Below, piece by piece: positions 1-64,000 of a stretch of 64,000 nucleotides of DNA. The translations under genes were made by a program, and so were the position numbers. The DNA comes from Kiritimatiellia bacterium. Its GTDB lineage: Bacteria; Verrucomicrobiota; Kiritimatiellia; RFP12; UBA1067. The DNA lies in assembly GCA_017525225.1 (NCBI GenBank), contig JAFXTB010000048.1:8799-72798 (forward strand). Direction: 5' to 3'. Position 1 is the stretch's first letter. Each line of letters opens with the position of its first letter. The notes beneath the pieces were generated by a model. The model did no database searches. It saw only the letters and a list, made by a program, of their open reading frames with translations, and had not been told where the DNA came from.

Positions 1-2
1 AG

Positions 3-1379
3 GGATGCACGGGGCTTCTGCTTGATTTCATAAACGACATCGCGTCGTCGGTGAAAGACGACTATCCGTACGTGCGCGTCAGGACGTTCGCCTATCTGTG
101 GTCGTCCGCGCTGCCGACCGACGACACCAAGGCGGCCGACAACGTGGTGATACAGTTTTGCAACACTGAATCGAATCTCGCCGGCTCGATCCTGGACGCA
201 GACAATCCGTGGCTTCTGTCTACGCTCAAAAAGTGGTCGCAGCGGGCGAAGGAGCTGCACGCGTGGGACTACATGGTCACGTATTCGAAGGGTTCGCTTG
301 GTTTCCCGGTGCCCGGCGAATTCGGGTTCGGGGCGCTGTTCAAGGCATATCGCGACTACCATGCCACGTCGATGTTCCTCGAACACGAGAACCAGCACCG
401 TTCCGACATGTGGGAGCTGAAGTACAGGCTTGAAACGAAGCTGATGCAGAATCCGGATGCGGACGCCGATGCGATCATAGACGATTTCATGCGCCTCTAC
501 TATGGTCCCGCCGCGGCGAAGGTATATGCGTACCGCCGCGCACTCTGGAATGCGCGCATCAAGAACAAGGGATTCGTCCGCTGGATACCGCCAGGCAACG
601 ATTTCGACTACATCAAGGAGGAGAATCTTGCCGAATGCAACCGGATCATGGACGAGGCGGAGGCGAGCGTGGCGGACAACGCGACGTTCCTCGCCCGCGT
701 AAGGCGCGCGCGCATCGGGCTTGACATGCTGACGATCCAGCGCGCGCGGATCGCAGGCCGCGTCGACACGGATGCCGTGAAGTCGGCGGAGAACCGCATC
801 AAGACGGACTGGTTCAAGTGGATGTCCCGCTATCCCGATCCCAAGGGCAGCTGGAAGCGCTTCGAGATGATGTCCGCCGTAGGATTGCCTCCGCCGCCTC
901 GCTTCGCAGGACGGAAGATCGTGGATTTCCCGGCGATTTTCATCAAGGATCCAGAGGTGATCGCCGGCGGCGATTCGGTGGACGATCCCACGACTCCGGT
1001 GGGACTGGCGCGGCGGCTGAACTATGACTACAAGAAGGACGAGCATCTGCTGATGCCGTTCAGTGCAGGCATGTACGACAGGATGGCAAAGCGCGTGGTG
1101 CGCGGGGCATCCTTCGACAAGCCTGCGGGAGAGGGGTGGCATTGGTATCACATCGGCAAGGGACACGTTTCGGCCAAGACGATGTTCTGGATGACGCGTT
1201 CATGGCAGATATTCGTGCCGGGCGAGCGTTTTGTGGAGATCTGGGACAAGGACTGGGACATGTGGGTGTCCGCGAAATTCACGGGGCCTGCCTACGGTTT
1301 CCCGTCGAAGGACGGAAAGTCGTACGTGTGGATCGACAGGATGATCCTGGTGGAGCCAGAAGAAGAAAAGGTCAAGTGA
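3..1379 (+). CDS. C-terminal part of a secreted glycoside-hydrolase-like protein (DUF4838-like); the gene continues upstream of the window
   Basis: Frame 3 is open from position 3, with no stop before the 51 GTG of the track ORF. GC-rich third codon positions. An ENQH-containing region resembles DUF4838/GH20-like proteins. Convergent 8-nt overlap with the HAD gene. Confidence 0.55.
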   Translation, partial: GCTGLLLDFINDIASSVKDDYPYVRVRTFAYLWSSALPTDDTKAADNVVIQFCNTESNLAGSILDADNPWLLSTLKKWSQRAKELHAWDYMVTYSKGSLGFPVPGEFGFGALFKAYRDYHATSMFLEHENQHRSDMWELKYRLETKLMQNPDADADAIIDDFMRLYYGPAAAKVYAYRRALWNARIKNKGFVRWIPPGNDFDYIKEENLAECNRIMDEAEASVADNATFLARVRRARIGLDMLTIQRARIAGRVDTDAVKSAENRIKTDWFKWMSRYPDPKGSWKRFEMMSAVGLPPPPRFAGRKIVDFPAIFIKDPEVIAGGDSVDDPTTPVGLARRLNYDYKKDEHLLMPFSAGMYDRMAKRVVRGASFDKPAGEGWHWYHIGKGHVSAKTMFWMTRSWQIFVPGERFVEIWDKDWDMWVSAKFTGPAYGFPSKDGKSYVWIDRMILVEPEEEKVK

Positions 1380-1998
1380 GGCAGGGCGGCGCGTCGCTCT
1401 TGAATTGATATGCGCGCCAGCCGCAGCGGAGCGCGCCTTCGACGTTCGCCGGAGAATCGTCGAAGAACACCAGTTCTGGTCCTGCAAGCCCGAGCCGCTC
1501 CTCCATGAGCCTGTATATGGCGGGGTCCGGCTTGCAGACGCGGTGTTCGCCGGAGATGACCATGGCATCCGCGAGCGCGATGCTTTCACCCGCCTTCGGG
1601 ATGAACCAGCCGTCGCGGAATTCCACCGACATGTTGGTCAGTATGCCCACCTTGCGGCCCTGGGACTTGAAAGTGCGCATGAGCGCGAGCGTGTCCGCGT
1701 TGAAGCTCCTCACCCATCCCTCGCAGTCGGCGGCGAGCAGAAGGCGCAGGTCGTCGTCCGTGGCGGGGAGGGCGTTGTCGGCGAAGATGCGCCGGTACAT
1801 CTCCAGCCCGTCGATGAAGCCGCCGTCCCATAGCTGGCGGTACTTGCGGAATCCGGCGTCGAACGCGGCCCTGTCCAGTCCGAGCTCTGCCGCGACGCGA
1901 TAGGCGGCCCAGCCATCGCCTGGCGGAAGCGATATCACGCCTCCGAAGTCGAACACGACGCCTTTTGCGTCCTTTGCGATGTCGAGCCAGTTCTGCAT
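1372..1998 (-). CDS. HAD-superfamily hydrolase (subfamily IA-like)
   Basis: Only the C-terminal 208 aa of track ORF 1372..2703 look genuine: MQNWLDIAKDAKGVVFDFGGVI (HAD motif I DxDGV-like), later VFFDDSPANVEGA (motif IV). The upstream part of the ORF is Arg-rich junk. Alternative start 2007 (MCGM). Confidence 0.7.
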   Translation of the reverse strand: MQNWLDIAKDAKGVVFDFGGVISLPPGDGWAAYRVAAELGLDRAAFDAGFRKYRQLWDGGFIDGLEMYRRIFADNALPATDDDLRLLLAADCEGWVRSFNADTLALMRTFKSQGRKVGILTNMSVEFRDGWFIPKAGESIALADAMVISGEHRVCKPDPAIYRLMEERLGLAGPELVFFDDSPANVEGALRCGWRAYQFKSDAPPCLT

Positions 1999-2054
1999 GC
2001 CGCACATTCTACCACTTTCACCCGTCGCCATCCAGCGTTTTCGTCGCGTCATCA

Positions 2055-2083
2055 TTGACTTCAAGCGCGGTCTTTGGGATAAT
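2055..2083 (+). promoter_or_regulatory. sigma70-like promoter TTGACT-17-GATAAT ending 8 nt before ATG 2092 (leaderless-type)
   Basis: TTGACT 2055-2060, 17-nt spacer, GATAAT 2078-2083, ATG at 2092, no SD. Confidence 0.45.
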
Positions 2084-2091
2084 ACGGGGCG

Positions 2092-4668
2092 ATGAAAAAC
2101 AAGCACTCCATTCTCAAGGGTATTTCGTTCGGCCTTGCGGCGGCGGCGTTGTGCGCAGCGGCCGCAGATCTCGGCGCAGGCAGGCCGTTGCCGCCGGACA
2201 GGCGTCCGTACGAGTTCAGGAACGCCGGGCGCGACAAAGACGACGTGGCGCCGCTTGTCGATTTCGAGGACGGGCGGGCGTGGCGGGCAACCGCCGCCGA
2301 AGCGGAGGCCTTCTGCGAGATCACGCAGGAGGAGCAGCTTTTCGGGACGAACACCTTGAGGCTTTCGTATTGCGGGAAGGGGGTGTCGCCCCGGGTGTCG
2401 ATCATTCCGCCAAAGCCTGTCGCGCTGCCGGAGACGTTTGACACCATGTACGTATGGGTCATGGGCAACCATTTCGGAACTGGCGGCAATACGGACTTCA
2501 GCATACCCAATTCGGAACTGTTCGCTGTATTTCGCGGCGCGCAGGGCGAAGAGGTGAAGATGTCGCTTGCCAAGGTCGCCTGGCCGGACTGGCACCAGGT
2601 GAACCGACGCTTCACGGAGGCGGAGCGCGCGAAACTGGCAGGCGCGTCGTTTGCAGGGTTCGAGCTTTCCGGCGGCACGCAGACGCAAAGTCTGCAGATG
2701 CATTTCGACAACGTGGCCGTGTTCGTGGACGATCTCAAGACGCCGCTTGCCGTGAAACCGCGCGCGCGCCGCAATCTGAAGCCGCTTCCGGGCGCCGTAC
2801 AGGGCATCAACACGGGCGAGGGGCGGCTGCCTTTCCCGACAGGCGAGGACACGATAATCCCCAGAACCTCCGCGCCGGAGAAAGGCGACATGCTCGCGCA
2901 GTTCAACGGCGGCGCGGTGAAGAAGGACGAGTCTGCCAGCCTCAGGATGGACACCTGGCGGAAGGGGAAGTCGCTCGTGGTGGACTTCTACGCGGCTGCT
3001 GGAACCGTGACCGAAGTATCGGCGGGAACGGCCTGCGAGGCGAAGATCCTAAAGAGCTTCAAGGTTCCGTATCTTGCGTATGGCGACAGGGAAGGGCGGC
3101 TCAGGATCGATCTACTGGAAGGCGGCTGGTACCGCAGCGCGGTGTTCGACTGGTACCGGTCGAACGCCAGCACGCCGAGTTCTACCAACGGCGCGTTCAC
3201 GATGGTCTATCGTCCCAAAACCGATGGCACGTACAACCCGGTGAGCGAACGGCTCGTGATAACCGTGAGCCGCGACTTCGCGGAAGTCCTGCCGGAGATA
3301 CCCAATCCCGCCTCTCCGTACAAGGCTGTCACGGGGAAGAACGCATGGCGCGCCTACGGCAGCTTTGAACATGCGTACGACCGCGCATTCTGGCAGAAGG
3401 TGAAGGAGGCGGGCATCGAGCATGTGGTCGTCAACGACCATGAAACGATGTGGCGTGACAGGGGCGAGAGCTTCACGTTCCGGACGGAAGCCGCGCCTGG
3501 CCGTGGCGGCGACGCCGGGGCCGCGGAGTACTCGCGGTTCATGCGCGGTGAGCTGGGCTATGTGTACGGCCCGTACAACAACTACACGGACTTCTCGCCC
3601 ATGAACGCGCACTGGTCGCGCGATCGCGTGTCGCGCCTGGGCGACGGCAGGATGCTGTCCGCGTGGGTGCGCTGCTACGCGCCGAAACCAGTCTTCGCGC
3701 CGCAGATGTGCGAGGAGATCGTGCCGAAGGCGCAGGCGAAGTTTGCGTTCAACACGGCCTACTGCGACGTGCACACCGCGGTGACCCCATACAGCCGCAC
3801 GGACTACGATGCGCGCGTGCCGGGCGCGGCCACGTTCGCGCAGACGTTCTATGCCTGGGGCGAGCTGCTGCTCCTGCAGAAGAGGTTCTGGAACGGTCCT
3901 GTCTACTCCGAAGGCGGGCGGCAGTTCCTCTATTCCGGGCTTTCCGACGGCAACTATGCGCAGGACGGCGGCTACAACTTCCACGCGCAGCCGTGGATCG
4001 TGGATTTTGACATCCTGAAGATCCATCCGCTGGAATGCAACTTCGGCATGGGCACGCTCGCGATGTTCTCGCCCGGCAAGACGAAGGAGGAAATCCGCCG
4101 CCACAGGCCGCACACGCCTACGGAGAAGGCGCGCGACGAGCTTGTAGATCTGTTCCTCACGGCGACCGTCGCGTTCGGCCATGCGCCGTTCCTCGTGCTG
4201 GACTACTGCTTCGATCCGCCCAAGGCATTCGGTCCGGCATACCATGGGCCTACCAGGACCGTCATGGACAGAGGGCTGCCGGTGGCACTCAGGAGCTATG
4301 CGATGGTGCAGCCGATCGCCGCAATGTATACGCAGTCCGAGGCCAGGAGAATCCGCTACTTCGACGCTTCCGGCAGGATGCTCACGTCGTCGGAGGCGAT
4401 AGCCTCGGGCGATGTCGCGCGCAACCAGGTGTTCGTGGAGTATGCGGATGGCACCTGCGTGGTCGCCAACGGCAATGTGCGCGAGAGGCTGAAGGCCATG
4501 GTCGACGGGTGCGGTTGCGACGTGCCGCCGCGCGCGTTCAAGGCATGGACGAGAGACGGCAGCGTGCGGGCGGAGATTTCAGAGGATGCCGACGGCCGGC
4601 GCACGTATTTCAGCGACTGTCCGGAATTCACCTACAAGGACGGCAGGCTTGTGAAGAAGGCTCCATAG
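2092..4668 (+). CDS. large secreted hypothetical protein (858 aa), possibly carbohydrate-active
   Basis: N-terminal signal peptide MKNKHSILKGISFGLAAAALCAAAA. Long ORF with GC3-rich codon usage. No family motif recognised by eye. Confidence 0.7.
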   Translation: MKNKHSILKGISFGLAAAALCAAAADLGAGRPLPPDRRPYEFRNAGRDKDDVAPLVDFEDGRAWRATAAEAEAFCEITQEEQLFGTNTLRLSYCGKGVSPRVSIIPPKPVALPETFDTMYVWVMGNHFGTGGNTDFSIPNSELFAVFRGAQGEEVKMSLAKVAWPDWHQVNRRFTEAERAKLAGASFAGFELSGGTQTQSLQMHFDNVAVFVDDLKTPLAVKPRARRNLKPLPGAVQGINTGEGRLPFPTGEDTIIPRTSAPEKGDMLAQFNGGAVKKDESASLRMDTWRKGKSLVVDFYAAAGTVTEVSAGTACEAKILKSFKVPYLAYGDREGRLRIDLLEGGWYRSAVFDWYRSNASTPSSTNGAFTMVYRPKTDGTYNPVSERLVITVSRDFAEVLPEIPNPASPYKAVTGKNAWRAYGSFEHAYDRAFWQKVKEAGIEHVVVNDHETMWRDRGESFTFRTEAAPGRGGDAGAAEYSRFMRGELGYVYGPYNNYTDFSPMNAHWSRDRVSRLGDGRMLSAWVRCYAPKPVFAPQMCEEIVPKAQAKFAFNTAYCDVHTAVTPYSRTDYDARVPGAATFAQTFYAWGELLLLQKRFWNGPVYSEGGRQFLYSGLSDGNYAQDGGYNFHAQPWIVDFDILKIHPLECNFGMGTLAMFSPGKTKEEIRRHRPHTPTEKARDELVDLFLTATVAFGHAPFLVLDYCFDPPKAFGPAYHGPTRTVMDRGLPVALRSYAMVQPIAAMYTQSEARRIRYFDASGRMLTSSEAIASGDVARNQVFVEYADGTCVVANGNVRERLKAMVDGCGCDVPPRAFKAWTRDGSVRAEISEDADGRRTYFSDCPEFTYKDGRLVKKAP

Positions 4669-4680
4669 CGTCGACAACTG

Positions 4681-4709
4681 TTGCGCTAACGGTGCAAGTA
4701 TGGTAAAAT
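4681..4709 (+). promoter_or_regulatory. sigma70-like promoter TTGCGC-17-TGgTAAAAT (extended -10)
   Basis: TTGCGC 4681-4686, 17-nt spacer, TG-extended TAAAAT 4704-4709 in an AT-rich island upstream of gene 4776. Confidence 0.45.
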
Positions 4710-4715
4710 CTCCGC

Positions 4716-4734
4716 CATGGCGCACTGCGCCATG
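4716..4734 (+). promoter_or_regulatory. perfect 9-bp inverted repeat CATGGCGCA-c-TGCGCCATG at the predicted transcription start (candidate operator or 5' stem-loop)
   Basis: Arms 4716-4724 and 4726-4734 are exact reverse complements. Lies 7 nt downstream of the -10 hexamer, i.e. +1..+19. Confidence 0.5.
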
Positions 4735-4775
4735 CAGACGGTTTTCAAGGAAACAAAAAAGGAAGGAAAGAGAAA

Positions 4776-5846
4776 ATGGCGAAGGTTAGGTATGCCATCA
4801 TCGGGTTCGGCGGCATCGCCGAGAACCGTGTGGCGAAGGAAGGGTATGCCTGCGACAGAAAGCGGTTCAAACCCTTGAAGAAAGCGGTCCTCACGGGTGC
4901 GACGGACGTCAATCCAGCCCGGCAGGCGGCGGCCGAGGCGCTCGGGCTCAAGTGGTACAAGGACGCGGCGGAGGTGTTCGCCGATCCTTCCGTGGACGCC
5001 GTGTACATCGCCACGAACAACGCCTCACACGCCAAGATCGCCATCGCGGCCCTCAAGGCCGGCAAGCACGTCATAAGCGAAAAGCCCATGGCGACGTCCG
5101 TCGCGGACGCGAAGACGATGGACAGGATCGCCCGCGCCAAGGGGCTCTCGCTCACCGTGGACCACATGATGGTCCACAACGCCTGGAACGTGGCGGCGGC
5201 CAAGGCCGTGCAGGGCGGCAAGCTCGGCAAGGTCAACGACGGGTGCTTCCACATGGAGTTCGCCTACGGCTACGATCCTGCCGAGGCGGCCACCTGGCGC
5301 TGCTCGAAGGTGGAGGAGATGGGCGGACCCATCGGCGACGTGGCGAGCCATTGCTTCTACGTGGCGGAATACGTCTTCGGCAAGCGCATCGCAAAGGTGG
5401 CGGCCGTGTACTACCCCAAGATCATGAAGATCAAGGCGGAGGATGGCGCGTACATAAAGTACTTCTTCGAGGATGGCACGCAGGGCAGCGTCAACGCGGC
5501 GTTCAGCGAGCTGCGCGGCGGCCTCGCCGGCACGCTCACGAACCTCGGCTTCGAGGTCTACGGCGACAAGGCGGCGCTGCGTTCCTACGGCACGATGTTC
5601 CAGCTCTCCGGATATGACGACGAGCCCATCCGCCAGAGGCTCGAGCTCGACGACGGCCGCACCGTAGCGGCCATCAAGCCGGCGAAGATCCAGAACGTAT
5701 ACCAGACGCTCATCGAGGGCCACGCGGCCTCGATACTGGCGAAGAAGCCGCTTACGGGCGCGGATGCGATCCACAACCTCGCGCTGTGCGCGGCGGCGCA
5801 CGAGTCCGCGAAGAAGGGCGGCAGGACGATCACGGTCAGGCTGTAG
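4776..5846 (+). CDS. Gfo/Idh/MocA-family NAD(P)-dependent oxidoreductase
   Basis: N-terminal Rossmann MAKVRYAIIGFGGIAENR, then EKP motif (VISEKPMATS), typical of the Gfo/Idh/MocA family. SD-like AAGGAAGGAAAGAG upstream. Confidence 0.85.
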   Translation: MAKVRYAIIGFGGIAENRVAKEGYACDRKRFKPLKKAVLTGATDVNPARQAAAEALGLKWYKDAAEVFADPSVDAVYIATNNASHAKIAIAALKAGKHVISEKPMATSVADAKTMDRIARAKGLSLTVDHMMVHNAWNVAAAKAVQGGKLGKVNDGCFHMEFAYGYDPAEAATWRCSKVEEMGGPIGDVASHCFYVAEYVFGKRIAKVAAVYYPKIMKIKAEDGAYIKYFFEDGTQGSVNAAFSELRGGLAGTLTNLGFEVYGDKAALRSYGTMFQLSGYDDEPIRQRLELDDGRTVAAIKPAKIQNVYQTLIEGHAASILAKKPLTGADAIHNLALCAAAHESAKKGGRTITVRL

Positions 5847-5872
5847 AAGTTGAAATGGAAGAGGAAGAAACA

Positions 5873-7378
5873 ATGAAGAAGCTTGCAATGGCATCGGCGG
5901 CCGCGCTGTGCGCGGCGACCGTGGCGGGGGATTTCAAGGCGGGGTTCTCCCGCGTGGACATCACGCCTCCGCTCGGTTCGTTCATGCCCGGGTACTACAA
6001 GGACCGCAGGGCGAAGGAGGTGCTCGACCCCCTGACGATCAACTGCGTGGCGTTCTCGGACGGCGCCAAGACGGCGCTCGTGATGCAGTTCGACACCGAG
6101 GCGCTGTCGGACTCCGTGGCAGACAAGATGCGCGACGCCGTGGCGAAGGCGACGGGTGTCGATCGGGACGCCATGCTTCTGCACGCATCGCACACGCATG
6201 ACGGCGCGTACCTCGCTATGAAGACGGACAATGGCTCCGCCTCCTCTGCGAAGGTCGGCGACGACGGAGTGCCGAGCAACGCCACGAAGCTGGACATGAT
6301 CTATGTGGACATGTGCGTGACGCGCGCGGCGGACGCCGCCGTGGAGGCCATCCGCGACCTCAAGCCCGCGAAACTCTCCTACCAGCGCTCGGAGGCGAAG
6401 CGGATATCGTTCGGCCGCAGGTATCTGATGAAGGATGGCAAGGTGCGCACTAACCCCGGCACCAACAACCCCGACATCGTCAAGCCGGCCGGCATTCCGC
6501 CGGACGAGGAGGTGCAGCTGCTGCGCATCGACCGCGATGGCGGCAAGCCGATCTGCATGATCAACTTCCAGACGCACCCGGACGTTGTGGGTGGCGAGAC
6601 GATCACGGCGGACTGGCCCGGCCTGACGCGCACGGTCTTCGAGGCGGCCACGCTCGGCAAGACGCACTGCATCGTCATAAACGGCACGCAGGGCGACGTG
6701 AACCACTGCAACGTGATGCCCAAGCCGGGCGAGCTCAACGGCCTGAAGCGCGACTTCGACGCCGTGGACCGCGGCTACGATCATGCGTGGCACATGGCGA
6801 ACGTGCTTGCCGCCGCGGCGCTCTCCAAGTGGATGAAGTGCATCCCGCTCGAGGCGGGCCCCATCAGGTTCGCCACGAGGAACGTGCGCGTGCCCGCCCA
6901 CAAGGCCAAGGACTCGGACGAGAAGAACCTCGCCTGGGCGAACGACGTCTGGAAGCTTCACGCGAAGGCGGAGAAGGACGGCGTCGCTGGCACTCCCAAG
7001 GACTACGTGACCATCAAGTACGGATGGGCGGACATGGAGCTGACGACCGAGGTCGCGCGCGCCGGGCGCATCCGCCGCATGGCGAAGCACTCCGACTACC
7101 ACGACCTGCCGATCTACGGGGTCGCCATCGGCAAGTCGCTCGCGTTCGGCGGATTCCAGGGAGAGCCGTTCAACGACATCGGCAAGGCCGTGAAGAAGGG
7201 GTCGCCCTTCACGCTCACGATCCTCTCGTGCCTGACCAACGGTAGCCGCGGCTATTTCCCGTTCTCCGATGCCTACGTGGGCGGCGGGTACGAGTCGGCC
7301 ACGTCGCCGTTCGGTCCAACCGTGGCCGACGACCTCATCGCGGGGCAGCTTAAATTGTTGGGTGAATTGGCAAAATAG
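5873..7378 (+). CDS. secreted neutral/alkaline (non-lysosomal) ceramidase-like N-terminal-domain protein
   Basis: Signal peptide MKKLAMASAAALCAATVAG. SRVDITPPLGSFMPGYY ... LLHASHTHDGAY resembles bacterial neutral ceramidase (GRSDITGP...MLAATHTHSGP). Start chosen at ATG 5873 (GAGGAAG SD) rather than track start 5786. Confidence 0.65.
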   Translation: MKKLAMASAAALCAATVAGDFKAGFSRVDITPPLGSFMPGYYKDRRAKEVLDPLTINCVAFSDGAKTALVMQFDTEALSDSVADKMRDAVAKATGVDRDAMLLHASHTHDGAYLAMKTDNGSASSAKVGDDGVPSNATKLDMIYVDMCVTRAADAAVEAIRDLKPAKLSYQRSEAKRISFGRRYLMKDGKVRTNPGTNNPDIVKPAGIPPDEEVQLLRIDRDGGKPICMINFQTHPDVVGGETITADWPGLTRTVFEAATLGKTHCIVINGTQGDVNHCNVMPKPGELNGLKRDFDAVDRGYDHAWHMANVLAAAALSKWMKCIPLEAGPIRFATRNVRVPAHKAKDSDEKNLAWANDVWKLHAKAEKDGVAGTPKDYVTIKYGWADMELTTEVARAGRIRRMAKHSDYHDLPIYGVAIGKSLAFGGFQGEPFNDIGKAVKKGSPFTLTILSCLTNGSRGYFPFSDAYVGGGYESATSPFGPTVADDLIAGQLKLLGELAK

Positions 7379-7402
7379 GTCTGAAAGGTTTGTTTCGGCT
7401 AG

Positions 7403-7436
7403 CCAACTAACCAACTACCAACAAACCAACTACCAA
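7403..7436 (+). repeat. CCAACTA direct repeats (x4, imperfect) in the leader of the aldolase gene
   Basis: ccaactaaccaactaccaacaaaccaactaccaa read directly. C/A-rich, no SD nearby except a weak AGGAA. Confidence 0.6.
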
Positions 7437-7458
7437 TGTCCCAACAGGAATCAATAAA

Positions 7459-8316
7459 ATGTTAGTAAATCTTGACGATGTCCTGAAGCGCGCGCAGCGC
7501 GAACACTACGGCGTGGGCCTCTTCAACACTACCGACACGGACATGCTCCAGGCGGCCATCGAGGCCGCCGAGGCGCTGAGGAGCCCGATAATACTCGGCA
7601 CCGCCGAGGTGCTGCTGCCCTACGGCGACCTGCCGCTCATCGCGCCGGCCCTGCTGGCGGCGGCAAGGCGTGCCTCCGTGCCGGTGGTCGTGCACTACGA
7701 CCACGGCCTCACGTTCGAGCGCACCATGCAGGCGCTGAAGCTCGGCTTCTCGTCCGTGATGTTCGACGCCTCCGCAAAGCCCTACGATGAAAACATCGCC
7801 GCCACGAAGGAGGTGGTGAAGATCGCCCACGCGATGGGCGCCACCGTCGAGGGCGAAATCGGCCACGTGGGCCTTGCGCAGCAGGGCGACAACGAGGACG
7901 AGGACCGCTACACCACGCCCGAGGAGGCCGTGGCGTTCCAGACGGCGACGGGCGTGGACGCGCTCGCCGTGGCGATCGGAACGGCGCACGGGGTCTACAA
8001 GTCCAAGCCGAAGCTCAACCTGGAGCGCCTGCGCGCCATCCGCGCCGCCACCGAGACGCCGCTTGTGCTGCACGGCGGCAGCGGGCTTTCGGACGACGAC
8101 TTCCGCAATACGATCCGCGATGGCGTCGCCAAGGTGAACATCCACACCGACATGACCATCGCCGGCGCCATCGCCATGCGCGACGGGCTTGCGAAGTTCG
8201 CGGACCGCGCGCCGCTCACGATGGACTATCTGGAGGTGCGCAACCTGCGCGTCGCCTACATCCGCAGGTGCATCGAGGAGAAGATCCGCCTCTTCGGCAG
8301 CGCCGGCCGCGCATAG
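7459..8316 (+). CDS. class II fructose/tagatose-bisphosphate aldolase family protein
   Basis: Motifs VVVHYDHG, EGEIGHVG, LVLHGGSG diagnostic of class II (zinc) ketose-bisphosphate aldolases, 285 aa. Confidence 0.85.
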   Translation: MLVNLDDVLKRAQREHYGVGLFNTTDTDMLQAAIEAAEALRSPIILGTAEVLLPYGDLPLIAPALLAAARRASVPVVVHYDHGLTFERTMQALKLGFSSVMFDASAKPYDENIAATKEVVKIAHAMGATVEGEIGHVGLAQQGDNEDEDRYTTPEEAVAFQTATGVDALAVAIGTAHGVYKSKPKLNLERLRAIRAATETPLVLHGGSGLSDDDFRNTIRDGVAKVNIHTDMTIAGAIAMRDGLAKFADRAPLTMDYLEVRNLRVAYIRRCIEEKIRLFGSAGRA

Positions 8317-8381
8317 CCGAGAAGGCCATGTGCCTAGACTTCCTGGAAGGAAGACCACAGCCCGTGGCGACACACAACCCC

Positions 8382-8410
8382 TTGCCTTTGGGCGAGGGGT
8401 TTGCTATAAT
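8382..8410 (+). promoter_or_regulatory. sigma70-like promoter TTGCCT-17-TATAAT, 6 nt before ATG 8417 (leaderless-type)
   Basis: TTGCCT 8382-8387, 17-nt spacer, TATAAT 8405-8410, ATG 8417, no SD. Confidence 0.5.
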
Positions 8411-8416
8411 CGCCGC

Positions 8417-10264
8417 ATGGCAAAAAACACGAATTCCCGCAAGGTCCGCATCACCGACACCACCCTGCGCGACGCCCACCAGTCCCTCTGGGCCACGCGC
8501 ATGCGTACGGACGACATCCTCGCCATAGCCGAAAAGATAGATTCGGCCGGCTACTATTCACTTGAATGCTGGGGCGGCGCCACGTTCGACGTGTGCATGC
8601 GCTTCCTGCGCGAAAACCCGTGGGAGAGGCTCCGCCGCATCAAGGCGGTATGCCGCCGCACCCCGCTGCAGATGCTGCTCAGGGGCCAGAACATCCTCGG
8701 CTACAAGCATTATCCGGACGACGTGGTGGACCGTTTCGTGGCGCTTGCGTGCGAGAACGGCATGGACATATTCCGCGTCTTCGACGCGCTCAACGACCCG
8801 CGCAACCTCGAGACGGCCATCCGCGCCGTCAAGAAGTACGGCGGCCACGCGCAGGGCACGATCAGCTACACCACCTCGCCCGTACATACCGTGGAGTCGT
8901 ACGTGGCGCTCGCGAGGGAGCAGGCGGCGATGGGCATCGATTCGCTCGCGATCAAGGACATGGCGGGCATACTCACGCCCGGCGCCGCGCGCGAGCTCGT
9001 AGGCGCGCTCGTGAAGGCCCTGCCCGACATGCCGATCCAGGTGCACTCCCACATGACGAGCGGCATGGCGGCCGCGATGTACATGGCCGCCGTGGAGGCC
9101 GGCGCGGGATGCGTGGACACCGCGATCTCCACGCTGTCATCCTTCTCCTCACAGCCGCCTTGCGAATCGGTGATGACGATTCTCGAGTCGGAGGGCTTCG
9201 ATACCGGCCTAGACCGCGCCGTGCTGGGGGAAATCAACGCCTACTTCATGGATCTGAAGAAGAAGCGCCAGCCGGCGTCGTCCGCAAGGGTCGAGGCCGT
9301 GGATGCCGGCGTGCTGGTGCATGCGATCCCCGGCGGCATGATCTCCAACCTGCGCAGCCAGCTGGCACAGCAGGGTGCGCTGGACCGTCTGGACGACGTG
9401 CTGGCGGAACTGCCCAGGACGCGCGCCGACATGGGCTATCCGCCCCTGGTCACGCCAACCTCGCAGATCGTGGGCGTACAGAGCGTACTGAACGTACTTT
9501 CCGGCCGGCGCTACTCAATGGTCACCGACGAGACCAGGCACTACGCCGCCGGATACTACGGCCGTACGCCAGCGCCCATCGACAGGAAGCTGAGGAAGAA
9601 GCTGATGGGCGACCTGAAGCCGATAGACTGCCGTCCCGCGGACCTTCTTAAGCCAGGCCTCTCCGCGGCGGCGGACGAGATCCCCGCAAAGCTCATCCAG
9701 GCCGAGGAGGACATTCTCTCCTACTGCCTGTTCCCGGAGGTCGCGCTGGACTTCTTCAAATGGCGCGCCAAGCCCGAGGGTGAGCGCGATCCGATTCCTG
9801 CAGATCTGGAGATGCAGAAGGCCGAGGCGGAAAAGGCCGCCGCGCCCGCCCTGGACGAGCAGACGGCGAAGTTCGCCAGCATCGGAAGGGCTTTCGCTTC
9901 TCTGATGGCCGCATGCGGCGGCACGGGTGATCTTAACGGCCTTAACGGCACTAACGGCGTTAATGGCCTTAACGGCGCTGATGTTCAGGAGGCCGGTGAG
10001 TCCAAGAAGGAACCTGAGGATCAGATTCCCGCCGGCGAGCCGGTTCTGGCACCTCTCAACGGCACGTTCTACCGCAGCGCAGGGCCGGGCAAGCCGGAAC
10101 TGGCCGCCGACGGCGCCACAGTGAAGGCTGGCGAGCCGTGCTGCATCGTCGAGGCGATGAAGCTCTTCAACCCGATCAAGGCGCCTGTCGCGGGGAAGAT
10201 CACCTTCCTCGTGAAGCATGGCACGGTCGTGGTCAAGGGCCAGACACTGGCCGTGGTGGCATGA
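8417..10264 (+). CDS. biotin-dependent carboxyltransferase: oxaloacetate decarboxylase alpha subunit / pyruvate carboxylase subunit B-like (5S carboxyltransferase + biotinyl domain)
   Basis: MAKNTNSRKVRITDTTLRDAHQSL (HMGL-like TIM-barrel start) and a C-terminal biotinyl domain with the EAMKLFNPI (AMK) biotinylation motif. Real start ATG 8417 rather than track start 8189. Confidence 0.85.
   Translation: MAKNTNSRKVRITDTTLRDAHQSLWATRMRTDDILAIAEKIDSAGYYSLECWGGATFDVCMRFLRENPWERLRRIKAVCRRTPLQMLLRGQNILGYKHYPDDVVDRFVALACENGMDIFRVFDALNDPRNLETAIRAVKKYGGHAQGTISYTTSPVHTVESYVALAREQAAMGIDSLAIKDMAGILTPGAARELVGALVKALPDMPIQVHSHMTSGMAAAMYMAAVEAGAGCVDTAISTLSSFSSQPPCESVMTILESEGFDTGLDRAVLGEINAYFMDLKKKRQPASSARVEAVDAGVLVHAIPGGMISNLRSQLAQQGALDRLDDVLAELPRTRADMGYPPLVTPTSQIVGVQSVLNVLSGRRYSMVTDETRHYAAGYYGRTPAPIDRKLRKKLMGDLKPIDCRPADLLKPGLSAAADEIPAKLIQAEEDILSYCLFPEVALDFFKWRAKPEGERDPIPADLEMQKAEAEKAAAPALDEQTAKFASIGRAFASLMAACGGTGDLNGLNGTNGVNGLNGADVQEAGESKKEPEDQIPAGEPVLAPLNGTFYRSAGPGKPELAADGATVKAGEPCCIVEAMKLFNPIKAPVAGKITFLVKHGTVVVKGQTLAVVA
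9932..9976 (+). repeat. 5 x 9-bp in-frame tandem repeat (CTTAACGGC-like) encoding an LNG/TNG/VNG linker before the biotinyl domain
   Basis: cttaacggc cttaacggc actaacggc gttaatggc cttaacggc read directly, encoding GDLNGLNGTNGVNGLNGAD. Confidence 0.8.
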
Positions 10265-10320
10265 TCGTCCGGAGGAATCGGCCAAGGGCGGGCAACCGAC
10301 AATGAAGGAAGGGGTTTCCA

Positions 10321-10776
10321 ATGACTGACTTTCTGACGGCAAAATGGATATGGCTTTACATCGGCGCGTTCCTGATGCTCGCCGAGATACTGGCTCCAGG
10401 GTTCGTGATATTCTTCTTCGGCCTGGCGGCGGCGACGATAGGTCTTTTCCTGTTCGTTCTGCCAGGCGGCTTCCATGTGACGCTTGCCTGGCAGCTTGCG
10501 CTCTTCTCGTTTTTCTCGATACTCTACCTGCTTACGCTCAGGCGCTATGCAAAAAAGGTGTTCCTTGGCGACATCGACCAGTCCAGCGCGATAGACTCCG
10601 AGTATGTCGGGCGCATCGCGAAGGTGACGGAGACGATACGTCCCGAGGCGCCAGGGCGCGTGATGCTGGGCGATGCCGAATGGACAGCATCCTCCGCCGA
10701 ACGGCTGGAGCCGGGCACTGAGGTGAAGGTGGTCGGACGAAGCAATCTCACGCTGGAAGTAGAAAGGCTGGCATAG
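10321..10776 (+). CDS. NfeD-family membrane protein (OB-fold C-terminal domain)
   Basis: Three N-terminal hydrophobic helices then a soluble C-terminal region (GRVMLGDAEWTASSAERLEPGTEVKVVG), typical of NfeD. GAAGGAAGGGG SD. Confidence 0.6.
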   Translation: MTDFLTAKWIWLYIGAFLMLAEILAPGFVIFFFGLAAATIGLFLFVLPGGFHVTLAWQLALFSFFSILYLLTLRRYAKKVFLGDIDQSSAIDSEYVGRIAKVTETIRPEAPGRVMLGDAEWTASSAERLEPGTEVKVVGRSNLTLEVERLA

Positions 10777-10779
10777 CAA

Positions 10780-12294
10780 ATGAATGTCTCTAGACGCTGG
10801 TTCATAGGAGGCGCGTCGTCGATCGGCGTGCTGGCGGGGTGCAGGTGCTTCAGGACGCCGTGCGCGGCGTCGGACACGGGGCCGAACCTCACCTTCGGGG
10901 TCATAAGCGACGTGCACGTGCGTCTCGCGGCCGATGGCAGGGGGATGGCGGCAAGCCACGACTGCTCGACGCTCATACATGCGTTCGAATGGTTCCGCGA
11001 CCAGGGTGCGGATGCGGTGATGATCGTAGGCGACATCGCCGACAAGGGCGTGGTGGCCGAGCTTGAGGCCGTCGCCGCCGCTTGGCAGAAGGTATTCCCC
11101 GGTTCCAAGGCGCCGGACGGCCGCAAGGTCGAGCGGGTGTTCGTGTACGGGAACCACGACTGGGAGGGCTTCAACTACGGCGATGCCATCAAGAAGCTCT
11201 ATCCGGACAAGGACGAGCTGGCCCGCAACATCCTGCGCACCGACATGAAGAGGAACTGGGAGAAGGTGTTCGACGAGCCGTACGAGCCCATCTACCGCAA
11301 GGACGTGAAGGGCTACGCCTTCATCGGGGCGCATTGGCAGGCGGACCACTGCCGGGGATGCGACGAGAAGGCGTTCGACCATGTGGGGGACTGGTTCGAC
11401 GCCCACGGCAGGGACATCGATCCCTCGCGTCCGTTCTTCTACTGCCAGCACGCGCACCCGAAGGACACCGTCTATGGCCACTGGGCCTGGGGGCATGACT
11501 GCGGCGTCACGACAAGGGCGCTCTCGAAGTTCCCGGGCGCGGTCGCCTTTTCAGGCCATTCCCACTATTCGCTCACCGACGAACGCTCCATCTGGCAGGG
11601 CGCCTTCACGTCGCTCGGCACGAGTTCGCTGCGCTACACAGGCATGGCATACGACCAGTACCCGGGCGTCGGATACGAGAACACCGGCGGTTCGCGGGAT
11701 GGCGACGTCTACAAGGTGATGAAGCCCTATTCCTCGTTCGACGGGCGCCAGGGGATGCTGGTGCGCGTCTTCGACGACTGCATGTCGTTCCGCCGCCGCG
11801 AATTCGTGACCGACCGCGTTCTGGGCGACGACTGGGTGATGCCCCTGCCGTCGGTAGAACCCAGGCCGTTCACGTTCGCCGGCCGCGCCGCCAAGGCGAA
11901 GAGCCCGGAATTCCCCGCAGGTACCGCGCTTTCCATCTCAAAGGTGCGCGCCAGGAACCGCGGCGGGTTGCCGAGGGGCGCCAAGCCCGGCAACAAGGTG
12001 CCATCCGTGGAAAAGGACGTGCTGAGACTTGAATTTCCGCAGGCTACGGCCACCCATGGAGTGCGGCCCATCGAGTACGAGCTGACGTTCAAGGCATCCC
12101 AGGGCGAACCGCTTGTCCGCCATGTCCTGGCCAACGGCTTCAACCAGTCGACCGAAGACCCGCGCACGGCCGAGAGGCAGTGCTGTGCCATCGCTTTGGA
12201 CAGGCTGCCTGCCGCGCCGTTCGGGATCGGGGTGCGGGCCGTGTCGTCGCTTGGACGCAAGAGCGCTGCGCTCACAGGGAAGTTTGAAGGTTGA
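10780..12294 (+). CDS. TAT-exported metallophosphoesterase (calcineurin-like)
   Basis: Twin-arginine motif SRRWFIGGASS. Motifs GDIADKG, GNHDWE and GHSHY match the calcineurin-like phosphoesterase signature. Confidence 0.75.
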   Translation: MNVSRRWFIGGASSIGVLAGCRCFRTPCAASDTGPNLTFGVISDVHVRLAADGRGMAASHDCSTLIHAFEWFRDQGADAVMIVGDIADKGVVAELEAVAAAWQKVFPGSKAPDGRKVERVFVYGNHDWEGFNYGDAIKKLYPDKDELARNILRTDMKRNWEKVFDEPYEPIYRKDVKGYAFIGAHWQADHCRGCDEKAFDHVGDWFDAHGRDIDPSRPFFYCQHAHPKDTVYGHWAWGHDCGVTTRALSKFPGAVAFSGHSHYSLTDERSIWQGAFTSLGTSSLRYTGMAYDQYPGVGYENTGGSRDGDVYKVMKPYSSFDGRQGMLVRVFDDCMSFRRREFVTDRVLGDDWVMPLPSVEPRPFTFAGRAAKAKSPEFPAGTALSISKVRARNRGGLPRGAKPGNKVPSVEKDVLRLEFPQATATHGVRPIEYELTFKASQGEPLVRHVLANGFNQSTEDPRTAERQCCAIALDRLPAAPFGIGVRAVSSLGRKSAALTGKFEG

Positions 12295-12319
12295 TCATCT
12301 AACAACAAAGGAGAATGAA

Positions 12320-13504
12320 ATGAGACAGATCAATTGCTGGATTGTCGCGGGACTTGCGGTCGTCGCGGCTTGTGCACAGGCCCAGGATGTCGCGAAGTTC
12401 GATCCGCGCATGGCCATGGAGAAGGCCGAGATCGACACGAACGGCGTCAAGTGGATAGACGGCCGATATCTGCCGCTGGAAGGAAAGTACTTCCAGGACG
12501 TGGATAGATTCTACGACCGGCTGCCGTCTGGCGTGACGACGAACGTCAACGGGGGCGTCCGCAGCATGAAGTGCCATACGTCCGGGATGATGTTCCGTTT
12601 CCGGACCGATTCCAAGCACCTTACGTTCCGCTGGATTCCGATCTCCCCCAATCTGGCCATGGGTCACATGCCCGCGACGGGCGTATCCGGCATCGACGTC
12701 TACTGCCAGGACGCCAAGGGACGCTGGCGCTACGTGAAGACGGGTCGCATATCGGATGCGGTCAAAGGCGGTACGCTGACGATGGGCTGGACGCCCGGCT
12801 CGGCCTGCCTCGTGAACCTGCCTCTCTACAACGGCATCAAGTCCTTCTCGCTCGGCATCGACAAGAATGCCAAGGTGGAGGCTCTCGGTCCGCGCAAGAG
12901 CGGCATCGACAAGCCGGTTGTGTTCTACGGCACATCGATCACCCACGGTGGCTGCGCGTCCCGTCCGGGCATGGGCTTCGTGAACATCGTCGGCCGCGAT
13001 CTCGACGTGCCGGTGTGCAACCTCGGATTCTCCGGCTCGGGCCGCATGGAGATGGAGATGGTCGACCACCTCGCGCGCATCGACGCGAGCTGCTATGTGC
13101 TGGACTGCCTGTGGAACATGGGCACGCCCAGCACCAAGCCTGGCACCGCCTTCGACGACATGCTGGCGGCGGGGTACGACAAGAAAGATCCGATCCCGGT
13201 CGTGCGCTTTCGCTACGAGCCGTTCATCCGCGCGCTCCGCGCGAAGCGGCCGGACGTGCCGATCGTCATGGCGGAGCAGTGCGACGTGTTCTGCGGCGAG
13301 AAGAGCGTCAAGAACAAGTTCGTGCGCGCCCTCTACGAGAAGCTCGTGGCGGAAGGCTGGAAGAACCTCGTTTACCTTCCCAACGACACGATGTATTCAG
13401 GCGACGGGGAAGGCACCGTGGACGGCTGCCATCCGAACGACCTCGGCATGATGTCGATGGGCAAGGCCTTCGGCAAGGCGGTGCGCGAGGCGTTGAAGCT
13501 GTAA
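12320..13504 (+). CDS. secreted SGNH/GDSL-family hydrolase (carbohydrate or sialate O-acetylesterase-like)
   Basis: Signal peptide MRQINCWIVAGLAVVAACAQA. VVFYGTSITHGG (GDS-like block I) and DGCHPND (block V DxxH). AAGGAG SD 7 nt upstream. Paralog of 30046..31146. Confidence 0.75.
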   Translation: MRQINCWIVAGLAVVAACAQAQDVAKFDPRMAMEKAEIDTNGVKWIDGRYLPLEGKYFQDVDRFYDRLPSGVTTNVNGGVRSMKCHTSGMMFRFRTDSKHLTFRWIPISPNLAMGHMPATGVSGIDVYCQDAKGRWRYVKTGRISDAVKGGTLTMGWTPGSACLVNLPLYNGIKSFSLGIDKNAKVEALGPRKSGIDKPVVFYGTSITHGGCASRPGMGFVNIVGRDLDVPVCNLGFSGSGRMEMEMVDHLARIDASCYVLDCLWNMGTPSTKPGTAFDDMLAAGYDKKDPIPVVRFRYEPFIRALRAKRPDVPIVMAEQCDVFCGEKSVKNKFVRALYEKLVAEGWKNLVYLPNDTMYSGDGEGTVDGCHPNDLGMMSMGKAFGKAVREALKL

Positions 13505-13529
13505 CCGCCACTGGCAGGGAGTGAGTGAC

Positions 13530-16500
13530 ATGGCAAGACCGATCTTTCTGGCCGCGGCCGCCATCATGGCCATTGTTTCCGTGTACGCCGCCGAAGGGCA
13601 GGCGTGCAAGGGCCGTACGCCGGCCGAGGCATATCGCGCCAACATCGCAGCCGGAATGAAGACGCCAGAGACGTCGCGTCTTTTCGAGAAGTTCACGGAT
13701 CCCGTGTCGGGTGTGGTATCCTACATCCTGAAGCCGGGATCCATCGCCTTCAACCAGCAGACTACGTACTTCACGGCGAAGTCGATGACGGACGACGGGC
13801 GATTCCTCGTGTTCCATGCGGCGGACGACGAGTTCCCGCCCGAAAAGCAGGGCCAGCGCGTCCCCGTCAGAAAGCGCAAGGTGCTGATCGACTTCCTCAA
13901 GGACGAAGCCATCGATATCGGAGCGGGCGGCGGGATACCTTTTCTCGACACCGCAACCGACCAGATGTGGTACACCGACAATCAGGGTCTGCACCGGCGC
14001 GACTTCCTCGTCAACCCCACGAACGATGTGCTCGTCTGCACCTGGCCGCCGGAGCTGGCGCCAAAGCGCACGGGCGGCAGGTACGGAACGCACATAACGT
14101 TCTCGCCCGACCGGCGGTTCATGTTCATGGATACCACCATCGACGGACAGGACGTGGAGGGCGTCGTGGACACGGCCACCGGCAAATGGATCGAATGGGC
14201 GCGCTCCAACTTCCTCTGCAACCATGGGCAGTTCAACCCGAAGGATCCCACCCTCGCCATGTGCGCCTGGGAGAACGCCTGGCAGAAGGTACGCGACGAG
14301 ATGACGCCCGAGGAAATCGCCAAGGCCACGTTCACGAGACGCTTCGTCAGTGACATCCGCCGCGACTCCGACGACGTATATCCCCGCCTCTGGCTCATGC
14401 GCCAGGGGAAGAAGTGGGAAGTGACCTCTAAGATCACGGGCTATGCTACGCACGAATATTTCGCGGAGGACGGCAAGGGCTTCTACTGGTGTTCGAGCGG
14501 CGTGAGCTACCATGATCTCGCCACGGGCCGCGAATGGCGCATCAACCCAGTCGGCTCCGCGCACGCGACGATGACGGCCGACAACAGGTACATAGTCGCG
14601 GACTGTAGCTGGGGTGGCTGGTGGCGCGGCTGCGGCTGGACGGTACATTTCTGGAATCGCGATACCCACCGCGCGGTATACGTCCATTCCTGCCGTCCGC
14701 GCATCGCCTCCAAGGCCAACGAGAGCAAGCTACATCCCGACCCCCATCCGCATTTCGCCTGCCTCGACCGTTACATCATTAGCACCTTCAACGACGAAGA
14801 GCGCCGTATGAACGTGTCGATCACGCCCGTGGAGCAGCTGGTGAGGATCACATCCGATCCTGCCACCGCGCCCAGGCCGAAGACCTTCCCGCTCGCGTTC
14901 GACCCTGCCTCGCGCACGGACGCCACGTACGAGATGGAGATCGACGTGAAGTCGCTCAAGGACCGCAAGTTCGTCGCATCGCCGCCCTGCACCGTCGGCG
15001 CCGACAGCTACACGCCGTTCGCGCTCAGGGCGGTTGTCGGCGGCAAGGAGGGGCCTCTGCCGTTCGAGGCCGTGCAGGGAAGCGACTTCAAGCGGAACGT
15101 AGTACTGCGCTTCAAGCTGCCGAAGGGCGTCGAGAAGCTCTTCTGCGTGGCCGACGCCCCCGGCCGCTTCGAATACTACGATTCGGAATCCTGCGCCAAC
15201 ATCTTCGCGCATGCCTACGAGCATGAAAACTTGGGCCGCTGGACCTGCGGGACCGGAGTGGAAGGGTCCACGCACCGCGCAGGGCTCGTGTTCACGCGCA
15301 CGGCGGCGGATGGCGATGCGTTCCCGGGTGCGGCGTACACGGCCGATCTGCCCGATGGCGTGGCAGGACGCGACTTCAAGTTCGAGCTGAACCTGAACAA
15401 CCTCGGCGTGTCCGAATGGTGCGGCGGCATCCGCATGCAGCAGCTGGATGCCTCCGGCGCCGAACTCGGCGACGCATTCAACGGCCGCGGGCTGACGAAG
15501 ACCATCGCCCCCGGCAGGCGCCGCGAGTTCCGCCTGACGGGCCGCATTGCCCCGGCCGCGAGGAAGGTGCGCCTGGAGATTGGTCTCAAGTCTAAGGATG
15601 GCAAGCCGGCCAAGGTGCTTGTATGGAGGATGAACCTGCGCGAGGCGACGGTATTCCCGTACACACCTCCCGCAGATGTCACAATGAAGACGCCGGAGAC
15701 GTCGAAGAATTTCGTCAAGCGCGTGGACAAGCGCACGAAGCTGACATCGTACGTGCTGAAGCCCGGGCTCGTGGACGACAGCCAGCAGAGCTGGTACTTC
15801 ACGGCGAAGTCTATGACCGACGATGGACGTTTCCTCTTCTTCTGGGCGTTCAAGAACGAGAACAAGCCGCAGACAGGCAAGCGGATGGCGTACGTCGATT
15901 TCCTTGACGATACCGTCCACACCACCGACATCATGGAACTTCCTTTCCAGAAGCCTTTCCTTGACGTGGAGACGGACCGCCTATACTACATCCGCCGCGA
16001 TCCGGACAGAATATGCCGCCGGGACTTGCTCTCCGACCCAGAGAAGGAGATCACGATGGCGATGATACCGGAACGCTTCACGCGGCCTGGCGTCAAGGTG
16101 AGGTACTACTGTACCCACCTTACGCTCACACGCGACAGGCAGAAGGCGTTTCTCGACGTCGGCCTGACCGAAGGCGGAAAGGATACGTACGAGCAGGGGC
16201 TTCTCGATCTCAGGACAGGCCGGTGGGAGAAGTGGACCGAGACGGATTTCTTCTGCAACCACGGCCAGATATGCCCTACGGACGACGCTCTCGCGCTCTG
16301 CGCATGGGAAAGATGCTGGAAGAAGACGGTGGTGTCGAATGGTGTACCTGTTGAGATCGACCGTCCGAAGGACGAGCCGTATCCCCGCGTATGGCTCCTG
16401 CGTGCGGACGGCACGAAGCGGAACATACTGCCGGAGGAGTTCAACTACGCCACGCACGAGCACTGGCAGACGGACGGCAAGGGCATCATGTGGTGCTGCT

Positions 16501-18011
16501 CCAACGGGCTCTACGGCTACAATCTCGGCGAGGACCGCCAGTACTGCATAATGCCGTTCGCCGCAGGGCACGCCACCATGACCGACGGCAACCGGTACGT
16601 TGTCACGGACTATCCTGTCGGCGGCTGGTACCGTGGCTGCAACTGGCAGACCGTGTTCTACGACCGCATGACGGGCAAGGTGGTGTTCCCGCACTACAAG
16701 AACGACAGGCTGTGCCCCGATGACGGCGGAATGCACAACCACCCCGATCCGCATCCGCAGTTCGTCTGCCGCGATCGCTACATCGTGAGCACCATCAACA
16801 TGGCCGACGGCCACATGGATCTTTCCGTCACGCCTGTCGGGCCGCTCATGGACCGCACGCGCTTCGCGACGGATTCCGGCGGACATTCGCGCAACTTCTG
16901 GTTCGACGCCCTGCCGAAGGAGGCTTCGCCGATGGAAGTGGGCGGACGCATCGTCAGGCAGTTCCTGTCGTCCCCGCCCGACGCCTACTTCCCGAAGGGT
17001 GCGACGGCGCTTCACGCCAGGGGGTACGTGCCGTACGCAATAGTGAGTACATGGGCGAACGCGATCGAATACGCCTCGCGCACGCACAACGCGTATCTTG
17101 AAACGCGCCTTGCAGATCTCTTCAAGCCGTTCACCGGTCCGAAGAAGAACGAGTGTTCGCGTCCGGACCACGTGGACTTCTCGATATTCGGCGCGGTGCC
17201 GATGTCCGTGGCGCGCCTCACGGGCGACAAGACGCTGCGCAAATTCGGCCTGGACTATGCCGACAGGCAGTGGACGCGTCCCGCGGGTCCGGAGGACGTG
17301 CGCATCTCGAAGAACGAGGTGGACGTTCCGTACGAGGAGCGCCTGAGGCTCTTCGACCAGGGCTACACGGCGCAGACGCGCTTCTGGATCGACGACATGT
17401 ACATGATCACGGTGCTGCAGACGCAGGCCTATCTGACCACTCGCGACAGGAAGTACCTCGATCGCGCCGCAAAGGAAATGTGCCTCTATCTCGACCGCCT
17501 GCAGCTCAAGGAGGGCAGGGCGAAGGGGCTGTTCTACCATGCGCCGGACGTCCCGTACGTCTGGGGGCGCGGAGCTGGCTGGATGGCTGGCGGCATGGCG
17601 CTGCTGCTGAGGCACCTGCCAGAGGATTCCGAATACCACGCGCGCATCACGGCCGGGTACAGGTCGATGATGGAGGCGCTTCTCAGGTTCCAGCGCGCCG
17701 ACGGCATGTGGGGGCAGCTTGTGGACGAGCCGGAGAGCTGGGCCGAGTCCTCGGGGTCGGCCATGTTCACCTCGGCCTTCATCGTCGGCGTGCGCCGTGG
17801 CTGGCTCGACATGAACGCATACGGACCTGCCGCGCGCAAGGCATGGCTCGCCCTCTGCCGCCGTCTCGACCGCTACGGCAACATTTCGGACGTCTGCATG
17901 GGCACCGGCAAGAAGAACGACCACCAGTACTATCTCGACCGTCCGCGCCTCAACGGCGATCCCCACGGACAGGCGCCGATGCTCTGGTGCGTCAACGCCA
18001 TGTTGGAATAG
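13530..18011 (+). CDS. giant secreted multidomain enzyme: two PL22-like oligogalacturonate-lyase beta-propeller domains + C-terminal GH88/GH105-like unsaturated glycuronyl hydrolase
   Basis: Internal duplication (MKTPETSRLFEKFTDP...YILKPG...YFTAKSMTDDGRFL twice). Both copies carry FxCNHGQ and HPDPHP(H/Q)F resembling the Ogl/PL22 THPHPSF region. C-terminal FWIDDMYMITVLQTQAY and (alpha/alpha)6-like sequence resemble YteR/UGL. Start ATG 13530 (AGGGAG 9 nt upstream) rather than GTG 13521. Confidence 0.7.
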   Translation: MARPIFLAAAAIMAIVSVYAAEGQACKGRTPAEAYRANIAAGMKTPETSRLFEKFTDPVSGVVSYILKPGSIAFNQQTTYFTAKSMTDDGRFLVFHAADDEFPPEKQGQRVPVRKRKVLIDFLKDEAIDIGAGGGIPFLDTATDQMWYTDNQGLHRRDFLVNPTNDVLVCTWPPELAPKRTGGRYGTHITFSPDRRFMFMDTTIDGQDVEGVVDTATGKWIEWARSNFLCNHGQFNPKDPTLAMCAWENAWQKVRDEMTPEEIAKATFTRRFVSDIRRDSDDVYPRLWLMRQGKKWEVTSKITGYATHEYFAEDGKGFYWCSSGVSYHDLATGREWRINPVGSAHATMTADNRYIVADCSWGGWWRGCGWTVHFWNRDTHRAVYVHSCRPRIASKANESKLHPDPHPHFACLDRYIISTFNDEERRMNVSITPVEQLVRITSDPATAPRPKTFPLAFDPASRTDATYEMEIDVKSLKDRKFVASPPCTVGADSYTPFALRAVVGGKEGPLPFEAVQGSDFKRNVVLRFKLPKGVEKLFCVADAPGRFEYYDSESCANIFAHAYEHENLGRWTCGTGVEGSTHRAGLVFTRTAADGDAFPGAAYTADLPDGVAGRDFKFELNLNNLGVSEWCGGIRMQQLDASGAELGDAFNGRGLTKTIAPGRRREFRLTGRIAPAARKVRLEIGLKSKDGKPAKVLVWRMNLREATVFPYTPPADVTMKTPETSKNFVKRVDKRTKLTSYVLKPGLVDDSQQSWYFTAKSMTDDGRFLFFWAFKNENKPQTGKRMAYVDFLDDTVHTTDIMELPFQKPFLDVETDRLYYIRRDPDRICRRDLLSDPEKEITMAMIPERFTRPGVKVRYYCTHLTLTRDRQKAFLDVGLTEGGKDTYEQGLLDLRTGRWEKWTETDFFCNHGQICPTDDALALCAWERCWKKTVVSNGVPVEIDRPKDEPYPRVWLLRADGTKRNILPEEFNYATHEHWQTDGKGIMWCCSNGLYGYNLGEDRQYCIMPFAAGHATMTDGNRYVVTDYPVGGWYRGCNWQTVFYDRMTGKVVFPHYKNDRLCPDDGGMHNHPDPHPQFVCRDRYIVSTINMADGHMDLSVTPVGPLMDRTRFATDSGGHSRNFWFDALPKEASPMEVGGRIVRQFLSSPPDAYFPKGATALHARGYVPYAIVSTWANAIEYASRTHNAYLETRLADLFKPFTGPKKNECSRPDHVDFSIFGAVPMSVARLTGDKTLRKFGLDYADRQWTRPAGPEDVRISKNEVDVPYEERLRLFDQGYTAQTRFWIDDMYMITVLQTQAYLTTRDRKYLDRAAKEMCLYLDRLQLKEGRAKGLFYHAPDVPYVWGRGAGWMAGGMALLLRHLPEDSEYHARITAGYRSMMEALLRFQRADGMWGQLVDEPESWAESSGSAMFTSAFIVGVRRGWLDMNAYGPAARKAWLALCRRLDRYGNISDVCMGTGKKNDHQYYLDRPRLNGDPHGQAPMLWCVNAMLE

Positions 18012-18020
18012 CGAACGTCC

Positions 18021-18054
18021 TGCGGTCGGGGATTGACCGCAAGGCGCTGTTTTG
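18021..18054 (+). terminator. candidate rho-independent terminator after the giant pectinolytic gene (TGCGGTC-loop-GACCGCA followed by a T-run)
   Basis: 7-bp stem 18021-18027 / 18035-18041, TTTT at 18050-18053. Overlaps the -35 of the next promoter. Confidence 0.35.
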
Positions 18055-18061
18055 ATATAGT
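18033..18061 (+). promoter_or_regulatory. sigma70-like promoter TTGACC-17-TATAGT followed by a 5'-leader hairpin (GCCGTCG...CGACGGC 18065-18097)
   Basis: Hexamers read directly. Inverted repeat 18065-18071 / 18091-18097 with a nested GGCA/TGCC. Confidence 0.45.
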
Positions 18062-18115
18062 ATCGCCGTCGTTCGGCATGGGGTGCCGGGCGACGGCAAG
18101 GAAAGGCATACACAC

Positions 18116-18472
18116 ATGGCATGTTTCACAGTTCCGCTTGCGACCGCCGTTGCGGCGACCGCGGCAAAGTCCGCGCTTCCTGAATCGGCGCGCAGCAATC
18201 CCTTCGTGGCCAAGCTCGGATGGCTCGGCAAGATGATGTTCGGTGGCAGCTTCCTGCTCGCGATCGAGCATGTGTACCACGGCGAGATCATCTTCACGCC
18301 GCCGTTCCTCACCGCGGTGAAGGATGGCGAGGTCTCCGGCATGCTGCACGAGATGGCGACGCGCGGCGTCGCGATGGCCGTGCTGCTGGCGGTCGTGTGG
18401 GTGGTAATGGTGTCCGTATCCGCCATGCGCGAACGCGCGGCGCTCGGCTCTGCAAAGCCGCAGGAGGCCTAG
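18116..18472 (+). CDS. small membrane protein (hypothetical)
   Basis: AAGGAAAGG SD upstream of ATG 18116. Two to three hydrophobic segments. ORF ends 3 nt before the next ATG. Confidence 0.5.
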   Translation: MACFTVPLATAVAATAAKSALPESARSNPFVAKLGWLGKMMFGGSFLLAIEHVYHGEIIFTPPFLTAVKDGEVSGMLHEMATRGVAMAVLLAVVWVVMVSVSAMRERAALGSAKPQEA

Positions 18473-18474
18473 CC

Positions 18475-18753
18475 ATGTGCGAGCTTATGACGATCGCCGC
18501 CGCCGTGGCGTTCACGGCCCTGTACTTCACCGGCAAGAGGCTGGGATGGCGCACCAAGGCGCTTTTCACCACGATGCTCATGTTCTGGGGCGCCGCGCTC
18601 ATGTGGAGCGTAGACTGCGTGGCGGAGAAGCTTGACGGCGAGGCTCTGCTCGACATCAGCCGCGAGGACACGATCCTCGGCTTCATCATCATCGCCGCGG
18701 GTCTGCTTGCCTACGGGGTGTTCAGCCTGCACGAACGGCTGTCCACACACTGA
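18475..18753 (+). CDS. small membrane protein (hypothetical, 92 aa)
   Basis: CAGGAGG SD 8 nt upstream. Three hydrophobic helices (MCELMTIAAAVAFTALYF..., FTTMLMFWGAALMW..., ILGFIIIAAGLLAYGVF). Real start inside track ORF 18220..18753. Confidence 0.5.
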   Translation: MCELMTIAAAVAFTALYFTGKRLGWRTKALFTTMLMFWGAALMWSVDCVAEKLDGEALLDISREDTILGFIIIAAGLLAYGVFSLHERLSTH

Positions 18754-18757
18754 ACCG

Positions 18758-19957
18758 ATGAAACGCAGGACGGTTCTGTTCCTTGGCGACGGCATGGCCG
18801 ATGAGCCGCTGCCGTCGCTGGGCGGCATTACGCCGCTGCAGGCGGCCCGCACTCCAAACATGGACTGGATCGCCGCCAACGGACGCTGCGGCGACATGCT
18901 TACGCTTCCGGACGGCTTCCCGACATCGTCCGACGTCGCCAACATGTCCGTTCTCGGCGGCGACCTGGCGAAGGAGCTCTGCGGACGCGGTCCATTGGAG
19001 GCCGCGTCGCAGGGCATAGCGATGGGGCCAGACGATGTCGTATTCCGCGTGAACCTCATATCCGTGGCTCCGGACGGTACGCTGGCGGACTTCTCCGGCG
19101 GGCATGTCGGCGAGGTCGAGCAGCGCGAGGCCATCGCGCTTCTGAACGAGAGGATCGCGGATGCATGGAAGGGGAATCCCGGCGAGTACATCAGGTTCTA
19201 CGCAGGCGTCTCCTACCGCAACCTCGTGCTTCTGCATGGTCCAGCGTTCAGCGGTTCGGCCGTCGCCTACGACAAGCCGGACGACAACAGCGGCAATCCC
19301 GTCTTGGAACATCTGCCCCGTGCCCGGACGCCCGAGGGCGAATACACGGCAGGGGTTCTTCGCGATCTCGTGGCGCGTGCGGCCGAAGTCCTTGTCGGTC
19401 GTCCTGCGAACGGCATCTGGCCGTGGTCCGGCGGCAAGGCCGGCGCCATACATTCTGTGGCGGATAGATACGGCATCAAGGGTGCGATCGTCGCGGCGGT
19501 CGACGTGATAAACGGCCTTGGACGCACGATGGGGCTTGACGTCATAAAGGTGCCTGGTGCAACCGGCTACATCGATACGAACTACGAGGGCAAGGCCGAC
19601 GCCGCCATCAAGGCGATCCGGGATGGTTATGATTTCGTGTATGTGCACATCGAGGCGACCGACGAGGTGTCGCATGCGCAGGATCTCAAGCTGAAGATCA
19701 AGGCGCTCGAGGATTTCGACGGCAGGCTCATCGGGCGCGTAAGAGCGGCGCTGGGCGACGATGTGGCGTACTGCGTCCTGCCGGACCATCCCGTACCGAT
19801 CCGCCTCGGCAAGCATACCCGCACGCCCGTGCCGGTGGCCGTGTACCAGCCCGGCATCCCTGCCGACCACGTCGGGGCGTACAACGAGATAGATTGTCCG
19901 AAAGGCGCTCTCGGACATCTCGCCGGCGGCGATCTCATGGATTTGCTGCTTGGATGA
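18758..19957 (+). CDS. apgM: cofactor-independent phosphoglycerate mutase, archaeal-type (ApgM family metalloenzyme)
   Basis: [17 protein letters not shown] start and the overall ApgM/alkaline-phosphatase-superfamily pattern ([23 protein letters not shown]). Start 4 nt after the previous stop. Confidence 0.8.
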
Positions 19958-20001
19958 CGATTTGTGCAGACGTCGTATGCGCTGCGGCAGGAGGAGGTGC
20001 A

Positions 20002-21189
20002 ATGTTCAAAAGACATCTCAAGACAGGGCAGAGATCGGCCGTCGCTGTAGCGGCGGTGTCCGCGGCCATGCTTCTGCCTGCCGGTGAACTGCCGGTCGTC
20101 GACCTGAGCGGCGATGCCAGCCGGCATGCCGTCATCGCCGCCGGAACGGAAAAGGACTACCAGGGACATCCGACGACGGTGCTGACGCCGGACGGACGCA
20201 TCATCGCCGTCTGGTGCACGCCTCACGGCGGATGGTGTGGCCCGGCGGCGGAGAGCGCAGATGGCGGGAAGACATGGACGCGCATAGACGGCCGTTTCCC
20301 GGAGGGTTTCCGTCGCCATGTGAACTGCCCGAGCATATACCGCCTGGAAGGCCCCGACGGCAAGGCGCGGATCTGGACATGGAGCCAGGTGAAGATGCCG
20401 CCAGACGCGAAGGACCATGACGACCACCGCGAGCGGGGCGAGCCGATGCCGTCCGTCATGAGCGAGGACGAAGGGCGTACGTGGAGGGAGATGCCGCCCT
20501 TGGGCGCGAAGTTCCGCTGCGTGATGGCCTTCGCCTCCATCGTGCGCCTGAAGGACGGTTCGTACCTCGGCATGTTCCACGCCGGTCCCGGTGGCGCCGA
20601 TAGGCCGCCTCTCAAGGTCTGGCAGTCCGTCACAAGGGACGGAGGATTCACATGGAGCGATCCCGTCCTCGTGGCGTCCGTAGAGGGCAAGAACCTATGC
20701 GAGCCTTATGTGTTCCGTTCGCCGGATGGCGGCGAGCTTTGCTGCCTCATGCGCGAAAACACGCACAAGGGGTGTTCGATGATGATGTTCTCGCAGGACG
20801 ACGGCCGCACATGGTCGGTGCCCGAGGATTCTCCCTGGGGGCTCACGGGCGATCGGCATCAAGGTGTTCAGCTGCCCGACGGGCGGTTCGTGGTGGCGTT
20901 CCGCGACATGGCGCCGAAGTCGCCGACGCGCGGGCATTTCGTTGCGTGGGTTGGACCCTACGCCGCGATCAGATCACGCGAGAAGAAGGGTACCTATCGC
21001 ATCAAGCTGCTTCACAACTATGCCGGCGTGGACTGCGGCTATCCCGGTATACACCTCCTGCCGGACGGCACCATCATCGCGACGACATACGTCAAGTACT
21101 GGAACGACGCCAGGCAGCAGTCGGTAGTCTCCACGCGCTTCCGGGTGGAAGAGACTGACAGGCGCATCATGTTGCAAACCGGTCCATGA
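20002..21189 (+). CDS. secreted BNR/Asp-box repeat sialidase-like glycoside hydrolase
   Basis: Four Asp-boxes ([32 protein letters not shown]), signal peptide [37 protein letters not shown]. No clear RIP motif, so the sialidase assignment is moderate. Confidence 0.65.
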
Positions 21190-21200
21190 TGGTGTATAAT
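21172..21200 (+). promoter_or_regulatory. sigma70-like promoter TTGCAA-17-TATAAT upstream of the mutarotase-symporter gene
   Basis: TTGCAA 21172-21177, 17-nt spacer, TATAAT 21195-21200. Confidence 0.5.
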
Positions 21201-21234
21201 GCCGTCCGTGTCAGTTGTCCAAGAGAGATTCAAG

Positions 21235-23817
21235 ATGAAGATGGCGTTGTCTGCGAGGTACGGCGTACTGGCGTTCGCCGGTGCATGTCTTTCCACCTGC
21301 CTCTGGGCGCATGTGGAGCTGAACTGGGGCGAGGAGTTCCTTCTGCCGCCATTGGACGGCAGACCCAACGTGGGCGTGGCAAGGCCCTTCGCGGGCGTTT
21401 CCAACGGACGCGTCCTTCTTGCCGGCGGCGCGAACTTCCCGGTGAAGCCGCTCATCGAGGGCGGCCCCAAGGTCTACCATGACGAGATCTGGAGCTTCGA
21501 TCCGTCGGCTGCGAAGCCGGCATGGGAGCTTTCGGGACGTCTGCCCATGGCGCGCGGGGAAGGTGCGTATGCGACCGTGCCACAGGGCGTGGTGTGCGTC
21601 TCCGGCGCGATCGGTGCCGACGGCAAGGCGCTCACGAACGGATGCTTCCTCATGCGCTGGGAAGGCGGCCAGGTGCAAGTTTCCGACCTGCCGCCATTCC
21701 CCGAGCCGGCGAGATACGCGGCCGCCGCCTCGCGAGGCTCCAAGGTGTATGCGGTAGGTGTCCGCAAGGTGGCGTCCATCGACCTGGGCGACGCGAATCC
21801 GCGGTGGACTTCGCTACCCGACCTCCCGGAAGAGGTGTTCCAGCCTGCATGCGCCGTGCAGAACCTCTCGCACCAGCGCACGGGGCTTTTCGTCTTCGCG
21901 GAGCACGGGAAGGACAAGCTTTCCGGCGGATGGTTCCTGGATCTCGCCCCGGATGCCGCCGCAGGCTGGCAGCCGGTCCCCGACGTCCCTGCGGACGGAC
22001 CTCTCGGGGACCGCAAGTTCGTAGGTTCGCTCGCGCTCGCCTCTGGCGACCAGCACATACTCTTCTTCGGCGGCACCAGTCGAGGCCCGGCGCGTGAAAG
22101 CGAAGGCAAGGGACGCGACTGGTACCTCAATCATCCGCCGGAATGGTTCCGCTTCCCGAAGGCCGTGCTTGTCTACCACACCGTCACCGAGCGCTGGTTC
22201 ACGCTGGCGGAGACTCCGTTCCCGGGCCGCGCCGGGGCCGCGCTCGTGGCGCTGCCCGACGGCCGCATCCTGCTGCATGGCGGAGAGATCGGCCCTGGCA
22301 CGCGCACGCCTCGCGGCGCGATCGGCGCCTTCGCGCGCACGAAGGGGTGGCATCCGGTCAACTATGCGGTGGTGGTGCTGTATTTCGCGGCCATGGCCGG
22401 GATGGGGTTCTGGTTCATGCGGCGCAACAGGTCTTCCGACACGTACTTCAAGGGTGGCGGCCACATCCCGTGGTGGTTCGTCTCGATGTCCATATACGCC
22501 ACGATGCTCTCGTCGATCACCTTCATCTCGATCCCGGCGCTGGTGTACCTAACGGACTGCCGCTATTTCGCGATCACGTTCGGCATACTCATACTCGCGC
22601 CGATAGTCACGCGCTACTATCTGCCGTTCTTCCGCCGGCTCAACCTCACGAGCGCGTACGAGTACCTGGAGGTGCGCTTCAACCTCGCATGCCGTCTCTT
22701 TGCGTCGGCGGCGTTCATCCTCTTCATGGTCGCGCGCACGGCGATAGTCACGTACCTTCCGGCGATCGCGCTTTCCGCGGTCGTGGATGTGGACGTCAAC
22801 CTGTCGATCGTGCTGGTGACCGCGGTGACGATCCTCTACTGCACGCTTGGCGGCGTGGAGGCCGTCATCTGGAGCGATTTCGTGCAGTCGCTCATCCTGA
22901 TACTCGGAACGCTGATGATATACGCATACCTCGTGTGCGGCACGGAAGGGGGGCTGGGCGGCTTCATCGCGATGGGCGCGGCGGCGGAGAAGTTCAGGGT
23001 GTTCGATTTCACTCTCGACTGGTCGAAGCCCGTGTTCTGGGTGGTGTTCGTGGGCGGAGTGGTGGCGAATCTCGCGTCCTACACCTCCGACCAGTGTGTG
23101 GTGCAGCGTTACATGACCACGAAGGACGAGCAGGGCGCGGCGCGCTCGATCCTCTTCAACGGCGTACTGTCCTTCGTCAACAGCATGGTGTTCTTCACGC
23201 TGGGCGTGGCGCTCTGGACGTTCTTCCGCTCCAACCCCAGCCTCCTGGAGGTGACGATGCCGAAGAACGATTCAGTGTTCCCCCTCTTCATCGGCGGCGT
23301 GCTGCCTGTCGGCGTGTCGGGGCTGATACTCGCCGCCGTGGCGGCGGCCACGATGAGCACGCTCTCCGCGAACCTCAACAGCGCGGCGTCGGCCTTCACC
23401 ACCGACTTCTTCGCGCGCCTGGGCAGGAACGTGTCCGATGCCGCCAAGCTCCGCTGCGGACGCATCGCCACCATCGTCACGGGTCTTCTGGGGGGCTTCT
23501 TCGCGCTGGTGCTGGCGAACATGGAGATACACTCGATCTACGACCAGTTCCAGAGGTTCCTCGGAATCCTGACGGGCGGACTCGGATGCCTCTTCTTCAT
23601 GGGCATATTCATGAAGCGCGTGACACCCGCCGGGGCGACGGCCGGGCTTGTGGCTAACTACGCGGTCTGCTTCGCGCTCGACCAGCTTTCGTTCCCGCAC
23701 AAGCCGCATCTGCTGCTCTTCGGCGCGCTGGGCATGGTCGCGTGCCTGGTGGTGGCGCCGCTGGTGAGCGCGCTGACGCGCGGGCCGCAGACCGATCACC
23801 CGCGTACCGGCCCGTGA
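21235..23817 (+). CDS. fusion protein: periplasmic kelch-type sialic-acid mutarotase (NanM/cyclically-permuted mutarotase-like) + sodium:solute symporter (SSS, SiaT-like)
   Basis: Signal peptide MKMALSARYGVLAFAGACLSTCLWA. N-terminal ~370 aa is kelch/galactose-oxidase-like with repeated GG..GG blocks. C-terminal ~500 aa has 13 or more TM helices with SSS-family character. Start ATG 21235, since the track start 21199 overlaps the -10. Confidence 0.7.
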   Translation: MKMALSARYGVLAFAGACLSTCLWAHVELNWGEEFLLPPLDGRPNVGVARPFAGVSNGRVLLAGGANFPVKPLIEGGPKVYHDEIWSFDPSAAKPAWELSGRLPMARGEGAYATVPQGVVCVSGAIGADGKALTNGCFLMRWEGGQVQVSDLPPFPEPARYAAAASRGSKVYAVGVRKVASIDLGDANPRWTSLPDLPEEVFQPACAVQNLSHQRTGLFVFAEHGKDKLSGGWFLDLAPDAAAGWQPVPDVPADGPLGDRKFVGSLALASGDQHILFFGGTSRGPARESEGKGRDWYLNHPPEWFRFPKAVLVYHTVTERWFTLAETPFPGRAGAALVALPDGRILLHGGEIGPGTRTPRGAIGAFARTKGWHPVNYAVVVLYFAAMAGMGFWFMRRNRSSDTYFKGGGHIPWWFVSMSIYATMLSSITFISIPALVYLTDCRYFAITFGILILAPIVTRYYLPFFRRLNLTSAYEYLEVRFNLACRLFASAAFILFMVARTAIVTYLPAIALSAVVDVDVNLSIVLVTAVTILYCTLGGVEAVIWSDFVQSLILILGTLMIYAYLVCGTEGGLGGFIAMGAAAEKFRVFDFTLDWSKPVFWVVFVGGVVANLASYTSDQCVVQRYMTTKDEQGAARSILFNGVLSFVNSMVFFTLGVALWTFFRSNPSLLEVTMPKNDSVFPLFIGGVLPVGVSGLILAAVAAATMSTLSANLNSAASAFTTDFFARLGRNVSDAAKLRCGRIATIVTGLLGGFFALVLANMEIHSIYDQFQRFLGILTGGLGCLFFMGIFMKRVTPAGATAGLVANYAVCFALDQLSFPHKPHLLLFGALGMVACLVVAPLVSALTRGPQTDHPRTGP

Positions 23818-24695
23818 CCGGGCGGCATCGCCTCGCCCAGCAGCGCGAGGTCCGCGTCGCGGGATTCCCAGCCCTGCATCCAGCCGTGCGAGAAGCCGAA
23901 GTCCGCGGCAGCCTCGGTGACAGTGTCGTATTCCTCCTCCGTGACGCCGCGGTCGAATGGCGGCACATTCCGCGCCATGTATGCCGGGGTGTACTGGCTC
24001 ATCACCGATATGTGCACATCGCTCGAGCATTCCGCGGCCAGCCAGGCAAGGTTCTCGACCGCCTCTTCCGCATGGCCGGGCAGTACCAGCAGACGCACGA
24101 TGACACCCCTCGTCGCCCTGCCGGGCTCCTCGGAGTCCAGCGGACCGAGGGCGTTCCATAGATGCTTCACGGCGGCGCGGCTCGCGGCCACGTAGCCGGG
24201 CGCGGCCGAGGCCGCGCGCGCGGTGCGGTCGCTGGAGTAGCGCAGGTCCACGAGCGCGATGTCGCAGAGGTCGCGGAAATCGCGCAGCGTCTCCACCGAT
24301 TCGAAGCCGCTCGAGTTCCACACGAACGGCAGGCGCACGCCTTCATCCAGCAGCGGGCGCACGGCCTCGCGGATGAACGGCAGATACGGCGTAGGCGATA
24401 CGAGGTTCCAGTTGCAGCAGCCATCCTCCACGGCCAGCTGGCGCAGGATGCCGGAAAGCGCCGCCACGGTGACGTCCTCGCCGCCGCCCTGCCAGCTCCA
24501 GGGGGCGTTCTGGCAGTAGATGCACTTCATGGTGCACCGCGAGAAGAACACGGCCCCGGAACCCTTCTCCCCGCAGATGGGGGGCTCCTCTCCGAAGTGC
24601 GGGCCCCAGCGGAACACGCGCGGCATGCCGCCCGCGCCGCAGAAGCCGCCGGGCCTAGCCCTGCACCGGCGAGGACACAGACTGCATCCGCTCAT
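23796..24695 (-). CDS. PflX/AmmeMemoSam-type radical SAM protein
   Basis: N-terminal Cys cluster CSLCPRRC...FCG, then HFGEEPPICGEKGSGAVFFSRCTMKCIYCQN (CxxxCxxC radical SAM motif with the characteristic GEEPPISG preamble). Confidence 0.75.
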   Translation of the reverse strand: MSGCSLCPRRCRARPGGFCGAGGMPRVFRWGPHFGEEPPICGEKGSGAVFFSRCTMKCIYCQNAPWSWQGGGEDVTVAALSGILRQLAVEDGCCNWNLVSPTPYLPFIREAVRPLLDEGVRLPFVWNSSGFESVETLRDFRDLCDIALVDLRYSSDRTARAASAAPGYVAASRAAVKHLWNALGPLDSEEPGRATRGVIVRLLVLPGHAEEAVENLAWLAAECSSDVHISVMSQYTPAYMARNVPPFDRGVTEEEYDTVTEAAADFGFSHGWMQGWESRDADLALLGEAMPPGHGPVRG

Positions 24696-25518
24696 GGCGG
24701 GCCCTGCCCCTTACGAAGAACGCGCATGTCACCGGGACGGTGAACATGTATGCGATGCCTGCGGCGCCGATGGTCATCCAGAAGTTGGATACCAGCAGCG
24801 CCACCACGAACAGCGCGCCGGCCATGAGCGGCAGCACCGCGCTGCGGTGGACGTGCAGATGCTTCAGCGAGATCGTAGGCAGGCGGCTTGCCATGAGGGC
24901 GCCCACGAAGAGCAGCATGAACATGCCGAATATGGGGTTCTGGAAGAACTCGGCGTAGGCGGGCGCCTTGCCCTTGGCGTCAAGCGCCAGCGAGAGGATC
25001 GCCGGCGAGAGCACCATCCAGCATCCGCCTGGCGCCGGCACGCCGAGGAAGTAGTTCTTCCAGTATGGCAGCGTGGGCTGCTCAAGCATGGTGTTGAAGC
25101 GGGCGAGACGGAAGCAGTCGCACATCGCGTAGAAGAGCGAGCATCCGAGCACGAGGCGCACAATGTGCGGATCCACCGCCAGGTGGCTCGGACCGCCCGT
25201 GAGCCAGTAGTACATGAACATCGCGGGCGCCACGCCGAAGTTCACGAAGTCCGCGAGCGAGTCCAGCTCGGCCCCCAGCTTCGAGCTGCATTTCAGCAGC
25301 CGCGCCACGCGGCCGTCGATGCCGTCACACAGGCACGCGACGAGCAACGCCACCAGGGCGTGCGTCCAGCGTTCCTCCGAGGAGAGCGAGATCGAGGTGA
25401 TCCCGGCGCACGCCGCTGCCGACGTGATGAGGTTGGGCACTATGGAACGCAGCGGTATGCGGTCCTGACGGACGGTGCGCTCCTTGCGGCGGCGGCCTCT
25501 CAATCTGAATCTGCTCAT
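24655..25518 (-). CDS. pssA: CDP-diacylglycerol--serine O-phosphatidyltransferase (phosphatidylserine synthase)
   Basis: CDP-alcohol phosphatidyltransferase motif DGIDGRVARLLKCSSKLGAELDSLAD and multiple TM helices. Confidence 0.8.
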   Translation of the reverse strand: MSRFRLRGRRRKERTVRQDRIPLRSIVPNLITSAAACAGITSISLSSEERWTHALVALLVACLCDGIDGRVARLLKCSSKLGAELDSLADFVNFGVAPAMFMYYWLTGGPSHLAVDPHIVRLVLGCSLFYAMCDCFRLARFNTMLEQPTLPYWKNYFLGVPAPGGCWMVLSPAILSLALDAKGKAPAYAEFFQNPIFGMFMLLFVGALMASRLPTISLKHLHVHRSAVLPLMAGALFVVALLVSNFWMTIGAAGIAYMFTVPVTCAFFVRGRARHERMQSVSSPVQG

Positions 25519-25569
25519 GTCTGACTCCCGTTCCTGGAAAGTGGGTTGCTTATAATTATCTCATTTCAT

Positions 25570-25598
25570 TTGCTTTCGCGCAAGTGGTAAGGTATACT
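25570..25598 (+). promoter_or_regulatory. sigma70-like promoter TTGCTT-17-TATACT in the divergent region between pssA and the TolB-like gene
   Basis: Hexamers read directly. CAGGAG SD then ATG 25629. Confidence 0.4.
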
Positions 25599-25628
25599 AT
25601 GCTGACAACCACCCAAACAGGAGTCTAC

Positions 25629-26789
25629 ATGTCCAACAAAGCATTTCTACTGTCCATAGCGCTCTGCGCCGCCGTCGGCGCCGCGCCTGTCCCCAACGCC
25701 GTCGTCGAGAAGGCCGGCGCCGAACGCATCACAGTGTCCGTGGCGACGCCGCCCGGCGCCTACACCTCGTCGCTCAAGCGGAACCTGCAGATATCCGGCT
25801 GGTTCACGCTTGCGGGCGAAGGCGCGGCCATAAAGGTGTCCGGCACGCCCGGGGTGTCGGTGACGGCCACGGGGCGCGGCAAGACGATCACCGCTACCAC
25901 CGCGTTCCAGGACGACCGCGGTGCGCGCATGGCGGCGCGCAGGTTCGTGGACACGATGGTGAAGGAGTTCTCGGATGGCGGCAGGGGCTTCGCCACGACG
26001 CGCCTGGCGTTCGTCAACCGCAAGGGGCCGGACAATGCCGAGCTGTACACCTGCTATCCCGACGGCTACGACATCCGCCAGATCACGAGCGACGGCTGCG
26101 CCGCGGTGGGGCCGCGCTGGGCGCCTGACGGGGAGACCATCTACTACACCAGCTTCATCCACAAGTTCGGCAACGTGTTCCGCATCAACGCGTCCGCCGG
26201 CCAGCGTCCGGTGCCGCTGGCGCCCTTCAAGGGCACGGCGACCGGGGCCGCCATCGCGCCGGACGGTAACCGCTGCGCGATCGTCCTTTCCTACGAGGGC
26301 AATCCGGAGCTCTACGTGATGGATATCGCATCGCGGAGGATCAAGCGCATGACCAATACGCCCGCCGCCGCCGAGGCCTCGCCGTGCTGGAGCCCGGATG
26401 GAACCAGGATCGCGTACGTGTCCGACCAGAGCCGCCATCCGCAGGTATACATCCTCGACGTCGCGTCGCGCAGGTCAGTGCGCTTCACGAACAAGGGAAG
26501 CGAGAACACGAATCCGGACTGGAACGCCGACGGCAAGCTCGTGTGGGCATCGAAGCGCCAGGGGCAGACGGTGCTGATGGTCGCCGACGTCGCGGCGGGT
26601 GAAGGGGCTGCTCGTGCGGTCACCACGCCCGGCAGCTGGGAACATCCGTCCTGGGCCGCCAACGGCCGCCATGTGGTGGCATCCCGCGACAAGGCGCTCT
26701 TCCTCGTCGACACCGATCCTGACGCCGACAAGCCCGTGCAGCTCTTCCACAACAAGGGCAACTGGATGAATCCGGCGCTCAGCCGCTGA
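25629..26789 (+). CDS. TolB-like periplasmic beta-propeller protein (PD40 repeats)
   Basis: Signal peptide MSNKAFLLSIALCAAVGA. Repeated WAPDGETIYYTS / IAPDGNRCAIV / WSPDGTRIAYVS PD40 blocks. Confidence 0.6.
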   Translation: MSNKAFLLSIALCAAVGAAPVPNAVVEKAGAERITVSVATPPGAYTSSLKRNLQISGWFTLAGEGAAIKVSGTPGVSVTATGRGKTITATTAFQDDRGARMAARRFVDTMVKEFSDGGRGFATTRLAFVNRKGPDNAELYTCYPDGYDIRQITSDGCAAVGPRWAPDGETIYYTSFIHKFGNVFRINASAGQRPVPLAPFKGTATGAAIAPDGNRCAIVLSYEGNPELYVMDIASRRIKRMTNTPAAAEASPCWSPDGTRIAYVSDQSRHPQVYILDVASRRSVRFTNKGSENTNPDWNADGKLVWASKRQGQTVLMVADVAAGEGAARAVTTPGSWEHPSWAANGRHVVASRDKALFLVDTDPDADKPVQLFHNKGNWMNPALSR

Positions 26790-26806
26790 ACCACGGAGGC
26801 CCGCGC

Positions 26807-27625
26807 ATGGACTATGCATTCTTCGACCGCGCGGCGGAGGTGCTGCCGGACGCATGTTTCACACAGCCGCCCGACCTGGGCGTGGTGCTTGGCAGCGGCT
26901 GGGGCGAGGCGCTCGTCAAGGACCACGTGCTGCTGCGCATCCCGTATTCCGACATTCCAGGCGTGGGCCGTTCCACCGTGGTGGGGCATGCCGGGGAGTT
27001 CGTGCTGTACGAGCGCTTCGGGCGACGCATTGCCGCCTTCTGCGGCAGGCGCCACTGGTACGAGGGCGTCGGATGGGAGACCGTCGTGGCGCCTGTGGAG
27101 CTGCTGCGCCGCATGGGATGCGCGCGGCTGCTGCTGACGAACGCCGTCGGCGGAATCAACCCGGCTCTGCATGCCGGCGATTTCGTCATACTGCGCGACC
27201 ATATCAACACCGTGGGCGTGAACCCGTTGGCGGGGCCGCACCGCGAGGAATGGGGTCCGCGCTTCCCCGATATGACCGAGGTCTACACCCAGCATCTGCG
27301 CGACATGCTGCGCGCGGTCGCGCGCAAGCTGGGCATCCGCACGCTCGAGGGTGTGTATGCCTTCACCGCGGGGCCGGTATTCGAGACGCCCGCTGAGATC
27401 CGCGCCTACGCCCATCTCGGGGCGGACGTTGTCGGCATGAGCACCGTGCCGGAGGCGGTGTTCGCGCGGGCCTGCGGCATCCAGGTGGCGGGGCTTTCGC
27501 TTGTCGCGAACCTCGCGGCCGGCATCTCGCCCGTGCCGCTGACGCACGAGGACGTGATGCGCGCGTCCACCGAGGCCAAGCCGCTGATGGCGAAGATCTG
27601 CGACGCATTCATCGAGGCGCTTTGA
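26807..27625 (+). CDS. purine-nucleoside phosphorylase (PNP/MTAP family, trimeric type)
   Basis: VVLGSGWGEA (GSGLG-like phosphate loop) and FTAGPVFETPAEIRAYAHLGADVVGMSTVPEAV, typical of PNP family 2. Confidence 0.8.
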   Translation: MDYAFFDRAAEVLPDACFTQPPDLGVVLGSGWGEALVKDHVLLRIPYSDIPGVGRSTVVGHAGEFVLYERFGRRIAAFCGRRHWYEGVGWETVVAPVELLRRMGCARLLLTNAVGGINPALHAGDFVILRDHINTVGVNPLAGPHREEWGPRFPDMTEVYTQHLRDMLRAVARKLGIRTLEGVYAFTAGPVFETPAEIRAYAHLGADVVGMSTVPEAVFARACGIQVAGLSLVANLAAGISPVPLTHEDVMRASTEAKPLMAKICDAFIEAL

Positions 27626-28797
27626 TGGGTGCCGGCATGGAGATGCGCGTGATCGATCCCGTGTCCGGAACGGATTCCGGCAGCGATGCGCGGTATCTGT
27701 CGGTCCCCGGCCTTGTAGACGTGCATGTGCATTTCCGCGACCCCGGCCAGCCCGAGGCCGAGACGCGCGCTACCGGCGCGGCGGCGGCCGCAGCCGGTGG
27801 ATTTACGGCGGTCGTCACCATGCCCAACACCAGTCCGGCCGGCGATTCGCCGGCATGGGTACGCGAGCAGATCGAGGACGCATCGCTGCCTGTGGCGATA
27901 TGGCCGTCGGCATGCATCACGAAAGGGCGCCTCGGACGCGAGGTGGCCGACCTGGAGGCGCTCGCTGCGGCTGGCGCGGTGGCGTTCACGGACGATGGAT
28001 CGTTCGTGGAGGACGCGCATGTGATGGAATCGGCGATGCGCCGCGCCGAGAAGCTGGGCATCCCAGTGATGCAGCATGCCGTGGTGCCGGCGCTGCTCGC
28101 GGGCGGCGTCCTGCGCGACTGCGCGGTGGCGCGCCGGTTCGGTCTGCCGACGATGCCGCCCGAGGCCGAGACCGAGGCCGTGCGGCGCGACATCGCGCTC
28201 GTGCGCACGACCGGATGCCGCCTCCATGTGCAGCATGTCTCATGCGCCGGGACCGTGGAGCTAATCCGTGCCGCCAGGCGCGAGGGCCTGCCCGTCACGG
28301 GCGAGGCGACTCCGCACCATCTTCTCTTCTCTTGCGACGACATCCCTGCGGACGACGCCAACTGGAAGATGGCCCCGCCGCTCGGTTCGCGCGAGGATGT
28401 CGCCGCCATACGCGAAGGTGTCAAGGACGGCACCCTGGGCATGTTCGCTACCGACCACGCGCCGCACTCCGCCGCGAAGAAGGCGGGCGGCTTCCGCAGC
28501 GGAGCCAACGGCATCATCGGCCTCGAGACGGCCGTTGCCGCGACATGGCAGGCGATGGTGGTCGAAGAGGGCATGTCGCCCCTGGAATGGACGCGCCGAT
28601 GGACGACCGGTCCGGCGGCCCTCGTGGGGAAGCCGCTTCTTGGCCGTACGCTGATCGATCTCAAGGCGGACCGGACGGTCGAGCCGGACATGTTCCTTTC
28701 AAGGAGCAGGAACCAGCCGTATGCCGGACTTGCCTTCCAAGCATGGCCGAAGGCGGTTCGTGACGATGTATCCATGACTGAACAGGAAAAGGAGTAA
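27622..28797 (+). CDS. pyrC: dihydroorotase (amidohydrolase superfamily)
   Basis: LVDVHVHFRDPGQ (HxH metal motif) and FATDHAPHS. ATGA overlap with the PNP stop. Confidence 0.8.
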   Translation: MMGAGMEMRVIDPVSGTDSGSDARYLSVPGLVDVHVHFRDPGQPEAETRATGAAAAAAGGFTAVVTMPNTSPAGDSPAWVREQIEDASLPVAIWPSACITKGRLGREVADLEALAAAGAVAFTDDGSFVEDAHVMESAMRRAEKLGIPVMQHAVVPALLAGGVLRDCAVARRFGLPTMPPEAETEAVRRDIALVRTTGCRLHVQHVSCAGTVELIRAARREGLPVTGEATPHHLLFSCDDIPADDANWKMAPPLGSREDVAAIREGVKDGTLGMFATDHAPHSAAKKAGGFRSGANGIIGLETAVAATWQAMVVEEGMSPLEWTRRWTTGPAALVGKPLLGRTLIDLKADRTVEPDMFLSRSRNQPYAGLAFQAWPKAVRDDVSMTEQEKE

Positions 28798-28799
28798 AG

Positions 28800-30017
28800 A
28801 TGAAACTGATGGAAGATGCACGATCCAATGCTGCATGGCTGACGTGCCTGGCAACGGCGTTCGCATGCCTCGCGGCGGCGGCGCAGATGGAGTCGTTCAA
28901 CACGGACTATCCCGGCGCGAACGGGAAGCTCCAGTCGATAGACCGTGCCTCACGCACAGTGCGCTACGAGTCGGACTGGCGCGGAGGCAGCCACTACTGG
29001 TTCAATTTCGAGGCTCGCGGCTTCACCGGCAGATGGCGGTTCATAGGCTCGCGCATCACCAAGGTGGGCCCGGCAGTGAGCGAGGATGGCGGCAAGAGCT
29101 GGTACTTCCTCTACCCGAGTGCCGACGCCCAGCGCGAGATATTCGACTTCGACTTCGGCGATGTCGCAAGGCCCGTGCGCTTCGCACTGTCGATCCCGTA
29201 CCAGCTTGCCGACTGGAACCGTCTGGCGGACCGGATCCGCGGCAAGGAGGGCGTGAAGCTTGGCGTGCTGTGCAAGGACCGTCTGGGTACGCCGGCGCCG
29301 GTCCTGGAGATATGCCGTTCGGAAAGGCCGGAGTGGACCTTCCTCTTCACCGCCCGCCACCATGCGTGCGAGTGTTCGGCGAGCTGGGTCATGGAGGGCC
29401 TGATCGACGAGGTCCTTTCCGATACTCCGGAGGCGCGCTGGGTGCGCGAACGGGCGCGGATCGTCTGCGTGCCGTTCATCGATCTCGATGGCGTGGAGCA
29501 GGGCGAGCAGGGCAAGAGCCGCAAGCCGCACGACCACAACCGGGACTACGCGCAGGAACTCTATCCCACGATCAAGGCGCTCAAGGCGTACGTCAAGGCG
29601 CATTGCATGGACGGCAGTCTTGTGTTCATCGACATGCATTCGCCTGGCGTGCGCGGCATCGAGCACGACCACTACTATGGTCTGGGACCCGCAGGCGAAG
29701 GCCCGAACCGCCTTTGGCTCGCCTACAGCCGCGAGCTGGAAAAGGCGACGCGCCGTGCCCGGCTGCGCTACGATCCGCAGTGGGACATCCCGTTCGGGCG
29801 GCCCTGGAACACGGAGGCGCTTTTCTACAGCAGCAACGACCTGGTGAAGTCCGACCGCTACTTCGCCTCGCTGCCCAACTGCAAGCTTGCCTTCTGCATG
29901 GAGTACGGCTACGGCCTGTGCGGCGGCATATTCTGTCCTGAAGGGGCGAACGAAGTAGGCCGCTGCACGATCAAGGCGGTAGTCAGATCGCTGACCGGCC
30001 AGTCGAATGCCAGGTGA
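28800..30017 (+). CDS. secreted M14-like zinc carboxypeptidase-family protein
   Basis: Signal peptide. FTARHHACECSASW (HxxE zinc motif), NRDY, and a later MHS histidine. AAAAGGAG SD. Confidence 0.5.
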   Translation: MKLMEDARSNAAWLTCLATAFACLAAAAQMESFNTDYPGANGKLQSIDRASRTVRYESDWRGGSHYWFNFEARGFTGRWRFIGSRITKVGPAVSEDGGKSWYFLYPSADAQREIFDFDFGDVARPVRFALSIPYQLADWNRLADRIRGKEGVKLGVLCKDRLGTPAPVLEICRSERPEWTFLFTARHHACECSASWVMEGLIDEVLSDTPEARWVRERARIVCVPFIDLDGVEQGEQGKSRKPHDHNRDYAQELYPTIKALKAYVKAHCMDGSLVFIDMHSPGVRGIEHDHYYGLGPAGEGPNRLWLAYSRELEKATRRARLRYDPQWDIPFGRPWNTEALFYSSNDLVKSDRYFASLPNCKLAFCMEYGYGLCGGIFCPEGANEVGRCTIKAVVRSLTGQSNAR

Positions 30018-30045
30018 AGGCGGTGTGCCGAAGGAGGCTGGAGCC

Positions 30046-31146
30046 ATGGCAGAGGGAACGGCATCTATCCTGGTCGCATGTGCGATAAGCGCCATGGCGT
30101 TCGCCAGGGCGCCGTGGAAGTCGGACATGCCCGACAAGGATTTTGTCTGGTTTGATGGTTCGCAGCTTCCGCTCGAAGGCAAGGGGTTCAAGGCCGCCGG
30201 CGGGGACCTCTACGCCAGGCTGCCCGCCGAACTGCGCGCAAGGCCCGATCTGGAAAAGATAAGGGGCATGGCCAGGAACTCGACAGGCATCAATTTCAGG
30301 TTCAAGACGGATTCCGACCTCATGCGCATCCGCTGGTCGTTGGCGAACGACCCGCCCTACGGCAGCGGTGCCTCCACCGGCCTTGCGCATTCCGGCATAG
30401 ATGTCTATTCATGGTTCTCCTGCCACGGCTGGCGCTTCTGGCAGAACGACTTCCCGCGCGGACGCACGAACACGCTGGACGTGGTCTGGAAGCCGGGTAG
30501 GGCCTGCACGGTCTATCTTCCGCTCTTCAACAAGGTGGAATCGTTCTCGATCGGAATAAAGAAGGGGACTTCCATCTCCAGGGCGAGGGCGCATGCGCTA
30601 GACAGGCCGGTTGTGGTGTACGGCACGTCGATGGTCAACGGTTACAGCTCGTCGCGCCCGGGAACGTTGTGGACGTCCATCCTGGGACGCATGCTCGACG
30701 TGGAGATCGTCAACCAGGGTTATTCCGGCAACGGCAAGCTTGAAGAGTCCATGCTGGAATTTCTCGGCGGCATCGACGCGGCGGCGTACTGCTTCCTGTG
30801 CTGCGGCGAGCAGCATACCATCGAGACGATGCGCGCCCTGTACCGCCCGTTCCTGGAGCGTCTCCACAAGCGGCGTCCCTCTGTGCCCATAGTCCTCGGC
30901 GAATACTACTACGTGCACGGACGGAACGCGTTCGCGTTCGACAATCCGAAGCGCGACTTCATCGCCGACCTGGTCGCGGAACTCAAGGAAAGCGATCGGG
31001 AGTTCTGGAAGAACCTGTACATCGTCCGTGCCAGCGACATGACGACCCCGGAAGGAACCTTCGACATCGTGCATCTGAACGACATAGGCGCGCAGAAGAT
31101 GGCCGAAGCGTTTGCCGATGCCCTGCGCCGCGCCCTTGACCTGTAA
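30046..31146 (+). CDS. SGNH/GDSL-family hydrolase paralog (NanS-like O-acetylesterase candidate)
   Basis: Paralog of 12320..13504: VVVYGTSMVNGY, HLNDIG (DxxH-like), same N-terminal beta-sandwich region. AGGAGG SD 9 nt before ATG 30046. Track start 30007 overlaps the upstream gene. Confidence 0.7.
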   Translation: MAEGTASILVACAISAMAFARAPWKSDMPDKDFVWFDGSQLPLEGKGFKAAGGDLYARLPAELRARPDLEKIRGMARNSTGINFRFKTDSDLMRIRWSLANDPPYGSGASTGLAHSGIDVYSWFSCHGWRFWQNDFPRGRTNTLDVVWKPGRACTVYLPLFNKVESFSIGIKKGTSISRARAHALDRPVVVYGTSMVNGYSSSRPGTLWTSILGRMLDVEIVNQGYSGNGKLEESMLEFLGGIDAAAYCFLCCGEQHTIETMRALYRPFLERLHKRRPSVPIVLGEYYYVHGRNAFAFDNPKRDFIADLVAELKESDREFWKNLYIVRASDMTTPEGTFDIVHLNDIGAQKMAEAFADALRRALDL

Positions 31147-31172
31147 GGCCCGCCGATATTCGTCGCGGGGGC

Positions 31173-31202
31173 TTGCGGATTCATGCGGGAATTTGGTATA
31201 AT
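31173..31202 (+). promoter_or_regulatory. sigma70-like promoter TTGCGG-18-TGgTATAAT, 7 nt before ATG 31210 (leaderless-type)
   Basis: TTGCGG 31173-31178, TATAAT 31197-31202 with upstream TG, ATG 31210. Confidence 0.5.
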
Positions 31203-31209
31203 GGCCCAC

Positions 31210-32106
31210 ATGAAAACCAAGAAACTTGAAGGGTTGGTCGCAGCGGCGCATACGCCGTTCGCGAAGGACGGTTCGGTGGACGTGGATCAGGTGCCCCGCC
31301 AGGCGGCGGCGCTCCTGAAGCAGAAGGTGATCGGCGCATACGTGTGCGGCACCACGGGCGAGGGCATATCCTGCTCTGTCGAGGAACGCAAGGCTGTGAT
31401 GGCGGCCTGGGCGCGCGCGGCGAAGGGGAAGCTCTTCCTCATCGCACACACGGGCGCGCTCGGCCTCACCGACGCGCAGGAGCTGGGGGCGTACGCCGAG
31501 GAGCTCGGATATGACGCCGTATCGGTGGTGCCGGCAAACTACTTCAAGCCTGGCTCCGTAGCGACGCTCGTCGACTACCTCAACGCCGCGCTTGAAGGCT
31601 GCCGCAATACGCCGTTCTACTACTACCACACCGGCATGAGCGGAATCCATCTCGACATGCAGCAGTTCCTCGAGAAGGCCGACGGCCGCATCCCCAACCT
31701 TGCCGGCATCAAGTTCAACTATCCCGACCTCTACATGTACCAGCGCTGCATGCGCTGCTGCGGCGGCAAATACGACATCACGTGGGGGATCGACGAATGG
31801 TTCGCTGGCGCAGTGGCCTGCGGCGCGAAGAGCGCCATCGGCTCCACATACAACTACGCCGCCCCGATATACACCCGCATAGCCGAGGCCGTGCGAAAGG
31901 GCGACCTGAAGGCGGCCGAGAAGGGCATGAAGAAGGTGTGCGACATCGTGGACATCCTCGTGCAGTACGGCGGCGTGGCCGCCGGCAAGACGATGATGGC
32001 CGTGCACGGGATGGACCTGGGCGACGTTCGCCTGCCGTGCGTGCCGCTTACGGCGGCGCAGAAGGCCGACTGCATCGCGCGACTCCGCAAGATAGGCTAC
32101 CGCTGA
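31210..32106 (+). CDS. N-acetylneuraminate lyase / dihydrodipicolinate synthase-family aldolase
   Basis: GTTGEG motif, Schiff-base lysine context AGIKFNYPD, 299 aa. Context: downstream of SGNH esterase, with sialidase and mutarotase-symporter nearby. Confidence 0.7.
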   Translation: MKTKKLEGLVAAAHTPFAKDGSVDVDQVPRQAAALLKQKVIGAYVCGTTGEGISCSVEERKAVMAAWARAAKGKLFLIAHTGALGLTDAQELGAYAEELGYDAVSVVPANYFKPGSVATLVDYLNAALEGCRNTPFYYYHTGMSGIHLDMQQFLEKADGRIPNLAGIKFNYPDLYMYQRCMRCCGGKYDITWGIDEWFAGAVACGAKSAIGSTYNYAAPIYTRIAEAVRKGDLKAAEKGMKKVCDIVDILVQYGGVAAGKTMMAVHGMDLGDVRLPCVPLTAAQKADCIARLRKIGYR

Positions 32107-32123
32107 CAACCGGGGAGGTGACC

Positions 32124-33614
32124 ATGGGTATCGCAGGAGCCGGCAGGGCACTCGCCCTTGCCATAGCGGTGGCGGCGCTTGCCGCCGCCGGACATGGAGC
32201 TGTAGGCGCTCAGGACGTGATTCCGGGCGGCTGCGCGGCGTTCTCGCCGGACGGTCGGAGCATCGCGTTCCAGCGCGAGCGCGGCGACTGGTATGATCTC
32301 GTGGTACGCGACATCGCAACCGGCGCGGAGACCGTGATCGAGACAGGCGGGCCTTTCCGCGCCGGCCAGCCCGCATGGGGGCCGGACGGTTCGCTCGCCT
32401 ACATACTGTGTCCCGCCACGAACACCGCGTTCGAGGCGGCGGTCGCGAAGAGCGAGGACGGCTGCAACATCTGGCTGTGGAAGGACGGGGCCAGGCGTCG
32501 CCTCACGTGGGGACGCTTCCGCGATTCGACGCCGTCGTTCGGTCCCGACGGCCTAATCTACTTCGCCTCGTCGTTCCCCGACGGGAAGAGGGGGCTGCCG
32601 GCCCTCTTCACGGTCGATCCGTCGAAGAATGGTGCCGACGGCCGTCCGGAGAGGAAGGTGATATACAAGGCGCCGGCGATGCATTCGACGGGCGTGTCGC
32701 AGCCGACGGTCTCTCCGGACGGCAGGCTGCTCGTCTGGGCGGAGCTCGACGACTTCGAGGATGTATGGCATATCTGCGTATCCCGCGCGTCCGACACCTC
32801 CAAGGCTCAGCGGCTGACATCCTTCGGCGTGTGGGCGTACGCGCCCAGGTGGTGTCCGGATTCGCGCCACCTCGTATGCACCGCGTTCCGCGCGGGCGAT
32901 GAATCGTGGGGCGTGTTCACGGTGGACGTGCGCACGGGCGCGATGGCGCGCCTCTTCACGGGCGAGGAGCCGTCCGTATCCCCCGACGGACGCAAGCTCG
33001 TCTATGAACGCGACGGGGGAATACGTTTCGTGGACATGAAGCCGGAGTTCCTTCCGTCCGGCGACGTCTGCGGGAGGAAGGTCAGCGACGAGCCGGAACG
33101 CGTACTCCTTTCGCGCGGCGACATGGATAACAAGACGATTGTCGCCCTCGACGATTCGCTCAAGTTCGGCGCCGACCGCACGTTCTTCGTGCGCGCTGAA
33201 TTCGACTACGACGGCGATGCCTCGCTCTACCAGGACGTGGCGCGCGGAGCCTACGAAGAGAGCTCTCTCGGATTCAACCTCTATCTCGCCAAGGGGATTC
33301 CGCACTTCGGTACGCGCGACATCCGCAACCAGCACTTCCGCGTGTATTCCGGCGCGAGGTTCAGGAAGAGACACGGGGTCCTCACGGGCATACGTACGCG
33401 CGACGCCCTCTACCTGTACGTCGAGGGCGACGCCGATGGCGACAGGCTCTATTCCAAGGGCATGAGCCGCGGCGCGATCGCGCTCGACCACCCGAAGCAG
33501 ATGGTGGTGGGCGGCACCTTCAAGCCCAAGAGCCGCGTGCGAAAGATCGAGGTGGGCACGGGCTGGCCAGCCAACGTCCCGCAACCGTTCAATGGAGAGG
33601 AGCTCTTCAGATGA
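32124..33614 (+). CDS. secreted PD40/TolB-like beta-propeller protein with a C-terminal beta-sandwich-like domain (cassette copy 1)
   Basis: Signal peptide. AFSPDGRSIAFQRERGD, WGPDGSLAY, VSPDGRLLVW, VSPDGRKLVY PD40 blocks. GGGGAGG SD. Paralogs at 34812 and 42388. Confidence 0.65.
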   Translation: MGIAGAGRALALAIAVAALAAAGHGAVGAQDVIPGGCAAFSPDGRSIAFQRERGDWYDLVVRDIATGAETVIETGGPFRAGQPAWGPDGSLAYILCPATNTAFEAAVAKSEDGCNIWLWKDGARRRLTWGRFRDSTPSFGPDGLIYFASSFPDGKRGLPALFTVDPSKNGADGRPERKVIYKAPAMHSTGVSQPTVSPDGRLLVWAELDDFEDVWHICVSRASDTSKAQRLTSFGVWAYAPRWCPDSRHLVCTAFRAGDESWGVFTVDVRTGAMARLFTGEEPSVSPDGRKLVYERDGGIRFVDMKPEFLPSGDVCGRKVSDEPERVLLSRGDMDNKTIVALDDSLKFGADRTFFVRAEFDYDGDASLYQDVARGAYEESSLGFNLYLAKGIPHFGTRDIRNQHFRVYSGARFRKRHGVLTGIRTRDALYLYVEGDADGDRLYSKGMSRGAIALDHPKQMVVGGTFKPKSRVRKIEVGTGWPANVPQPFNGEELFR

Positions 33615-34804
33615 GAAGCGCAAAGACGATTCTCGCGGCGGCCGCGTGCGCCATCGCTTTTTCAGGACTCGATGCGGGGCAGCTCTACCGCGCCGCGCTC
33701 GTTGACAGCTTCGACTTCGCAAGGTACTTCGACTGCGAGACGAAGAAGGGAACTGTGCAGATAATAGACCACGTCCTCTCGCACGGCGGCAACGCCGTAT
33801 GGTGGCGCGCGAACGGCGGCGCTGTGCAGCGCTACCCTAGCAGGCTGGAGGACGGCCCGATGCTCGAGAATCCGTTCGACAAGCGCCGCCTCCCCGACGA
33901 GCGCGAGTACTACGGTTGGCTCCGACTCGATCGCGGCGAGACGAACCTCATCGCATACGCGCTCGGATGCTGCCGTGCGCGCGGAATCCCCAACGGGATA
34001 CACGTCTCGTACGAGGAGAACCACTGGAGCGCGACGATGATCGGCGGCTGGAACCTCCGCCATCCGCAGTACTGGGTGCGCACTAAGAACGGTCCGCCCT
34101 GGCCCGGCCGCGCGTCGATGGCGTTCCCGGAGGTGTTCGAACGCAAGGTCCAGATGATGGGCGAGCTCCTTGACATGGAGCCCGAATGGCTTTACATCGA
34201 CATGTGGAGGGCGGGACGCTGGTCGCTCGTGTACGAATACGTGGAGCCGATGGTGAAGGCCTGGCGCGAGAAGTACGCCTGCGAGCCGCCGGACGACCCG
34301 GAGGATCCGCGCTGGATAGAGCTTTTCGAGCCCATCCAGACGGCCTACTTCCGCGCCATCAAGCGCGAGATCGCGAAACGCGGCGGCAAGACGAAGCTCT
34401 GCGCGGGACTTCCCCACATGAACGCCGAGGAGGACGTCAACTACAAGACCCTCGCGCTCAACTGGCGCAAGCTGGCGGCGGAGGGGACGCTCGACGGGAT
34501 AGCCGTGACGAGCATACGTCTTCCCCCGAAGGCGAAGGGCGAGGCGTTGTGGGGTGTCATCCGCGACGCGTACATGTACGCGAAGAAGAACAGCGGCAAG
34601 GCCGAGACGTTCTTCCACTGCAGCATGTACGACTACCAGAAGGGCATACCGACCTACAAGGACCGCACCGGACTCTCGGCCGGGGAGTGCGCGAAGCGCC
34701 TTCTCGATCTTGCAGAGGAGTGTGGCGGCAAGGGCGTGGTGCTCGAATGCGTGGACTATCCAAACTATCCCGCCGACGTTGTGGGGGAGCTGAACAAGAG
34801 GTAG
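33611..34804 (+). CDS. secreted hypothetical protein, putative TIM-barrel glycoside-hydrolase-like (cassette copy 1 partner)
   Basis: ATGA overlap with the upstream PD40 gene. Signal peptide. Conserved blocks SHGGNAVWWR, GWNLRHPQYW, EPEWLYIDMWR, VLECVDY shared with 36299 and 43848 paralogs. Confidence 0.55.
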   Translation: MRSAKTILAAAACAIAFSGLDAGQLYRAALVDSFDFARYFDCETKKGTVQIIDHVLSHGGNAVWWRANGGAVQRYPSRLEDGPMLENPFDKRRLPDEREYYGWLRLDRGETNLIAYALGCCRARGIPNGIHVSYEENHWSATMIGGWNLRHPQYWVRTKNGPPWPGRASMAFPEVFERKVQMMGELLDMEPEWLYIDMWRAGRWSLVYEYVEPMVKAWREKYACEPPDDPEDPRWIELFEPIQTAYFRAIKREIAKRGGKTKLCAGLPHMNAEEDVNYKTLALNWRKLAAEGTLDGIAVTSIRLPPKAKGEALWGVIRDAYMYAKKNSGKAETFFHCSMYDYQKGIPTYKDRTGLSAGECAKRLLDLAEECGGKGVVLECVDYPNYPADVVGELNKR

Positions 34805-34811
34805 CGAACCC

Positions 34812-36302
34812 ATGGAACGGACGACGCGAATCATGATCTCCACGGCCATGCTGGCGGCCGCCATCACCTGCGGAGCATCTGCCGCTCGGGCGGCCGGAGC
34901 GTCCATCGCGGGCGACTGCGCCGTGTTTTCGCCGGATGGCGGACGCATCGCCTTCCAGCGCGAGCGCGGCGACGCATTCGACCTTGTGGTGCGCGACCTG
35001 TCCACCGGCGAGGAGACGCTGGTCGAGAAGGGCGGGAAGGTGATCGCGGGCCAGCCGGCGTGGGGGCCGGACGGCTCGCTCGCCTACGTAATGATGCCCG
35101 CCACCAACACCGCGTACGAGGCGGCGGTCGCCAAGAGCGAGGACGGAAGCAACCTGTGGCTGTGGAAGGACGGCGCCAGGCGCCGGATCACCTGGGGGCG
35201 GGTGCACGATTCCACGCCGTCGTTCGGTCCGGACGGACGCATATACTTCGCCTCGGCCTGCGGCTACGCGCAGAGAAAGGCCGGCACGCCCGCCCTGTTC
35301 GTCGTCGATCCCCGCGAGGCCAGGCCGGAAAGGAAGATGATATACTTCGCCCCGAACGCGCGTACGATATGCGTGTCGACGGGCGTCTCGCAGCCCTCCG
35401 TCTCGCCGGACGGCAAGCTGCTTGTCTGGACCGAGATCAACGCCCTGGACGACGTATGGCACATCTGCATCGCCAGGCTCTCGGATCCGGCCGGCACGAT
35501 GCGCCGCCTGACGCCTTTCGCCATGTGGGCGTATTCGCCCCGCTGGTGCCCCGACGGCCGGCACGTGGTCTTCACCGGGTTCAACGCCGGGGACGATGGG
35601 TGGGGAGTGCATGTGGCCGATGCGCGTACCGGGGCGATCAAGCGCCTCTTCCCGGGCGAAGAGCCGTCCCTTTCCGCCGATGGGCGGCGCATCGTCTTCA
35701 CGCGCGACGCGTCGCTGAGGTTCGCGGACGTCACGCCGGACACGTTCACCTTCCGTGCCGGGGATTCCCGCTCCCAGCCCTGGGACGAGCCGGAGCGGTT
35801 GCTGCTTGCGAAGACGAACATGACGAATTCGATGTCCGCAGCCCTCGGGGACGACTTCAAGTTCGGCAGCGACCGCACGTTCTTCGTGCGGGCGGAGTTC
35901 GACTATGACGGGGACATCTCGAAGAACCACGACATCGTCCACGGCATCTACAAGGAGAGCCATATCGGATTCCACCTCTATCTCATCAAGGGTACGCCGA
36001 ACTTCGGCACGCGCTACCCGGACAACAGGCATCTGCATATATGCTCCAACGGCAAGTTCAAGGACCGCCACGGCATGCTGACGGGCATTCGCACCAAGGA
36101 CGCCATCTACCTGTACGTCGAGGGTGGCGGGTTCTACTCCAAGGGCCTGGGCAAAGGGGCGATCGCCCTCGACCATCCGATCCGCGTCGAGGTAGGCAAC
36201 GCGCTTTCCGGTTCGGTCAGTCTCGTGCGAAAGCTCGATATCGGAACCGGGTGGCCTGTGAACGTGCCAAAGCCATTTGCTGGAGAGGAGCTGTTCAAAT
36301 GA
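34812..36302 (+). CDS. PD40/TolB-like beta-propeller protein (cassette copy 2)
   Basis: About 65-70% identical to 32124..33614 by eye (AVFSPDGGRIAFQRERGD..., same C-terminal FFVRAEFDYDGD block). Confidence 0.65.
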   Translation: MERTTRIMISTAMLAAAITCGASAARAAGASIAGDCAVFSPDGGRIAFQRERGDAFDLVVRDLSTGEETLVEKGGKVIAGQPAWGPDGSLAYVMMPATNTAYEAAVAKSEDGSNLWLWKDGARRRITWGRVHDSTPSFGPDGRIYFASACGYAQRKAGTPALFVVDPREARPERKMIYFAPNARTICVSTGVSQPSVSPDGKLLVWTEINALDDVWHICIARLSDPAGTMRRLTPFAMWAYSPRWCPDGRHVVFTGFNAGDDGWGVHVADARTGAIKRLFPGEEPSLSADGRRIVFTRDASLRFADVTPDTFTFRAGDSRSQPWDEPERLLLAKTNMTNSMSAALGDDFKFGSDRTFFVRAEFDYDGDISKNHDIVHGIYKESHIGFHLYLIKGTPNFGTRYPDNRHLHICSNGKFKDRHGMLTGIRTKDAIYLYVEGGGFYSKGLGKGAIALDHPIRVEVGNALSGSVSLVRKLDIGTGWPVNVPKPFAGEELFK

Positions 36303-37531
36303 AAACCTTGCATTCATCCGGGGAACTTACGGCGGCAAGGCGTTTCGCCCGTGCATCGCGCATGGCGTTCGCGGCGGCGCTTGCCGTGGCGGCGCTGCCG
36401 GCAAGCGGCCTCTACAGGGCCGCGCTCGTCGACAGCTTCGACTTCGCCCGCGTCTTCGACTGCGAGACGAAGAAGGGGTCCGAGCAGATAATCGCGCACG
36501 TCCTCTCGCACGGCGGCAACGCGGTGTGGTGGAGGTCCAACGGCGGGGCCATCCAGCGCTATCCCAGCAGGTTCGAGACGGGGGCTGCCCTGAACAGGCC
36601 GTTCAACAAGCTGCTGCCGCCCGACGAGCGCGAGTTCTACGGATGGCTGCGGCTCGACCGCGGCGAGACGAACCTGATAGCGCACGTCCTCGGCTACTGC
36701 CGCGAGCACGGCATCCCGAGCGGCATCCATACGGCCTACGAGGAAAACCACAACAGCATAAAGTGGATAGGCGGATGGAACTCCCGCCATCCGCAGTACT
36801 GGTCGCGCACAAGGAAGGGCATCCCATGGCCGGGGAGGACGTCCATGATGTTCCCGGAGGTGTTCGAGCGCAAGGTGAAGATGATGTGCGAGCTGCTGGA
36901 CATGGAGCCGGAGTGGCTCTTCCTGGACATGTGGCGCTGCTGCTGGTCGCTCGTATACGAGTATGTGGAGCCTATGTGCGCGGCATGGCGCGAGAAGTAC
37001 GGATGCGAGCCGCCGGAAGACCCGCAGGATCTCCGCTGGGTCGCGCTCTTCGAGCCGGTCCAGACGGCGTTCTTCCATGCGATCAGGCGCGAGATAGCGG
37101 CGCGCGGCAGCAAGACGAAGTTCTGCATAGGACTGCCGTACATGACGCCCGAAGAGGACATCAACTACAAGAGGCTCGGGCTCAACTGGCGCCAGCTCGC
37201 GGCCGACGGAACGGCCGACGCGCTCGCGGTGATGTGCGTACGCCTGCCGAAGGACGCGAAGGGTGAGGCCGTATGGGAGGCGACGCGCGCCGCGTACAGG
37301 CACGTCTACGAAAACCGGGGCAAGGCGGAGGTGTTCTACCATTGCAGCATGTATGACGGCGGCCAGGTTTGCATTCCGGCCTACCGCAAGCGTACGGGTC
37401 TTTCCAACGGCGAATGCGCCAAGCGCTTCCTCGACCTCGCCGAGGAATTCGGCGGCAAGGGCGTGGTGCTGGAGTGCGTGGACTACGGAAACTATCCAGA
37501 CGATGTCGTGAAGGAACTGAACAAGAGGTGA
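36299..37531 (+). CDS. putative glycoside-hydrolase-like secreted protein (cassette copy 2 partner)
   Basis: ATGA overlap. Close paralog of 33611..34804 (LYRAALVDSFDFARVFDCETKKGS..., EPEWLFLDMWR). Confidence 0.55.
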   Translation: MKTLHSSGELTAARRFARASRMAFAAALAVAALPASGLYRAALVDSFDFARVFDCETKKGSEQIIAHVLSHGGNAVWWRSNGGAIQRYPSRFETGAALNRPFNKLLPPDEREFYGWLRLDRGETNLIAHVLGYCREHGIPSGIHTAYEENHNSIKWIGGWNSRHPQYWSRTRKGIPWPGRTSMMFPEVFERKVKMMCELLDMEPEWLFLDMWRCCWSLVYEYVEPMCAAWREKYGCEPPEDPQDLRWVALFEPVQTAFFHAIRREIAARGSKTKFCIGLPYMTPEEDINYKRLGLNWRQLAADGTADALAVMCVRLPKDAKGEAVWEATRAAYRHVYENRGKAEVFYHCSMYDGGQVCIPAYRKRTGLSNGECAKRFLDLAEEFGGKGVVLECVDYGNYPDDVVKELNKR

Positions 37532-37650
37532 GAAGGGTCTGAAGCCATGAAAGTTGTAGACATGAAGCATTTCGTTTCCCGCGTTATGCCGGTAGCAGGT
37601 GTTTGTGAGGTAGTGAGGTGACTTGACTTGACTCGATGGAACAGGTTTAC

Positions 37651-37699
37651 GAAGGTTGTGAAGGTTGTGAGGGTTGTGAGGGTTGAGAAGGTTGTGAAA
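37651..37699 (+). repeat. 5 x 9-bp tandem repeat GARGGTTGW immediately upstream of the RBS of giant gene 1
   Basis: gaaggttgt gaaggttgt gagggttgt gagggttga gaaggttgt read directly. ATG at 37714. Confidence 0.8.
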
Positions 37700-37713
37700 A
37701 GAAAGGAAAAAAG

Positions 37714-40700
37714 ATGAAGACGATACGGACTCTTGAGGCGTCAAGGGGAGTGAAGGGTTTTGCAATGCTGGCCCTTCTTGCATCAATTTCGCTTCCCGGC
37801 GCGTTGCATGGCGCCAACTACACCTACACCTGGACCTGGACCGGCAATGGCGACGGCATTACCTGGTCGGACGGCGGCAACTGGACATGTTCCCCGTCCG
37901 GAGCGGCGTACGAATACCCGTCCACGGTGGAGGACTTTGTCAAGTTCAACTCGAAAGTCGGCGGCGGACTCGTGGTGACGTCTCGTCTGGATGAAGCCGT
38001 GACGATATATGGAATCCTGCAGAGCGGTTCCGACCCGTTGCTGCTTACCACGACCAACGATTCGCAATTGACGTTCAGCATACATTCCGGGGGCGATGTC
38101 GAGTCGATGTACGACGGTGTGTGCGTCGATCAAGGCTCGACGCTCTACCTGGACGTCCCCATCGTGATGGATAGACGTTTCGACAAATGGGGTGGTGGTA
38201 CGGTCTACTGGCAGAGGAGCTTCGTGAACGGAGTCAATACCTCGTCGGCGAGGTACAACTTTATAGGAGGTGCCGGGACGAACTTCCTCGTCGGAAACTT
38301 CTCTTTGACGGGGGGAAGCAAGATGGATTCCAACTTCGGGTTTGGCGCCGACGTCGGGAAATGGACGTATTTGTACGTGCAGGACAACGCATCGCTGGAA
38401 TGCTACAGACTGAAGCTGGGCACGAGCCGTTCGGCACCCAACATATTGTTCAGGCAGGATGGCGACGGTACCAGGGTCGTGGCAAGCGACTTTCTTGGAA
38501 TAGGCAATTTCACGGATGGAAATCACAATGACTGGAGTACGTCCGTATACCACATGGTGCGGGGGACTCTTTCGGCATCGTACATGAACCTCGCGCCAGG
38601 GCGACCGGGACGCTACGTACAGGATGGCGGTACGGCCACGGTGTCATACGTCTCGTGTGGCGCGGAAGTAAGATCGTATGGATCGTTCGAGTTGAATGGC
38701 GGGCGGTTCGTAGACACCTCGGGCGACTCTTCCGCAGACATGTTCTGCTCCATTTCGTCCCCCAGATTCGACGTGTCTCTTACAGGCGGCACGCTGGCAT
38801 TCACGGGCGAGCCTGTGATCAGGCGGCGCCTCCGCCTTTCAGGTTCGCCTTCGATAGAGATGGCATCGGGCAAGGCGGTGCAATTCCGCGCGGCGCCCGA
38901 CATCGCCGCCGGAACATCGCTGACGAAGACTGGTCCGGGAACGATGAGGATCATGACGGATTTCCCGGCGGTCGGGTCGTTAACGGTGGAGGAAGGGGCT
39001 GTCTATCTGGGCTATAGCAACGCCTCGCAGCGGTACGGGGTCTATGGCGCGTACGACGACTATACGCCGTGGCATGTCAAGATCAAGAATGGCGGCTTGC
39101 TCGGCTGGCATGAAGCGACGACCTCGATCACCTCGTACTTCTACCAGCCGATGGATCTCGATATCGATGACGGTGGATGCTTCAGCTTCTACTCCCACCG
39201 TACCGCGGCGTTCGCGCATTCTCTCACTGCGAACGGCGTCAAGGTGGCTCGCGGCGTGTATCGCGCCACCAAGACCGGTCACATCAGATGTTCTGGAACC
39301 GAGAATATCGCCCACATGATAGTGCCCTACACCTGGACTGGTGGTGGCGACGGGGTGTCGTGGACCGATACGGCGAACTGGGAGGACGGAGCCGTGCCTC
39401 CGAACGTCAGTGCATCAGACTTTAATGTGCCATACGCCGACCTCTCCCGCGCCACCAACATCACATTCACCTCCAACATCACCATCGGCGGCATCCTCTA
39501 TTCGCCAAACGGCGCCAACAAGAGGCTCGTCATCTCCAGCGACACGGCGACCTTGAAGCTGGCCCCTCCAAACTACCAGATTTCCTGCCAGATACGCCCT
39601 GATGCTACGCTTGAATTCGACTGCAAGGTCGCGCGTTACAAGACGTGCGGACTTGTCGGCAACGGCACGTACGTCTTCCGCCGGAACATCCCTGGGGCGT
39701 TCCTGAAAAAGACCGGATTCGACAATGACTTCATGCTGTCCCTCGTGGTCGACGGCACGTTGATCCTCCGTGGCGTGAAGGAGTGTATTCCTGAAAGCTC
39801 GAACCACACCACGGCGCTCGGATTCCACTCAAACCAGTCGGGAAGCGAATCGACGATCGTCTTCGAGGGTGAAGATACCGACTTCGCCCTGAACTACCTG
39901 TTTTTCTCCAGGGGCGGGTACACGGGCATGAACCGCTACATCCAGCGCGACGGGGCGAAGCTCACGGTGACGAACTTCTGCGTGAACACGCATCGTACCG
40001 AGCAGGAACCGAAGCGGTACTACCTGCAGGGCGGCACGCTTACATGCGTGGAAGGGCTGTTCCTCAACACGAACCTGAGCTCCACGGTCTCTTCCTGCAA
40101 CCGCGTGCCGGGCGGCAGCTTCGAAATGACGGGCGGCACGCTCACGACCCCGCAGATCGGGAGCGAGTGCCTGCAGAACTGGTGCTATCTCAACGGCGGC
40201 GACGCATACGTGGGAGCTGGCGGCATATCGCGGACGTGCTGCACGAACGGCTATGGCGGGATGGACAAGCAGTACCAGAGCCAGAGTGCCTACAATCTGA
40301 AGACCGGCGAGATCCTCTACAACACCACGCCGTCGCTACAGCTGGGCGGGGTGAACCTGCATGCCTCGGCCGACTTCTCTGTTACGCTGGACACCGCCTT
40401 CAGCGGCGTGGGCGGAGCGACTACGATCGATACCGCCGGGCACGACATAACGTTCGAGGGCTGCGTACTTGCCGGGACCGGCGGCTGGCGCAAGATCGGA
40501 GAAGGAACCCTTTACCTCAACGGCACGAACAGCTTCACGGGCGCGATGTCCGTGGAGGCGGGCACGGTCGTCGTAGGGGCGGAGGCCGTGAACGAATCCG
40601 CTCCGGCGAGGCTTGAACTTGCCTCCGCCTCTTCCCTCTCGCTTCCCGCGGGAGCGGCGTGGACGGTCGAGACGCTGATCGTGGGCGGGGTCCGCAAGGC

Positions 40701-42060
40701 CGCCGGCGAGAGCGTTACGGTTGGCGAAGGCACGGTGACGGTGGTGCAGCCTGCCGCACTCGCCGCAGGCCGCTGGATCGGCCCTGCCGCAGGCGGCGAC
40801 TGGTTTGCGCCGGCCAACTGGTCCGACGGCGTCGTCCCCAATGCGGAACGCGTCACGGTGGATCTTGTCAATACATCCCTGGCCGACGGCGCGCAGCTGT
40901 CGATAGGCTCCGATCTGATCCTTGGCGGAATGTCGGTGGAGATGCCCGGCACGGTGACTCTTTCCGCCGCAGGCGATGTGCGGCTGGTCCTTACCAATGC
41001 AACCCTGAATGTCTCGCCGGAGACGACCCTCGTCATAGACATCCCGGTGGTCGTAGGCAAGTCGCCATCCACCGTCTCTGGCGGCAAGACTGTCATACAG
41101 ACGAAGCCGCTCGTCCTTACCGGCGGCGGGAAGGTGGTGTTCGCGCGCGATGTCGTCAACCAGGACGGCACCTTCAATCTCAACGGCTACCACCATCTGA
41201 AAACGGCTGTCGGCATGCAGGTGGAGTTCCGCGGCTTGCTATGGGGCGTTATGCTCCAGGCATCTTCGTCGCAATGGCAGACGGACTGCACCGAACTCAC
41301 GGCGGCGGATGGCTCAATGATCAATCTGGCGGCAACGCCCATAACCTCCGGTTTCGTCAAGCTGACTCAGTCGGGCGGAACCGTCACGTTCACGAACTCG
41401 GTGATATTGGTGGAGAAAGAGAATACCCGCTACGACCATGTGCTGAATTCCGGCGAACTTCTGCTTCCGAACGGCAATACGCTGGATGGAGGATTTGGCA
41501 ATTGCGCGAAGCTGGAGCTAAACGGCGGCACGGTGAAGACGTCTGGCTACGGGATTTCCTTTGGATATGGACTGCCTACATGGCTTGGCGGGGCGGTTGC
41601 GTTCGCGCAGTCGGATGCGGAGACGGATTCGACGTTCGCCTGTCCGTTCCAGGGTGAAGGAAGCGTGACGCAGCAGGGTCCGGGACGCATCACCTTCACA
41701 GGGGGGATGCCGAACGCCGGTGCGTTTGCCGTCCAGGGCGGAACGCTTGCGCTTAAGTGTCTGGCTGCTCCGACGAACCTTGTCGTCGGGGCGGGCGTGC
41801 TTGCGATAGACGAGGTGGCGGCGGCAGGAATGTCCTCCGGCGCCGCATCGCTGCACATAACCCGCAAGAGCACGCTTGAACTGGATTTCGATGGAGAGCT
41901 TGTGGTGCGGGAACTCTTCCTCAACGGAGTCCACAGGTCTGCCGGCCTCTACGACGACGGAACGCTCTACGACACCACCATCGCGCCGAACATCCGTGGA
42001 AGGGGCGTGCTGCGCGTGCTGGAAGGCTTCGGCCCCGGCCTGCAGCTGTTTGTGAGGTGA
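37714..42060 (+). CDS. giant secreted PATR-type (autotransporter-associated beta-strand repeat) surface protein, 1448 aa (giant 1)
   Basis: Signal peptide. N-terminal YTYTWTWTGNGDGITWSDGGNWTC and internal IVPYTWTGGGDGVSWTDTANWEDGAVPPN repeats. Long Gly/Thr/Asn-rich beta-helix-like sequence. C-terminal tail GVLRVLEGFGPGLQLFVR. Confidence 0.75.
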   Translation: MKTIRTLEASRGVKGFAMLALLASISLPGALHGANYTYTWTWTGNGDGITWSDGGNWTCSPSGAAYEYPSTVEDFVKFNSKVGGGLVVTSRLDEAVTIYGILQSGSDPLLLTTTNDSQLTFSIHSGGDVESMYDGVCVDQGSTLYLDVPIVMDRRFDKWGGGTVYWQRSFVNGVNTSSARYNFIGGAGTNFLVGNFSLTGGSKMDSNFGFGADVGKWTYLYVQDNASLECYRLKLGTSRSAPNILFRQDGDGTRVVASDFLGIGNFTDGNHNDWSTSVYHMVRGTLSASYMNLAPGRPGRYVQDGGTATVSYVSCGAEVRSYGSFELNGGRFVDTSGDSSADMFCSISSPRFDVSLTGGTLAFTGEPVIRRRLRLSGSPSIEMASGKAVQFRAAPDIAAGTSLTKTGPGTMRIMTDFPAVGSLTVEEGAVYLGYSNASQRYGVYGAYDDYTPWHVKIKNGGLLGWHEATTSITSYFYQPMDLDIDDGGCFSFYSHRTAAFAHSLTANGVKVARGVYRATKTGHIRCSGTENIAHMIVPYTWTGGGDGVSWTDTANWEDGAVPPNVSASDFNVPYADLSRATNITFTSNITIGGILYSPNGANKRLVISSDTATLKLAPPNYQISCQIRPDATLEFDCKVARYKTCGLVGNGTYVFRRNIPGAFLKKTGFDNDFMLSLVVDGTLILRGVKECIPESSNHTTALGFHSNQSGSESTIVFEGEDTDFALNYLFFSRGGYTGMNRYIQRDGAKLTVTNFCVNTHRTEQEPKRYYLQGGTLTCVEGLFLNTNLSSTVSSCNRVPGGSFEMTGGTLTTPQIGSECLQNWCYLNGGDAYVGAGGISRTCCTNGYGGMDKQYQSQSAYNLKTGEILYNTTPSLQLGGVNLHASADFSVTLDTAFSGVGGATTIDTAGHDITFEGCVLAGTGGWRKIGEGTLYLNGTNSFTGAMSVEAGTVVVGAEAVNESAPARLELASASSLSLPAGAAWTVETLIVGGVRKAAGESVTVGEGTVTVVQPAALAAGRWIGPAAGGDWFAPANWSDGVVPNAERVTVDLVNTSLADGAQLSIGSDLILGGMSVEMPGTVTLSAAGDVRLVLTNATLNVSPETTLVIDIPVVVGKSPSTVSGGKTVIQTKPLVLTGGGKVVFARDVVNQDGTFNLNGYHHLKTAVGMQVEFRGLLWGVMLQASSSQWQTDCTELTAADGSMINLAATPITSGFVKLTQSGGTVTFTNSVILVEKENTRYDHVLNSGELLLPNGNTLDGGFGNCAKLELNGGTVKTSGYGISFGYGLPTWLGGAVAFAQSDAETDSTFACPFQGEGSVTQQGPGRITFTGGMPNAGAFAVQGGTLALKCLAAPTNLVVGAGVLAIDEVAAAGMSSGAASLHITRKSTLELDFDGELVVRELFLNGVHRSAGLYDDGTLYDTTIAPNIRGRGVLRVLEGFGPGLQLFVR

Positions 42061-42108
42061 GGTTGAAAAGTAGAAAGGTTGAAAGGTTGAAAAGTTGAAA
42101 GGTTGAAA
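42061..42108 (+). repeat. 6 tandem copies of GGTTGAAA(A) immediately after the giant-1 stop
   Basis: ggttgaaaag tagaaa ggttgaaa ggttgaaaa gttgaaa ggttgaaa read directly. Confidence 0.8.
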
Positions 42109-42174
42109 TTCCGCCGTCCGCGCTGGCGCTGGAATGTAAATGAGGATAAGTTTAATGAGGCAGTCGCAAAACCC

Positions 42175-42247
42175 GGTAGGGCGGTCGCCCCGCGACCGCC
42201 GCGGGCGGCGCGGGGCGCCGTCCCTACCATGTGTGCGCGGGGTTTTT
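42175..42247 (+). terminator. GC-rich imperfect long inverted repeat (GGTAGGG...CCCTACC, about 54 nt) followed by CGCGGGG-TTTTT: candidate rho-independent terminator of giant 1
   Basis: Arms 42175-42181 / 42222-42228 with extensive internal complementarity. T5 at 42243-42247. Confidence 0.5.
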
Positions 42248-42248
42248 G

Positions 42249-42340
42249 CAATTGCCTCAATTGTTCACAAGTTTCCAATCTCAATTTGTATTTGTGACAA
42301 TGGTGGCATTTGTGAACAATTGAGATTTGTGAACATTCAA
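42249..42340 (+). promoter_or_regulatory. AT-rich island with iterated ATTTGTGA(A)CAA motifs (3 direct, 1 inverted) and three CAATTG palindromes: candidate multi-site regulator-binding region or promoter for 42388
   Basis: TTGTTCACAA 42261-42270 (inverted). TTTGTGACAA 42291-42300, TTGTGAACAA 42310-42319, TTGTGAACAT 42327-42336 (direct, 17-19 nt apart). Confidence 0.4.
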
Positions 42341-42387
42341 GTTACAGGCAAGGTTGAAAAGTCAAACGAGAACAAGATGGAGCAGAG

Positions 42388-43851
42388 ATGAAACTTGAAG
42401 CAATGGTTGCAAGTGTGGTGACCATATCCTTTGCCGCCGCACCCGACCCAATCGAGAATGCGAGCGCCGGCGTGTTCTCGCCCGATGGCCGGTATCTGGC
42501 GTTCGAGAGGCAGGACGGCTGGGACAGGCATCTGGGCGTAATGGACCTAGAGTCGCGAAAGGTGGAATGGGTGGAGAACGGCCCTGGTCTCGCGGGGCTT
42601 GCAAGCTGGGGGAGTGATGGATCGCTTGTCTATACCGCAGGGAATGTGACGAACACCGCGTTCGCGGGCGAGCGGCTGAAGTCCGAGGACGGCTTCGGCA
42701 TCCGCATCTGGCGGCGCGGAAAGGGCGTGCGCGAATTCACGAAAGGCCGCCGCCGCGATGCCACGCCATCCTTTTCGCCCGACATGAAGACCCTGTACTG
42801 GGTTTCCCCGGAAGGCAACACGCAGCATCGGCTCGCGCAGATATACATGTGGTCTGCCCCGGTGGACGCGCCGGAGCGACGCAGGCGCATCCTGACCCAG
42901 CAGATGCACTACATCGACGCCAGCGCGAACCAGCCGCAGGTGTCGCCGGATGGAAGGCTGCTCGCCTGGGCGCATCTCGACAGCATCCGCGACCGCTGGG
43001 GCATCAGGGCGGCGGCGATAGGCGATCCGAACCACAACGTGCCGATCACGGAGCCGGAGGCATCCGCATTCGAGCCTCGATGGAGCGCGGACGGCCGCTA
43101 TCTCGTATACACGGCGTTCAAGGACGGCGATCCCACATGGTGCTGCTACATCCAGGAACTGTCCTCCGGCGCGACCCGCAACCTGGGTCCCGGGCGCGAA
43201 CCCTGCCTTTCACCGGACATGCGCACTCTGGTGCGCACGCTTGACGGCAGGCTCGTTTTCACCCCGCTTTGCGCGAACGACCTGCCGCACGGGCCGAAAG
43301 TCGGTGCGGACCACCCGTCGCACGAGGCTGAGAAGGTGTTCTTCTCCGAGCGTCCGGTCGCAAGACGCCATTTCAGCGCAAAGGCCACCAGTGGCTTCGT
43401 TCTCGGCGCAGGGCGCACGTTCTTCGTCCGGACCAGGATCAGATGGACCGGCAAGCCGTTCAGCGGCGATGCGACCGTCATATCCGCCAAGTACGACGAG
43501 TGCTCCCAGGTCGCATTCCGCCTGGTGATGCAGGATTCTGTGCCGAACTTCTGGTGGCTCAACCGCGACAGGCAGGCCGTCCGCGTGCCGATGCCTGGAC
43601 CGCTGGAACCGGGCGAGCACGAGATCACCGCGGTACGCACCGCCACCGTCGTGTATCTGTCGGTCGACGGCTCCGAACCTATTCTGCAGCAGATGCGCGA
43701 AGGCCATCTGCCGCTCGACCATCCCCGGGGGATGGGGACGGGATCTATCTTCGAGCGCGACGACGACAAGCGTGTGCTCTCCATCGAGGTGGGTACAGGC
43801 TGGCCGGTCAACGTTCCGAAACCTGCAACCAGAAGGGATCTGCTGTCATGA
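42388..43851 (+). CDS. PD40/TolB-like beta-propeller protein (cassette copy 3, more divergent)
   Basis: VFSPDGRYLAFERQDG, SPDMKTLYW, VSPDGRLLAW, WSADGRYLVYTA. C-terminal GTGWPVNVPKP block shared with copies 1 and 2. GGAG SD. Confidence 0.65.
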   Translation: MKLEAMVASVVTISFAAAPDPIENASAGVFSPDGRYLAFERQDGWDRHLGVMDLESRKVEWVENGPGLAGLASWGSDGSLVYTAGNVTNTAFAGERLKSEDGFGIRIWRRGKGVREFTKGRRRDATPSFSPDMKTLYWVSPEGNTQHRLAQIYMWSAPVDAPERRRRILTQQMHYIDASANQPQVSPDGRLLAWAHLDSIRDRWGIRAAAIGDPNHNVPITEPEASAFEPRWSADGRYLVYTAFKDGDPTWCCYIQELSSGATRNLGPGREPCLSPDMRTLVRTLDGRLVFTPLCANDLPHGPKVGADHPSHEAEKVFFSERPVARRHFSAKATSGFVLGAGRTFFVRTRIRWTGKPFSGDATVISAKYDECSQVAFRLVMQDSVPNFWWLNRDRQAVRVPMPGPLEPGEHEITAVRTATVVYLSVDGSEPILQQMREGHLPLDHPRGMGTGSIFERDDDKRVLSIEVGTGWPVNVPKPATRRDLLS

Positions 43852-45071
43852 TGCGACATGAATGCACGCTGCTTTGCGCACTCGCGCTGGCACTGGCAAC
43901 GGCCGATGGCAGGGCCGCCTCGCCGAGGTGCCCGCATGAAGCCACGCCCCGCTTCGAGAAGATCGCGCTCATCGACAGCTACGACTTCGTCAGGTATTTC
44001 GACTGCGAGACGAAGACCGGCACCGTGCAGGTGGTGGAGAACGTCGCCGGGCAGGTAGGCGCGACGCATCTTCTCTGGCGTCACCAGACAGGGGGCATCC
44101 CGCGCTATCCTTCGGCGGAGGAATCGAGCGTTATCCATCGGATGCCATTCGAGAAGCGGGTCGTGGAGGTAAACAACATCCACGGATGGAGCGATCTCGC
44201 CAAGGGCGAGACGAACCTGCTGGCGTACGCGATCGAGCAGATAGCCGCGCACGGATTCGTGGCGGGGATACATCATACATGGGAGGAGAACCACTTCCAG
44301 AGCCGCACATGCAGCCAGTGGAACCTGGACCATCCCGAATACTCCACCAGGTCGCTGCACGGCATAGCAAGGCCGGGCTACACGAGCTCGCTTGCATACG
44401 AGGAGGTGCTGGCGCACAAGCTCCGCCGCTTCGATGAGGTGCTTTCCACCGGACCTTCCATGATCTACATCGACATGTGGCGGCAGGGCGGATGGTACGC
44501 GAGGCTGGAATACGTTAAGCCGATGTGCGACCGCTGGCGCAGCCGCTACGGCTGCGAACCGCCCGAGGATGCGTCCGACGAAAGATGGCTCGCGCTCGTG
44601 GCGGAATGCAACCATCGCTACATCAGGGCGATGCGCGCGCGCATGGACGCGACCGGCCGCCCGATGCAGCTAGTGCTCGGGATCCCGTACTGCGACCTCG
44701 AAGACAAGGAGCTATGGCGGCGCTATGCAGTGGACTGGAAGGCGCTTGCGGCCGACGGCACCGTGGATGCCATCTCGGTGATGAGCGTCAGGCCGGACGA
44801 GAAGCGCATCTGGGATTCCACCCGGGAGATATACGAATACGTCTACCGCAACCGAGGCAGGGCCAAGGTCTACTTCCCGGTGTCGCAGTACAACTTCACC
44901 TTCGGCATCCCCTCGTACTGCAAGGCGACAGGCCTCAAGGGCGAAGAGGTCGCCGCAAGGCTTCTCGATCTCGCCGCATCGTGCGGCGGGGCCGGCGTGA
45001 CGTTTGAATGCGTGGACATGTACAACTATACCGATGCCATGCGCGAAGTCATAAGGAGGTTCCACAGATGA
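43848..45071 (+). CDS. putative glycoside-hydrolase-like secreted protein (cassette copy 3 partner)
   Basis: ATGA overlap. Paralog of 33611 and 36299 (IALIDSYDFVRYFDCETKTGTVQ, GETNLLAYA, YIDMWRQGGW, TFECVDMYNY). Confidence 0.55.
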   Translation: MMRHECTLLCALALALATADGRAASPRCPHEATPRFEKIALIDSYDFVRYFDCETKTGTVQVVENVAGQVGATHLLWRHQTGGIPRYPSAEESSVIHRMPFEKRVVEVNNIHGWSDLAKGETNLLAYAIEQIAAHGFVAGIHHTWEENHFQSRTCSQWNLDHPEYSTRSLHGIARPGYTSSLAYEEVLAHKLRRFDEVLSTGPSMIYIDMWRQGGWYARLEYVKPMCDRWRSRYGCEPPEDASDERWLALVAECNHRYIRAMRARMDATGRPMQLVLGIPYCDLEDKELWRRYAVDWKALAADGTVDAISVMSVRPDEKRIWDSTREIYEYVYRNRGRAKVYFPVSQYNFTFGIPSYCKATGLKGEEVAARLLDLAASCGGAGVTFECVDMYNYTDAMREVIRRFHR

Positions 45072-45100
45072 AGAGGGCCTCGTTGTCATAGGCCTTGGAA

Positions 45101-45127
45101 TTGACAGGGGGAAAGAAATCGTATAAT
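45101..45127 (+). promoter_or_regulatory. sigma70-like promoter TTGACA-15-TATAAT upstream of giant gene 2
   Basis: TTGACA 45101-45106, TATAAT 45122-45127. ATG 45161. Confidence 0.4.
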
Positions 45128-45160
45128 ATACGCATAACAACCCAAGAAAGGTAGAAATCC

Positions 45161-48100
45161 ATGGCAACAGGAAAAGCACTCAATGGAAAGCCGCATGCGG
45201 GAAATCCGCACGTACGGTTTGATGAGGGGGGAGTCGTACCGTCGGCAACGCCGAGGCGTGGGTCTCTACTCTACAAGAATGTTGAGGCGTTGCGGAGCGC
45301 AAGGGGCGCCATGCTTGCCCTGTTTGCGTCGTTTTCGTTTGTCGGCGCGTTGCATGGCGCCAACTACACCTACACCTGGACCTGGAACGGCAATGGCGAC
45401 GGCGTGACCTGGACGAACGGAAGCAACTGGACATGTTCCCCTGCCGGAGCGGCGTACGAATACCCGTCCACGGTCGAGGACATAGCCAAGTTCAACTCAA
45501 AAGTCGGCGGCGGGCTCGTGGTGACGTCGCGTCTGGACAAGGCCGTGACGCTATATGGAATCATGCAGAGCGGTTCCGATCCGGTTGTGTTGACCACGAC
45601 GAACAATTCGAGCCTTGCTTTTGGCCTGCGTTCGGGAGCGGTCGTGGCGATCGACTACGATGGAATCGTGGCGAAGGCCGGCACTACGCTCTATCTGGAC
45701 GTACCCATAGTGATGAACCAGCGCTTCGACCGCTGGGGCGACGGCACGGTGGTATGGTCGCACAGCATATCCAACGGCCTCGACAAGACCGGCACCTACA
45801 TGAGCAATTTCTTCGGCGGCAACGGTACGAACATCTTCACAGGCGACTTCACGTTTCTGGCTAACGCCAGTTCCGCTTACTCTTTCGGATATGGGGGGAA
45901 GCCCGGCAGGTGGGCGTATTCGATCCAGCAGGACAACGCCTCGTTCTCGACGAAGGAGCTGAAGGTCGGCAACAGCAGGTCGTGCCCCAACGCCGTGTGG
46001 CGGCAGGATGGCGATGCCACCATCACCTCGGTCACGAACCTCTATGTCGGCAACAACACGGATACGGACGACTGGAGCACGTCCGTCTATCACATGGTGC
46101 GCGGAACGCTTTCTGCCTCATCGAAGCTGAATCTGGGCAATGGCCGCCCCGGGTATTTCGTGCAGGACGGTGGAACCGCCACGGTGGCGATGGTGGAATG
46201 CGGCACGGGCGCGCGTTCGTACGGAGGTCTCGAGGTACGGGGCGGAAGGTTCGTGATGAACGGCACGATGGACTTCGGAAAGGAGGGGAGGTTCGACTTC
46301 ATCCACAGCGGCGGCACGTTCGTCGTCCCGGTCGCCTTGACGCTCAACGACACGGTGAAGCTTTCGGGCTCCCCAACGCTCGAAGTCGCGTCCGGAAAGA
46401 GCCTGACGCTTCGCCGTTCGCCGCAGATCGCCGCAGGCACTTCGTTGACGAAGACCGGCGCCGGCAAGGTCTACATACAGGCCGACGTGCCGGCACGGGG
46501 ATCGCTGACGGTTGCCGAAGGCGAGATCGCGATCGGCAACGGCGGCGCCTATACGGACCGCATGGGCATACTGGGCGCGTACGACGACTACGAGCCCTGG
46601 CAGGTGACGATCAAGAACGGAGCGTCGCTGGGCTGGCAGTCATCCGGCTATTCCATAACCGCGTACTACTACAAGCCCATGGATCTCAACATCGAGGATG
46701 GCGGGCGGTTCTACTTCCACAACCACCGTACGGCGGCGTTCGCGCACTCCCTCGTGACGAACGGCGTGGCGCTTCCGCGCGGCACATACACCACGGCTCC
46801 CAACTCCCCGCTATACAGTACCAGCGAAAAAGGTCTCTCACATATGATCGTGCCGTATACGTGGACGGGCGGCGGCGACGGGACCACCTGGACAGATCCC
46901 TTGAACTGGGAGGATGGCGCCGTGCCGCCGAACAATGCGACAGGGTCGGAAAGCGGGGTGTTCGCCGACCTTTCGCGCGCCACGAACATAACGTTCTCGG
47001 CGAACATAGCCATAGGCGGCATCCTCTATGCCCCATGCGGCGCCAATAGGCGGCTTGTGATCTCCAGCCAGACTGCCTCCTTCAAGCTCGACCGTGCCAG
47101 CTACCATACGTCCTGCATGGTCGTGCCCGATGCGACGCTCGAGTTCGACTGCAAGGTGTTGCGCCGGGCCACTGTCAGCATGGTGGGCAACGGCACGTTC
47201 GTATTCGACAGATATGTCCTGGGGTCCACGCTCGCGGCCAGCGGGTTCAATAATAACTACATGCCGATATTCTGCATCGACGGTACCGTCATATACCGCA
47301 ACGCGACGGAGTTCACGCGCTTCGACGAGAGTTCGTCCTACCGCCGGGCGGTCGCATGGCACGCCAACCAGTCCGGTTCCGAGGCTCGCATCATATTCGA
47401 GGGCGAGGATACCGATCTTGAATACGATCTGTTCATGTGGTCGCGTGGTGGCTATACGAGCGCCAACTGGGTGTACCAGCGCGGAGGGGCGAACATCACG
47501 GTCTCCAACTTCTGCATGAACACATGCCGCAATGATGGACAGAAACCACAGCGCTACTATCTGCAGGATGGTACGCTCACATGCGTGGAGGGCATCTATC
47601 TGAACAAGAACGTGGCGGATGGCGTCTCGTGCTGCCAGAACTATCCGGGAGGGGACTTCGAGATGACAGGCGGCACGCTGACCACTCCGCTGATGGGCAG
47701 CGAATGCCTGCAGAACTGGTACTATCTGAATGGCGGCGATCTCTACATCGGCGCGGGTGGCATCGTGCGCACGTGCGATACGCGGAACTATGCCCCGACC
47801 GATTCCAAGACGAAGGGCGCGTACGATGCGACCACCGGTCTGCCTCTCTACAACACCACGCCGTCGCTCCAGCTTGGCGGCGTAAGGCTGCATGCGACGG
47901 CCGACTTCTCCGTCTCGCTCGATACCGCCTTCAGCGGCAAGGGCGGTGCGACGACTATCGATACCGCCGGTCACGACATAACGTTCGAAGGATGCGTCCT
48001 GACTGGTACCGGCGGCTGGCGCAAGATCGGCGAAGGCACCCTCTACCTCAACGGTACCAACAGCTTCACGGGCGCGATGTCCGTGGAGGCGGGCACGGTG

Positions 48101-49558
48101 AGCATCGGCGCAGGCGCCGTGAACGAAGCCGTCCCGGCGAGAATCGAACTCGCCTCCGCCTCCTCGCTCTCGCTTCCTGCAGGTGCGGCCTGGACGGTCG
48201 AGACACTGATCGTGGGCGGGGTCCGCAAGACTGCCGGTGAAAGCGTGACGTTCGGCGAAGGCTCGGTGACGGTGGCGCAGCCTGCAACGCTCGCCGCAGG
48301 CCGCTGGATAGGCCCTGCCGCCGGCGGCGACTGGCTCGCGACGTCCAACTGGTCCGATGGCGTGATACCCAACGGCAAGACGGCGTCCGCGGATCTCAAG
48401 GGCACGTCGCTGGCGGATGGGGCCCGGATCACGTTCGCCTCGGACATCGTTCTCGGCGGGCTTGATGTGGACGTCCCCGGGACGATAACGCTCGCAGCCA
48501 CGGATGGCGCGTGCATACTTCTCACCAATGCCACGGTGACCGTCTCGCCGGAGACGACGCTCGTGTTCGACTCGCCTGTGGTGGTGGGTGCGTCGAAGAA
48601 CGGCAACAGTCCCGTGTATGTGGCTGGCGGCGGCAGGGTGGTGTTCGCAAAGGAGGTCCTCGACCAGGTCGGCGCCAGCTCCAAGCATCGCATGATGGTG
48701 GATGATGGCACGGTGGCCGAATTCCGCGATCAGCTGCAGGGCGTGACGCTCGAGGCCAGGTCCGCGCACTGGCAGACGTCCTGGGCGGACATCATTGTCG
48801 CCGAAGGCGGGGATTTGAATCTTGCAAATAGCGTGCTTGCGGGTGGCGCCGTACGCATGACGCAGACCGGCGGCAAGGTCGCCGTGACCAACTCGTTCGT
48901 CCTTGCCGGGGCTTGCAGCACGCAGACGCGCTGCTACCACACGCTCGATTCGGGCGAGCTGCTTGTGGCAAACGGCTGTACTCTTGGCGGCGGATGGACA
49001 GGTGACATGCGGCTGTATCTCAATGGCGGTGTTATCAAGACGTCCGGCCAGGGCACGGCGTTCAAGTCAGACCTGCTGGTGACGCTGGGGGGCGCCGTCA
49101 CATTCACGCAGGCTGACGCCAAGACCGATTCGAGATTCGACAACGACTTCTACGGAGAGGGGAGCATCACGCAGGCGGGGCCGGGCCGCGCCACGTTCAC
49201 AGGCATCCAGTCGGCCGTCACGTCGTACACGGTCCTGGGCGGAACGCTGGCGATACAGGGTGCGGCGGCGGCCACGAACCTGACCGTCACGGCAGGCACT
49301 CTGTCCGTGGGCGGGGCGGCTGCGGCCACGATCCCGCCGACCGCTTCGCTGAGCCTCCGGCGCACAGGTAAGCTCAACCTCGATTTCGACGGCGAACTCG
49401 TAGTACGCAAGCTTCGCGTAGGTAGCTACAGCATGGCGGCGGGCATATACGACGACGGCACGCGCTACACCACACCGCTTTCGCAGTACATCACGGGACC
49501 CGGCGTGCTGCGCGTGCTGGAAGGCCACGGCCCCGGCCTGCATCTGTTTGTGAGGTGA
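45161..49558 (+). CDS. giant secreted PATR-type surface protein, 1465 aa (giant 2, paralog of giant 1)
   Basis: Same architecture and long near-identical stretches to giant 1. C-terminal tail GVLRVLEGHGPGLHLFVR. Confidence 0.75.
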   Translation: MATGKALNGKPHAGNPHVRFDEGGVVPSATPRRGSLLYKNVEALRSARGAMLALFASFSFVGALHGANYTYTWTWNGNGDGVTWTNGSNWTCSPAGAAYEYPSTVEDIAKFNSKVGGGLVVTSRLDKAVTLYGIMQSGSDPVVLTTTNNSSLAFGLRSGAVVAIDYDGIVAKAGTTLYLDVPIVMNQRFDRWGDGTVVWSHSISNGLDKTGTYMSNFFGGNGTNIFTGDFTFLANASSAYSFGYGGKPGRWAYSIQQDNASFSTKELKVGNSRSCPNAVWRQDGDATITSVTNLYVGNNTDTDDWSTSVYHMVRGTLSASSKLNLGNGRPGYFVQDGGTATVAMVECGTGARSYGGLEVRGGRFVMNGTMDFGKEGRFDFIHSGGTFVVPVALTLNDTVKLSGSPTLEVASGKSLTLRRSPQIAAGTSLTKTGAGKVYIQADVPARGSLTVAEGEIAIGNGGAYTDRMGILGAYDDYEPWQVTIKNGASLGWQSSGYSITAYYYKPMDLNIEDGGRFYFHNHRTAAFAHSLVTNGVALPRGTYTTAPNSPLYSTSEKGLSHMIVPYTWTGGGDGTTWTDPLNWEDGAVPPNNATGSESGVFADLSRATNITFSANIAIGGILYAPCGANRRLVISSQTASFKLDRASYHTSCMVVPDATLEFDCKVLRRATVSMVGNGTFVFDRYVLGSTLAASGFNNNYMPIFCIDGTVIYRNATEFTRFDESSSYRRAVAWHANQSGSEARIIFEGEDTDLEYDLFMWSRGGYTSANWVYQRGGANITVSNFCMNTCRNDGQKPQRYYLQDGTLTCVEGIYLNKNVADGVSCCQNYPGGDFEMTGGTLTTPLMGSECLQNWYYLNGGDLYIGAGGIVRTCDTRNYAPTDSKTKGAYDATTGLPLYNTTPSLQLGGVRLHATADFSVSLDTAFSGKGGATTIDTAGHDITFEGCVLTGTGGWRKIGEGTLYLNGTNSFTGAMSVEAGTVSIGAGAVNEAVPARIELASASSLSLPAGAAWTVETLIVGGVRKTAGESVTFGEGSVTVAQPATLAAGRWIGPAAGGDWLATSNWSDGVIPNGKTASADLKGTSLADGARITFASDIVLGGLDVDVPGTITLAATDGACILLTNATVTVSPETTLVFDSPVVVGASKNGNSPVYVAGGGRVVFAKEVLDQVGASSKHRMMVDDGTVAEFRDQLQGVTLEARSAHWQTSWADIIVAEGGDLNLANSVLAGGAVRMTQTGGKVAVTNSFVLAGACSTQTRCYHTLDSGELLVANGCTLGGGWTGDMRLYLNGGVIKTSGQGTAFKSDLLVTLGGAVTFTQADAKTDSRFDNDFYGEGSITQAGPGRATFTGIQSAVTSYTVLGGTLAIQGAAAATNLTVTAGTLSVGGAAAATIPPTASLSLRRTGKLNLDFDGELVVRKLRVGSYSMAAGIYDDGTRYTTPLSQYITGPGVLRVLEGHGPGLHLFVR

Positions 49559-49586
49559 CATGATGGAATCAGCGCCGTGGTTTTGG

Positions 49587-49592
49587 TATAAT
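49587..49592 (+). promoter_or_regulatory. extended -10 element TGgTATAAT after giant 2
   Basis: ttttggtataat read directly. Weak -35. Confidence 0.3.
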
Positions 49593-49653
49593 AAGTCCAT
49601 GCCGTCGGCAGAAGTCCAGTTGAAAGGTTAGACGATAACAAGAAGGAGCAGAG

Positions 49654-51249
49654 ATGAAACTTGAAGCAGTGATTGCAAGTGCTGTGGCAGTGTCCATTTT
49701 CGCAGGCTGTTCGGTCAAGAACGGCGATGCGTTTGAGAGCAAGCGGTCCGCCTTGCTGGCGCGGAGCAGGCCGGTGGTGTACAACACCGACGGCTGCGAC
49801 ATGCTGTACTACCCCACGAACCTTCCGCTCTCGGTCGAGGCGTTCTGCGGGATGAGGCTCGACTACTCGAAGGGTCCGGTGATAGGCACGATATCGTACT
49901 GTCCGGTAAGCTCAGGGTTCTCGCACTTCACCGCCACGAAGGCCGGCGACCTGTTCTCGGGCTCGGTGCTGTCCTCGCCGCCCTCGGCGCGCAACGCCAC
50001 GCTGGAGTTCCGCGACAAGATCAAGACGGACTCCCTCCAGATGGCGGTGGACTTCTGCCGCCGCGAGGGCAAGGAGATATTCGTCGGCATCCGCGTCAAC
50101 GACACGCACGATGCGAACGGCACATACGGGAAGTATCTCTTCCCGCCCTTCAAGAAGGCGCATCCGGAATGCCTGATGGGGACGGCGTCGAACAAGCCGC
50201 CGCATTGCAGCTGGACGGCCGTGGACTTCGCCCACGAGGCGGTGCGCGAGCACATGCGCAAGTTCGTCCGCGAGTTCGTGGAGAACTACGACCTCGACGG
50301 CATAGAGTACGACTTCATGCGCCATGCCCAGCTTTTCAAGACCGTCGCCTGGGGCGGCAGGGCCACCGTCGCCGAGTGCGACATGATGTCGGCCCTGATG
50401 CGCGACCTGCGCGCCATCACCGAGGCGGAAGGGCGCCGTCGCGGCAGGCCGATCCTCGTGGTGGCGCGCACGCCCGATTCCCTGCCGTACGCGAAGGCGA
50501 TCGGCATGGATGTGGAAAGATGGATGACCGACCGCTCCCTGGACATCTGGGTCGGGTCCGGCTACTTCCAGCTGGAGCAGTGGACGAAGGCCGTGGAGGT
50601 GGCACGCAGGCATGGCGTCAAGTTCTACGCCTCGATCGACGAGTCGCGCATCCCAAATACGGCCAAGCGCCGCAAGCTGCCCATCATCCCGGGCCGCCAG
50701 ACGATCGAGTTCTACCATGCGCGCTTCGCCGCCGCCCTTGCGCTGGGATGCGATGGCGTGTATGTGTTCAACCTCGAGCGCAAGAGCCTCAAGGACTACC
50801 TTGCCGACGATCCGCGCGACCTTGCGGGCAGGAACAAGATATACTTCGCGACCGAGCGCGCATCGGGCGGATACCGCGCCTGGCACTATCTCGAGGGCGG
50901 ACGCGACTTCTGGAACATGGCGCAGATCGACCCCGGCGAGCCTCGCAAGATGGCGGCCGGCGAGACGTATGCCTTCGAGATCGCCATCGGCGAGGACTTC
51001 GCGAAGGCCGCGGCGGCAGGCAAGAAGGCGGAGGTGACCGTACTCGCCCAGACCGGCCTCAAGGCGGAGGCGCCGCTTGCGGTGAGGATGAACGGCCGTG
51101 ACCTTTCCGGGGCCACATTCAAGAACGGCCTCTTCTCGTTCAAGGTGGACGCATCCCAGGTGGTCAAGGGCCTGAACCGCTTCGAGGTAAAGATGCCGGC
51201 CGCGACGACCTTCAACGACTTTGCGGTCAAGGTCGACTACAGGCCTTGA
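49654..51249 (+). CDS. lipoprotein, putative TIM-barrel glycoside-hydrolase-like (GHL10/DUF187-like)
   Basis: Lipobox SIFAGC. DGIEYDFMRH resembles the GHL10 DGIHxDYIRYP block. AAGGAG SD. Confidence 0.55.
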   Translation: MKLEAVIASAVAVSIFAGCSVKNGDAFESKRSALLARSRPVVYNTDGCDMLYYPTNLPLSVEAFCGMRLDYSKGPVIGTISYCPVSSGFSHFTATKAGDLFSGSVLSSPPSARNATLEFRDKIKTDSLQMAVDFCRREGKEIFVGIRVNDTHDANGTYGKYLFPPFKKAHPECLMGTASNKPPHCSWTAVDFAHEAVREHMRKFVREFVENYDLDGIEYDFMRHAQLFKTVAWGGRATVAECDMMSALMRDLRAITEAEGRRRGRPILVVARTPDSLPYAKAIGMDVERWMTDRSLDIWVGSGYFQLEQWTKAVEVARRHGVKFYASIDESRIPNTAKRRKLPIIPGRQTIEFYHARFAAALALGCDGVYVFNLERKSLKDYLADDPRDLAGRNKIYFATERASGGYRAWHYLEGGRDFWNMAQIDPGEPRKMAAGETYAFEIAIGEDFAKAAAAGKKAEVTVLAQTGLKAEAPLAVRMNGRDLSGATFKNGLFSFKVDASQVVKGLNRFEVKMPAATTFNDFAVKVDYRP

Positions 51250-51260
51250 GGAAGAACGGA

Positions 51261-53090
51261 ATGTCCCACTGCGAGAGCGAGGCGAAGATGAACAGGAGAG
51301 ACTTCATAAAGGCGGGCATGTCTGGTTCCGCCCTGATGGCCGGCGGCTCGATGTTCGCCGGACCCGTCCTTAAGAATCCGGGACGAAAGGGGAAGGAACG
51401 CATCCTCGCCTACAGTCCGCCGTATGGGCAGAACTACCTCATGGATATCGAGACCGTCAATTTCATGCACCGGTGCGGCATTGACGTGGTGAAGCTGATA
51501 CTGAGCAATTCCATCGCCGCCTTCGGATATCCGTATTCGCCCTATCCCCCGATCTGGAGCGACGACACCACCTACAACCTTGATGTCGTCGACCGCCAGA
51601 TCGCCGACCTTGTCGCGCAGAATCCGGATGTGCGCTTCATCGCGATGATCGACCTGAATTCGCCGCCGTTCATCGTGACGCGGTATCATCTGGATTCGTT
51701 CAAGGACCTGGTCGAATGCTATCTTACGCCGCGCTGGAACGAATTGATGATCGGCTATCAGAAGGCGTTGCTGGAGCATCTCGAGCGCAACCACGCCGAC
51801 AGGATATGCGGATACTACATCGCCTGCGGACGCACCCAGGAGTGGTTCGACCTCACTCTCGACCGGATTACGGAGGCAAGGCTCGAGCATTATGGCGAAT
51901 GGTGCCGCGAGATGGGGCTGCCGCGGCTGCCGGCTCCAGGCGAGGCGGACTTCGATTCGATGCCGGTCTCGGAGCGGGCGATCCAATGGCGGCGCTATGG
52001 AAACTCGCTGGTCGGGCGGTGCTTTTCCGAATATCTGGCCAGGGCGAGGAAACTGATCCGCCCCGGGATTCCGATCTACGCCGTCTATGGCAACATCCAC
52101 TCGTCCAGCTCGAATGGCCACTTCGAGGCCGAACGCATCCTGCGGAAGACGACCTACGATTTCTACATCGGGCCGTCCTGCAACTCCATCGGCGCAATGG
52201 GCGGCGCCAGCGGCTTTCAGTCCGCGCTCGCGATGCTCGAACGCCACGGCATCGGCTACCTCCACTCCTGCGACCGGATGACCAGCACCGTACGGGGTTC
52301 GGCGCTAGGCTTGCGGCAGACCCCTCAGTTCCTGGCAAGGCGGATGCGCAATGCGGCGGAGGATGTGGCCTGCCTGAAGCGCGAGTTTTCCCTCGCGCTG
52401 CTGCACGGCTTTTCGCTGTGGTTCTTCAACATCTGTGGTTTCGCCTATACGGGGAAGGAGGTCAGGCAGCTTTTCATGCAGTTTGGGGAGCTGTGGCGCC
52501 GCTATGCGGACGAGCCCAGCCGTTCCGACGCCGAGACGCTGCTCGTCTTCGACACCGAGAGCACGTATGCCATTCTGGGTTTCGGAAACCGGGCCCACAA
52601 AAACACGCCCCTTCACATCTATTCGGTTCGCACCAAGCTGCTTCCCGAGGCCGGGATTCCGTTCGTGACCGCGACGTTCGACGACCTTCAGCACATTGAT
52701 CTTGCGCCATACAAGCTGGTGGTGTTCAACAACCTCATTGTCATGAACGAGGACAAGAGGCGCATCCTGCGCGAAAAGGTCTGCGTGGGCGGTCGGGCGG
52801 CCTATGGGATTCCGGGGGGAGACGAGAAGTGGACGGCCGAGGATCTGCGCCAGGCAGGGAAGAAGGCCGGGCTTCACTTCTTCACCGAGGATGGCGATCT
52901 CAAGGTGTGGAGCTCAGGAAGGTTCATCTCCGCCCACACCAAAGACGGCGGCGTGAAGACCTTGAAGTTGAAGCGCGCGGCGTCGCGGGTGGTCGAGCTC
53001 TTCTCAGGAAAGGAAGTCGCAAGGAACTGCCAGACGTTCACCGATGACTTCGCCGCGCCCGATACCAGGCTTTACAGGATCGAATACTGA
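51261..53090 (+). CDS. TAT-exported glycoside-hydrolase-like protein (possible GH42-like trimerisation-type C-terminal domain)
   Basis: Twin-arginine MNRRDFIKAGMSGSALMAGGSMFA. GAGGAAG SD 5 nt before ATG 51261. Alternative start 51288. Confidence 0.5.
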   Translation: MSHCESEAKMNRRDFIKAGMSGSALMAGGSMFAGPVLKNPGRKGKERILAYSPPYGQNYLMDIETVNFMHRCGIDVVKLILSNSIAAFGYPYSPYPPIWSDDTTYNLDVVDRQIADLVAQNPDVRFIAMIDLNSPPFIVTRYHLDSFKDLVECYLTPRWNELMIGYQKALLEHLERNHADRICGYYIACGRTQEWFDLTLDRITEARLEHYGEWCREMGLPRLPAPGEADFDSMPVSERAIQWRRYGNSLVGRCFSEYLARARKLIRPGIPIYAVYGNIHSSSSNGHFEAERILRKTTYDFYIGPSCNSIGAMGGASGFQSALAMLERHGIGYLHSCDRMTSTVRGSALGLRQTPQFLARRMRNAAEDVACLKREFSLALLHGFSLWFFNICGFAYTGKEVRQLFMQFGELWRRYADEPSRSDAETLLVFDTESTYAILGFGNRAHKNTPLHIYSVRTKLLPEAGIPFVTATFDDLQHIDLAPYKLVVFNNLIVMNEDKRRILREKVCVGGRAAYGIPGGDEKWTAEDLRQAGKKAGLHFFTEDGDLKVWSSGRFISAHTKDGGVKTLKLKRAASRVVELFSGKEVARNCQTFTDDFAAPDTRLYRIEY

Positions 53091-53165
53091 AACAATGAAG
53101 AAACAACTGCCGGTCGCTTCTGTCGCGGCATTTTCGTTCGCAATGAAAAAGAGAAAATCCCGGCA

Positions 53166-54551
53166 ATGAAGGATATCATCGGCAAAATGGCGTGTGGCAG
53201 CGCGGGAAGGCTTGTGTCGGCATGTGCGGTCTTGGTGTCTGCCCTTTCGGCGCGGGCGGTCGAGATCGATCTGTGCGCGGCGCGGATCACGGTCGAGAAC
53301 AGGGAGAACGGCACGCAGGCGCGCGCGGCGGAGGAGCTTGAGAAGCACCTCGCGCTCATCGCGGGCGAGCGGAAGCCCGCCGCCGGCGGATTCGAGTTTG
53401 TGATTGGGCGTGTTGCGCCGGGGAAGGTGGCGGCGAAGGATTGGGAGTCGCACGCGGCCGCAGTCGATGGAAAGATATACTTCTGGGGCGACGACGGCGA
53501 TGGCAGGAGGGCGCGTCCCGGTTCGAGCTTCGCGGTGTACGGGTTCCTCGAGAAGGTGCTTGGCGTAAAGTGGGTGCGGCCGGGCGACGATGGCATCGTG
53601 TTCGAGCGCCGGACGAAGGTGGAGGTGCCGGACGGTTGGACATACCGCTTCTATCCGCCGCTTGAGAAGAGTGACATCCGCGTCGGCGCCTGTCCGAAGA
53701 AGCGGCCGGACTTCTCCGACTTCATGTTCAGGAAGCGGTTTGACCTGGAGGTCATCCCGAACGAATTCATGGACGCCTTCACGCTTTCGCGCATGCGCCC
53801 GGAGTACTGGGACTTCCGGCACTGGACCTGGCGGATGCGGCTCCAGACCCGCGCAACCTACCGTTATGGCCATGCGTTCGTCAGATGGAACGACAGGTTC
53901 TACAAGTCCCATCCGGAGTACATGGCGATGTGGCATGGCACGAGCCGCGGGCATTCCAGGAAGGAGAACGGGAAGTACGTGCACCTCTGCTACTCCAACC
54001 CCGGCACGCAGGACCAGGTCATCCGCGACTGGCTCGCCGCCGGCACCAACGAGTACCTGAACATCTGCGCGGCGGCGGACGACATGAAGGAATACTACGC
54101 GCGGGTCCGCGCACGCGGCGAGGCGGCGCGGATCGCCATCATGAAGAAAGGTGGATTGGAAAGCGCGCTCGACGACAGCGAACTCTCGCGGCTGATGACC
54201 TTCAGCGGCAGCAACCAGGCGGCGCTCGACGGCGATCTGGCCGTGATCGCGCGGGCCGTAGCCCGTCCCGGACTCTCAGAAGCCGAACGGCGGCGCGTCA
54301 ACGAGGTGCGACTGGTGGTGGAGCACGCGAAACTCACGCAGGACTTCATCCTGAAGGCACCGCCGGAAGGCGTGACGGACGAGTTCATCGCCGCCGCCGA
54401 GAGACTGAAGGCGTTCCGCATCCGCCATGTCAAAGACATGCGCGAGGCGTGGACGATGCTCTTTTCCGACAAGAAGCTGGAGCGGCCGCTCTGGCATCGC
54501 GTACGCGGCGCGCATCGCTCCGGAAAGCTGCAGCCATCCGCCAGTTTGTAG
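53166..54551 (+). CDS. secreted DUF4838-like protein (N-terminal-type, short at 461 aa)
   Basis: VYGFLEKVLGVKWVRPGDDGIVF is characteristic of the DUF4838 N-terminus. Signal peptide. Confidence 0.5.
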   Translation: MKDIIGKMACGSAGRLVSACAVLVSALSARAVEIDLCAARITVENRENGTQARAAEELEKHLALIAGERKPAAGGFEFVIGRVAPGKVAAKDWESHAAAVDGKIYFWGDDGDGRRARPGSSFAVYGFLEKVLGVKWVRPGDDGIVFERRTKVEVPDGWTYRFYPPLEKSDIRVGACPKKRPDFSDFMFRKRFDLEVIPNEFMDAFTLSRMRPEYWDFRHWTWRMRLQTRATYRYGHAFVRWNDRFYKSHPEYMAMWHGTSRGHSRKENGKYVHLCYSNPGTQDQVIRDWLAAGTNEYLNICAAADDMKEYYARVRARGEAARIAIMKKGGLESALDDSELSRLMTFSGSNQAALDGDLAVIARAVARPGLSEAERRRVNEVRLVVEHAKLTQDFILKAPPEGVTDEFIAAAERLKAFRIRHVKDMREAWTMLFSDKKLERPLWHRVRGAHRSGKLQPSASL

Positions 54552-54623
54552 AGTCTAGCCGGTGCAGCATTACCTGCTTGCGCTTTATGGGCGTGTTTCG
54601 TATAATATGGAGCGTTTCCACGG

Positions 54624-57600
54624 ATGTTGGTGGACAATGGAACCAGAACCATGTTGAAAGGGCGATCAATCATGTACAATAAGGCGACAGCATTCGCTAT
54701 TGCGGCGAGTCTTTCAGCTTCGCTTCTGGCCACGGAGTACAAGTGGACTGGCGGCGGGAGCGACGGCAGCTGGAAGAATCCAGACAACTGGGACCAGTCC
54801 ACCGGCTATCCGTGCCAATCCAACGACATCGCGCTGTTCGGGATGTCGGCCACCGTGACGTTTGATGCCGGCCCCGACACGCCGCTCAACGCCATAAAGA
54901 CAGAGAAGACGACGGGCGTGGAGGTGTCCATCAACGCCGATTCCAACGGCTCGAGCATCCGCTTTTCCGACCAGGGCGGCCCAAAGGCCGCGGATGGTAC
55001 GATATTGCGCATGGGGGTGCCAATCTCCTGCGAGGCAAGATTCAACCCGTCCTCGGGCAAGGGGGCGACGGTCTATTTCTCCAATACCTTGACGAACCTT
55101 GTCCCGCCCACCCAGAACATGTACTTTGGCGGACTGGGCAGCTACGTGCTGGAAGGCGACTGCGACATCTTCACCATCAACCGCACGGACCTGGGCTGGT
55201 ATGGCAATTCGCCGCAAGGTACGGTCGTCAATCACTACCTGCGCGGCAATGCACGCTTCACTGCGACGAATTCCACGTCCTACGGCTACATCAACATGGT
55301 TGGAAATGGTTCGACCAAGGCGCCTAGCGTGTATTTAGAGCAGGATGGCGACGACACCGCAATGACGCTCACGACGCTCAACCTCGGTGGCTACAGCGGC
55401 TCCACCACCCCGTACCACGACGATGCATTCGCCCTCTATAGGCTCAAGCGCGGGACGTTCACGATCCTCGATACGTTGAACGTGGGCACGAAGGTGTATG
55501 GATCGTATGTGCAGGAGGGGGGCACGGCAACTGTGGCGAAGCTGGTGTTCGGCAACAAGCTTGCACCGGACGACAAGTTCGAGATCCTTGGCGGCAGTTT
55601 CACGGTAGGCACCGTCTCCGGCACGCCCGCCACATCGGTGCTTCTTTCAAACTGCACGTTCAGGACCACGGGATCGCTTACGGCCTCCTTCCCGATCATG
55701 CTGGCGGGTACCGTGGGCATCGCCGCGCCGACCGGCAAGGAGATTCAGCTGAACAACGTGTCCGCGCCGGGAGGATGCGTCGTCGACTCTGCGGGAGAGG
55801 GTACGGTCTATCTGCAGGCCGTCGGCGAGTTCGTGCAGAACGGCGGCGACGTCTCGCTCAGCAGGCTGGATGTGGGCGATATCCAGACGGGCCACTACAC
55901 GCTCCAGGGAGGTTCGCTGGCGGCGGCCGGACTCAAGATAGGCGGCATGAACTCCGCCAGGATGAACGTCCTGGGTGGAACGCTGACCGTGCCAACGATC
56001 TCCACCTCTTCGCGCGGAGTCCTCGATGTGTCCGGCGGCGGCGTTCTGGCATTCACGGGTGATACGAATTTCAATCCGGATGACTTCCGCATCTCAATGA
56101 GCAACGCCACGTTCCAGGCCCAGGGTGGCGTGACGATGGGAACGGCGATGGATCTCGCCGGCACCGTGACGTTCGATGTCGCCGCCGGCAAGAAGTTCGC
56201 CTTCTCCGTGCCGCCGCGCATCGCGCCCGGCACTCTCATCCGCAAGACGGGCGCGGGCGAGCTTGATTTCGCATGTGACTTTATCTGGCGTGGCGACATG
56301 GAGATCGTCGAGGGCCAGGTGACGATGACGCACGAGGTCGACAACGCGGACGGCGACGATTCCGTGCGCAATCTTACGATTCGGGACGGGGCGGTGCTCT
56401 ATACCGGCAACGTGACCCACAAGGTCAACGTGCCGATCGATCTGAAGATATATGGCGAGGGATATGTGCGCTCCGATTTCACATCCAGCATATTCCCGGT
56501 GCGCCATCTCTGGACGAACGATGTCGCCGTCGCGCGCGGTGCCATCTTCAACTGCGGCGATCTTACGACCGCCGGGGCGCCATATCGGTACAAGGGGTCC
56601 TCGGGCTCGGCCACCCACAACCGCAGCCCCATGGTGATCTCCTATACATGGACCGGCGGCGGCGACGGCAAGACCTGGAGCGATTCCGCCAATTGGGAGG
56701 ACGGCGAGATCCCGTTGGACCATTCAGGGCACTCGTATGCAGACCTTTCCCGCGCTACCGACATCGTCCTCACGGCGGATGTCGACATAGCAGGACCCAT
56801 CTTCTGCGGGAACAAGGGCGACAGGACGCTTGTCATCCATGCCGATGCCGCGCAGAACTTCTACACCTATGTCCCCCAAGCCTACCAGCCGGAGGCATAC
56901 ATCGCGACGGGCCGGACGATCATATTCAGGAACGTGAAATTCCCCAGGTCTCCGACGGCAGGGAATAACGTAGGTTATGTCCTGGGCTTCGGCACCATGA
57001 TCCTCGAGGGCAACTGCCACGGAGGCTACGTTCCGGCCGGCATGCCGAGGACGGCCGGCACCGTCCTCTATAGATACGCGACAAACACGGCATATCAGGC
57101 GAATGCCTACGGTTTTTCCATCAATACCGAGCTCGGGCTCCTCTGCTTTGGCAAAGGAACCGACATGAAGTTCATGAAGTCCTTTGCAGGTAATTCCGGA
57201 CACGCGAACCTGAAGGGGCAGGTGTTCCTGCCGGGCTGCACGGTGAAGTTCCGCGACGGACTGTATGTGACGCGCCACCACGGCAATGTAGCGTACAATG
57301 TCCGCATCGAAGGTGGCGACGTGTCCGTGGAGAAGGCCGCTGGAATCAGCATCGGGACTCTGAACGTATTCAATGACACGAACAACACCAAGATGCACGG
57401 TCTTGAGACATTCGAGATGCTGGGCGGCAGTCTCACGGTGGAGCGTTTCGCGAGCGAATGCAACCGGAACCACGCATATCTCACGGGCGGCGACATCTAC
57501 GTGGGCGCGGGCGGCTTCGTCGTCACCGATACGCATACGACGAACGCCGCCGCCTGCGTTGTATCCTGGTCGCCCAACACCGATCCGGTTGTGTTCTGGG

Positions 57601-59135
57601 GCGGTACCGCGATCCACGCGACGAACAGTTTCACGGTAAGCCTTGAAATGGAGTTGACGGGCGAGGGCGGAGAACCTGTCCTTGACGTACCGACCGGCTT
57701 CCAGGTGACGCTTGCGACGAACATGACCGGCTCTGCCGCGCTCGTGAAGACGGGCGGCGGCATTCTGCTGGTGTCGAACGCCGTGCAATCCGTCTCGATG
57801 CGCATCGAAGAAGGTACGCTCTCCTTCGATGGCGATGCCGATTTCACCGCATCCATGGGACCGCTGGTGCTCGCTTCCGACGCGTGCCTCTCCATCCCGG
57901 CCGGCAAGACACTCAAGGTCGCCACGCTGGTCTCCGCCGGCGTCGTGCGCACGGGTACGATTGCCTGGGGCGATGGCTTCGTGGAGGTGGCCGGTGAGGG
58001 GACTGCGGATTGGCTCGCACCCGCCGTGTACACGAAGGAGTTCACCGCCGCATGCAACGACGCCAAGTCGCTGGACGGGATCCACTACGCATACGCGGCC
58101 GGGTCGAACGGCACGCTGACGGTCTCCGGGACGGGCTCGCTGGAATTCGCTGCCGATTCCAGGATATATGTTCGTCCTGGCGACACGCTTGTGTTCGAGG
58201 TGCCGGTTTCGCTGGCAGGGCGGCTGGACATCCTTGGCGGCGGCGATGTCGTGTTTGAAAGCACGGCCACTCTTTCCGCGCCTGTCGACCCCACCTATCT
58301 CTACGTCCATGACGGATCGCGCCTCGTGCTGCGCAGCGTGGTGAATGGCGGCGCAAAGGGCATTTCCATGTATGCCGTGACGCGCCGTCTCGGCGAGCGC
58401 TACTCAACCATCAGGATCGAGGCCGGCGGCTATCTCTGCCAGGAATTCTACGCTTGCACGTTCTCGGGCGAGGATTCCTCGATAGGCGGCGTGCTGGAAA
58501 TCGCGGAAGGCGGCGAGTTCAGACTGCCCCGAACCGACAACTACTCCAGGATCGGGGCATCTGCAAACATTCACGAGACGCTTCGCCTTTGCGGCGGCAC
58601 GTTCAACCCCGCGACATACCTGCGCTACTACACCGGCAATGTGACGCTGCGCTTCGAGTCCGGGAAGATATTTGTGAACAACACCGGCACGATGCTCTCG
58701 CGCGACTTCACGGTGGATCTGGGCGGAAAGATAGACTTCGCGTCCATGACTGAAACGCCGGTCAGCACGATCGCGGCGGACATCGTGGGCGATGGCGAGA
58801 TCGTCCAGAGCGGCTCCAACACTGTGGTGCTCTGCGGTGCTCAGACCGGCGTACGGCGCTACTCGGCCCAATGCGGTACTCTGGCTTTCGGAGAGACGGC
58901 GGCGGCGACCTGCCGGCGGGATGTCCGGATTGATGCTTCCAGCGATGCGACGGTGAAGCTGGACTTCACGGGCATCATGACCGTGGGCAGCCTCTTCCTT
59001 GACGGCAAGCATCTCATCAAGGGCATATACGGCGCCGACACCTCGCCCACGGCCCGCAGGCCGAATTTGACAGGTCCTGGCTTCCTCGAAGTTCTTGAAG
59101 GGGAGCGTCCAGGCGTCGTGATACACCTGAGGTAG
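54624..59135 (+). CDS. giant secreted PATR-type surface protein, 1503 aa (giant 3)
   Basis: EYKWTGGGSDGSWKNPDNWDQS and VISYTWTGGGDGKTWSDSANWEDGEIP repeats. C-terminal tail GFLEVLEGERPGVVIHLR. TATAAT at 54601-54606 just upstream. Alternative start 54672 (MYNKATAFAIAASL). Confidence 0.7.
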   Translation: MLVDNGTRTMLKGRSIMYNKATAFAIAASLSASLLATEYKWTGGGSDGSWKNPDNWDQSTGYPCQSNDIALFGMSATVTFDAGPDTPLNAIKTEKTTGVEVSINADSNGSSIRFSDQGGPKAADGTILRMGVPISCEARFNPSSGKGATVYFSNTLTNLVPPTQNMYFGGLGSYVLEGDCDIFTINRTDLGWYGNSPQGTVVNHYLRGNARFTATNSTSYGYINMVGNGSTKAPSVYLEQDGDDTAMTLTTLNLGGYSGSTTPYHDDAFALYRLKRGTFTILDTLNVGTKVYGSYVQEGGTATVAKLVFGNKLAPDDKFEILGGSFTVGTVSGTPATSVLLSNCTFRTTGSLTASFPIMLAGTVGIAAPTGKEIQLNNVSAPGGCVVDSAGEGTVYLQAVGEFVQNGGDVSLSRLDVGDIQTGHYTLQGGSLAAAGLKIGGMNSARMNVLGGTLTVPTISTSSRGVLDVSGGGVLAFTGDTNFNPDDFRISMSNATFQAQGGVTMGTAMDLAGTVTFDVAAGKKFAFSVPPRIAPGTLIRKTGAGELDFACDFIWRGDMEIVEGQVTMTHEVDNADGDDSVRNLTIRDGAVLYTGNVTHKVNVPIDLKIYGEGYVRSDFTSSIFPVRHLWTNDVAVARGAIFNCGDLTTAGAPYRYKGSSGSATHNRSPMVISYTWTGGGDGKTWSDSANWEDGEIPLDHSGHSYADLSRATDIVLTADVDIAGPIFCGNKGDRTLVIHADAAQNFYTYVPQAYQPEAYIATGRTIIFRNVKFPRSPTAGNNVGYVLGFGTMILEGNCHGGYVPAGMPRTAGTVLYRYATNTAYQANAYGFSINTELGLLCFGKGTDMKFMKSFAGNSGHANLKGQVFLPGCTVKFRDGLYVTRHHGNVAYNVRIEGGDVSVEKAAGISIGTLNVFNDTNNTKMHGLETFEMLGGSLTVERFASECNRNHAYLTGGDIYVGAGGFVVTDTHTTNAAACVVSWSPNTDPVVFWGGTAIHATNSFTVSLEMELTGEGGEPVLDVPTGFQVTLATNMTGSAALVKTGGGILLVSNAVQSVSMRIEEGTLSFDGDADFTASMGPLVLASDACLSIPAGKTLKVATLVSAGVVRTGTIAWGDGFVEVAGEGTADWLAPAVYTKEFTAACNDAKSLDGIHYAYAAGSNGTLTVSGTGSLEFAADSRIYVRPGDTLVFEVPVSLAGRLDILGGGDVVFESTATLSAPVDPTYLYVHDGSRLVLRSVVNGGAKGISMYAVTRRLGERYSTIRIEAGGYLCQEFYACTFSGEDSSIGGVLEIAEGGEFRLPRTDNYSRIGASANIHETLRLCGGTFNPATYLRYYTGNVTLRFESGKIFVNNTGTMLSRDFTVDLGGKIDFASMTETPVSTIAADIVGDGEIVQSGSNTVVLCGAQTGVRRYSAQCGTLAFGETAAATCRRDVRIDASSDATVKLDFTGIMTVGSLFLDGKHLIKGIYGADTSPTARRPNLTGPGFLEVLEGERPGVVIHLR

Positions 59136-59180
59136 CCGGGCCGTCCACGTTCCACGCAAATCAGGCAGGGAGGGGAATCA

Positions 59181-59432
59181 ATGCCTACATACCAGTACGA
59201 GGCGCGCGACAGGCGCAAGTCCTGCGCTAAATGCCGTGATGGATTCGAGATAATGCAGTCGATCAACGACGACAGGCTGACTGTCTGCCCCGACTGCGGG
59301 TCGCCCATATTCCGCGTGATCGGTGCGCCTGCGCTCGGCCATTCCAAGACGGATCTCAACTATCGCGCCAAGCGTGCCGGATTCCACAGCTACAGGAAGG
59401 TACAGAAGGGCGAATACGAGAAGCAGTATTGA
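59181..59432 (+). CDS. FmdB-family zinc-ribbon protein
   Basis: MPTYQYEARDRRKSCAKCRDGFE...CPDCGSP, two CxxC pairs, 83 aa. GGGAGGGG SD. Confidence 0.7.
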   Translation: MPTYQYEARDRRKSCAKCRDGFEIMQSINDDRLTVCPDCGSPIFRVIGAPALGHSKTDLNYRAKRAGFHSYRKVQKGEYEKQY

Positions 59433-59442
59433 AAAGCGGGAT

Positions 59443-60381
59443 ATGGTGCATGTCGATGCCATCAAGGTACGGGCGAAGGTTCTTCACGAGATTCGCGGAT
59501 TCTTCGATGCGCGCGGTTTCATCGAGGTTGAAACCCCGGTACGCCTTGCCGCGCCCGCGCCCGAGCCGCATATAGACTGTCCCATCGTGCCGGTGCCTCC
59601 TTCGGGCGGGCGGACGACCTTCCTGCGCGCCTCTCCGGAGCTGCAGATGAAGAAGCTCCTCGCGGCGGGGATGGAGCGCATATACCAGATAGGCCCGTGC
59701 TTCAGGGAAGGGGAGTCCGGCAGACGGCACAACCCCGAGTTCACGATGCTCGAATGGTATCGCGCACATGCAAACTACATGGATATCCTGTCCGACATGG
59801 AGTCCCTGATCCTTCACTTCTTCCCCCAACCCTCCCAACTCTCCCAACCCTCCCAACCCTCACAATCTTCCCAACCCTCACAACCTTCTTCCCCTCTTGT
59901 CAAATCAAGCCCCCTCTTGTTCCCTTTCCCTCGGATCACGGTGCGTGAGGCCTATCGGCGTTGGGCGGACTGGGATCCTTTCTCGGAATGGGATGCCGAC
60001 AGGTTCGACTTCGATATGGCCGTCAAGATAGAGCCTAACATGCCGAAGGGGCCTGTGTTCCTGATGGACTATCCTCCGCAGGCGGCATCGCTCGCGAAGC
60101 TGCGTGATGGTGTTGCCGAACGCTGGGAACTCTACATGGACGGGATTGAGCTGGCCAACGCCTTCACCGAGCTGGGCGATCCGGTAGAGCAGCGGCGGCG
60201 GTTCGAGGAGGCACGTGCAGAGCGCCGGATTCTTGGCGAGGCGGACTATCCTCTGGATGAGGATTTCCTCTCCTCGCTGGCCGACATGCCGCCTGCCGGC
60301 GGCGTGGCGCTGGGCGTTGACCGCCTCGTGATGCTCGTATGTGGCGAGTCTGACATCGCCGCCGTCCGCATCGGCGAATGA
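59443..60381 (+). CDS. epmA: EF-P lysine aminoacylase-like (EpmA/PoxA/GenX family, class II LysRS-like core) with a low-complexity P/S/Q insertion
   Basis: CFREGESGRRHNPEFTMLEWY (class II motif 2) and GVALGVDRLVMLVCG (motif 3). Insertion FPQPSQLSQPSQPSQSSQPSQPSSP encoded by a 9-bp tandem repeat. Confidence 0.65.
   Translation: MVHVDAIKVRAKVLHEIRGFFDARGFIEVETPVRLAAPAPEPHIDCPIVPVPPSGGRTTFLRASPELQMKKLLAAGMERIYQIGPCFREGESGRRHNPEFTMLEWYRAHANYMDILSDMESLILHFFPQPSQLSQPSQPSQSSQPSQPSSPLVKSSPLLFPFPRITVREAYRRWADWDPFSEWDADRFDFDMAVKIEPNMPKGPVFLMDYPPQAASLAKLRDGVAERWELYMDGIELANAFTELGDPVEQRRRFEEARAERRILGEADYPLDEDFLSSLADMPPAGGVALGVDRLVMLVCGESDIAAVRIGE
59826..59888 (+). repeat. 7 x 9-bp in-frame tandem repeat (CAACCCTCC-like) inside the EpmA-like gene
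   Basis: caaccctcc caactctcc caaccctcc caaccctca caatcttcc caaccctca caaccttct read directly. Confidence 0.85.
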
Positions 60382-60429
60382 CTTCGTAGCTTTTTGTGGA
60401 GCTGCATTGTTCCGTTCAGGTGAAAATTA

Positions 60430-60458
60430 TGGTAAAATGCACGCATCGGAACCGATGC
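60430..60458 (+). promoter_or_regulatory. extended -10 (TGgTAAAAT) followed by leader hairpin GCATCGG-AA-CCGATGC
   Basis: TAAAAT 60433-60438. Inverted repeat 60443-60449 / 60452-60458. Second small palindrome GCACGGCGTGC downstream. AAAGGA SD before ATG 60521. Confidence 0.35.
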
Positions 60459-60520
60459 CTGCGGCCAGATGCACGGCGTGCGGTGACCGGTGGAAGAACT
60501 AGAAATGAAAGGATGAAGAC

Positions 60521-61585
60521 ATGTCGGAGATTAGATTGAACAGGCGCGGTTTTCTCGGCACGGCCGCAGCGGCGTCCATCGGAGCGATGGCATCCGCCCC
60601 TGTCCATGCCGCTCAAGGACCGGCGGCCAGATTGCCGCTCCCCGAGGGGAAGATGTTCGAGGGCTTCGATGGCGCCTGGGCCGCCATGTTCACGCCTTTT
60701 GTGCGCGACGAGCGCATTGACGCACCTGTCAACTACGACATCATCCCGTCCATGGTGGAGTATTTCATCGCGAGAGGTCTCAAGGGTGTGTACCTTACCG
60801 GCTCCACGGGCGAGGGATTCCTCCTGTCACACGACGAACGCGTGCGGATATATAGGACGGTCGTCGGTGCGGCGAAGGGCCGGCTCAAGGTGATAGCGCA
60901 CATCGGCTGTTTCTCCACGGCCGATGCCGTGAAACTGGCTAAGGCCGCGGCGGACGCGGGTGTCGACTGGGTGAGCTCCGTAGCGCCTGTCTACTTCGGA
61001 CAGTCCTTCAAGGCCGCATACGACCACTACAAGATCGTCTCCGAGGCGACCGATCTCCCGTTCCTCGTCTATTCCGTAGGGAAGAAGATCGTCCCGGCGG
61101 AGGCGTTCGAGCTGATGAAGCTCAAGAACGTACACGGCATGAAGTACACGGGCCGCGACTACTTCGACTTCGGCTGCATGTGCCGCAAGCTTGAGGCGAC
61201 CGGCAAGAGTGCGATCTATTTTGCCGGGGCGGATGAGCAGGTTCTCAATGCTTACGCGACAGGGCGCTTCTCGGGCTGCATCGGCACCTCCGACAACTTC
61301 ATCCCGGGCATCTACGCGAAGATCTGCGAGCTTGCCGCGAAGAACGATTTCGCCGCCGCGGCCCCGTACCAGGAAAAGGCGTGCCGCCTCATAGAGATGC
61401 TCTTTGCCACTGCGGGGAACGATTCGCTTTGGAAGGCCGTGATGCGCTACATAGGCCTTGACTGTGGCTATGGGCGCAGACCTTCCGGACGGCCGTATAC
61501 CGAAGCGCTGTACGCGGAGCACTGCGCACGGCTCGCCGCGCTTGGCGAGGATGTCGTTCGAAAGGACGACGCGAAGTTCATATAG
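60521..61585 (+). CDS. TAT-signal-bearing DHDPS/NAL-family aldolase (putative exported N-acetylneuraminate-lyase-like enzyme)
   Basis: Twin-arginine N-terminus NRRGFLGTAAAASIGAMASAPVHA. GSTGEG motif. Candidate Schiff-base lysine in VHGMKYTGRD. Confidence 0.65.
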   Translation: MSEIRLNRRGFLGTAAAASIGAMASAPVHAAQGPAARLPLPEGKMFEGFDGAWAAMFTPFVRDERIDAPVNYDIIPSMVEYFIARGLKGVYLTGSTGEGFLLSHDERVRIYRTVVGAAKGRLKVIAHIGCFSTADAVKLAKAAADAGVDWVSSVAPVYFGQSFKAAYDHYKIVSEATDLPFLVYSVGKKIVPAEAFELMKLKNVHGMKYTGRDYFDFGCMCRKLEATGKSAIYFAGADEQVLNAYATGRFSGCIGTSDNFIPGIYAKICELAAKNDFAAAAPYQEKACRLIEMLFATAGNDSLWKAVMRYIGLDCGYGRRPSGRPYTEALYAEHCARLAALGEDVVRKDDAKFI

Positions 61586-61615
61586 CCGTACGGGTATGAA
61601 CTCTTAGCTTTCGGC

Positions 61616-61644
61616 TTGCCAGCGGGGGTGGGACATGGTATCAT
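61616..61644 (+). promoter_or_regulatory. sigma70-like promoter TTGCCA-17-TATCAT, 6 nt before ATG 61651 (leaderless-type)
   Basis: TTGCCA 61616-61621, TATCAT 61639-61644, ATG 61651. 8-bp palindrome CCGTACGG at 61586-61593 upstream. Confidence 0.4.
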
Positions 61645-61650
61645 CATGCC

Positions 61651-64000
61651 ATGAAAAAAGTCCTATGTCTCGGTTGCGCCTCCCTGGCGGCGATGGTATT
61701 CGGCCGTTCGGTGTCGCTTGACTGGCGGAAGGGCGGCGATCAGCCCGTCGAGGTGATCGACTTCGGCCCGCAGACCGTGGGTGGCTACGCCGTCTTCGAA
61801 GTGGCAGATTTCACATCCGCTGCCGATGGTACTCTTCCCGTGCTGCGGCTCTCCTACGCGACCCACCCGGACGGCCTCTCGCCCGCCGGCGACTTCTCTC
61901 GCGAGACCCACGCGACCTACCTGCACGTGGACAACCCGGTCCTGCCCGCGAACATCAACCGCCACGAACTCTACACGATTCCGCGCAAGGGCCAGTTCGT
62001 CGCGCCGCTTCTCCAGGGACAGGAACGCTACATACGCGTGGCGCTCGACACGCCCGGCACCTCGCTCCGCCTCTCCTCGTTTGATATCGTGAACGCGGGC
62101 GTCTATTCGGAGGTGCCCGCGGTCGGGTCGTTCGCGTGCAACGACCCGCGCGCGAAGGCCGTGTGGGACATGGGCGCGCGCACGTGCCAGCTTGCCTCGA
62201 TCCCGAACGCCGACGCCTGGCGCGTGGTGGCGGACGTGCTGATCCCGCGCAAGCTTGAGAGGGGATCCGCCGATGGCTGGTGCCGCTTTGTGCCGAATTT
62301 CGAGGGCACGTTGGAGGTCACGTACGAGTTCCGCCTCAACCCGCATTTCCCGAATGGCGCCTTCAAGGTGTTCACCGGGTGGCTCAACGCCGAGCCCGAC
62401 GTACTTGAGACGATCAAGCAGGAGGGACCGGATGGCGTAATCAAGACGGCGAACATTCCGCTCAAGCCTGGCCGGTTCGGATTCCGTCTCGCGAAGGAGG
62501 AATGGCCGATGATCCATTCCGTCGTGGTGAAGGACAAGGCCGGCAAGGAACGGTGGCGCGACGATTTCACGGACGCGCCGTCCGGCAAGGCCGTCAACTG
62601 GGTCTACACGACTGCGATCCCGTACCTTGCCGACGGCGGCAAGCGCGACCGTCTCGTGTGGAGCGGCGACCTCTGGTGGGCGCAGCGCATGGTGTACTAC
62701 GCGTTCGGTCCGAAGGATCCCTACCTCGCGGGCGCGCTCCGTCTGTTGGCCTTCAACCAGACGCCCGAGGGATACTGCCACGCCGCGCCCTATGCCGAGA
62801 ACACCGTGAAGCCGATGTCGGGTGACTACGGATCCTTCGCCTCGGACGAGTTCTCCGCCTGGCTCGTGCCCTGCGCGTGGGAACACTACCTCTTCACCGG
62901 CGACGAGACGCTCGCGCGCGAGCTCTGGCCGGCGGTCGACCGCGACCTGTGCTACCTGGCCTCGCGCATGGGCGACGACGGACTCTTCGCGCCACGGTTC
63001 GAGACGTCGAAACACGCCATGCGGATGGACTGCGGCGACGTGCGCAAGCGCGTGTACCAGAACGTCATCTTCTGGATGTGCTGGCGCGACGGCGCGAAGC
63101 TCGCCCGCGCGCTGGGACACGCCGCGCGCGCGGACGAACTGCAAGGGATGGCCGATCGCCACGCGCAGGCGATCCGCGCCCGCTTCAAGGACCCAACCAC
63201 GGGGAAGTGGAACACGGTCCTCGGCGCGAAGGGCGCGGACGGCGCGAGCTGTGCCATGATGCTCGCGAGCGGCTTCGCGACACGCGATGAGGCGATTTCG
63301 CTCGCGCGTACCTGCTGGCATGTTGGCGTAGGTAAGTTCCAGTCGCTCGTGGCACGCGGCAAGTTCCGCTACGGCTTCACGCAGGGTGGCCTGCGCGCGA
63401 TCTCGGACGGCAACTGGCACTCGTTCATCGACCCCAGCTGGAAGGGTGCGCGGTGCTGTACGGAGTGCATGTACCTCACGACGAAGGGTTGGTGGGATGA
63501 ATCGCATCCCGATACGACAATTTCCGGCCTCTATACGGGCCACCTGCTCGGCGTGGAACCGGTCGAGCCCGGCTTTCGCGTCTTTACGATCGCTCCGCAG
63601 ATGGCGCCGTCCATCACGCGCGCAGAGGGTGTGGTGCCTACGCCCCATGGCAACATCGAGGTGGCATGGCGGTGCACGGGCGGCACGCTGACCATCGACT
63701 TCACGGTTCCCGAAGGGACTGTGGCAGATGTCGCCAGTGGGCTGGGAACGGGTCCACGCCGGTATGGCCCCGGACGCTATTCCTTCACGCGTGAGGTGCC
63801 ACCCGAGGAACTGGTCGATCCCACGCTTGACGCAGGCGTGGCCAAGGGACCGCAGACGCGCGAATTCGGCTTCGTCACGTCCCAGCCTTTTACCGACCCG
63901 GCGGCGCGTTACATCCAGACATTTGACCTGGACGAGGTCGTCTCGGTCGATTCCGTGACGCTCTTCCCTTCGGGAGAGGGTTTCCCAGACACGGTGGTGA
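61651..64000 (+). CDS. secreted GH78-like alpha-L-rhamnosidase-family (six-hairpin) glycosidase, 3'-partial; runs off the window end
   Basis: Own translation from ATG 61651 shows no stop to 64000 (783 codons), hence absent from the track. Signal peptide MKKVLCLGCASLAAMVFG. DGGKRDRLVWSGDLWWAQ matches the GH78 D-x3-R-[ED]-R-x2-W-x-G-D block. GC3-rich codons. The overlapping minus ORF 61663..63648 is an Arg-rich shadow. Confidence 0.65.
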   Translation, partial: MKKVLCLGCASLAAMVFGRSVSLDWRKGGDQPVEVIDFGPQTVGGYAVFEVADFTSAADGTLPVLRLSYATHPDGLSPAGDFSRETHATYLHVDNPVLPANINRHELYTIPRKGQFVAPLLQGQERYIRVALDTPGTSLRLSSFDIVNAGVYSEVPAVGSFACNDPRAKAVWDMGARTCQLASIPNADAWRVVADVLIPRKLERGSADGWCRFVPNFEGTLEVTYEFRLNPHFPNGAFKVFTGWLNAEPDVLETIKQEGPDGVIKTANIPLKPGRFGFRLAKEEWPMIHSVVVKDKAGKERWRDDFTDAPSGKAVNWVYTTAIPYLADGGKRDRLVWSGDLWWAQRMVYYAFGPKDPYLAGALRLLAFNQTPEGYCHAAPYAENTVKPMSGDYGSFASDEFSAWLVPCAWEHYLFTGDETLARELWPAVDRDLCYLASRMGDDGLFAPRFETSKHAMRMDCGDVRKRVYQNVIFWMCWRDGAKLARALGHAARADELQGMADRHAQAIRARFKDPTTGKWNTVLGAKGADGASCAMMLASGFATRDEAISLARTCWHVGVGKFQSLVARGKFRYGFTQGGLRAISDGNWHSFIDPSWKGARCCTECMYLTTKGWWDESHPDTTISGLYTGHLLGVEPVEPGFRVFTIAPQMAPSITRAEGVVPTPHGNIEVAWRCTGGTLTIDFTVPEGTVADVASGLGTGPRRYGPGRYSFTREVPPEELVDPTLDAGVAKGPQTREFGFVTSQPFTDPAARYIQTFDLDEVVSVDSVTLFPSGEGFPDTVV

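Follow-up and report, generated by a model that had tools for sequence, protein, structure and literature searches.

Extended -10 promoters adjoining start codons point to probable leaderless transcription of at least five genes in a Kiritimatiellia bacterium

Promoters of the extended -10 (TGn) class and the TRTG motif of the Gram-positive '-16 region' are well known from E. coli and B. subtilis, and leaderless short ORFs upstream of genes are known in mycobacteria. For high-GC Actinobacteria and Deinococcus, a degenerate TAnnnT has been reported. Group C of the GeneMarkS-2 study, whose members include Actinobacteria (Mycobacterium, Streptomyces) and Deinococcus-Thermus, is described there as having a Pribnow box 6-8 nt (about 10 nt) from the start of operon-first genes, with leaderless transcription of ~25-50% of operons mixed with genes led by a Shine-Dalgarno sequence (SD) (PMC6028130). 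According to the survey by Zheng et al. 2011, orthologues switch between the leaderless and the SD-led state as species diverge (PMC3160421). Kiritimatiellia are absent from the main text of both papers, the PVC phyla are not listed in that of the survey, and our literature search found no leaderless transcription or transcription start site (TSS) mapping for Kiritimatiellota or the PVC group.

The 64,000-nt stretch of Kiritimatiellia DNA analyzed here (contig JAFXTB010000048.1; hereafter the window) resembles group C in the location of Pribnow boxes 6-8 nt from start codons and in the mixture with SD-led genes, 5-6 of its ~14 recognisable promoters being of the putative leaderless type, a comparison that holds at the scale of the window only; it differs in its taxon, a member of the PVC group. 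As in extended -10 promoters and the TRTG motif, TGn lies directly upstream of the -10 hexamer and the -35 element is weak or dispensable, but here an ATG at +1 goes with this arrangement, and the promoter would presumably be recognised by the Kiritimatiellia sigma factor. In contrast to the degenerate TAnnnT, the Kiritimatiellia promoter is information-rich (TGnTAtAAT, together with T at -5 and, further upstream, an A-rich stretch), and metagenome-assembled genomes (MAGs) of this class show the switching between leaderless and SD-led states directly for oadA, nanA and a GH78 gene. Leaderless organisation is a well-known bacterial kind and no new mechanism is revealed; the novelty lies in its apparent presence in a phylum for which no published description was found.

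A previous sequence-only reading of the window had described four genes preceded by TTGnnn, a 17-nt spacer and TATAAT, with the ATG 6-8 nt further on and no SD. At the first site, TTGACT (2055-2060, plus strand) is followed after 17 nt by GATAAT (2078-2083) within the extended -10 TGgGATAAT (2075-2083), 8 nt before ATG 2092, and 10 of the 12 consensus positions are matched. The oadA/pycB promoter consists of TTGCCT (8382-8387, plus strand), a 17-nt spacer and TGcTATAAT (8402-8410; TATAAT 8405-8410), which lies 6 nt before ATG 8417. At the third site an element resembling a -35 box, TTGCGG (31173-31178, plus strand; 3/6 matches), precedes TGgTATAAT (31194-31202; TATAAT 31197-31202) by 18 nt, with 7 nt to ATG 31210, and this site was missed by a consensus scan. 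The fourth comprises TTGCCA (61616-61621, plus strand), 17 nt and TGgTATCAT (61636-61644; TATCAT 61639-61644), 6 nt before ATG 61651. All the positions given previously were right, and the distances to the ATG (8, 6, 7 and 6 nt) fell in the stated range, whereas an exact TATAAT was found at two of the four sites and the 17-nt spacer at three (2055, 8382 and 61616). The previous description also lacked the TGn, which precedes the -10 hexamer at all four sites, and one more site, the fifth, which lies on the minus strand, where the divergent gene for a HAD hydrolase has TGgTAGAAT (2006-2014) 7 nt before ATG 1998, with a weak -35 (TGGATG, 2034-2029) at a 17-nt spacing. The -35 elements are weak (3-5 of 6 positions matched), and the consensus in the window can be written as T[T/G]TGnTAtAAT, preceded at a distance of 17-18 bp by a weak TTGnnn. 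In 22 of 27 sites a T stands two positions upstream of TG, a further likeness to the TRTG motif. All five candidate genes use ATG, and the base at -1 is C in four of them and in 6 of the 7 sites in which an extended -10 is followed by ATG. The exception is the first site, with its 8-nt spacing and a G before the ATG, where transcription may begin 1-2 nt before the ATG, which would leave the mRNA functionally leaderless all the same.

The absence of an SD was borne out by inspection, as none of the five sites has a GGAG, GAGG or AGGA core between its -10 hexamer and its ATG. Strong SDs do occur elsewhere in the window, as had been stated: AAGGAG before 28800 and 49654, AAAGGAG before 12320 and GGAGAGGAG before 33611. 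Anti-SD duplex energies, a noisy measure, were at background (mean -5.1 kcal/mol) at the five sites except for 61651, with pairing inside the promoter (one leaderless site reached -8.2 kcal/mol in this way); with this much noise the classes could not be told apart, and SDs were judged by motif inspection. Compared with 29 other genes, the five mRNAs were less structured over their initial 36 nt (-2.5 versus -5.9 kcal/mol) and had a higher A content there (46% versus 30%; P ~0.02, n = 5).

The ATGs next to the promoters proved to be the true starts: in-frame stops and signal peptides fix them, as do the boundaries of Pfam matches, the lengths of homologues and the alignments of orthologues. Gene 2092 (2092-4668, plus strand) encodes a secreted protein of 858 aa with no Pfam match, identical in its 858 aa to GenBank MBR4652593.1. 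Because an in-frame TAA (2080-2082) lies inside its -10 element, no start further upstream is possible. Like 61651, 2092 is the earliest start codon to follow an in-frame stop, and each of the two opens a signal peptide. The divergent gene (1372-1998, minus strand) encodes a HAD-IA hydrolase of 208 aa in which PF00702 spans residues 12-193; its GenBank counterpart (MBR4652592.1) also has 208 aa, and other protein-collection records have 211-227 aa. The oadA gene (8417-10264, plus strand) encodes a protein of 615 aa similar to pyruvate carboxylase subunit B and the oxaloacetate decarboxylase alpha subunit, with a Pfam match and the same length in GenBank (MBR4652597.1); its orthologues start 8-10 residues ahead of the conserved motif RITDTTLRDAH. 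For nanA (31210-32106, plus strand; DHDPS family, N-acetylneuraminate lyase-like), position 2 of the Pfam profile aligned to residue 6, and 118 of the 120 family homologues listed have at least 295 aa, most of them 296-298 aa, in agreement with the 298-aa reading from 31210. A 100% identical NCBI protein also has 298 aa, while a near-identical relative is annotated at 301 aa, and in the orthologues, whose starts align with 31210, an SD precedes the homologous ATG. The fifth gene (61651-64000, plus strand), which runs off the window, matches a Pfam family and encodes a GH78-like member of the alpha-L-rhamnosidase family. The GenBank annotation of the MAG agrees with the starts at 1998, 2092, 8417 and 31210; for 61651, which lay outside this comparison, support came from the alignment of homologue N-termini. 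The longer ORFs beginning at 8189 and 31183, against which the sequence-only reading had argued, are matched by no entry of the protein collection and by no homologue, and were rejected; the alternatives considered and discarded were TTG 8189 and GTG 8330 for oadA, and 31183 and 31201 for nanA. The upstream in-frame ATG at 31183 is accounted for by its being part of an inverted repeat (31180-31214).

Comparison with related genomes showed that TGnTAnAAT lies 6-10 nt before the ATG in ~16 of 36 Kiritimatiellia oadA orthologues, in which the flanking upstream DNA is otherwise unalignable; some of the remaining orthologues have an SD-bearing leader, and oadA loci from outside Kiritimatiellia showed no TGnTAnAAT peak before the ATG. 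Homology between the window and the relative L106 starts ~12 nt upstream of the oadA -35 element, and the upstream gene is different. The GH78 promoter is identical over 55 nt in L103, although the proteins share only 92% identity and the upstream gene again differs. The arrangement at gene 2092 is also present in the 98%-identical L081, but a metagenome scan with this gene provided no independent test of the site, since a close relative is near-identical (L081) or else carries an in-frame fusion with an upstream domain; distant relatives are SD-led except for L092 (TGcTATAAT, 9 nt, ATG). In other species the orthologous nanA and GH78 loci are mostly SD-led, so that they confirm the starts and not the conservation of the leaderless state, which is lineage-specific for both genes. 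Across related loci other than oadA the enrichment was modest (4 of 47 sites versus 1.2 expected, P = 0.03). TGnTAnAAT was also found 25-80 nt upstream of the SD-led genes 18056, 60433 and 25560 (minus strand), and likewise in L015, L024 and L095, indicating that it is the promoter of this clade and not a translation signal. Since most intergenic regions carry no substitutions, comparison with the near-identical contig (L106/L107) was uninformative for most of them, the oadA breakpoint being the exception. As a separate observation, related loci totalling 144 kb were scanned with Rfam and contained no further copies of group II intron domain V/VI.

The juxtaposition of promoters and ATGs is real, and chance is excluded. 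That AT-rich hexamers and ATGs simply happen to meet in intergenic DNA would be in line with the overall number of sigma-70-like matches, which did not exceed the shuffle expectation (3 versus 3.6, 3 versus 3.5 and 3 versus 4.9 per 20 kb in a generic scan). However, the non-random feature is position, and as the generic scan showed no excess and missed the third site, positional statistics alone were informative. A composite motif (TTGnnn, 16-18 nt, a hexamer with at least 5/6 matches to TATAAT, 6-8 nt, ATG) occurred 5 times in the window, versus 0.11 ± 0.34 expected from 500 dinucleotide shuffles with a maximum of 2. Extended -10 sites numbered 12 versus 5.1 ± 2.2 in shuffles, and 7 of these 12 had an ATG 6-8 nt downstream versus 0.20 ± 0.44 expected, a count reached in none of the 500 shuffles (binomial P 5e-7), while non-extended hexamers were depleted (48 versus 79). 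TGn was also present at all four sites first described, and the arrangement recurs at orthologous loci; a chance origin is statistically refuted and retains a negligible probability.

We infer from promoter geometry that at least five genes, those starting at 1998 (minus strand), 2092, 8417, 31210 and 61651, or roughly a third of the ~14 recognisable promoters, are very probably leaderless, a reading supported by the promoter-ATG enrichment, the start codons and the recurrence in relatives. Their promoters would be of the extended -10 class recognized by the housekeeping (sigma-70-type) factor, and transcription would begin at the A of the ATG or no more than 1-2 nt away from it, which the usual C at -1 fits by the pyrimidine(-1)/purine(+1) rule. 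The predicted mRNA would have neither a 5' UTR nor an SD, and a ribosome carrying fMet-tRNA would bind the 5'-terminal AUG directly; downstream operon genes and other operon-first genes of the window have ordinary SDs of the AGGAG type. The TATAAT-like element could instead act in RNA, as an A/U-rich ribosome-binding or enhancer element that needs no SD, within a short leader transcribed from a promoter further upstream. It does sit where an SD would be, and SD-poor initiation has been reported for some Verrucomicrobia (PMC10783764), but this class otherwise has SDs in ~63% of its mRNAs, the TGn and the TTGnnn at 17-18 bp would be needless, the identical motif lies 25-80 nt upstream of genes with their own SD, and the 93-bp gap between 1998 (minus strand) and 2092 is too small for another promoter; we regard this role as very improbable. 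Real promoters might also be accompanied by longer read-through transcripts that account for most of the expression, the SD-less ATGs being internal and the leaderless isoform minor. Gaps of 100, 63 and 65 nt separate genes 8417, 31210 and 61651 from the co-directional genes ahead of them, and a scan for intrinsic terminators detected no convincing one in any of the three, so that read-through transcripts with internal ATGs may coexist. As the main route of expression, read-through is nevertheless unlikely, and use of the internal ATGs by SD-independent or re-initiation mechanisms is to be doubted to the same degree: read-through is inapplicable to the divergent pair, the promoter module stays with oadA despite a change of the upstream gene, conservation of the GH78 promoter is perfect beside a different upstream gene, and an inverted repeat at 8376-8401 could insulate oadA as a hairpin. 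In the divergent pair, the back-to-back promoters of 1998 and 2092 fill the 93-bp gap entirely and leave no room for leaders, and another species (L101) has a further divergent pair, separated by 92 bp.

Leaderless initiation at these sites would have several consequences. Start codons are fixed in practice for genes whose products differ in length among protein-collection records, as they do for several of these proteins; the large protein encoded at 45311 likewise has 1415 aa, versus 1465 aa in other records. A promoter consensus is also defined for a gut clade that is uncultured and rich in enzymes for glycan degradation, which helps in predicting operons, expressing genes heterologously and interpreting metatranscriptomes. 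Moreover, a lineage of the PVC group would join the bacteria in which leaderless and SD-led initiation occur side by side, with clean natural examples of orthologues switching between the two modes. Whether Kiritimatiellia as a whole are a leaderless-rich lineage like Actinobacteria and Deinococcus, with an unusually well-defined extended -10 element that places +1 on the A of the ATG, rapid switching between leaderless and SD-led states and regulatory mini-ORFs such as 49599-49631, is a wider proposal for and against which we find the balance even.

Three further sites were found in which an extended -10 or consensus promoter adjoins a possible start. The ambiguous sixth case (21172-21210, plus strand) combines TTGCAA, 17 nt, TATAAT (21195-21200), 7 nt and GTG 21208, and the gene could alternatively start at ATG 21235 with a leader of ~27 nt; for this symporter fusion GenBank uses GTG 21208 (869 aa), and other records use ATG 21199 (872 aa) or ATG 21235 (860 aa). 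At 4681-4734 (plus strand), TTGCGC, 17 nt, TGgTAAAAT and 7 nt precede ATG 4717, which opens merely an out-of-frame ORF of 53 codons, the real gene (ATG 4776) being SD-led; this site is part of a perfect palindrome, CATGGCGCA-c-TGCGCCATG. In the third (49584-49631, plus strand), TGgTATAAT lies 6 nt before ATG 49599, which opens a 10-codon ORF (MPSAEVQLKG*; 49599-49631) upstream of the SD-led gene 49654. The sites at 4717 and 49599, which open just short ORFs, show that not every ATG at +1 is the start of a gene. The latter is a candidate leaderless mini-ORF that resembles the short ORFs of mycobacteria in its extended -10 element, its ATG at +1 and its location ahead of an SD-led gene; it differs from them in being a single case known from sequence alone, compared with one near-identical relative (L107) in which the region is identical.

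Two inverted repeats overlap the promoters of oadA and nanA. The first (AACCCCTTGCC-tttg-GGCGAGGGGTT, 8376-8401) overlaps the oadA -35 element and spacer and lies within the block conserved in L106 despite the different upstream gene, and it is a candidate operator or insulating hairpin. The second (TTCATGCGGG-N15-CCCACATGAA, 31180-31214) is centred on the nanA -10 element and is a candidate repressor operator.

Inspection of the forward strand located a -35/-10 pair immediately ahead of four genes: TTGACT (2055-2060), 17 nt, GATAAT (2078-2083) and 8 nt before ATG 2092 of g2092, which encodes a secreted 858-aa protein without a Pfam match; TTGCCT (8382-8387), 17 nt, TATAAT (8405-8410) and 6 nt before ATG 8417 of oadA (pyruvate carboxylase subunit B/OadA-like); TTGCGG (31173-31178), 18 nt, TATAAT (31197-31202) and 7 nt before ATG 31210 of nanA (DHDPS-family, N-acetylneuraminate lyase-like); and TTGCCA (61616-61621), 17 nt, TATCAT (61639-61644) and 6 nt before ATG 61651 of a GH78-like rhamnosidase-family gene, the last three being assigned by Pfam. 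The sequence-only reading, which had proposed these genes as leaderless, placed all four sites correctly, but exact TATAAT is found in only two of them and the spacer of the nanA site is 18 nt, not the 17 nt claimed. That reading did not include the TGn which directly precedes the -10 at all four sites and makes them extended -10 promoters. Because its -35 matches three of six consensus positions, the nanA site was missed by a generic sigma-70 scan, which revealed no general surplus of sigma-70-like sites in the window; it is the position of promoter-like sites, and not their number, that is non-random. On the reverse strand, a fifth leaderless candidate (TGgTAGAAT, 2014..2006, 7 nt, ATG 1998) opens a HAD-IA hydrolase gene (1372-1998; Pfam PF00702). 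The ATG of the hydrolase gene lies 93 bp from that of the divergent g2092, and two back-to-back promoters occupy the gap, leaving no space for leaders or further promoters. A possible sixth case (TTGCAA, 17 nt, TATAAT at 21195-21200, 7 nt, GTG 21208, forward strand) uses the GenBank start, ATG 21235 with a leader of ~27 nt being equally plausible.

As a chance model, 500 dinucleotide-preserving shuffles of the window were used. The composite motif of the sequence-only reading occurs five times, against 0.11 ± 0.34 in shuffles (maximum 2). Extended -10 sites, defined as TGn plus a hexamer matching TATAAT in at least five of six positions, number 12 versus 5.1 ± 2.2, whereas plain -10 hexamers are rarer than in shuffles (48 versus 79). 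An ATG lies 6-8 nt 3' of seven of the 12 extended sites, compared to 0.20 ± 0.44 expected (binomial P 5e-7), a count reached in none of the 500 shuffles; chance juxtaposition is excluded. The C at -1 in six of these seven ATGs agrees with the preference of start-site choice for pyrimidine(-1)/purine(+1). Besides the five candidate genes, two extended -10 + ATG sites (ATG 4717 and 49599) give only short ORFs; ATG 4717, itself part of a perfect palindrome, opens 53 codons in a frame other than that of the real gene. Alignment of 27 sites, with TGn as a search criterion for those in relatives and not for the original four, gave the consensus T[T/G]TGnTAtAAT, directly preceded by an A-rich stretch, together with a weak TTGa/c hexamer spaced 17 bp away; 6-8 nt separated hexamer and ATG at 21 of the 27, and a pyrimidine preceded the ATG at 21.

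In-frame stops 9 nt and 51 nt upstream make ATG 2092 and ATG 61651, respectively, the first possible starts, and both proteins begin with a typical signal peptide. Orthologues of oadA start 8-10 residues ahead of an invariant RITDTTLRDAH; extension to TTG 8189 would overlap the preceding aldolase gene, and such a protein is absent from protein records. Among the 120 nanA homologues listed (66-83% identical), 118 have at least 295 aa, mostly 296 or 298, which fits the 298-aa reading from 31210, and where orthologues have a clear Shine-Dalgarno (SD) sequence, it precedes the homologous start codon (MKTRKLEGL, MKIRKLEGL, VKTKKLEGL). The 307-aa form starting at ATG 31183 is likewise absent from protein records. 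Promoter position had been taken to argue against ORFs starting earlier, at 8189 and 31183, and orthologue starts, homologue lengths and protein records bear this out. The GenBank annotation starts exactly at 1998, 2092, 8417 and 31210. Lengths vary among records for the HAD hydrolase (208 aa in GenBank versus 211-227 aa elsewhere), a NanM-symporter fusion (21199-21235; 869 aa from GTG 21208 versus 872 or 860 aa), the nanA-like protein (31201-31210; 298 aa versus 301 aa in a near-identical relative) and a large protein (45161-45311; 1415 versus 1465 aa); at all four places, the GenBank choices are those compatible with promoter positions.

By its oadA relatives the window belongs to Kiritimatiellia, among gut MAGs of horse, ruminants and other hosts. 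About 16 of 36 Kiritimatiellia orthologues (57-86% identical) carry TGnTAnAAT 6-10 nt before the ATG within upstream DNA that cannot otherwise be aligned, and others (among them L001, L015, L024/25 and L028/29/32) have a similar promoter farther upstream plus an AGGAG-type SD. No 6-8 nt peak was seen in non-Kiritimatiellia loci from the same scan. In L106, a related genome with another upstream gene, homology starts ~12 nt upstream of the oadA -35, as would fit promoter and gene being one unit kept together through the upstream change. At the GH78 locus of L103, the protein is 92% identical and the promoter-containing 55 nt are 100% identical, with a different gene upstream. Further non-oadA cases in related loci are a plsY-like gene (two species), an AraC regulator and a second, independent divergent pair from another species (L101, 1414(-)/1507(+)) with a 92-bp gap and identical anatomy; in related loci without oadA, the unbiased enrichment is modest (4 of 47 sites versus 1.2 expected, P = 0.03). 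The nanA and GH78 orthologues of more distant species are SD-led, so individual genes switch into or out of the leaderless state, a behaviour already reported from other phyla (PMC3160421). Homologues of g2092 in L082, L083, L085, L090 and L093 (72-87% identical) extend upstream in frame with an extra domain (...RYADCVKYLEGSVILPSEYGENA...ENLGAG), a place taken in the window (2092-2170) and in L081 by a signal peptide and the divergent HAD gene; the window's promoter/ATG junction was therefore made by rearrangement.

Motif geometry, enrichment, correct start codons, absence of an SD and recurrence in relatives all support the original proposal, and from these sequence features we consider it likely that the candidate genes are transcribed as leaderless mRNAs. 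RNA polymerase with the housekeeping sigma factor would initiate at the A of the ATG, or 1-2 nt before it, and a ribosome loaded with initiator tRNA would bind the 5'-terminal AUG directly, by analogy with leaderless mRNAs elsewhere in bacteria, for which such binding is established. The first 36 nt of five candidate mRNAs show less structure and more A than those of 29 other window genes (n = 5, P ~0.02), which is consistent with leaderless initiation but suggestive only. For 8417, 31210 and 61651, transcripts reading through from co-directional genes upstream may exist alongside the leaderless ones, but they offer no explanation for the divergent pair 1998(-)/2092. It is unlikely that the hexamer serves as an A/U-rich enhancer at the RNA level, since this would need neither TGn nor a -35, and the motif is also found 25-80 nt upstream of SD-led genes.

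At the scale of the window, the arrangement is exactly the signature of group C, the GeneMarkS-2 class of leaderless-rich bacteria, in which a Pribnow box lies 6-8 nt from operon-first gene starts, mixed with SD-led genes; the group holds 1028 of 4769 bacteria, chiefly Actinobacteria and Deinococcus-Thermus, and 25-50% of operons are of this kind (PMC6028130). The TA-like signals of Zheng et al. (PMC3160421) share the signature, so the pattern is of a known type and no new mechanism is involved. PVC phyla are not named in the main text of either paper, and a literature search found no reports of leaderless transcription or of mapped TSSs from Kiritimatiellota or the PVC group. In one survey SD pairing occurs in ~63% of Kiritimatiellae mRNAs, compatible with a mixed leaderless/SD system. 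The finding is a correct and useful insight for annotation.

Several promoters coincide with symmetric elements. The inverted repeat TTCATGCGGG-N15-CCCACATGAA (31180-31189/31205-31214), which has the -10 of the nanA-like promoter at its centre and takes in the start ATG, accounts for the symmetric in-frame ATG at 31183; by its sequence it looks like a repressor operator of the sialic-acid gene cluster. Another (8376-8401; 11-nt arms, 91% complementary, 4-nt loop) overlaps the oadA promoter at its -35 and spacer, is retained within the conserved promoter block of L106 despite the other upstream gene, and could be an operator or insulating hairpin. The perfect palindrome CATGGCGCA-c-TGCGCCATG (4716-4734), single in the window, lies right at the start predicted for the promoter TTGCGC, 17 nt, TGgTAAAAT (4681-4709), upstream of an SD-led GFO/IDH/MocA oxidoreductase gene (ATG 4776), and could be an operator or 5' stem-loop. 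At 49584-49631, TGgTATAAT and 6 nt precede ATG 49599 of a 10-codon ORF (MPSAEVQLKG*) ending 22 nt before the SD-led gene 49654, a candidate leaderless upstream mini-ORF; the related contig L107 has an identical stretch. Between a divergent CDP-alcohol phosphatidyltransferase gene (ATG 25518, -) and a PD40 gene (ATG 25629), -10-like elements overlap on both strands (25551-25598 and 25560(-); TTATAAT/GATAAT, TATACT); both genes have an SD and ~25-35 nt leaders and exemplify the leadered class within the window.

At 45186-45274 (+), the Rfam model RF00029 for group II intron domains V and VI scores 47 bits (gathering score 40); domain V is canonical, with AGC triad and GAAA loop, and domain VI contains a bulged A. 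The match begins only ~60 nt behind a promoter (TTGACA, 17 nt, TAATAT/TATAAT; 45101-45127) and falls in an N-terminal extension ('MATGKALNGKPHAGNPHVRFDEG...') by which the 45161 ORF is spuriously long; the GenBank start of this protein is 45311. Neither intron body nor reverse transcriptase is present upstream and L107 lacks the element, which is probably an orphan intron remnant. Where the window has 37714-45310, L107 (9749-10001) has a single large PATR-repeat protein with a 5' region like 37714 and a body like 45311; the additional block of the window, which encodes a 1448-aa protein, a PD40 protein and one of 407 aa, either arose by segmental duplication in its lineage or was deleted in the other through recombination between paralogues. 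Short tandem repeats occur in intergenic or leader sequence after the stop at 42060 ('aggttgaaa', ~5x, 42060-42110), before ATG 37714 ('ggttgtgag', ~3x, 37687-37713) and before the aldolase ATG 7459 ('aaccaactacc', 2x, 7411-7440), and in the 327-nt gap 5' of gene 42388 there is a long GC-rich stretch resembling a hairpin, cccggtagggcggtcgccccgcgaccgccgcgggcggcgcggggcgccgtccctacc, along with repeated 'atttgtgaaca'-like words (42160-42230, 42250-42340).

Follow-up and report, generated by a model that had tools for sequence, protein, structure and literature searches.

A 19-bp palindrome at the promoter of a Kiritimatiellae-like oxidoreductase gene is probably the DNA image of a 5'-terminal mRNA stem-loop

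A base-paired 5' terminus is a classic protection against 5'-end-dependent decay. Operators can also occupy the start of a transcription unit, and those that overlap +1 include roadblock sites of the lac O1 type, with repressors of the LacI, GntR or ROK families. The stem-loops known to stabilise mRNA from a 5'-terminal position include those in the ompA and papA leaders of E. coli (Emory, Bouvet & Belasco 1992, as cited in PMC3997798). In E. coli, 5' secondary structure stabilises mRNA, and both RppH and RNase E need single-stranded 5' ends; the RppH of B. subtilis likewise prefers single-stranded 5' ends and requires two or more unpaired 5' nucleotides (PMC3997798). This requirement explains why 5' stem-loops, among them the ompA and papA examples, stabilise their mRNAs, as has long been known (PMC3997798).

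A palindrome in a comparable position was analysed in a 64,000-nucleotide stretch of DNA, referred to throughout as the window. The first-pass annotation had described an exact 19-bp inverted repeat directly downstream of an extended -10, at +1 to +19 of the promoter of an oxidoreductase gene, and had proposed that it is a repressor operator, with a 5'-terminal stem-loop in the mRNA as the alternative. Direct reading showed the sequence to be exactly as described, with arms CATGGCGCA (4716-4724) and TGCGCCATG (4726-4734) on either side of a single C at 4725. The features of the locus are as follows.

2092-4668: upstream ORF of 858 aa, with no Pfam or NCBIfam match, ending 48 nt before the palindrome
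4681-4686, + strand: -35-like hexamer TTGCGC, with a 17-nt spacer to the -10 hexamer
4701-4709, + strand: extended -10 TGgTAAAAT (hexamer TAAAAT at 4704-4709), with equivalents in orthologous loci
4705-4745, + strand: imperfect inverted-repeat extension of the palindrome (A-tract, stem, T-tract), with 20-nt arms AAAATCTCCGCCATGGCGCA and TGCGCCATGCAGACGGTTTT that are 75% complementary
4716-4717, + strand: predicted transcription start, C4716 or A4717, 7-8 nt past the -10 hexamer
4716-4734, + strand: perfect palindrome of 19 bp, read directly; as RNA, a stem of 8 bp closed by a loop of 3 nt, with pairing from nucleotide 1
4735-4775, + strand: rest of the leader, purine-rich and mostly unstructured, with Shine-Dalgarno-like AAGGAAGG at 4759-4766
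4776-5846, + strand: Gfo/Idh/MocA family oxidoreductase gene, 356 aa (Pfam PF01408, PF22725 and PF02894)

The palindrome begins 6 nt past TGgTAAAAT, and the leader of the oxidoreductase gene totals ~60 nt. The encoded protein scores under every NCBIfam equivalog cut-off. Its homologues in metagenomes number more than 1000, many of them at 80-91% identity, and one relative (82% identical) is named as coming from a Kiritimatiellae MAG. A domain scan of the immediate neighbours identified enzymes or unknowns and no regulator gene, as had been noted in the first-pass annotation. An Rfam scan of positions 4400-5000 (E <= 10) returned malK-I as its sole match, at chance level (14.7 bits against a gathering score of 60.3, E = 4.1).

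Orthologous loci, taken from JGI metagenomes and from contigs encoding individual homologues, were compared with the window. A strict sigma-70 consensus scan (4000-6000) called no promoter, because TTGCGC fits TTGACA at only three of six positions; support for the promoter comes from two sources, the extended -10 and its conservation. Across orthologous Kiritimatiellae-like contigs the conserved form is TTG-N17-TGNTAAAAT. The TTG of the -35 recurs at equal spacing, mostly as TTGAAA, and TGNTA(A/G)AAT is found at the equivalent place in L090, L102/103/105, L096-98, L093/94/44, L047, L052, L054, L064, L088 and L051; L049 has TGATAAAAT in the -10 place. The shared architecture is TTG(A/C)NN, ~17 nt, TG-N-TA(A/G)AAT and then a leader of 53-64 nt. 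These leaders end in a conserved purine-rich block with AAAGGA(G) ahead of ATGGC, and a block of the form (T)TTTCAA..AACAA..AAAGGAA is common to the window, L090, L102, L093 and L096. The window, L105, L093, L096 and L099 differ in their upstream neighbour gene, and homology between the window and L105 begins just 5' of the -35. Since the promoter is conserved despite these differing neighbours, promoter, leader and gene behave as one unit. Comparison of orthologous loci thus supports the promoter call of the first-pass annotation, with its extended -10.

The spacing from the -10 to the predicted start was calibrated on candidate leaderless genes in the window. In these genes an extended -10 (TGcTATAAT, TGgTATAAT, TGgTATCAT or TGgTAGAAT) is separated by only 6-7 nt from the ATG of a long ORF, too short a distance to hold a Shine-Dalgarno sequence.

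1998-2030, - strand: candidate leaderless gene with ATG 1998, HAD hydrolase, domain from residue 12
8382-8419: candidate leaderless gene with ATG 8417, carboxylase subunit
21170-21210: possible further candidate leaderless gene
31173-31212: candidate leaderless gene with ATG 31210, DHDPS family, domain from residue 6
~61615-61653: candidate leaderless gene with ATG 61651, rhamnosidase-like, with a signal-peptide-like N-terminus

The domain boundaries of the DHDPS and HAD hydrolase genes agree with these starts. Such genes are probably transcribed as leaderless mRNAs, which would seem to be frequent in the host genome. The candidate leaderless ATGs lie 7-8 nt past the extended -10. If these mRNAs are leaderless, RNA polymerase in the host would start 7-8 nt beyond the -10 hexamer, which would put the +1 of the oxidoreductase gene at C4716 or A4717 (A4717 when calibrated on these ATGs), base 1 or 2 of the stem. 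The palindrome therefore begins at the start predicted from -10 spacing, in keeping with its annotated position of +1 to +19. In L090/L102, and in a second example from the window at 18 kb, the potential for pairing extends ~3 nt ahead of the predicted +1. At the oxidoreductase promoter it does so by way of an internal loop, with CCG 4712-4714 pairing with CGG 4739-4741.

Some of these intergenic regions have further features. The PYC_OADA/HMGL-like carboxylase subunit has a mechanical ORF from TTG 8189 that overlaps the aldolase gene; its true start is likely ATG 8417, directly behind the promoter. A hairpin after the aldolase gene, AACCCCTTGCC-TTTG-GGCGAGGGGTT (8376-8401), extends over the -35 (TTGCCT) and spacer of the promoter that follows, as if one piece of DNA served as both terminator and promoter. 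Short tandem-like intergenic repeats occur as GGTTGAAA(A/G) units after the 1448-aa gene (42061-42110) and as CCAACTA/CCAACAAA units upstream of the aldolase gene (7400-7440).

Taken alone, the palindrome is not beyond chance. Perfect inverted repeats with arms of at least 9 bp and loops of up to 8 nt were counted in the window and in Markov-1 random sequences of the same composition, giving three observed and 4.1 +/- 2.1 expected. The exact 19-mer, with up to three mismatches allowed, has a single site in the window against 0.1 expected. Its arms have no perfect extension (C4715 stands opposite C4735), and the imperfect extension at 4705-4745 can form only in RNA reading through from upstream. 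Because the palindrome is uninformative alone, its meaning must come from position and comparison. It is considered non-random because it is placed right after the -10 and because its pairing is conserved in relatives.

The RNA of the palindrome has a predicted fold of -12.8 kcal/mol (z -2.3), or -10.5 kcal/mol if the transcript begins at A4717. Read-through RNA with the extended hairpin is predicted to fold at -17.8 kcal/mol, and UUUU follows. A fold of the leader together with 55 nt of coding sequence contains the 5' hairpin and leaves the Shine-Dalgarno region unpaired, so the hairpin should not block translation. The AUG and the next few codons take part in a long-range helix with the coding region that is predicted to be weak.

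Among the orthologous loci, the sequence of the palindrome is kept only in L043, which encodes a 99% identical protein. Its pairing is more widely distributed, and three hairpin versions can be distinguished in the near clade.

Version 1, window and L043: CATGGCGCA-C-TGCGCCATG
Version 2, L090 (87% protein identity over the available part): CATGGCAAA-TTTTGGG-TTTGCCGTG
Version 3, L102/L103/L105 (90% protein identity): CACGGCAGA-TTTTGGG-TTTGCCGTG

All nine base pairs are retained in all three versions, with an arm identity between close orthologues of 6-7 out of 9 (two to three of the nine positions changed per arm) and a centre of 1 nt in the window versus 7 nt in L090 and L102/103/105. Three pairs covary, partly through G-U intermediates, and this covariation is based on only three distinct sequences. 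The 3' arms were out of register in the MAFFT alignment of the near clade, and the pairs were therefore tabulated by hand from individual folds.

Pair 3: U-A in the window, U.G in L090, C-G in L102/103/105
Pair 7: G-C in the window, A-U in L090, A-U in L102/103/105
Pair 8: C-G in the window, A-U in L090, G.U in L102/103/105

The G.U pairs correspond to A.C mismatches on the other strand, so that the pairing makes sense only for RNA of the + strand. All three versions are paired from nucleotide 1 in their folds and have predicted energies of -12.8 to -14.0 kcal/mol (z -2.3 to -2.6). Pairing that is kept while sequence and spacing change fits an RNA stem and not the operator of a dimeric repressor.

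Other orthologues carry different structures or none. In L093/94 (90-91% identity) and L096-98 (89%), hairpins of unrelated sequence (-10.2 to -12.4 kcal/mol) start 1-3 nt from the predicted +1. Single-sequence z-scores among the orthologues are modest (-0.9 to -2.7). Three close orthologues (L104, L091 and L100) have neither promoter nor hairpin, which indicates that the element is dispensable; the upstream region of L104 is unrelated. L091 (2930-3006) has the same upstream gene end and distal leader as L102 (1-138) and L105 (361-540) and is without ~52 nt that include the hairpin's 5' arm as well as the promoter. The gap resembles a deletion between the repeats TTGCGT and TTGCCGT. In orthologues of 79-83% identity (L047, L052, L054, L064, L088, L051 and L049), the leader has its hairpin farther in, at ~+17 to +35, instead of at the 5' end. 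GCTTC recurs as the 3' arm of these hairpins (for example GAAGCG-TCA-CGCTTC and GAGGGGC-GAA-GCTCCTC), and GCC(A/G)TTTTT is conserved at the predicted start. The hairpins were identified from single-sequence folds, as RNAalifold gave no consensus structure for the leaders of this clade because of an alignment problem.

Hairpins in the same position were also found at two other promoters in the window.

18053-18061: extended -10 TGaTATAGT, then hairpin GCCGTCGTTCGGCA-TGGGG-TGCCGGGCGACGGC at 18065-18097
60430-60438: extended -10 TGgTAAAAT, then a structure from 60445, paired from nucleotide 1 (-23.7 kcal/mol, z -2.8)

A fold begun at 18068 gives the 18-kb hairpin -20.6 kcal/mol (z -4.7); its first nucleotide is already paired, and two of its pairs are U.G. 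Shine-Dalgarno-like AAGGAAAGG and ATG 18116 come after it. Neither the 18-kb nor the 60-kb hairpin is related in sequence to the palindrome at 4716-4734. At a fourth promoter (TGgTATAAT, near 49590) the palindrome is weak, with just 5 bp, and the fold is not more stable than expected by chance (z +0.5). That three differing palindromes occupy one promoter-relative position speaks more for a general leader design than for three separate repressors. The NanA/DapA-type lyase domain of ORF 60521-61585 starts at residue 50; this ORF has either an N-terminal extension or a true start farther downstream, which would give a longer leader.

On balance, and with modest confidence, we read the palindrome as encoding a stem-loop with which the oxidoreductase mRNA begins, probably a stabiliser that protects against decay. 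The stem is stable, and what is maintained is pairing rather than sequence, both in the three near-clade versions and in the unrelated hairpins of L093/94 and L096-98. The alternative raised in the first-pass annotation is thereby favoured over its main proposal. Transcription would start at ~C4716/A4717 from an extended -10 promoter of the sigma-70 type, TTGCGC-N17-TGgTAAAAT. The first 18-19 nt of the RNA would form a G+C-rich hairpin of 7-8 bp without an unpaired 5' nucleotide, and a purine-rich open leader of ~40 nt would then carry the ribosome binding site. The likeliest role of the hairpin would be to shield the 5' end from 5'-end-dependent decay and so to lengthen the lifetime of the transcript. 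It appears to be one instance of a common leader design in the host, not a gene-specific switch. The analysis shows the sequence, its fold, a conserved promoter and pairing that persists although sequence and loop change; the start site, the formation of the hairpin in vivo and its stabilising function are all things that we infer.

We regard it as unlikely that the palindrome has no function and arose by chance or neutrally, for example through local duplication around the self-complementary core CGCCATGGCG. The chance-level frequency of perfect inverted repeats in the window would agree with such an origin, as would a 10-nt direct repeat (CTCCGCCATG / CTGCGCCATG, 15 nt apart) that overlaps the palindrome and the existence of close orthologues without any hairpin. 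A neutral sequence, however, is at odds with three covarying pairs that preserve pairing in relatives and with independent hairpins in the same place in other orthologues and at the two other window promoters.

The operator reading, in which a dimeric transcription factor would bind the 19-bp palindrome over +1 and block initiation or elongation, is quite improbable. Perfect dyad symmetry does lie right behind the -10, in a site that overlaps the promoter or predicted +1, and the three near-clade versions agree at the six outermost positions of each arm (CAYGGC / GCCRTG). These conserved outer blocks nevertheless stand either 7 or 13 nt apart, and the bases farther inside the arms differ, so that neither half-site sequence nor spacing is conserved at orthologous promoters. 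A dimeric DNA-binding protein would lose its site through a 6-bp change in spacing combined with altered half-site bases, changes that are neutral for an RNA stem. The G.U-type asymmetries in L090 and L102 also argue against an operator, as do the unrelated sequences that L093/94, L096-98 and the two other window promoters have in that place.

Searches for a regulon led to the same assessment. The rest of the window contains no further copy of the palindrome at up to three mismatches, and no second copy occurs in 237 kb of related contigs. A relaxed motif, CAYGGC-N5-15-GCCRTG, has three matches in the window against ~0.6 expected, namely the palindrome and two sites in coding DNA (4158 and 30093); in the 237 kb of related contigs its matches are confined to the orthologous hairpins and to one of these coding sites in its L043 copy. 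In a collection of 185,579 species genomes (one genome per species), the exact palindrome with a free centre base has 42 scattered matches, including Zoogloea, Paraburkholderia and Collinsella, and none in Kiritimatiellota genomes, a distribution that lends no support to a regulon. With no regulator among the scanned neighbours either, the proposed operator or roadblock and its regulon are not borne out.

A translational role is very unlikely. The stem could hide an AUG at +1/+2 (4717) from leaderless initiation, or its 3' arm could compete with the true start region. ATG 4717 shares the exact geometry of the candidate leaderless genes, 7-8 nt past the extended -10, and CTGCGCCAT in the 3' arm is complementary to ATGGCGAAG at 4776-4784. 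Yet the ATG is ACG in L102/L103/L105, though the hairpin is kept there, and the ORF from 4717 is out of frame in the window and in frame in L090. The predicted fold also keeps the 5' hairpin, and the 3' arm is not paired with the start codon. As a gene, the upstream ORF from ATG 4717 was rejected, since neither its frame nor its start codon is conserved. In a wider version of this idea, which we hold to be speculative and give little credence, 5' hairpins on leadered mRNAs would serve systematically both to shield the 5' end and to block leaderless-style initiation at a +1 AUG; the window stem does bury the AUG at 4717. If this were true, the hairpin would be a marker separating leadered from leaderless transcripts.

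It is highly improbable that the extended repeat at 4705-4745 is an intrinsic terminator or a 3'-end protecting hairpin for the upstream 858-aa gene: the read-through hairpin is followed by UUUU, and the interval from 4668 to the promoter showed no other hairpin resembling a terminator, but a terminator scan of 4000-6000 (G+C-rich stem followed directly by a U-run of at least 5 in 8) called none, with only four T in the tract; the T-run is 6-7 nt away from the stem in L090/L102; the upstream gene is divergent in L096-98, so the hairpin there is not the terminator of a co-directional upstream gene; and the 18-kb example has a separate terminator-like hairpin and T-run upstream of its promoter.

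These results matter little beyond annotation. For a highly conserved oxidoreductase gene from uncultured Kiritimatiellae of the gut or rumen type, they provide a promoter and 5' UTR model supported by comparison, and they suggest that these bacteria have two mRNA designs, one leaderless and one leadered with a 5' hairpin. They also remove a candidate operator and its regulon from the list of things worth chasing.

Compared with known systems, the locus resembles a Rho-independent terminator in lying beyond the end of a gene and in having a G+C-rich hairpin with an A-tract on one side and a short T-tract on the other. Unlike such terminators, it has four T only, in a run that does not adjoin the perfect stem and is not conserved beside the stem in relatives, and it overlaps a conserved promoter. 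With operators that overlap +1 it shares a dyad symmetry of ~19 bp immediately downstream of the -10, whereas its half-sites and spacing vary among orthologous promoters and neither regulon copies nor a nearby regulator were found. It differs from the ompA and papA stabilisers in that it is a perfect DNA palindrome with a 1-nt centre, the innermost pair of which is impossible in RNA, and in that the start site and the effect on half-life are here predicted from sequence, in a Kiritimatiellae-like bacterium. Like those stabilisers, it has a stable hairpin at the predicted 5' end or within 1-2 nucleotides of it, followed by an open leader with a ribosome binding site, and its sequence varies while its pairing is kept. 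On this reading the palindrome is an ordinary member of a well-known kind of element.

Follow-up and report, generated by a model that had tools for sequence, protein, structure and literature searches.

A single stop-free open reading frame occupies positions 13521..18011 (+) of the window, the 64,000-nucleotide stretch of DNA that was analysed. Translation probably starts at ATG 13530, 9–13 nt downstream of a GGGAG Shine–Dalgarno-like motif, and the complete coding sequence (13530..18011, +) specifies 1493 aa plus a stop codon, not the ~1490 aa given in the initial annotation; the assignment agrees with the full-length orthologs P0121–P0126. The encoded protein comprises, in order, a signal peptide, a PL22-like propeller (propeller 1), a beta-sandwich/CBM-like module, a second PL22-like propeller (propeller 2) and a GH105 domain. 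The signal peptide is predicted to be of the Sec type (13530..13589, +), as read from a hydrophobic N terminus followed by a VYA-A motif, with cleavage between MARPIFLAAAAIMAIVSVYA and AEG, and the protein is probably an enzyme exported by a Kiritimatiellae bacterium of the gut or rumen.

Within this frame lie two homologous domains of ~395 aa. BLASTP of aa 1–720 against aa 721–1493 returned one alignment (aa 45–~500 versus ~721–1170, 38% identity, E = 1e-89), a similarity far above chance. The obvious internal duplication proposed at the outset was thus recovered as two homologous copies, although these are better termed a tandem of divergent paralogous modules, because the copies (~42% identity over profile columns) are as distant from each other as from free-standing family members (~45% each). 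Propeller 1 (aa 45–440; 13662..14849, +) was modelled by AlphaFold (pLDDT 89.4, pTM 0.90) as a seven-bladed beta-propeller closest in fold to solved PL22 structures, as the initial annotation had anticipated. Its best structural matches were the PL22 oligogalacturonate lyases (Ogl) VPA0088 (3C5M) and YeOGL (3PE7), with 16–19% identity to PL22 structures, and profile matches to both entries were full-length at E about 1e-8. It clustered with proteins in which a propeller precedes the middle module, an 'A type' that usually stands ahead of the beta-sandwich module. Propeller 2 (aa 721–1112; 15690..16865, +), assigned as a PL22-like beta-propeller from its identity to copy 1 and the same invariant residues, was of a 'B type' usually fused to GH105 and lay nearer to propeller–GH105 proteins in 19 of 21 cases. 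Neither copy matched PF14583, the Pfam model of PL22 (threshold 30 bits), even at E ≤ 10; the model was matched at E ≤ 1 by only three of 34 family members (best E 1.9e-9), and ~380-aa intermediates scored 17–23 bits. Copy 2 additionally gave a sub-threshold BNR_4 match (E 0.01–0.05). The two propellers are therefore PL22-like, as claimed, but are not demonstrable PL22 members.

Conserved residues were mapped onto YeOGL, in which, according to Abbott et al. 2010, His242 reportedly acts as the Brønsted base, Arg217 stabilizes charge and the Mn2+ site is formed by His287, His353, His355 and Gln350. In the hmmalign mapping, Arg217 corresponded to R286 and R953 of copies 1 and 2, His242 to H308 (14451..14453, +) and H976 (16455..16457, +), His287 to H345 and H1014, His353 to D404 and D1073, and His355 to H406 and H1075, while the Gln350 position fell in a gapped region of the alignment. 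Motif searches located the predicted FxCNHGQ blocks at aa 228 and aa 907, and the HPDPHP(H/Q)F blocks as HPDPHPHF in copy 1 (aa 402–409; 14733..14756, +), aligned to T-H353-P-H355-P-S-F of YeOGL, and HPDPHPQF in copy 2 (aa 1071–1078; 16740..16763, +). The former contains a proposed metal-binding His/Asp/His cluster. Across 204 propeller domains, H308, H345, H402, D404 and H406 were invariant and R286 was retained in 200; the corresponding set in copy 2 is R953, H976, H1014, H1071, D1073 and H1075. A candidate for the fourth metal ligand is the invariant H402/H1071, and H232, R91 and R366 are further family-invariant residues.

The middle module (aa 441–720; 14850..15689, +) was modelled as all-beta (pLDDT 91.2), apparently with two sub-domains. 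Its structural matches were of the CBM4/22/16/61 type, and the larger sub-domain resembled CBM4/CBM22-type beta-jelly-roll modules. The ~250-aa insert flagged earlier as a possible binding module is thus real (~280 aa) and of a CBM-type fold in the model, but it differs from CBM4/CBM22 modules in carrying an extra beta sub-domain of ~100 residues and has no sequence-family match, Pfam returning nothing at E ≤ 10. Conservation is highest in the motif ADAPGRFEYyDSEsCaN, which sits between the sub-domains, so the module may form a built-in extension of the A-type propeller instead of a free CBM.

The C-terminal GH105-type domain (aa 1113–1493; 16866..18008, +), with an (alpha/alpha)6 fold predicted from homology, matched PF07470 (Glyco_hydro_88) at 154.3 bits (cutoff 26.6; E 5.7e-45) over aa 1276–1491. 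Its N-terminal third is divergent and was missed by the Pfam model (profile positions 1–118), but the domain profile (A3) aligned to chain residues 8–307 of 4Q88 and 194–410 of 3K11, so that both ends of the predicted barrel are covered and the profile spans almost the whole of it. All 9–10 PDB sequence matches were of the YteR/GH105 type, including 4XUV ('family 105'), 4CE7, 5NOA and 1NC5, and none was a UGL-named (GH88-type) entry; judged by sequence, the domain is nearer to GH105 than to GH88 (UGL) enzymes. The expected WIDDMYM block was found at aa 1286. Within FWIDDMYM, Asp1288 (17391..17393, +) is predicted to be the catalytic acid and the counterpart of YteR Asp143, from motif comparison and the domain alignment: the corresponding stretch reads MWLDGLYM in wild-type YteR (1NC5) and MWLNGLYM in entry 2GH4, a match read by eye because HMMER left the stretch unaligned, and the site (D176 of the domain alignment) was invariant in 13 of 13 sequences. 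With YteR, 4CE7, 5NOA and 3K11 the domain thus shares PF07470, a motif around the catalytic Asp (W-[IL]-D-x-x-[YF]-M) and a C-terminal HG motif, whereas it differs from GH105 enzymes in its N-terminal third and in being fused to lyase-like propellers instead of free-standing. The GH88/GH105-like assignment of the initial annotation was therefore supported, and searches returned neither generic PD40/DPP propellers nor another family at the C terminus.

Fusion of propeller and GH105 recurs in dozens of clusters, in both orders and also as propeller–GH105–propeller. Among 79 species-level family loci, GH105 was present in 19, in the same reading frame as the propeller in 17 of these; the remaining 60 had no GH105 nearby, indicating that propeller function does not strictly depend on it. 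Other fusion partners in relatives were GH106 and GH78 rhamnosidases, AXE1, SASA and GDSL esterases, and DUF4861. The family occurs mainly in herbivore-gut PVC bacteria, and our literature search found no assayed member. The present protein looks like the end-to-end fusion of a signal peptide–propeller–CBM-like gene with a propeller–GH105 gene.

Immediately upstream, 25 nt away, lies a gene for a secreted GxDLY + SGNH esterase (12320..13504, +; PF14607 and PF14606), which may de-acetylate the same glycan. This gene order is kept in a 99%-identical contig (L001) but not in an ortholog locus (L002). Elsewhere, genes for a UxuA-like protein, an SDR and a GH28 enzyme come after the fusion P0139, and a GH78-like gene lies two genes downstream of the ortholog P0125. 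Across the family, gene neighbourhoods are varied and gave no PUL-like substrate signal.

It is reasonably probable that the protein is an exported enzyme in which two PL22-like lyase propellers feed a GH105 hydrolase, with an acetylated, rhamnose-containing pectic glycan as the likeliest substrate. Each propeller would most likely act by metal-assisted beta-elimination, in which His345, His402, Asp404 and His406 (His1014, His1071, Asp1073 and His1075 in copy 2) would hold a transition metal that binds the uronate carboxylate, the charge would be neutralized with help from Arg286/Arg953, and His308/His976 would abstract H5. Cleavage of the bond at uronate O4 would leave a 4,5-unsaturated uronate on the new non-reducing end; the GH105 domain, through Asp1288, would then hydrate the vinyl ether, releasing 5-keto-4-deoxyuronate and exposing the next sugar. 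The module behind propeller 1 could hold the polymer or extend the propeller-1 cleft. The partners, namely GH78/GH106 rhamnosidases, acetyl esterases and DUF4861, suggest a uronate glycan that carries acetyl groups and rhamnose, probably rhamnogalacturonan-I, on whose backbone the lyase would cut Rha-alpha1,4-GalA and GH105 deltaGalA-alpha1,2-Rha. That the fusion would channel the unsaturated product, as first suggested, is speculation.

The propellers share with PL22 Ogl full-length profile homology, a domain size of ~390 aa and the equivalents of His242, Arg217, His287 and His355, but differ in their low identity and sub-threshold PF14583 scores, the replacement of His353 by Asp and the three extra invariant residues. 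Classical Ogl is cytoplasmic, whereas the propeller protein is predicted to be exported, and the propellers form part of multi-domain proteins alongside CBM-like modules, GH105, rhamnosidases and esterases. Ogl also acts on disaccharides; the GH105 fusion points instead to an oligomeric product that keeps its unsaturated uronate on the chain, so the substrate is probably not simple digalacturonate. The PL11/PL26 rhamnogalacturonan lyases, the PL24/PL25 ulvan lyases and the PL42 Rha-GlcA lyase are likewise propeller-fold beta-eliminating enzymes whose products are GH105 substrates. PL26 enzymes are exo-acting on rhamnose–uronate linkages. PL42 acts in the same manner (PMC8377490), and this is the reaction type proposed for the propellers. 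None of these families appeared among the best 50–60 structural matches of the propeller, nor was there a sequence link to them other than the BNR_4 match. PL24, PL25 and PL42 are metal-independent His/Tyr enzymes (PMC8377490), whereas the present family appears to retain the PL22-like metal cluster.

The same chemistry might instead be directed at a non-pectin acidic glycan, such as a Rha-GlcA-capped arabinogalactan protein, glucuronan, an ulvan- or GAG-like polymer or a bacterial exopolysaccharide, which we consider rather unlikely. The window contains a BNR sialidase-like gene, a NanM–SSF fusion and a DHDPS/NanA-like gene, neighbours that look more like sialic-acid/host-glycan genes than pectin genes. 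Beside YteR, the nearest solved GH105 relatives include the ulvan enzyme 4CE7 and the Bacteroides entry 5NOA, which presumably acts on an AGP-type substrate. The DUF4861 (BT3233) family is required in B. thetaiotaomicron for growth on lyase-degraded GAGs (PMC8121099), and the rhamnosidase partners are also compatible with Rha-GlcA caps (PMC8377490). Against these stands the lack of any GH88-type (GAG) structure among the PDB matches and of a fused or adjacent sulfatase across the inspected loci, and pectin fits better with the GH28 and hexuronate genes next to P0139, the acetyl-esterase partners and the herbivore-gut distribution.

It is quite unlikely that the propellers are not lyases at all, their PL22-like metal centre serving another reaction (for example, a hydrolysis, or a step that handles the unsaturated uronate once it is released) or one or both domains acting only as a binding or scaffold element for GH105. 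The sub-threshold Pfam score, the His-to-Asp change at a metal ligand, the invariant H232, R91 and R366, which are not known to have a role in PL22, and the majority of family members that have no GH105 link would be compatible with this, and GH145/PL42 offers a precedent for lyase-like propellers with other, hydrolytic chemistry (PMC8377490). However, the equivalents of the YeOGL base and arginine and the metal cluster are 98–100% conserved across the 204 domains, which argues against decayed binding modules, and the recurrent fusion with an enzyme family whose characterized members act on lyase products makes lyase activity the simplest explanation.

That the long reading frame joins two or three genes through an assembly or sequencing error, or that only its GH105 part is expressed, is highly improbable, even though NCBI calls only a 387-aa GH88 protein here in one MAG (MBR4652601.1) and propeller 2 begins '...TMKTPETS', like the mature start of copy 1, because six independent orthologous clusters from different assemblies (P0121–P0126) keep the full layout as continuous proteins of 1487–1505 aa (66–99% identity, 98–100% coverage), NCBI's own call for P0125 is full length (1504 aa), 4.5 kb run without any stop codon, copy 2 lacks a separate signal peptide and the family-invariant residues are under strong purifying selection over the upstream 1106 aa. 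The architecture, thought undescribed in the initial annotation, is indeed unstudied but not unique: public metagenomic data contain both the layout and its sub-architectures repeatedly, in records that carry either no annotation or 'GH88 family protein' as their sole label.

The fusion gene forms a single uninterrupted open reading frame on the + strand of the window (13521-18011), in which an ATG at 13530, preceded at suitable spacing by GGGAG, opens a product of 1493 aa. The N terminus set by this ATG is hydrophobic and signal-like (MARPIFLAAAAIMAIVSVYA followed by AEG). When the N-terminal half of the protein was compared with the C-terminal half by BLASTP, one alignment with 38% identity (E = 1e-89) was obtained, bearing out the internal duplication of two copies in one reading frame described in the initial annotation. 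All of the motifs quoted there were recovered by motif search, with FxCNHGQ at aa 228 (copy 1) and aa 907 (copy 2), HPDPHPxF at aa 402 (copy 1) and aa 1071 (copy 2) and WIDDMYM at aa 1286 in the C-terminal domain. The duplication and the motifs are real and far beyond chance, and their interpretation as two lyase-like propellers joined to an unsaturated-uronyl hydrolase proved essentially right. The full 1493-aa product was called by a different pipeline than NCBI MBR4652601.1 (387 aa, 'glycoside hydrolase family 88 protein', from a Kiritimatiellae MAG), which equals the C-terminal part of the reading frame (16848-18011; aa 1107-1493) and, judged from its length, presumably starts at Met1107. 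Because this record covers only the C-terminal 387 aa, public annotation conceals the fusion, exposing an annotation gap in which a 1493-aa gene is shrunk to a 387-aa 'GH88 protein'.

An assembly artefact can be ruled out as the source of the fusion, since the whole architecture is kept in six ortholog clusters (1487-1505 aa, 66-99% identity) from independent assemblies. One of these clusters is named 'glycoside hydrolase family 88 protein [Kiritimatiellae bacterium]' by NCBI, and the 99% copy shows the gene order of the window. Related propellers followed by a middle module were nearer to copy 1 (aa 45-440) in 43 of 46 cases, with mean identities of 53% versus 43%, and those followed by GH105 were nearer to copy 2 (aa 721-1112) in 19 of 21, though the margin was small. 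Identity between the two copies (about 42%) is comparable to that between either copy and stand-alone members (about 45%). These groupings and distances are best explained if two older genes, one of the signal peptide-propeller-CBM-like type and one of the propeller-GH105 type, were joined end to end. The closest unfused propeller-CBM-like genes (P0002 and P0003) did not adjoin propeller-GH105 genes, and an adjacent pair was found nowhere in the loci checked.

Every sequence test run placed the C-terminal domain in GH105, in line with the initial annotation, which had called it GH88/GH105-like. Pfam placed PF07470 (Glyco_hydro_88) at aa 1276-1491 with 154 bits (cutoff 26.6), and the PDB sequence relatives were all of YteR/GH105 type (3K11, 4Q88, 1NC5/2GH4, 4CE7, 5NOA, 3QWT, 3PMM, 4WU0 and 4XUV), with no UGL-named (GH88) entry among them. 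A profile of aa 1113-1493 aligned with 4Q88 starting at its residue 8 and with 3K11 up to its residue 410. The approximately 165 residues missed by Pfam are therefore most probably no linker but a diverged N-terminal portion that completes the barrel. FWIDDMYM pairs with MWLDGLYM of YteR and WLNGLYM of 2GH4, a match made by motif reading, as the stretch lies outside the HMMER alignment to YteR. This pairing marks Asp1288, invariant in the GH105 domain alignment, as the predicted catalytic acid. An NCBIfam match to 'beta-galactosidase BglB' was discarded (75 bits, cutoff 420).

The propellers could be connected to a known family only through a profile. Pfam and NCBIfam assigned no propeller family to the whole protein or to any segment, Pfam giving none for either copy even at E <= 10, and a homolog search with copy 1 returned 291 proteins, nearly all unnamed or 'hypothetical', the few named ones belonging to Kiritimatiellae, Lentisphaeria and Verrucomicrobia. 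A single-sequence PDB search found GH105 relatives only and nothing for either propeller, so a profile was required to reach PL22. The profile of 34 homologs matched the PL22 oligogalacturonate lyase YeOGL (3PE7, E 1.8e-8, profile positions 33-378) and the other solved PL22 structure (3C5M, 7e-8), with essentially nothing besides. An AlphaFold model of copy 1 (pLDDT 89.4, pTM 0.90) gave the same family in Foldseek, with three PL22 chains on top (E about 1e-17, TM 0.67-0.73) and TolB next (TM about 0.41); no other polysaccharide lyase was described among the best 50 and best 60 matches of the two fold searches. A match of copy 2 to BNR_4 (PL42-related) was sub-threshold (E 0.01-0.05), found no support in the fold searches and was rejected. 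Copy 1 carries an insertion of approximately 25 residues (window ~14283-14363; aa ~252-277), low in confidence and partly helical, that is missing from copy 2 and YeOGL.

Active-site residues were transferred from YeOGL to both copies through the family HMM. Their roles, reportedly described in 2010 by Abbott et al., we take to be charge stabilisation for Arg217, base for His242 and metal ligation for His287, His353, His355 and Gln350. Arg217 corresponds to R286 in copy 1 and R953 in copy 2, His242 to H308 and H976, His287 to H345 and H1014, His353 to D404 and D1073, and His355 to H406 and H1075; Gln350 received no placement, with H402 and H1071 as candidates. Across 204 near-complete propeller domains, H308, H345, H402, D404, H406, H232, R91 and R366 are invariant and R286 is kept in 200. 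Invariance of this kind marks, at the level of sequence, a conserved catalytic centre and is not what a decayed binding domain would show. No residue difference was fixed at the 85% level between propellers of the copy 1 and copy 2 types, leaving distinct specificities without sequence evidence.

A profile search of the whole library retrieved 475 cluster representatives at E <= 1e-3, of which 158 also passed E <= 1e-30. The propellers belong to a family of ~475 clusters at 50% identity, unnamed in public databases and just outside PL22. The initial annotation's PL22-like lyase assignment therefore stands in profile and fold, but not as membership of the Pfam PL22 model PF14583, against which even leaderless family members of ~380 aa score only 17-23 bits. 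PL22 is the nearest family; because the propellers fall outside PF14583, have one metal ligand changed and are predicted to be exported, we name them PL22-like and leave them outside PL22.

The insert between the propellers (aa 441-720) had no family match in Pfam or NCBIfam. Its secondary-structure layout suggests a smaller N-terminal beta sub-domain and then a jelly roll, and it follows the copy 1-type propeller in 46 retrieved homologous domains (full-length orthologs left out). The strongest conserved motif sits between the two sub-domains, so the module may be built into the propeller as an appendage and not be a CBM in its own right.

The strongest argument for the propeller as a lyase comes from its recurrent fusion to GH105, since characterized GH105 enzymes use 4,5-unsaturated uronates produced by lyases. 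Propeller and GH105 share one polypeptide in dozens of clusters, in either order and also as propeller-GH105-propeller; in the genome collection, GH105 lay within 8 kb in 19 of 79 species-level loci, in the same reading frame in 17 of those 19. Together these points suggest that the propeller is a lyase. The standard breakdown of uronate glycans takes two steps, first by a lyase and then by an unsaturated-uronyl hydrolase, which are normally separate proteins. A literature search on PL22-like/GH105 fusions, the propeller family and Kiritimatiellae found nothing relevant. What appears to be new here is that this known pathway is joined, via a PL22-like family, in one predicted-exported protein. 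This protein contains two lyase-like modules; the coupling of propeller and GH105 recurs in both domain orders in gut Kiritimatiellia and relatives.

Partner domains, gene context and distribution bear on the substrate. In relatives, the propeller is fused to GH106 alpha-L-rhamnosidase, to AXE1, SASA and GDSL acetyl esterases and to DUF4861, and a GH78 alpha-L-rhamnosidase occurs in a propeller-GH105-GH78 chain. One propeller-GH105 gene has a UxuA-like gene, an SDR and a GH28 gene downstream; a GH78-like gene lies two genes downstream of the ortholog P0125, and a GxDLY-SGNH esterase gene (12320-13504, +) lies 25 nt upstream of the fusion gene itself. The most abundant relative, P0161 (locus L003, 8702-12232; 1176 aa), is a GH105-propeller-DUF4861 protein whose cluster holds 607 member sequences. 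Growth of B. thetaiotaomicron on three GAGs requires DUF4861 (BT3233) (PMC8121099). The propeller family occurs mainly in Kiritimatiellia, Lentisphaeria/Victivallales, Verrucomicrobia, Planctomycetes and rumen Bacteroidales, and the names of most MAGs point to gut samples from herbivores or humans. All three GAGs that call for BT3233 are degraded by lyases. We infer a uronate polymer that contains rhamnose and carries acetyl groups, in the simplest case rhamnogalacturonan-I, on which the lyase would cut Rha-alpha1,4-GalA and GH105 would then take deltaGalA off Rha. Two observations count against this substrate: the neighbours of the fusion gene in the window look more like sialic-acid genes, and the 97 neighbours taken from the first ~35 of the 79 species-level loci formed a heterogeneous set without conserved context or PUL-like signal.

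A wider reading, possible though in our judgement rather doubtful, is that the propellers are exported transition-metal/His exo-enzymes acting on Rha-alpha1,4-GalA or related sugar-uronate linkages, and that they constitute either a new family of polysaccharide lyases or a deep subfamily within PL22. Fusions with GH105, and in relatives also with GH78/GH106 rhamnosidases and acetyl esterases, would then be single-polypeptide 'peeling machines', alternating beta-elimination with vinyl-ether hydration to take down a rhamnogalacturonan-type backbone from its non-reducing end, one residue at a time, and the two diverged propellers might each serve another linkage or decoration state. If active, the propellers would carry the PL22 metal/His mechanism over to exported enzymes that act on polymers, help to explain pectic-glycan use by poorly known herbivore-gut PVC bacteria and offer compact multi-activity enzymes for pectin processing.

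Elsewhere in the window, the GxDLY + SGNH (Lipase_GDSL_3) esterase at 12320-13504 has a paralog at 30007-31146 (+). An 872-aa protein (21199-23817, +) fuses a NanM-like Kelch domain (N-acetylneuraminate epimerase family) to a sodium:solute symporter (SSF), an unusual case of a mutarotase fused to its own transporter, and a BNR sialidase-like gene (19894-21189) adjoins it. Three further + strand reading frames of 1448-1503 aa (37714-42060, 45161-49558 and 54624-59135) were considered as paralogs of the fusion gene and found to be unrelated; a single PATR autotransporter-type repeat is present in two of them, and Pfam gave no match for the third. Pfam gave no match at E <= 0.001-0.01 for the reading frames at 2092-4668 (858 aa) and 5786-7378 (530 aa), both +. 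Among relatives, four loci labelled Limosilactobacillus gorillae, Clostridium sp. CAG:138 or Lachnospiraceae (L030, L031, L057 and L089) hold propeller genes 42-57% identical to the query, with two propeller-CBM-like units in L031; these bins are probably mislabelled or contaminated. A stand-alone family member (42% identity) is present in the cultured Oligosphaera ethanolica DSM 24202 (L058; NZ_JAUSVL010000001.1: 286011-303129), a strain that would suit genetics or expression work.

Follow-up and report, generated by a model that had tools for sequence, protein, structure and literature searches.

Two genes lie side by side on the forward strand of the 64-kb stretch of DNA that was analysed, hereafter the window. 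The upstream gene encodes a BNR_2 propeller protein. The downstream gene, of siaF type, encodes a kelch propeller joined to a sodium symporter. They are separated by 10 bp, or by 45 bp if siaF begins at Met13. The surroundings are housekeeping genes, for apgM, a CDP-alcohol phosphatidyltransferase, PNP and dihydroorotase, and siaF does not sit inside a nan cluster. Features are collected in Table 1.

Table 1. Features of the siaF locus and candidate partner genes in the window.
Feature	Position	Strand	Basis or remark
Secreted GH33-related BNR_2 six-bladed propeller gene, putative 'sialidase-like', non-canonical	20002..21189	+	395 aa; Pfam, AF2, Foldseek, hhalign
Predicted signal peptide, aa 1-27	20002..20082	+	Heuristic: basic N-terminus then hydrophobic stretch
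Propeller body, four Asp-boxes (aa 85, 154, 211, 264)	20092..21144	+	Sequence and family alignment
siaF-type gene, NanM mutarotase and ST5/SSS sialic-acid-type Na+ symporter	21199..23817	+	872 aa
N-terminal leader / signal-anchor helix, aa 1-37	21199..21309	+	Sequence MKMALSARYGVLAFAGACLSTCLWA, then HV; AF2 helix 5-34
Six-bladed kelch propeller, cyclically permuted NanM (N-acetylneuraminate mutarotase) domain, aa 39-380	21313..22338	+	Pfam NANM, PDB 2UVK match, AF2
GGEIGPGTRTP motif; Glu363 and Arg369 = NanM mature Glu209/Arg215	22279..22311	+	Alignments
Linker TKGWH (5 residues), last propeller strand to first transmembrane helix	22339..22353	+	AF2 strand 372-380, helix from 386
SSS (LeuT-fold) transporter domain, 13 transmembrane helices, aa 386-860, SiaT-like	22354..23778	+	phmmer, Foldseek, AF2 helix list
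Unwound TM1 segment: Ala434, Leu437 (Na2 carbonyls), Ser438, Thr441 (carboxylate ligands), Met436 (replaces SiaT Thr58)	22498..22521	+	Mapped to SiaT 56-63
Arg513 = SiaT Arg135, salt bridge to substrate carboxylate	22735..22737	+	Role from PMC5931594
Asp560 = SiaT Asp182 (Na3 site)	22876..22878	+	Mapping on SiaT
TM8 Na+ ligands Ala717, Ser720, Thr721, Ser723, Ala724 = SiaT A339, S342, S343, S345, S346	23347..23370	+	Mapping on SiaT
NanA-like (N-acetylneuraminate lyase family) aldolase, candidate cytoplasmic partner	31201..32106	+	7.4 kb downstream of siaF; Pfam DHDPS
Second NanA-like aldolase	60521..61585	+	36.7 kb downstream of siaF; NCBIfam NanA PRK04147

The start codon of the BNR_2 gene is preceded by a strong SD sequence, GGAGGAGG. 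Its product matches Pfam BNR_2 (PF13088; 73.6 bits, cut-off 31.4) and nothing in an NCBIfam search. The AF2 model has a pLDDT of 91.4, with residues 1-24 below 50; a comparable hydrophobic N-terminus is present in most of the family. In Foldseek the best match was Dfer_1899 of Dyadobacter fermentans (PDB 5HX0; E = 1.6e-16, TM 0.62-0.68), a protein of no known function that is 17-18% identical and gives no functional guidance. GH33 sialidases followed (TM ~0.55-0.6, 13-18% identity), and a pseudaminidase is among the structural neighbours. Alignment to RIP-containing GH33 genes using hhalign was collinear with 98.5% probability. The six-bladed fold and four Asp-boxes are shared with the exo-alpha-sialidases of Micromonospora viridifaciens (1EUR) and Porphyromonas gingivalis (8FEB). 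At the propeller centre, G55-H56, H75, H106, E234, R251, D284-R285-H286 and Y347 are family-invariant. Glu234 and Tyr347 align with the GH33 Glu/Tyr pair, while Arg251 and Arg310 align with two of the three arginines (Arg310 is conserved in 20 of 35 family sequences). However, the RIP arginine is replaced by Gly55-His56, and the acid/base aspartate aligns to Pro74-His75. The sequence-only reading called this an Asp-box sialidase-like gene. The kinship to GH33 stands, but two canonical catalytic elements are missing and any sialidase activity is putative.

The 872-codon reading frame of siaF is uninterrupted and no in-frame stop occurs across the domain junction. No frameshift separates the two parts. 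Independent contigs from two samples carry the identical protein, and full-length fused homologues, from 82% down to ~30% identity, are found in hundreds of genomes. Modelled by AF2 as a single chain, the protein scores a pLDDT of 88.9 and a pTM of 0.89; this whole-chain pTM indicates that the domain arrangement is fixed in the predicted model. Both halves score above their Pfam gathering thresholds (NANM PF24996, 81 bits against 45; SSF PF00474, 149.5 bits), as does the transporter in NCBIfam (TIGR00813 sss, 234 bits against 184). The propeller scores under the curated cut-offs of TIGR03547 and of TIGR03548, 'cyclically-permuted mutarotase' (120.9 bits against 243). The in-frame fusion proposed from the letters alone is thus borne out. 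We found nothing to support a sequencing, assembly or gene-calling artefact joining two genes; that idea has almost no probability left and is effectively refuted by the continuous frame, the two samples, the fused homologues and the model. The exact start codon is the sole uncertainty. No clear ribosome-binding site precedes the ATG at 21199, and homologues align from about residue 13. Hence, the true start may be Met13 (21235) or Met15 (21241), which would shorten only the tail before the signal peptide. The leader expected on the mutarotase domain is present by prediction; AF2 gives its helix, residues 5-34, a low pLDDT.

The N-terminal domain is of NanM type and not a generic kelch scaffold. 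It matched E. coli NanM (YjhT; PDB 2UVK) as two swapped pieces. Consistent with this, a family HMM aligned to doubled mature NanM in one wrap-around, end-to-end match (133 bits, E = 5.6e-43). AF2 places the propeller's beta-strands between residues 39 and 380, at a pLDDT that mostly exceeds 90. Both proteins are homologous over their full length, six-bladed and exported to the periplasm, with a common GE(A/I)(K/G)PG(L/T)RT motif that contains NanM Glu209 and Arg215. A catalytic role for these two residues was reportedly described by Severi et al. in 2008. Unlike NanM, the fused domain is permuted; in mature NanM numbering, it runs from about 240 around to about 224. It is also covalently tethered to a transporter, whereas NanM is a soluble homodimer.

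Could the propeller be non-enzymatic, either a tethered domain that binds substrate or gates transport in the manner of a fused binding protein, or a structural cap? In favour of this, fused NanM domains are not known to have been characterised biochemically (Severi et al. 2021, PMC8461474). Moreover, Kiritimatiellae transporters have repeatedly been retained after their propeller was reduced to a ~100-aa remnant or disappeared. However, the decayed remnants have lost the E/R motif itself, which suggests that selection on the motif is tied to an intact propeller. Among 70 fused homologues, Glu363 never varies and the conservation of Arg369 is at least 90%. Nearly all fusions, whatever the phylum, carry the pair; its conservation and that of the surrounding motif spans Kiritimatiellae, Bacteroidota, Planctomycetota and Acidobacteriota. 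We consider a non-enzymatic propeller very unlikely.

The closest solved relative of the C-terminal domain is SiaT of Proteus mirabilis (Wahlgren et al. 2018, PMC5931594), both by sequence (phmmer against 5NV9, E = 2e-94) and by fold (Foldseek of the AF2 model against 5NVA, TM 0.90, rmsd 2.6 A). Identity in the structural alignment is 34-35%; SiaT has no fused domain. The AF2 model supports the 13-helix sodium:solute symporter noted earlier, with its N-terminus on the periplasmic side. Ser60, Thr63, Arg135 and Gln82 are mutationally essential in SiaT (PMC5931594). Equivalents of Ser60, Thr63, Arg135, Asp182 and Ser342 are conserved in the fusion and every relative, with Arg513 invariant in all relatives examined. 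The two transporters share the carboxylate clamp together with the Na2 and Na3 sites; Ser343 is changed to Thr and Ser346 to Ala. Contacts made by SiaT to the glycerol tail (T58M, Q82T, Q250S) and N-acetyl group (F78Y, G81I, F243G) of Neu5Ac are replaced. In SiaT numbering, the resulting pocket (M58, Y78, I/M81, G243, N247, S250) is the same in fusions of gut Prevotella and Bacteroidaceae.

This architecture is not new. Within the ST5 sialic-acid transporters, Severi et al. (2021, Microb Genom 7:000614; PMC8461474) described a clade, SiaF, that is built as a NanM-SSS fusion. The rationale of passing the beta-anomer directly to the transporter is also theirs, so the sequence-only reading is not novel in this respect. 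They reported SiaF from Bacteroidetes and Planctomycetes/Verrucomicrobia, enriched in gut communities, did not name Kiritimatiellae as a lineage and graded the evidence 'very scarce' (PMC8461474). No SiaF is characterised biochemically in that paper, and our search turned up no later work. The window protein has the same N-terminal leader, cyclically permuted propeller and 13-TMH N-out/C-in SSS domain, with substrate-pocket residues matching SiaF of gut Bacteroidales. We conclude that it belongs to the known SiaF architecture, as a member from a gut-type Kiritimatiellae bacterium. Unlike published SiaF, it comes from a Kiritimatiellae-type genome and lies outside a nan cluster. Its direct neighbour is instead the non-canonical BNR_2 gene, and 7.4 kb separate it from the closest NanA-like gene. 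The fusion is conserved in related genomes: we found it in at least 597 species-representative genomes of several phyla. An independent case in Verrucomicrobia is NanM-NanZ (ST4) of Akkermansia (PMC8461474). There, an N-terminal periplasmic NanM is fused to an MFS sialic-acid transporter with an extra helix, and not to an SSS protein.

Two candidate partners are encoded downstream. The nearer aldolase scores best against NCBIfam NanA PRK04147 (170 bits, cut-off 281), carries the NanA signature (Y137, K165, G189, D191, E192, S208) and is 61% identical to the aldolase beside a Thermoguttaceae SiaF. The second (171.8 bits, also below cut-off) has the signature residues too and is 49-55% identical to aldolases abutting siaF in other Kiritimatiellia. 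Across 84 fusion loci, 45 have a NanA-like lyase within 10 kb, mostly directly adjacent. The window contains no nanE, nanK or nanR, and E. coli-type nanE or nanK was found near none of the fusions examined.

The best-supported interpretation, to which we assign a probability of about 0.8, is that siaF encodes a SiaF-type transporter: a SiaT-like Na+/sialic-acid symporter that carries a permuted NanM propeller directly on its periplasmic side. By homology, the fusion would work as one inner-membrane polypeptide. After glycosidase action, sialic acid or a closely related nonulosonic acid would be present free in the periplasm in its alpha form, and the Glu363/Arg369 site would accelerate its mutarotation to the beta form. 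The carboxylate of the beta-anomer would then be held by Ser438, Thr441 and Arg513 in the outward-open transporter, with possible channelling between the two domains. Co-transport would probably use two Na+ ions, at Na2 (Ala434, Leu437, Ala717, Ser720, Thr721) and Na3 (Asp560, Ser720, Ser723). Cytoplasmic cleavage could follow, by the two NanA-like lyases whose genes lie downstream. Release of the sugar by the secreted BNR_2 propeller is the weakest step. Some observations sit awkwardly with the SiaF reading, namely the replaced Neu5Ac contacts (including SiaT-essential Gln82), the sub-threshold TIGR03548 score, the missing nanE, nanK and nanR and the housekeeping neighbours.

Alternatively, propeller and transporter may handle another acidic 2-keto-3-deoxy sugar, with BNR_2 as the matching glycosidase. 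This could be KDN, Neu5Gc, a bacterial nonulosonic acid (such as legionaminic or pseudaminic acid) or Kdo. Only the clamp and Na+ sites of SiaT are conserved, the residue at position 82 differs between clade members (S/T/A/C/M), and ManNAc-processing genes are absent from the window. More distant fused paralogues have an HpcH/HpaI aldolase and sugar dehydrogenases as genomic neighbours, and the altered centre of BNR_2, with a pseudaminidase among its structural relatives, also fits. However, SiaF proteins with this altered pocket are also found in gut Prevotella, Bacteroidaceae and Rikenellaceae, and Severi et al. locate those in nan clusters (PMC8461474). In addition, aldolases adjoining fusions keep the Asp191-Glu192-Ser208 tail-binding signature of NanA, and NanM homology is full-length with an intact catalytic pair. 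Hence, we regard a cargo other than Neu5Ac as unlikely, though less so than a non-enzymatic propeller.

A better-surviving alternative concerns BNR_2 alone: that it is a lineage-specific insertion beside siaF, neither a sialidase nor a functional partner. We rate this as a real possibility, somewhat short of even odds. In an orthologous locus (siaF 82% and apgM 86% identical), apgM is followed directly by siaF and a BNR_2 match is absent. The gene is also absent between apgM and siaF in five further close relatives; among close relatives, those at 66%, 66%, 62% and 62% identity have no BNR_2 gene adjoining siaF. Close relatives of the window BNR_2 protein lie near a fusion in only 8 of the 84 loci. 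The adjacency is thus lineage-specific, and the compact release, mutarotate and import unit proposed earlier is not conserved. The lost RIP arginine and acid/base aspartate, and a closest structure without known function, point the same way. Against this stand the short same-strand gap, the predicted export of both products and the family-invariant Glu234, Arg251 and Tyr347 at GH33 catalytic positions. Some BNR_2 family members are fused to alpha/beta-hydrolase or YhcH-family (PF04074) domains; E. coli YhcH (NanQ) is a Neu5Ac anomerase. Furthermore, fusions that are 58% and 47% identical have BNR_2 genes of other subfamilies at their flanks, and RIP-type GH33 genes occur near SiaF in ~19 loci.

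The sequence-only reading described a sialidase-like gene followed by a kelch mutarotase fused in frame to a sodium:solute symporter. Both open reading frames are present on the forward strand (see the table). The second, which we call siaF, runs for 872 codons without an internal stop and encodes an N-terminal mutarotase and a C-terminal SSS transporter in a single frame. In Pfam, its product matches NANM (PF24996; 81 bits, gathering cut-off 45) and then SSF (PF00474; residues 416–818, 149.5 bits). The NCBIfam model TIGR00813 (sss) is matched at 234 bits, above its cut-off. The upstream gene encodes a BNR_2 protein (Pfam, 73.6 bits) with four Asp-boxes, which are S-x-D-x-G-x-T-W repeats. Since both reading frames, the domains and the Asp-boxes were found as described, the observation is confirmed. 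The fusion is not an artefact: an identical 872-residue protein, flanked by the same genes, is encoded on contigs of two different samples. The G+C content of the window is 61–68%.

Features of the window, in order of position
Feature	Position	Strand	Remarks
GxDLY + SGNH esterase	12320–13504	+	Lipase_GDSL_3
Tandem-repeat protein	13521–18011	+	1496 aa; C-terminal GH88 domain
BNR_2 gene	20002–21189	+	395 aa
−35/−10 pair	21172–21243		sigma-70-like (TTGCAA-17-TATAAT)
siaF	21199–23817	+	NanM–SSS fusion
TolB/PD40-like β-propeller	25584–26789	+	only one resembling true TolB (203 bits, below cut-off)
GxDLY + SGNH esterase	30046–31146	+	Lipase_GDSL_3
NanA-like lyase	31201–32106		+7.4 kb from siaF; DHDPS family; NanA model 170 bits
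TolB/PD40-like β-propeller	32124–33614	+	
TolB/PD40-like β-propeller	34812–36302	+	
Large protein	37714–42060	+	~1450–1500 aa
TolB/PD40-like β-propeller	42388–43851	+	
Large protein	45161–49558	+	~1450–1500 aa
Large protein	54624–59135	+	~1450–1500 aa
NanA-like lyase	60521–61585		+36.7 kb from siaF; DHDPS family; NanA model 172 bits

Related genomes keep the fusion in at least 70 close homologues and in hundreds of distant ones. In a search of 5.8 billion proteins, fused homologues ranged from 82% to about 44% identity, and all named ones derive from Kiritimatiellae/Kiritimatiellia MAGs. A species-level scan, with one genome per species, gave at least 597 matches. Full-length fusions among these species representatives occur in Kiritimatiellia, Prevotella/Bacteroidaceae/Rikenellaceae, Flavobacteriaceae, Cytophagia and Saprospiraceae. 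They likewise occur in Planctomycetota, Verrucomicrobiota, Bryobacterales/Blastocatellia, Rhodothermales, KSB1 and Hydrogenedentota. Sheep ileum and colon are the source of the closest named genomes. These sources, and sample labels such as XIEF21 and WILK20, point tentatively to an origin in the gut of ruminants.

The architecture is exactly that of SiaF, a clade of the ST5 sialic acid transporters (Severi et al. 2021, PMC8461474). Briefly, SiaF proteins have a leader peptide and an N-out/C-in SSS domain of 13 transmembrane helices. They occur in Bacteroidetes, Planctomycetes and Verrucomicrobia, and are enriched in gut communities (PMC8461474). The siaF product matches this description on each point listed. 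Hence, siaF is a member of a class known since its architecture was published in 2021. The earlier interpretation is essentially that of the field, and the architecture is widespread. Kiritimatiellae are not named by Severi et al. 2021 (PMC8461474), who called the experimental evidence 'very scarce'. Our literature search found no later functional study of SiaF.

The sequence-only reading allowed that the N-terminal domain might prove to be a generic kelch scaffold and not a NanM-type mutarotase, and this was checked. Two NCBIfam models score below their curated cut-offs: TIGR03548, 'cyclically-permuted mutarotase family' (residues 57–372; 120.9 bits, cut-off 243), and TIGR03547 (73.6 bits, cut-off 256). 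JGI names homologues of the siaF product 'cyclically-permuted mutarotase family protein'. Against the PDB, the N-terminal 400 residues had a sole match, E. coli YjhT/NanM (2UVK). The match is split in two, with the order of the parts swapped. Residues 306–371 aligned with NanM 153–217, and residues 56–159 with NanM 240–345. The mature part of E. coli NanM from MG1655 was doubled and searched with a profile HMM built from N-terminal domains of the family. This gave one unbroken alignment, covering profile positions 43–391 and NanM from residue 240 round to 224 (133 bits, E = 5.6e-43). We conclude that the domain is a complete, cyclically permuted NanM propeller. This full-length homology excludes the scaffold. 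In the AF2 model the propeller spans residues 39–380, and the N-terminal half superposes on six-bladed kelch propellers (Foldseek).

Residues 361–371 (GGEIGPGTRTP) align with NGEAKPGLRTD of NanM, so that Glu363 and Arg369 correspond to Glu209 and Arg215 in mature numbering. We take the latter two to be the catalytic residues of the E. coli enzyme; mutating them reportedly abolishes mutarotase activity. Among 70 fused homologues Glu363 is invariant and Arg369 is at least 90% conserved. Across phyla, the Glu/Arg pair is present in nearly all fusions. Glu363 and Arg369 are thus assigned as the putative catalytic pair from the NanM precedent and their conservation.

Relatives of siaF point to repeated decay of the mutarotase domain within Kiritimatiellae. 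In one class (P0049, P0060, P0070 and P0073; ~585–620 aa) a signal peptide is followed by a remnant of ~100 residues. This remnant matches the last two propeller blades and has lost the GGE..PG.R motif. In a further class (P0104, P0105, P0118 and P0120; 485–499 aa) the N-terminal domain is wholly absent. The SSS half of both classes is 65–76% identical to that of siaF, closer than many intact fusions.

The transporter half (residues 381–872) has the Proteus mirabilis sialic acid symporter SiaT (5NV9) as its best PDB match (E = 2e-94), ahead of vSGLT (1e-43). In SiaT, Neu5Ac is bound directly by Thr58, Ser60, Thr63, Gln82 and Arg135, with water-mediated or N-acetyl contacts from Phe78, Gly81, Phe243, Asn247 and Gln250 (PMC5931594). 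Ser60, Thr63, Arg135 and Gln82 are each essential (PMC5931594). The carboxylate clamp Ser60/Thr63/Arg135 is kept in the siaF product as Ser438, Thr441 and Arg513. All relatives examined keep Ser60 and Arg135, and nearly all keep Thr63, with Ser in a few. The sodium sites of SiaT are Na2 (Ala56, Leu59, Ala339, Ser342, Ser343) and Na3 (Asp182, Ser342, Ser345, Ser346; PMC5931594). These are kept as Ala434, Leu437, Ala717, Ser720 and Thr721 (Na2), and as Asp560, Ser720 and Ser723 (Na3). Two positions differ, with Thr721 in place of Ser343 and Ala724 in place of Ser346; the S346A substitution is tolerated in SiaT (PMC5931594).

Conversely, the contacts to the tail and N-acetyl group of the substrate are replaced (T58M, F78Y, G81I, Q82T, F243G and Q250S). 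The residues concerned are Met436, Tyr456, Ile459, Thr460, Gly620 and Ser627 of the siaF product. We considered this altered pocket as the mark of an unusual substrate. As a distinguishing mark it was dropped, as gut Prevotella, Bacteroidaceae and Rikenellaceae SiaF have the same pocket. In SiaT numbering, M58, Y78, M/I81, G243, N247 and S250 are common to gut Prevotella, Bacteroidaceae and Alloprevotella fusions. Hence, the altered pocket is a trait of the whole fused clade and separates SiaF from SiaT. A place of the SSS half in the ST5 SiaF clade is suggested by SiaT being by far the best PDB match and by pocket residues identical to those of Prevotella/Bacteroidaceae fusions.

An AF2 model of the whole chain, built from a 70-sequence alignment, has a pLDDT of 88.9 and a pTM of 0.89. 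A hydrophobic leader helix of low confidence (residues 5–34; sequence MKMALSARYGVLAFAGACLSTCLWA|HV) precedes β-strands at 39–380, a five-residue linker and thirteen membrane helices from residue 386. TM1 and TM6 are broken, as is typical of LeuT-fold carriers. The transporter half superposes on SiaT with a TM-score of 0.90 at 2.6 Å (Foldseek), and the proposed 13-helix topology is borne out. On a heuristic reading, the leader peptide would place the NanM domain outside the cytoplasm and the transporter in an N-out/C-in orientation. Given the short linker and the high pTM, the propeller would be held rigidly on the periplasmic face.

The annotated start of siaF is the ATG at 21199. Further in-frame ATG codons lie at 21235 and 21241, after AAGAGAGA, and a start there would yield a more typical signal peptide. 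Hence, the start may be mis-called by 12–14 codons; the choice between these codons leaves our conclusion unchanged. The −35/−10 pair listed in the table overlaps both the end of the BNR_2 gene and the annotated ATG. Our sigma-70 and terminator scans give consensus-level matches alone, whose relevance in this phylum is doubtful.

We conclude, with a probability of roughly 0.8, that the siaF product is an importer of the SiaF type, coupled to Na+ and carrying a tethered mutarotase, which takes up sialic acid or a closely related ulosonic acid. Neu5Ac specifically is the somewhat favoured cargo. The main value is in annotation: this gut-type Kiritimatiellae bacterium probably consumes sialic acids of host or microbial origin, and would do so by means of SiaF, a predicted class of transporter. 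The wider question since 2021 has been whether tethering NanM to the transporter channels the β-anomer. With its good model and very short linker, the siaF product is a reasonable construct for studying channelling, offering nothing beyond a Bacteroides or Prevotella SiaF.

Severi et al. looked for a sialocatabolic pathway in the genome and linkage of the transporter to at least one nan gene (PMC8461474). The window encodes two NanA-like lyases. Both have NanA as their best NCBIfam model and score below its cut-off of 281 bits. Both carry the NanA residues Tyr137, Lys165, Gly189, Asp191-Glu192 and Ser/Thr208. Compared with aldolases that adjoin SiaF in other genomes, the lyase nearer to siaF is 61% identical and the farther one 49–55% identical. 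The 64-kb window showed no nanE, nanK, nanR or AGE-like gene. Similarly, E. coli-type nanE, nanK and nanS were not found near 84 fusion loci whose neighbours were scanned; this result bears on E. coli-type pathways, those of the Bacteroidetes type relying on AGE and ROK enzymes instead.

The sequence-only reading also proposed a compact unit for release, mutarotation and import. Such a unit is not conserved, as the BNR_2 gene is missing beside siaF in close relatives. In the window, the pair lies among housekeeping genes. Upstream is apgM, and downstream are a radical-SAM-like gene, a CDP-alcohol phosphatidyltransferase, a TolB-like gene, a purine nucleoside phosphorylase and a dihydroorotase. 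Carbohydrate-active genes, for the GH88-containing protein and the two esterases, are scattered among them. The 82%-identical orthologue of siaF lies directly after apgM (86% identical), and its contig has no BNR_2 match anywhere. Four further relatives (66%, 66%, 62% and 62% identity) likewise lack an adjacent BNR_2 gene, and in two of these a NanA-like gene abuts siaF. Fusions at 58% and 47% identity are flanked by other BNR_2 subfamilies and by DHDPS or HpcH aldolases. At 45 of the 84 loci a NanA-like gene lies within 10 kb of the fusion, mostly directly adjacent on our reading of the coordinates. The window-type BNR_2 gene is near the fusion at only 8. Hence, SiaF has its strongest and most general genomic link with the lyase and not with the BNR_2 propeller. 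Functional coupling of siaF to the BNR_2 product is marginally favoured.

At one locus (L006), the fusion (P0098, 47% identical) is a more distant paralogue, with Lys81, Cys82 and Cys247 in its pocket. The flanking genes encode a BNR_2–hydrolase fusion, an HpcH/HpaI class II aldolase, GFO/IDH/MocA, a short-chain dehydrogenase, an aldo-keto reductase and an AraC regulator. These features hint that the substrate of the subclade is a different 2-keto-3-deoxy acid.

The 'sialidase-like' label of the upstream gene stands in part. A signal-peptide-like N-terminus is found in the BNR_2 protein and in most of its 3265 detected relatives. The AF2 model is a six-bladed propeller (pLDDT 91.4). In Foldseek, the best structural neighbour is Dfer_1899, of uncharacterised function. 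GH33 sialidases rank behind it (TM ~0.55–0.6, 13–18% identity), and a pseudaminidase and GH93 enzymes are also among the neighbours. Matches to PDB sialidases by phmmer or profile were short, blade-shifted and unfit for mapping catalytic residues. Hence, global hhalign was used instead. The BNR_2 family profile was aligned with RIP-motif GH33 genes adjoining SiaF in other phyla, and the alignment was collinear (98.5% probability).

In this alignment the Glu, second Arg and nucleophilic Tyr of GH33 correspond to Glu234, Arg251 and Tyr347, all invariant in the BNR_2 family. The third Arg corresponds to Arg310, which is kept in just 20 of 35 sequences. Conversely, the (F/Y)RIP arginine is replaced by an invariant Gly55 (Y53-Q54-G55-H56-P57). 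The acid/base Asp, about 25 residues past RIP, falls on Pro74 beside the invariant His75, in a loop where the alignment is less certain. The gene thus encodes a GH33-related Asp-box propeller. Since two defining GH33 features fail, the RIP arginine and the acid/base Asp, we do not classify the protein as a sialidase. The family keeps the Glu/Tyr nucleophile pair and has invariant histidines at His56, His75 and His106. It is conceivable, and in our view unlikely, that BNR_2 proteins form a GH33-derived enzyme family, widespread in Kiritimatiellae and Planctomycetes, in which these histidines stand in for the RIP arginine and the acid/base Asp. Such enzymes could act on a non-Neu5Ac ulosonic acid or by a modified mechanism, and the Kiritimatiellae SiaF subclade, given its altered tail and N-acetyl pocket, would import the product. 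If true, the ruminant gut would have a scavenging route that resembles the one for sialic acid but is distinct from it. This neighbouring GH33-like family without the RIP arginine and the repeated mutarotase decay in Kiritimatiellae are of modest enzymological and evolutionary interest.

Some BNR_2 relatives (P0154, P0159, P0160, P0162 and P0123) are fused to a YhcH/YjgK/YiaL domain (PF04074) or to α/β-hydrolase domains. YhcH (NanQ) is a Neu5Ac anomerase in E. coli. These fusions are a suggestive functional hint, not a decisive one. Relatives of ~550–580 residues with an extra, unassigned domain also exist. In a Bacteroidales MAG (locus L069, JBKGZA010000104.1), a single ORF around 10419–10802 begins as a canonical GH33 protein, with YRIP, Glu, two Arg and Asp-boxes, and continues into a C-terminus very similar to that of the window-type BNR_2 protein (GDRH...AFRD...DCGYPG). 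The join follows an Asp-box and implies an extra blade; either a natural hybrid or a chimera of the assembly could explain it.

Several other genes of the window encode predicted carbohydrate-active or surface proteins. The two esterases were considered as sialate O-acetylesterases and rejected, having no similarity to E. coli NanS and no NCBIfam match. They are putative carbohydrate esterases. The GH88 domain, an unsaturated glucuronyl hydrolase, is preceded by two tandem repeats of ~650 residues; both contain an HPDPHP(H/Q)F motif, and neither matches a Pfam family. Two of the three large proteins carry PATR, the passenger-associated transport repeat, and otherwise have no family matches. 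All three may be large surface or secreted proteins.
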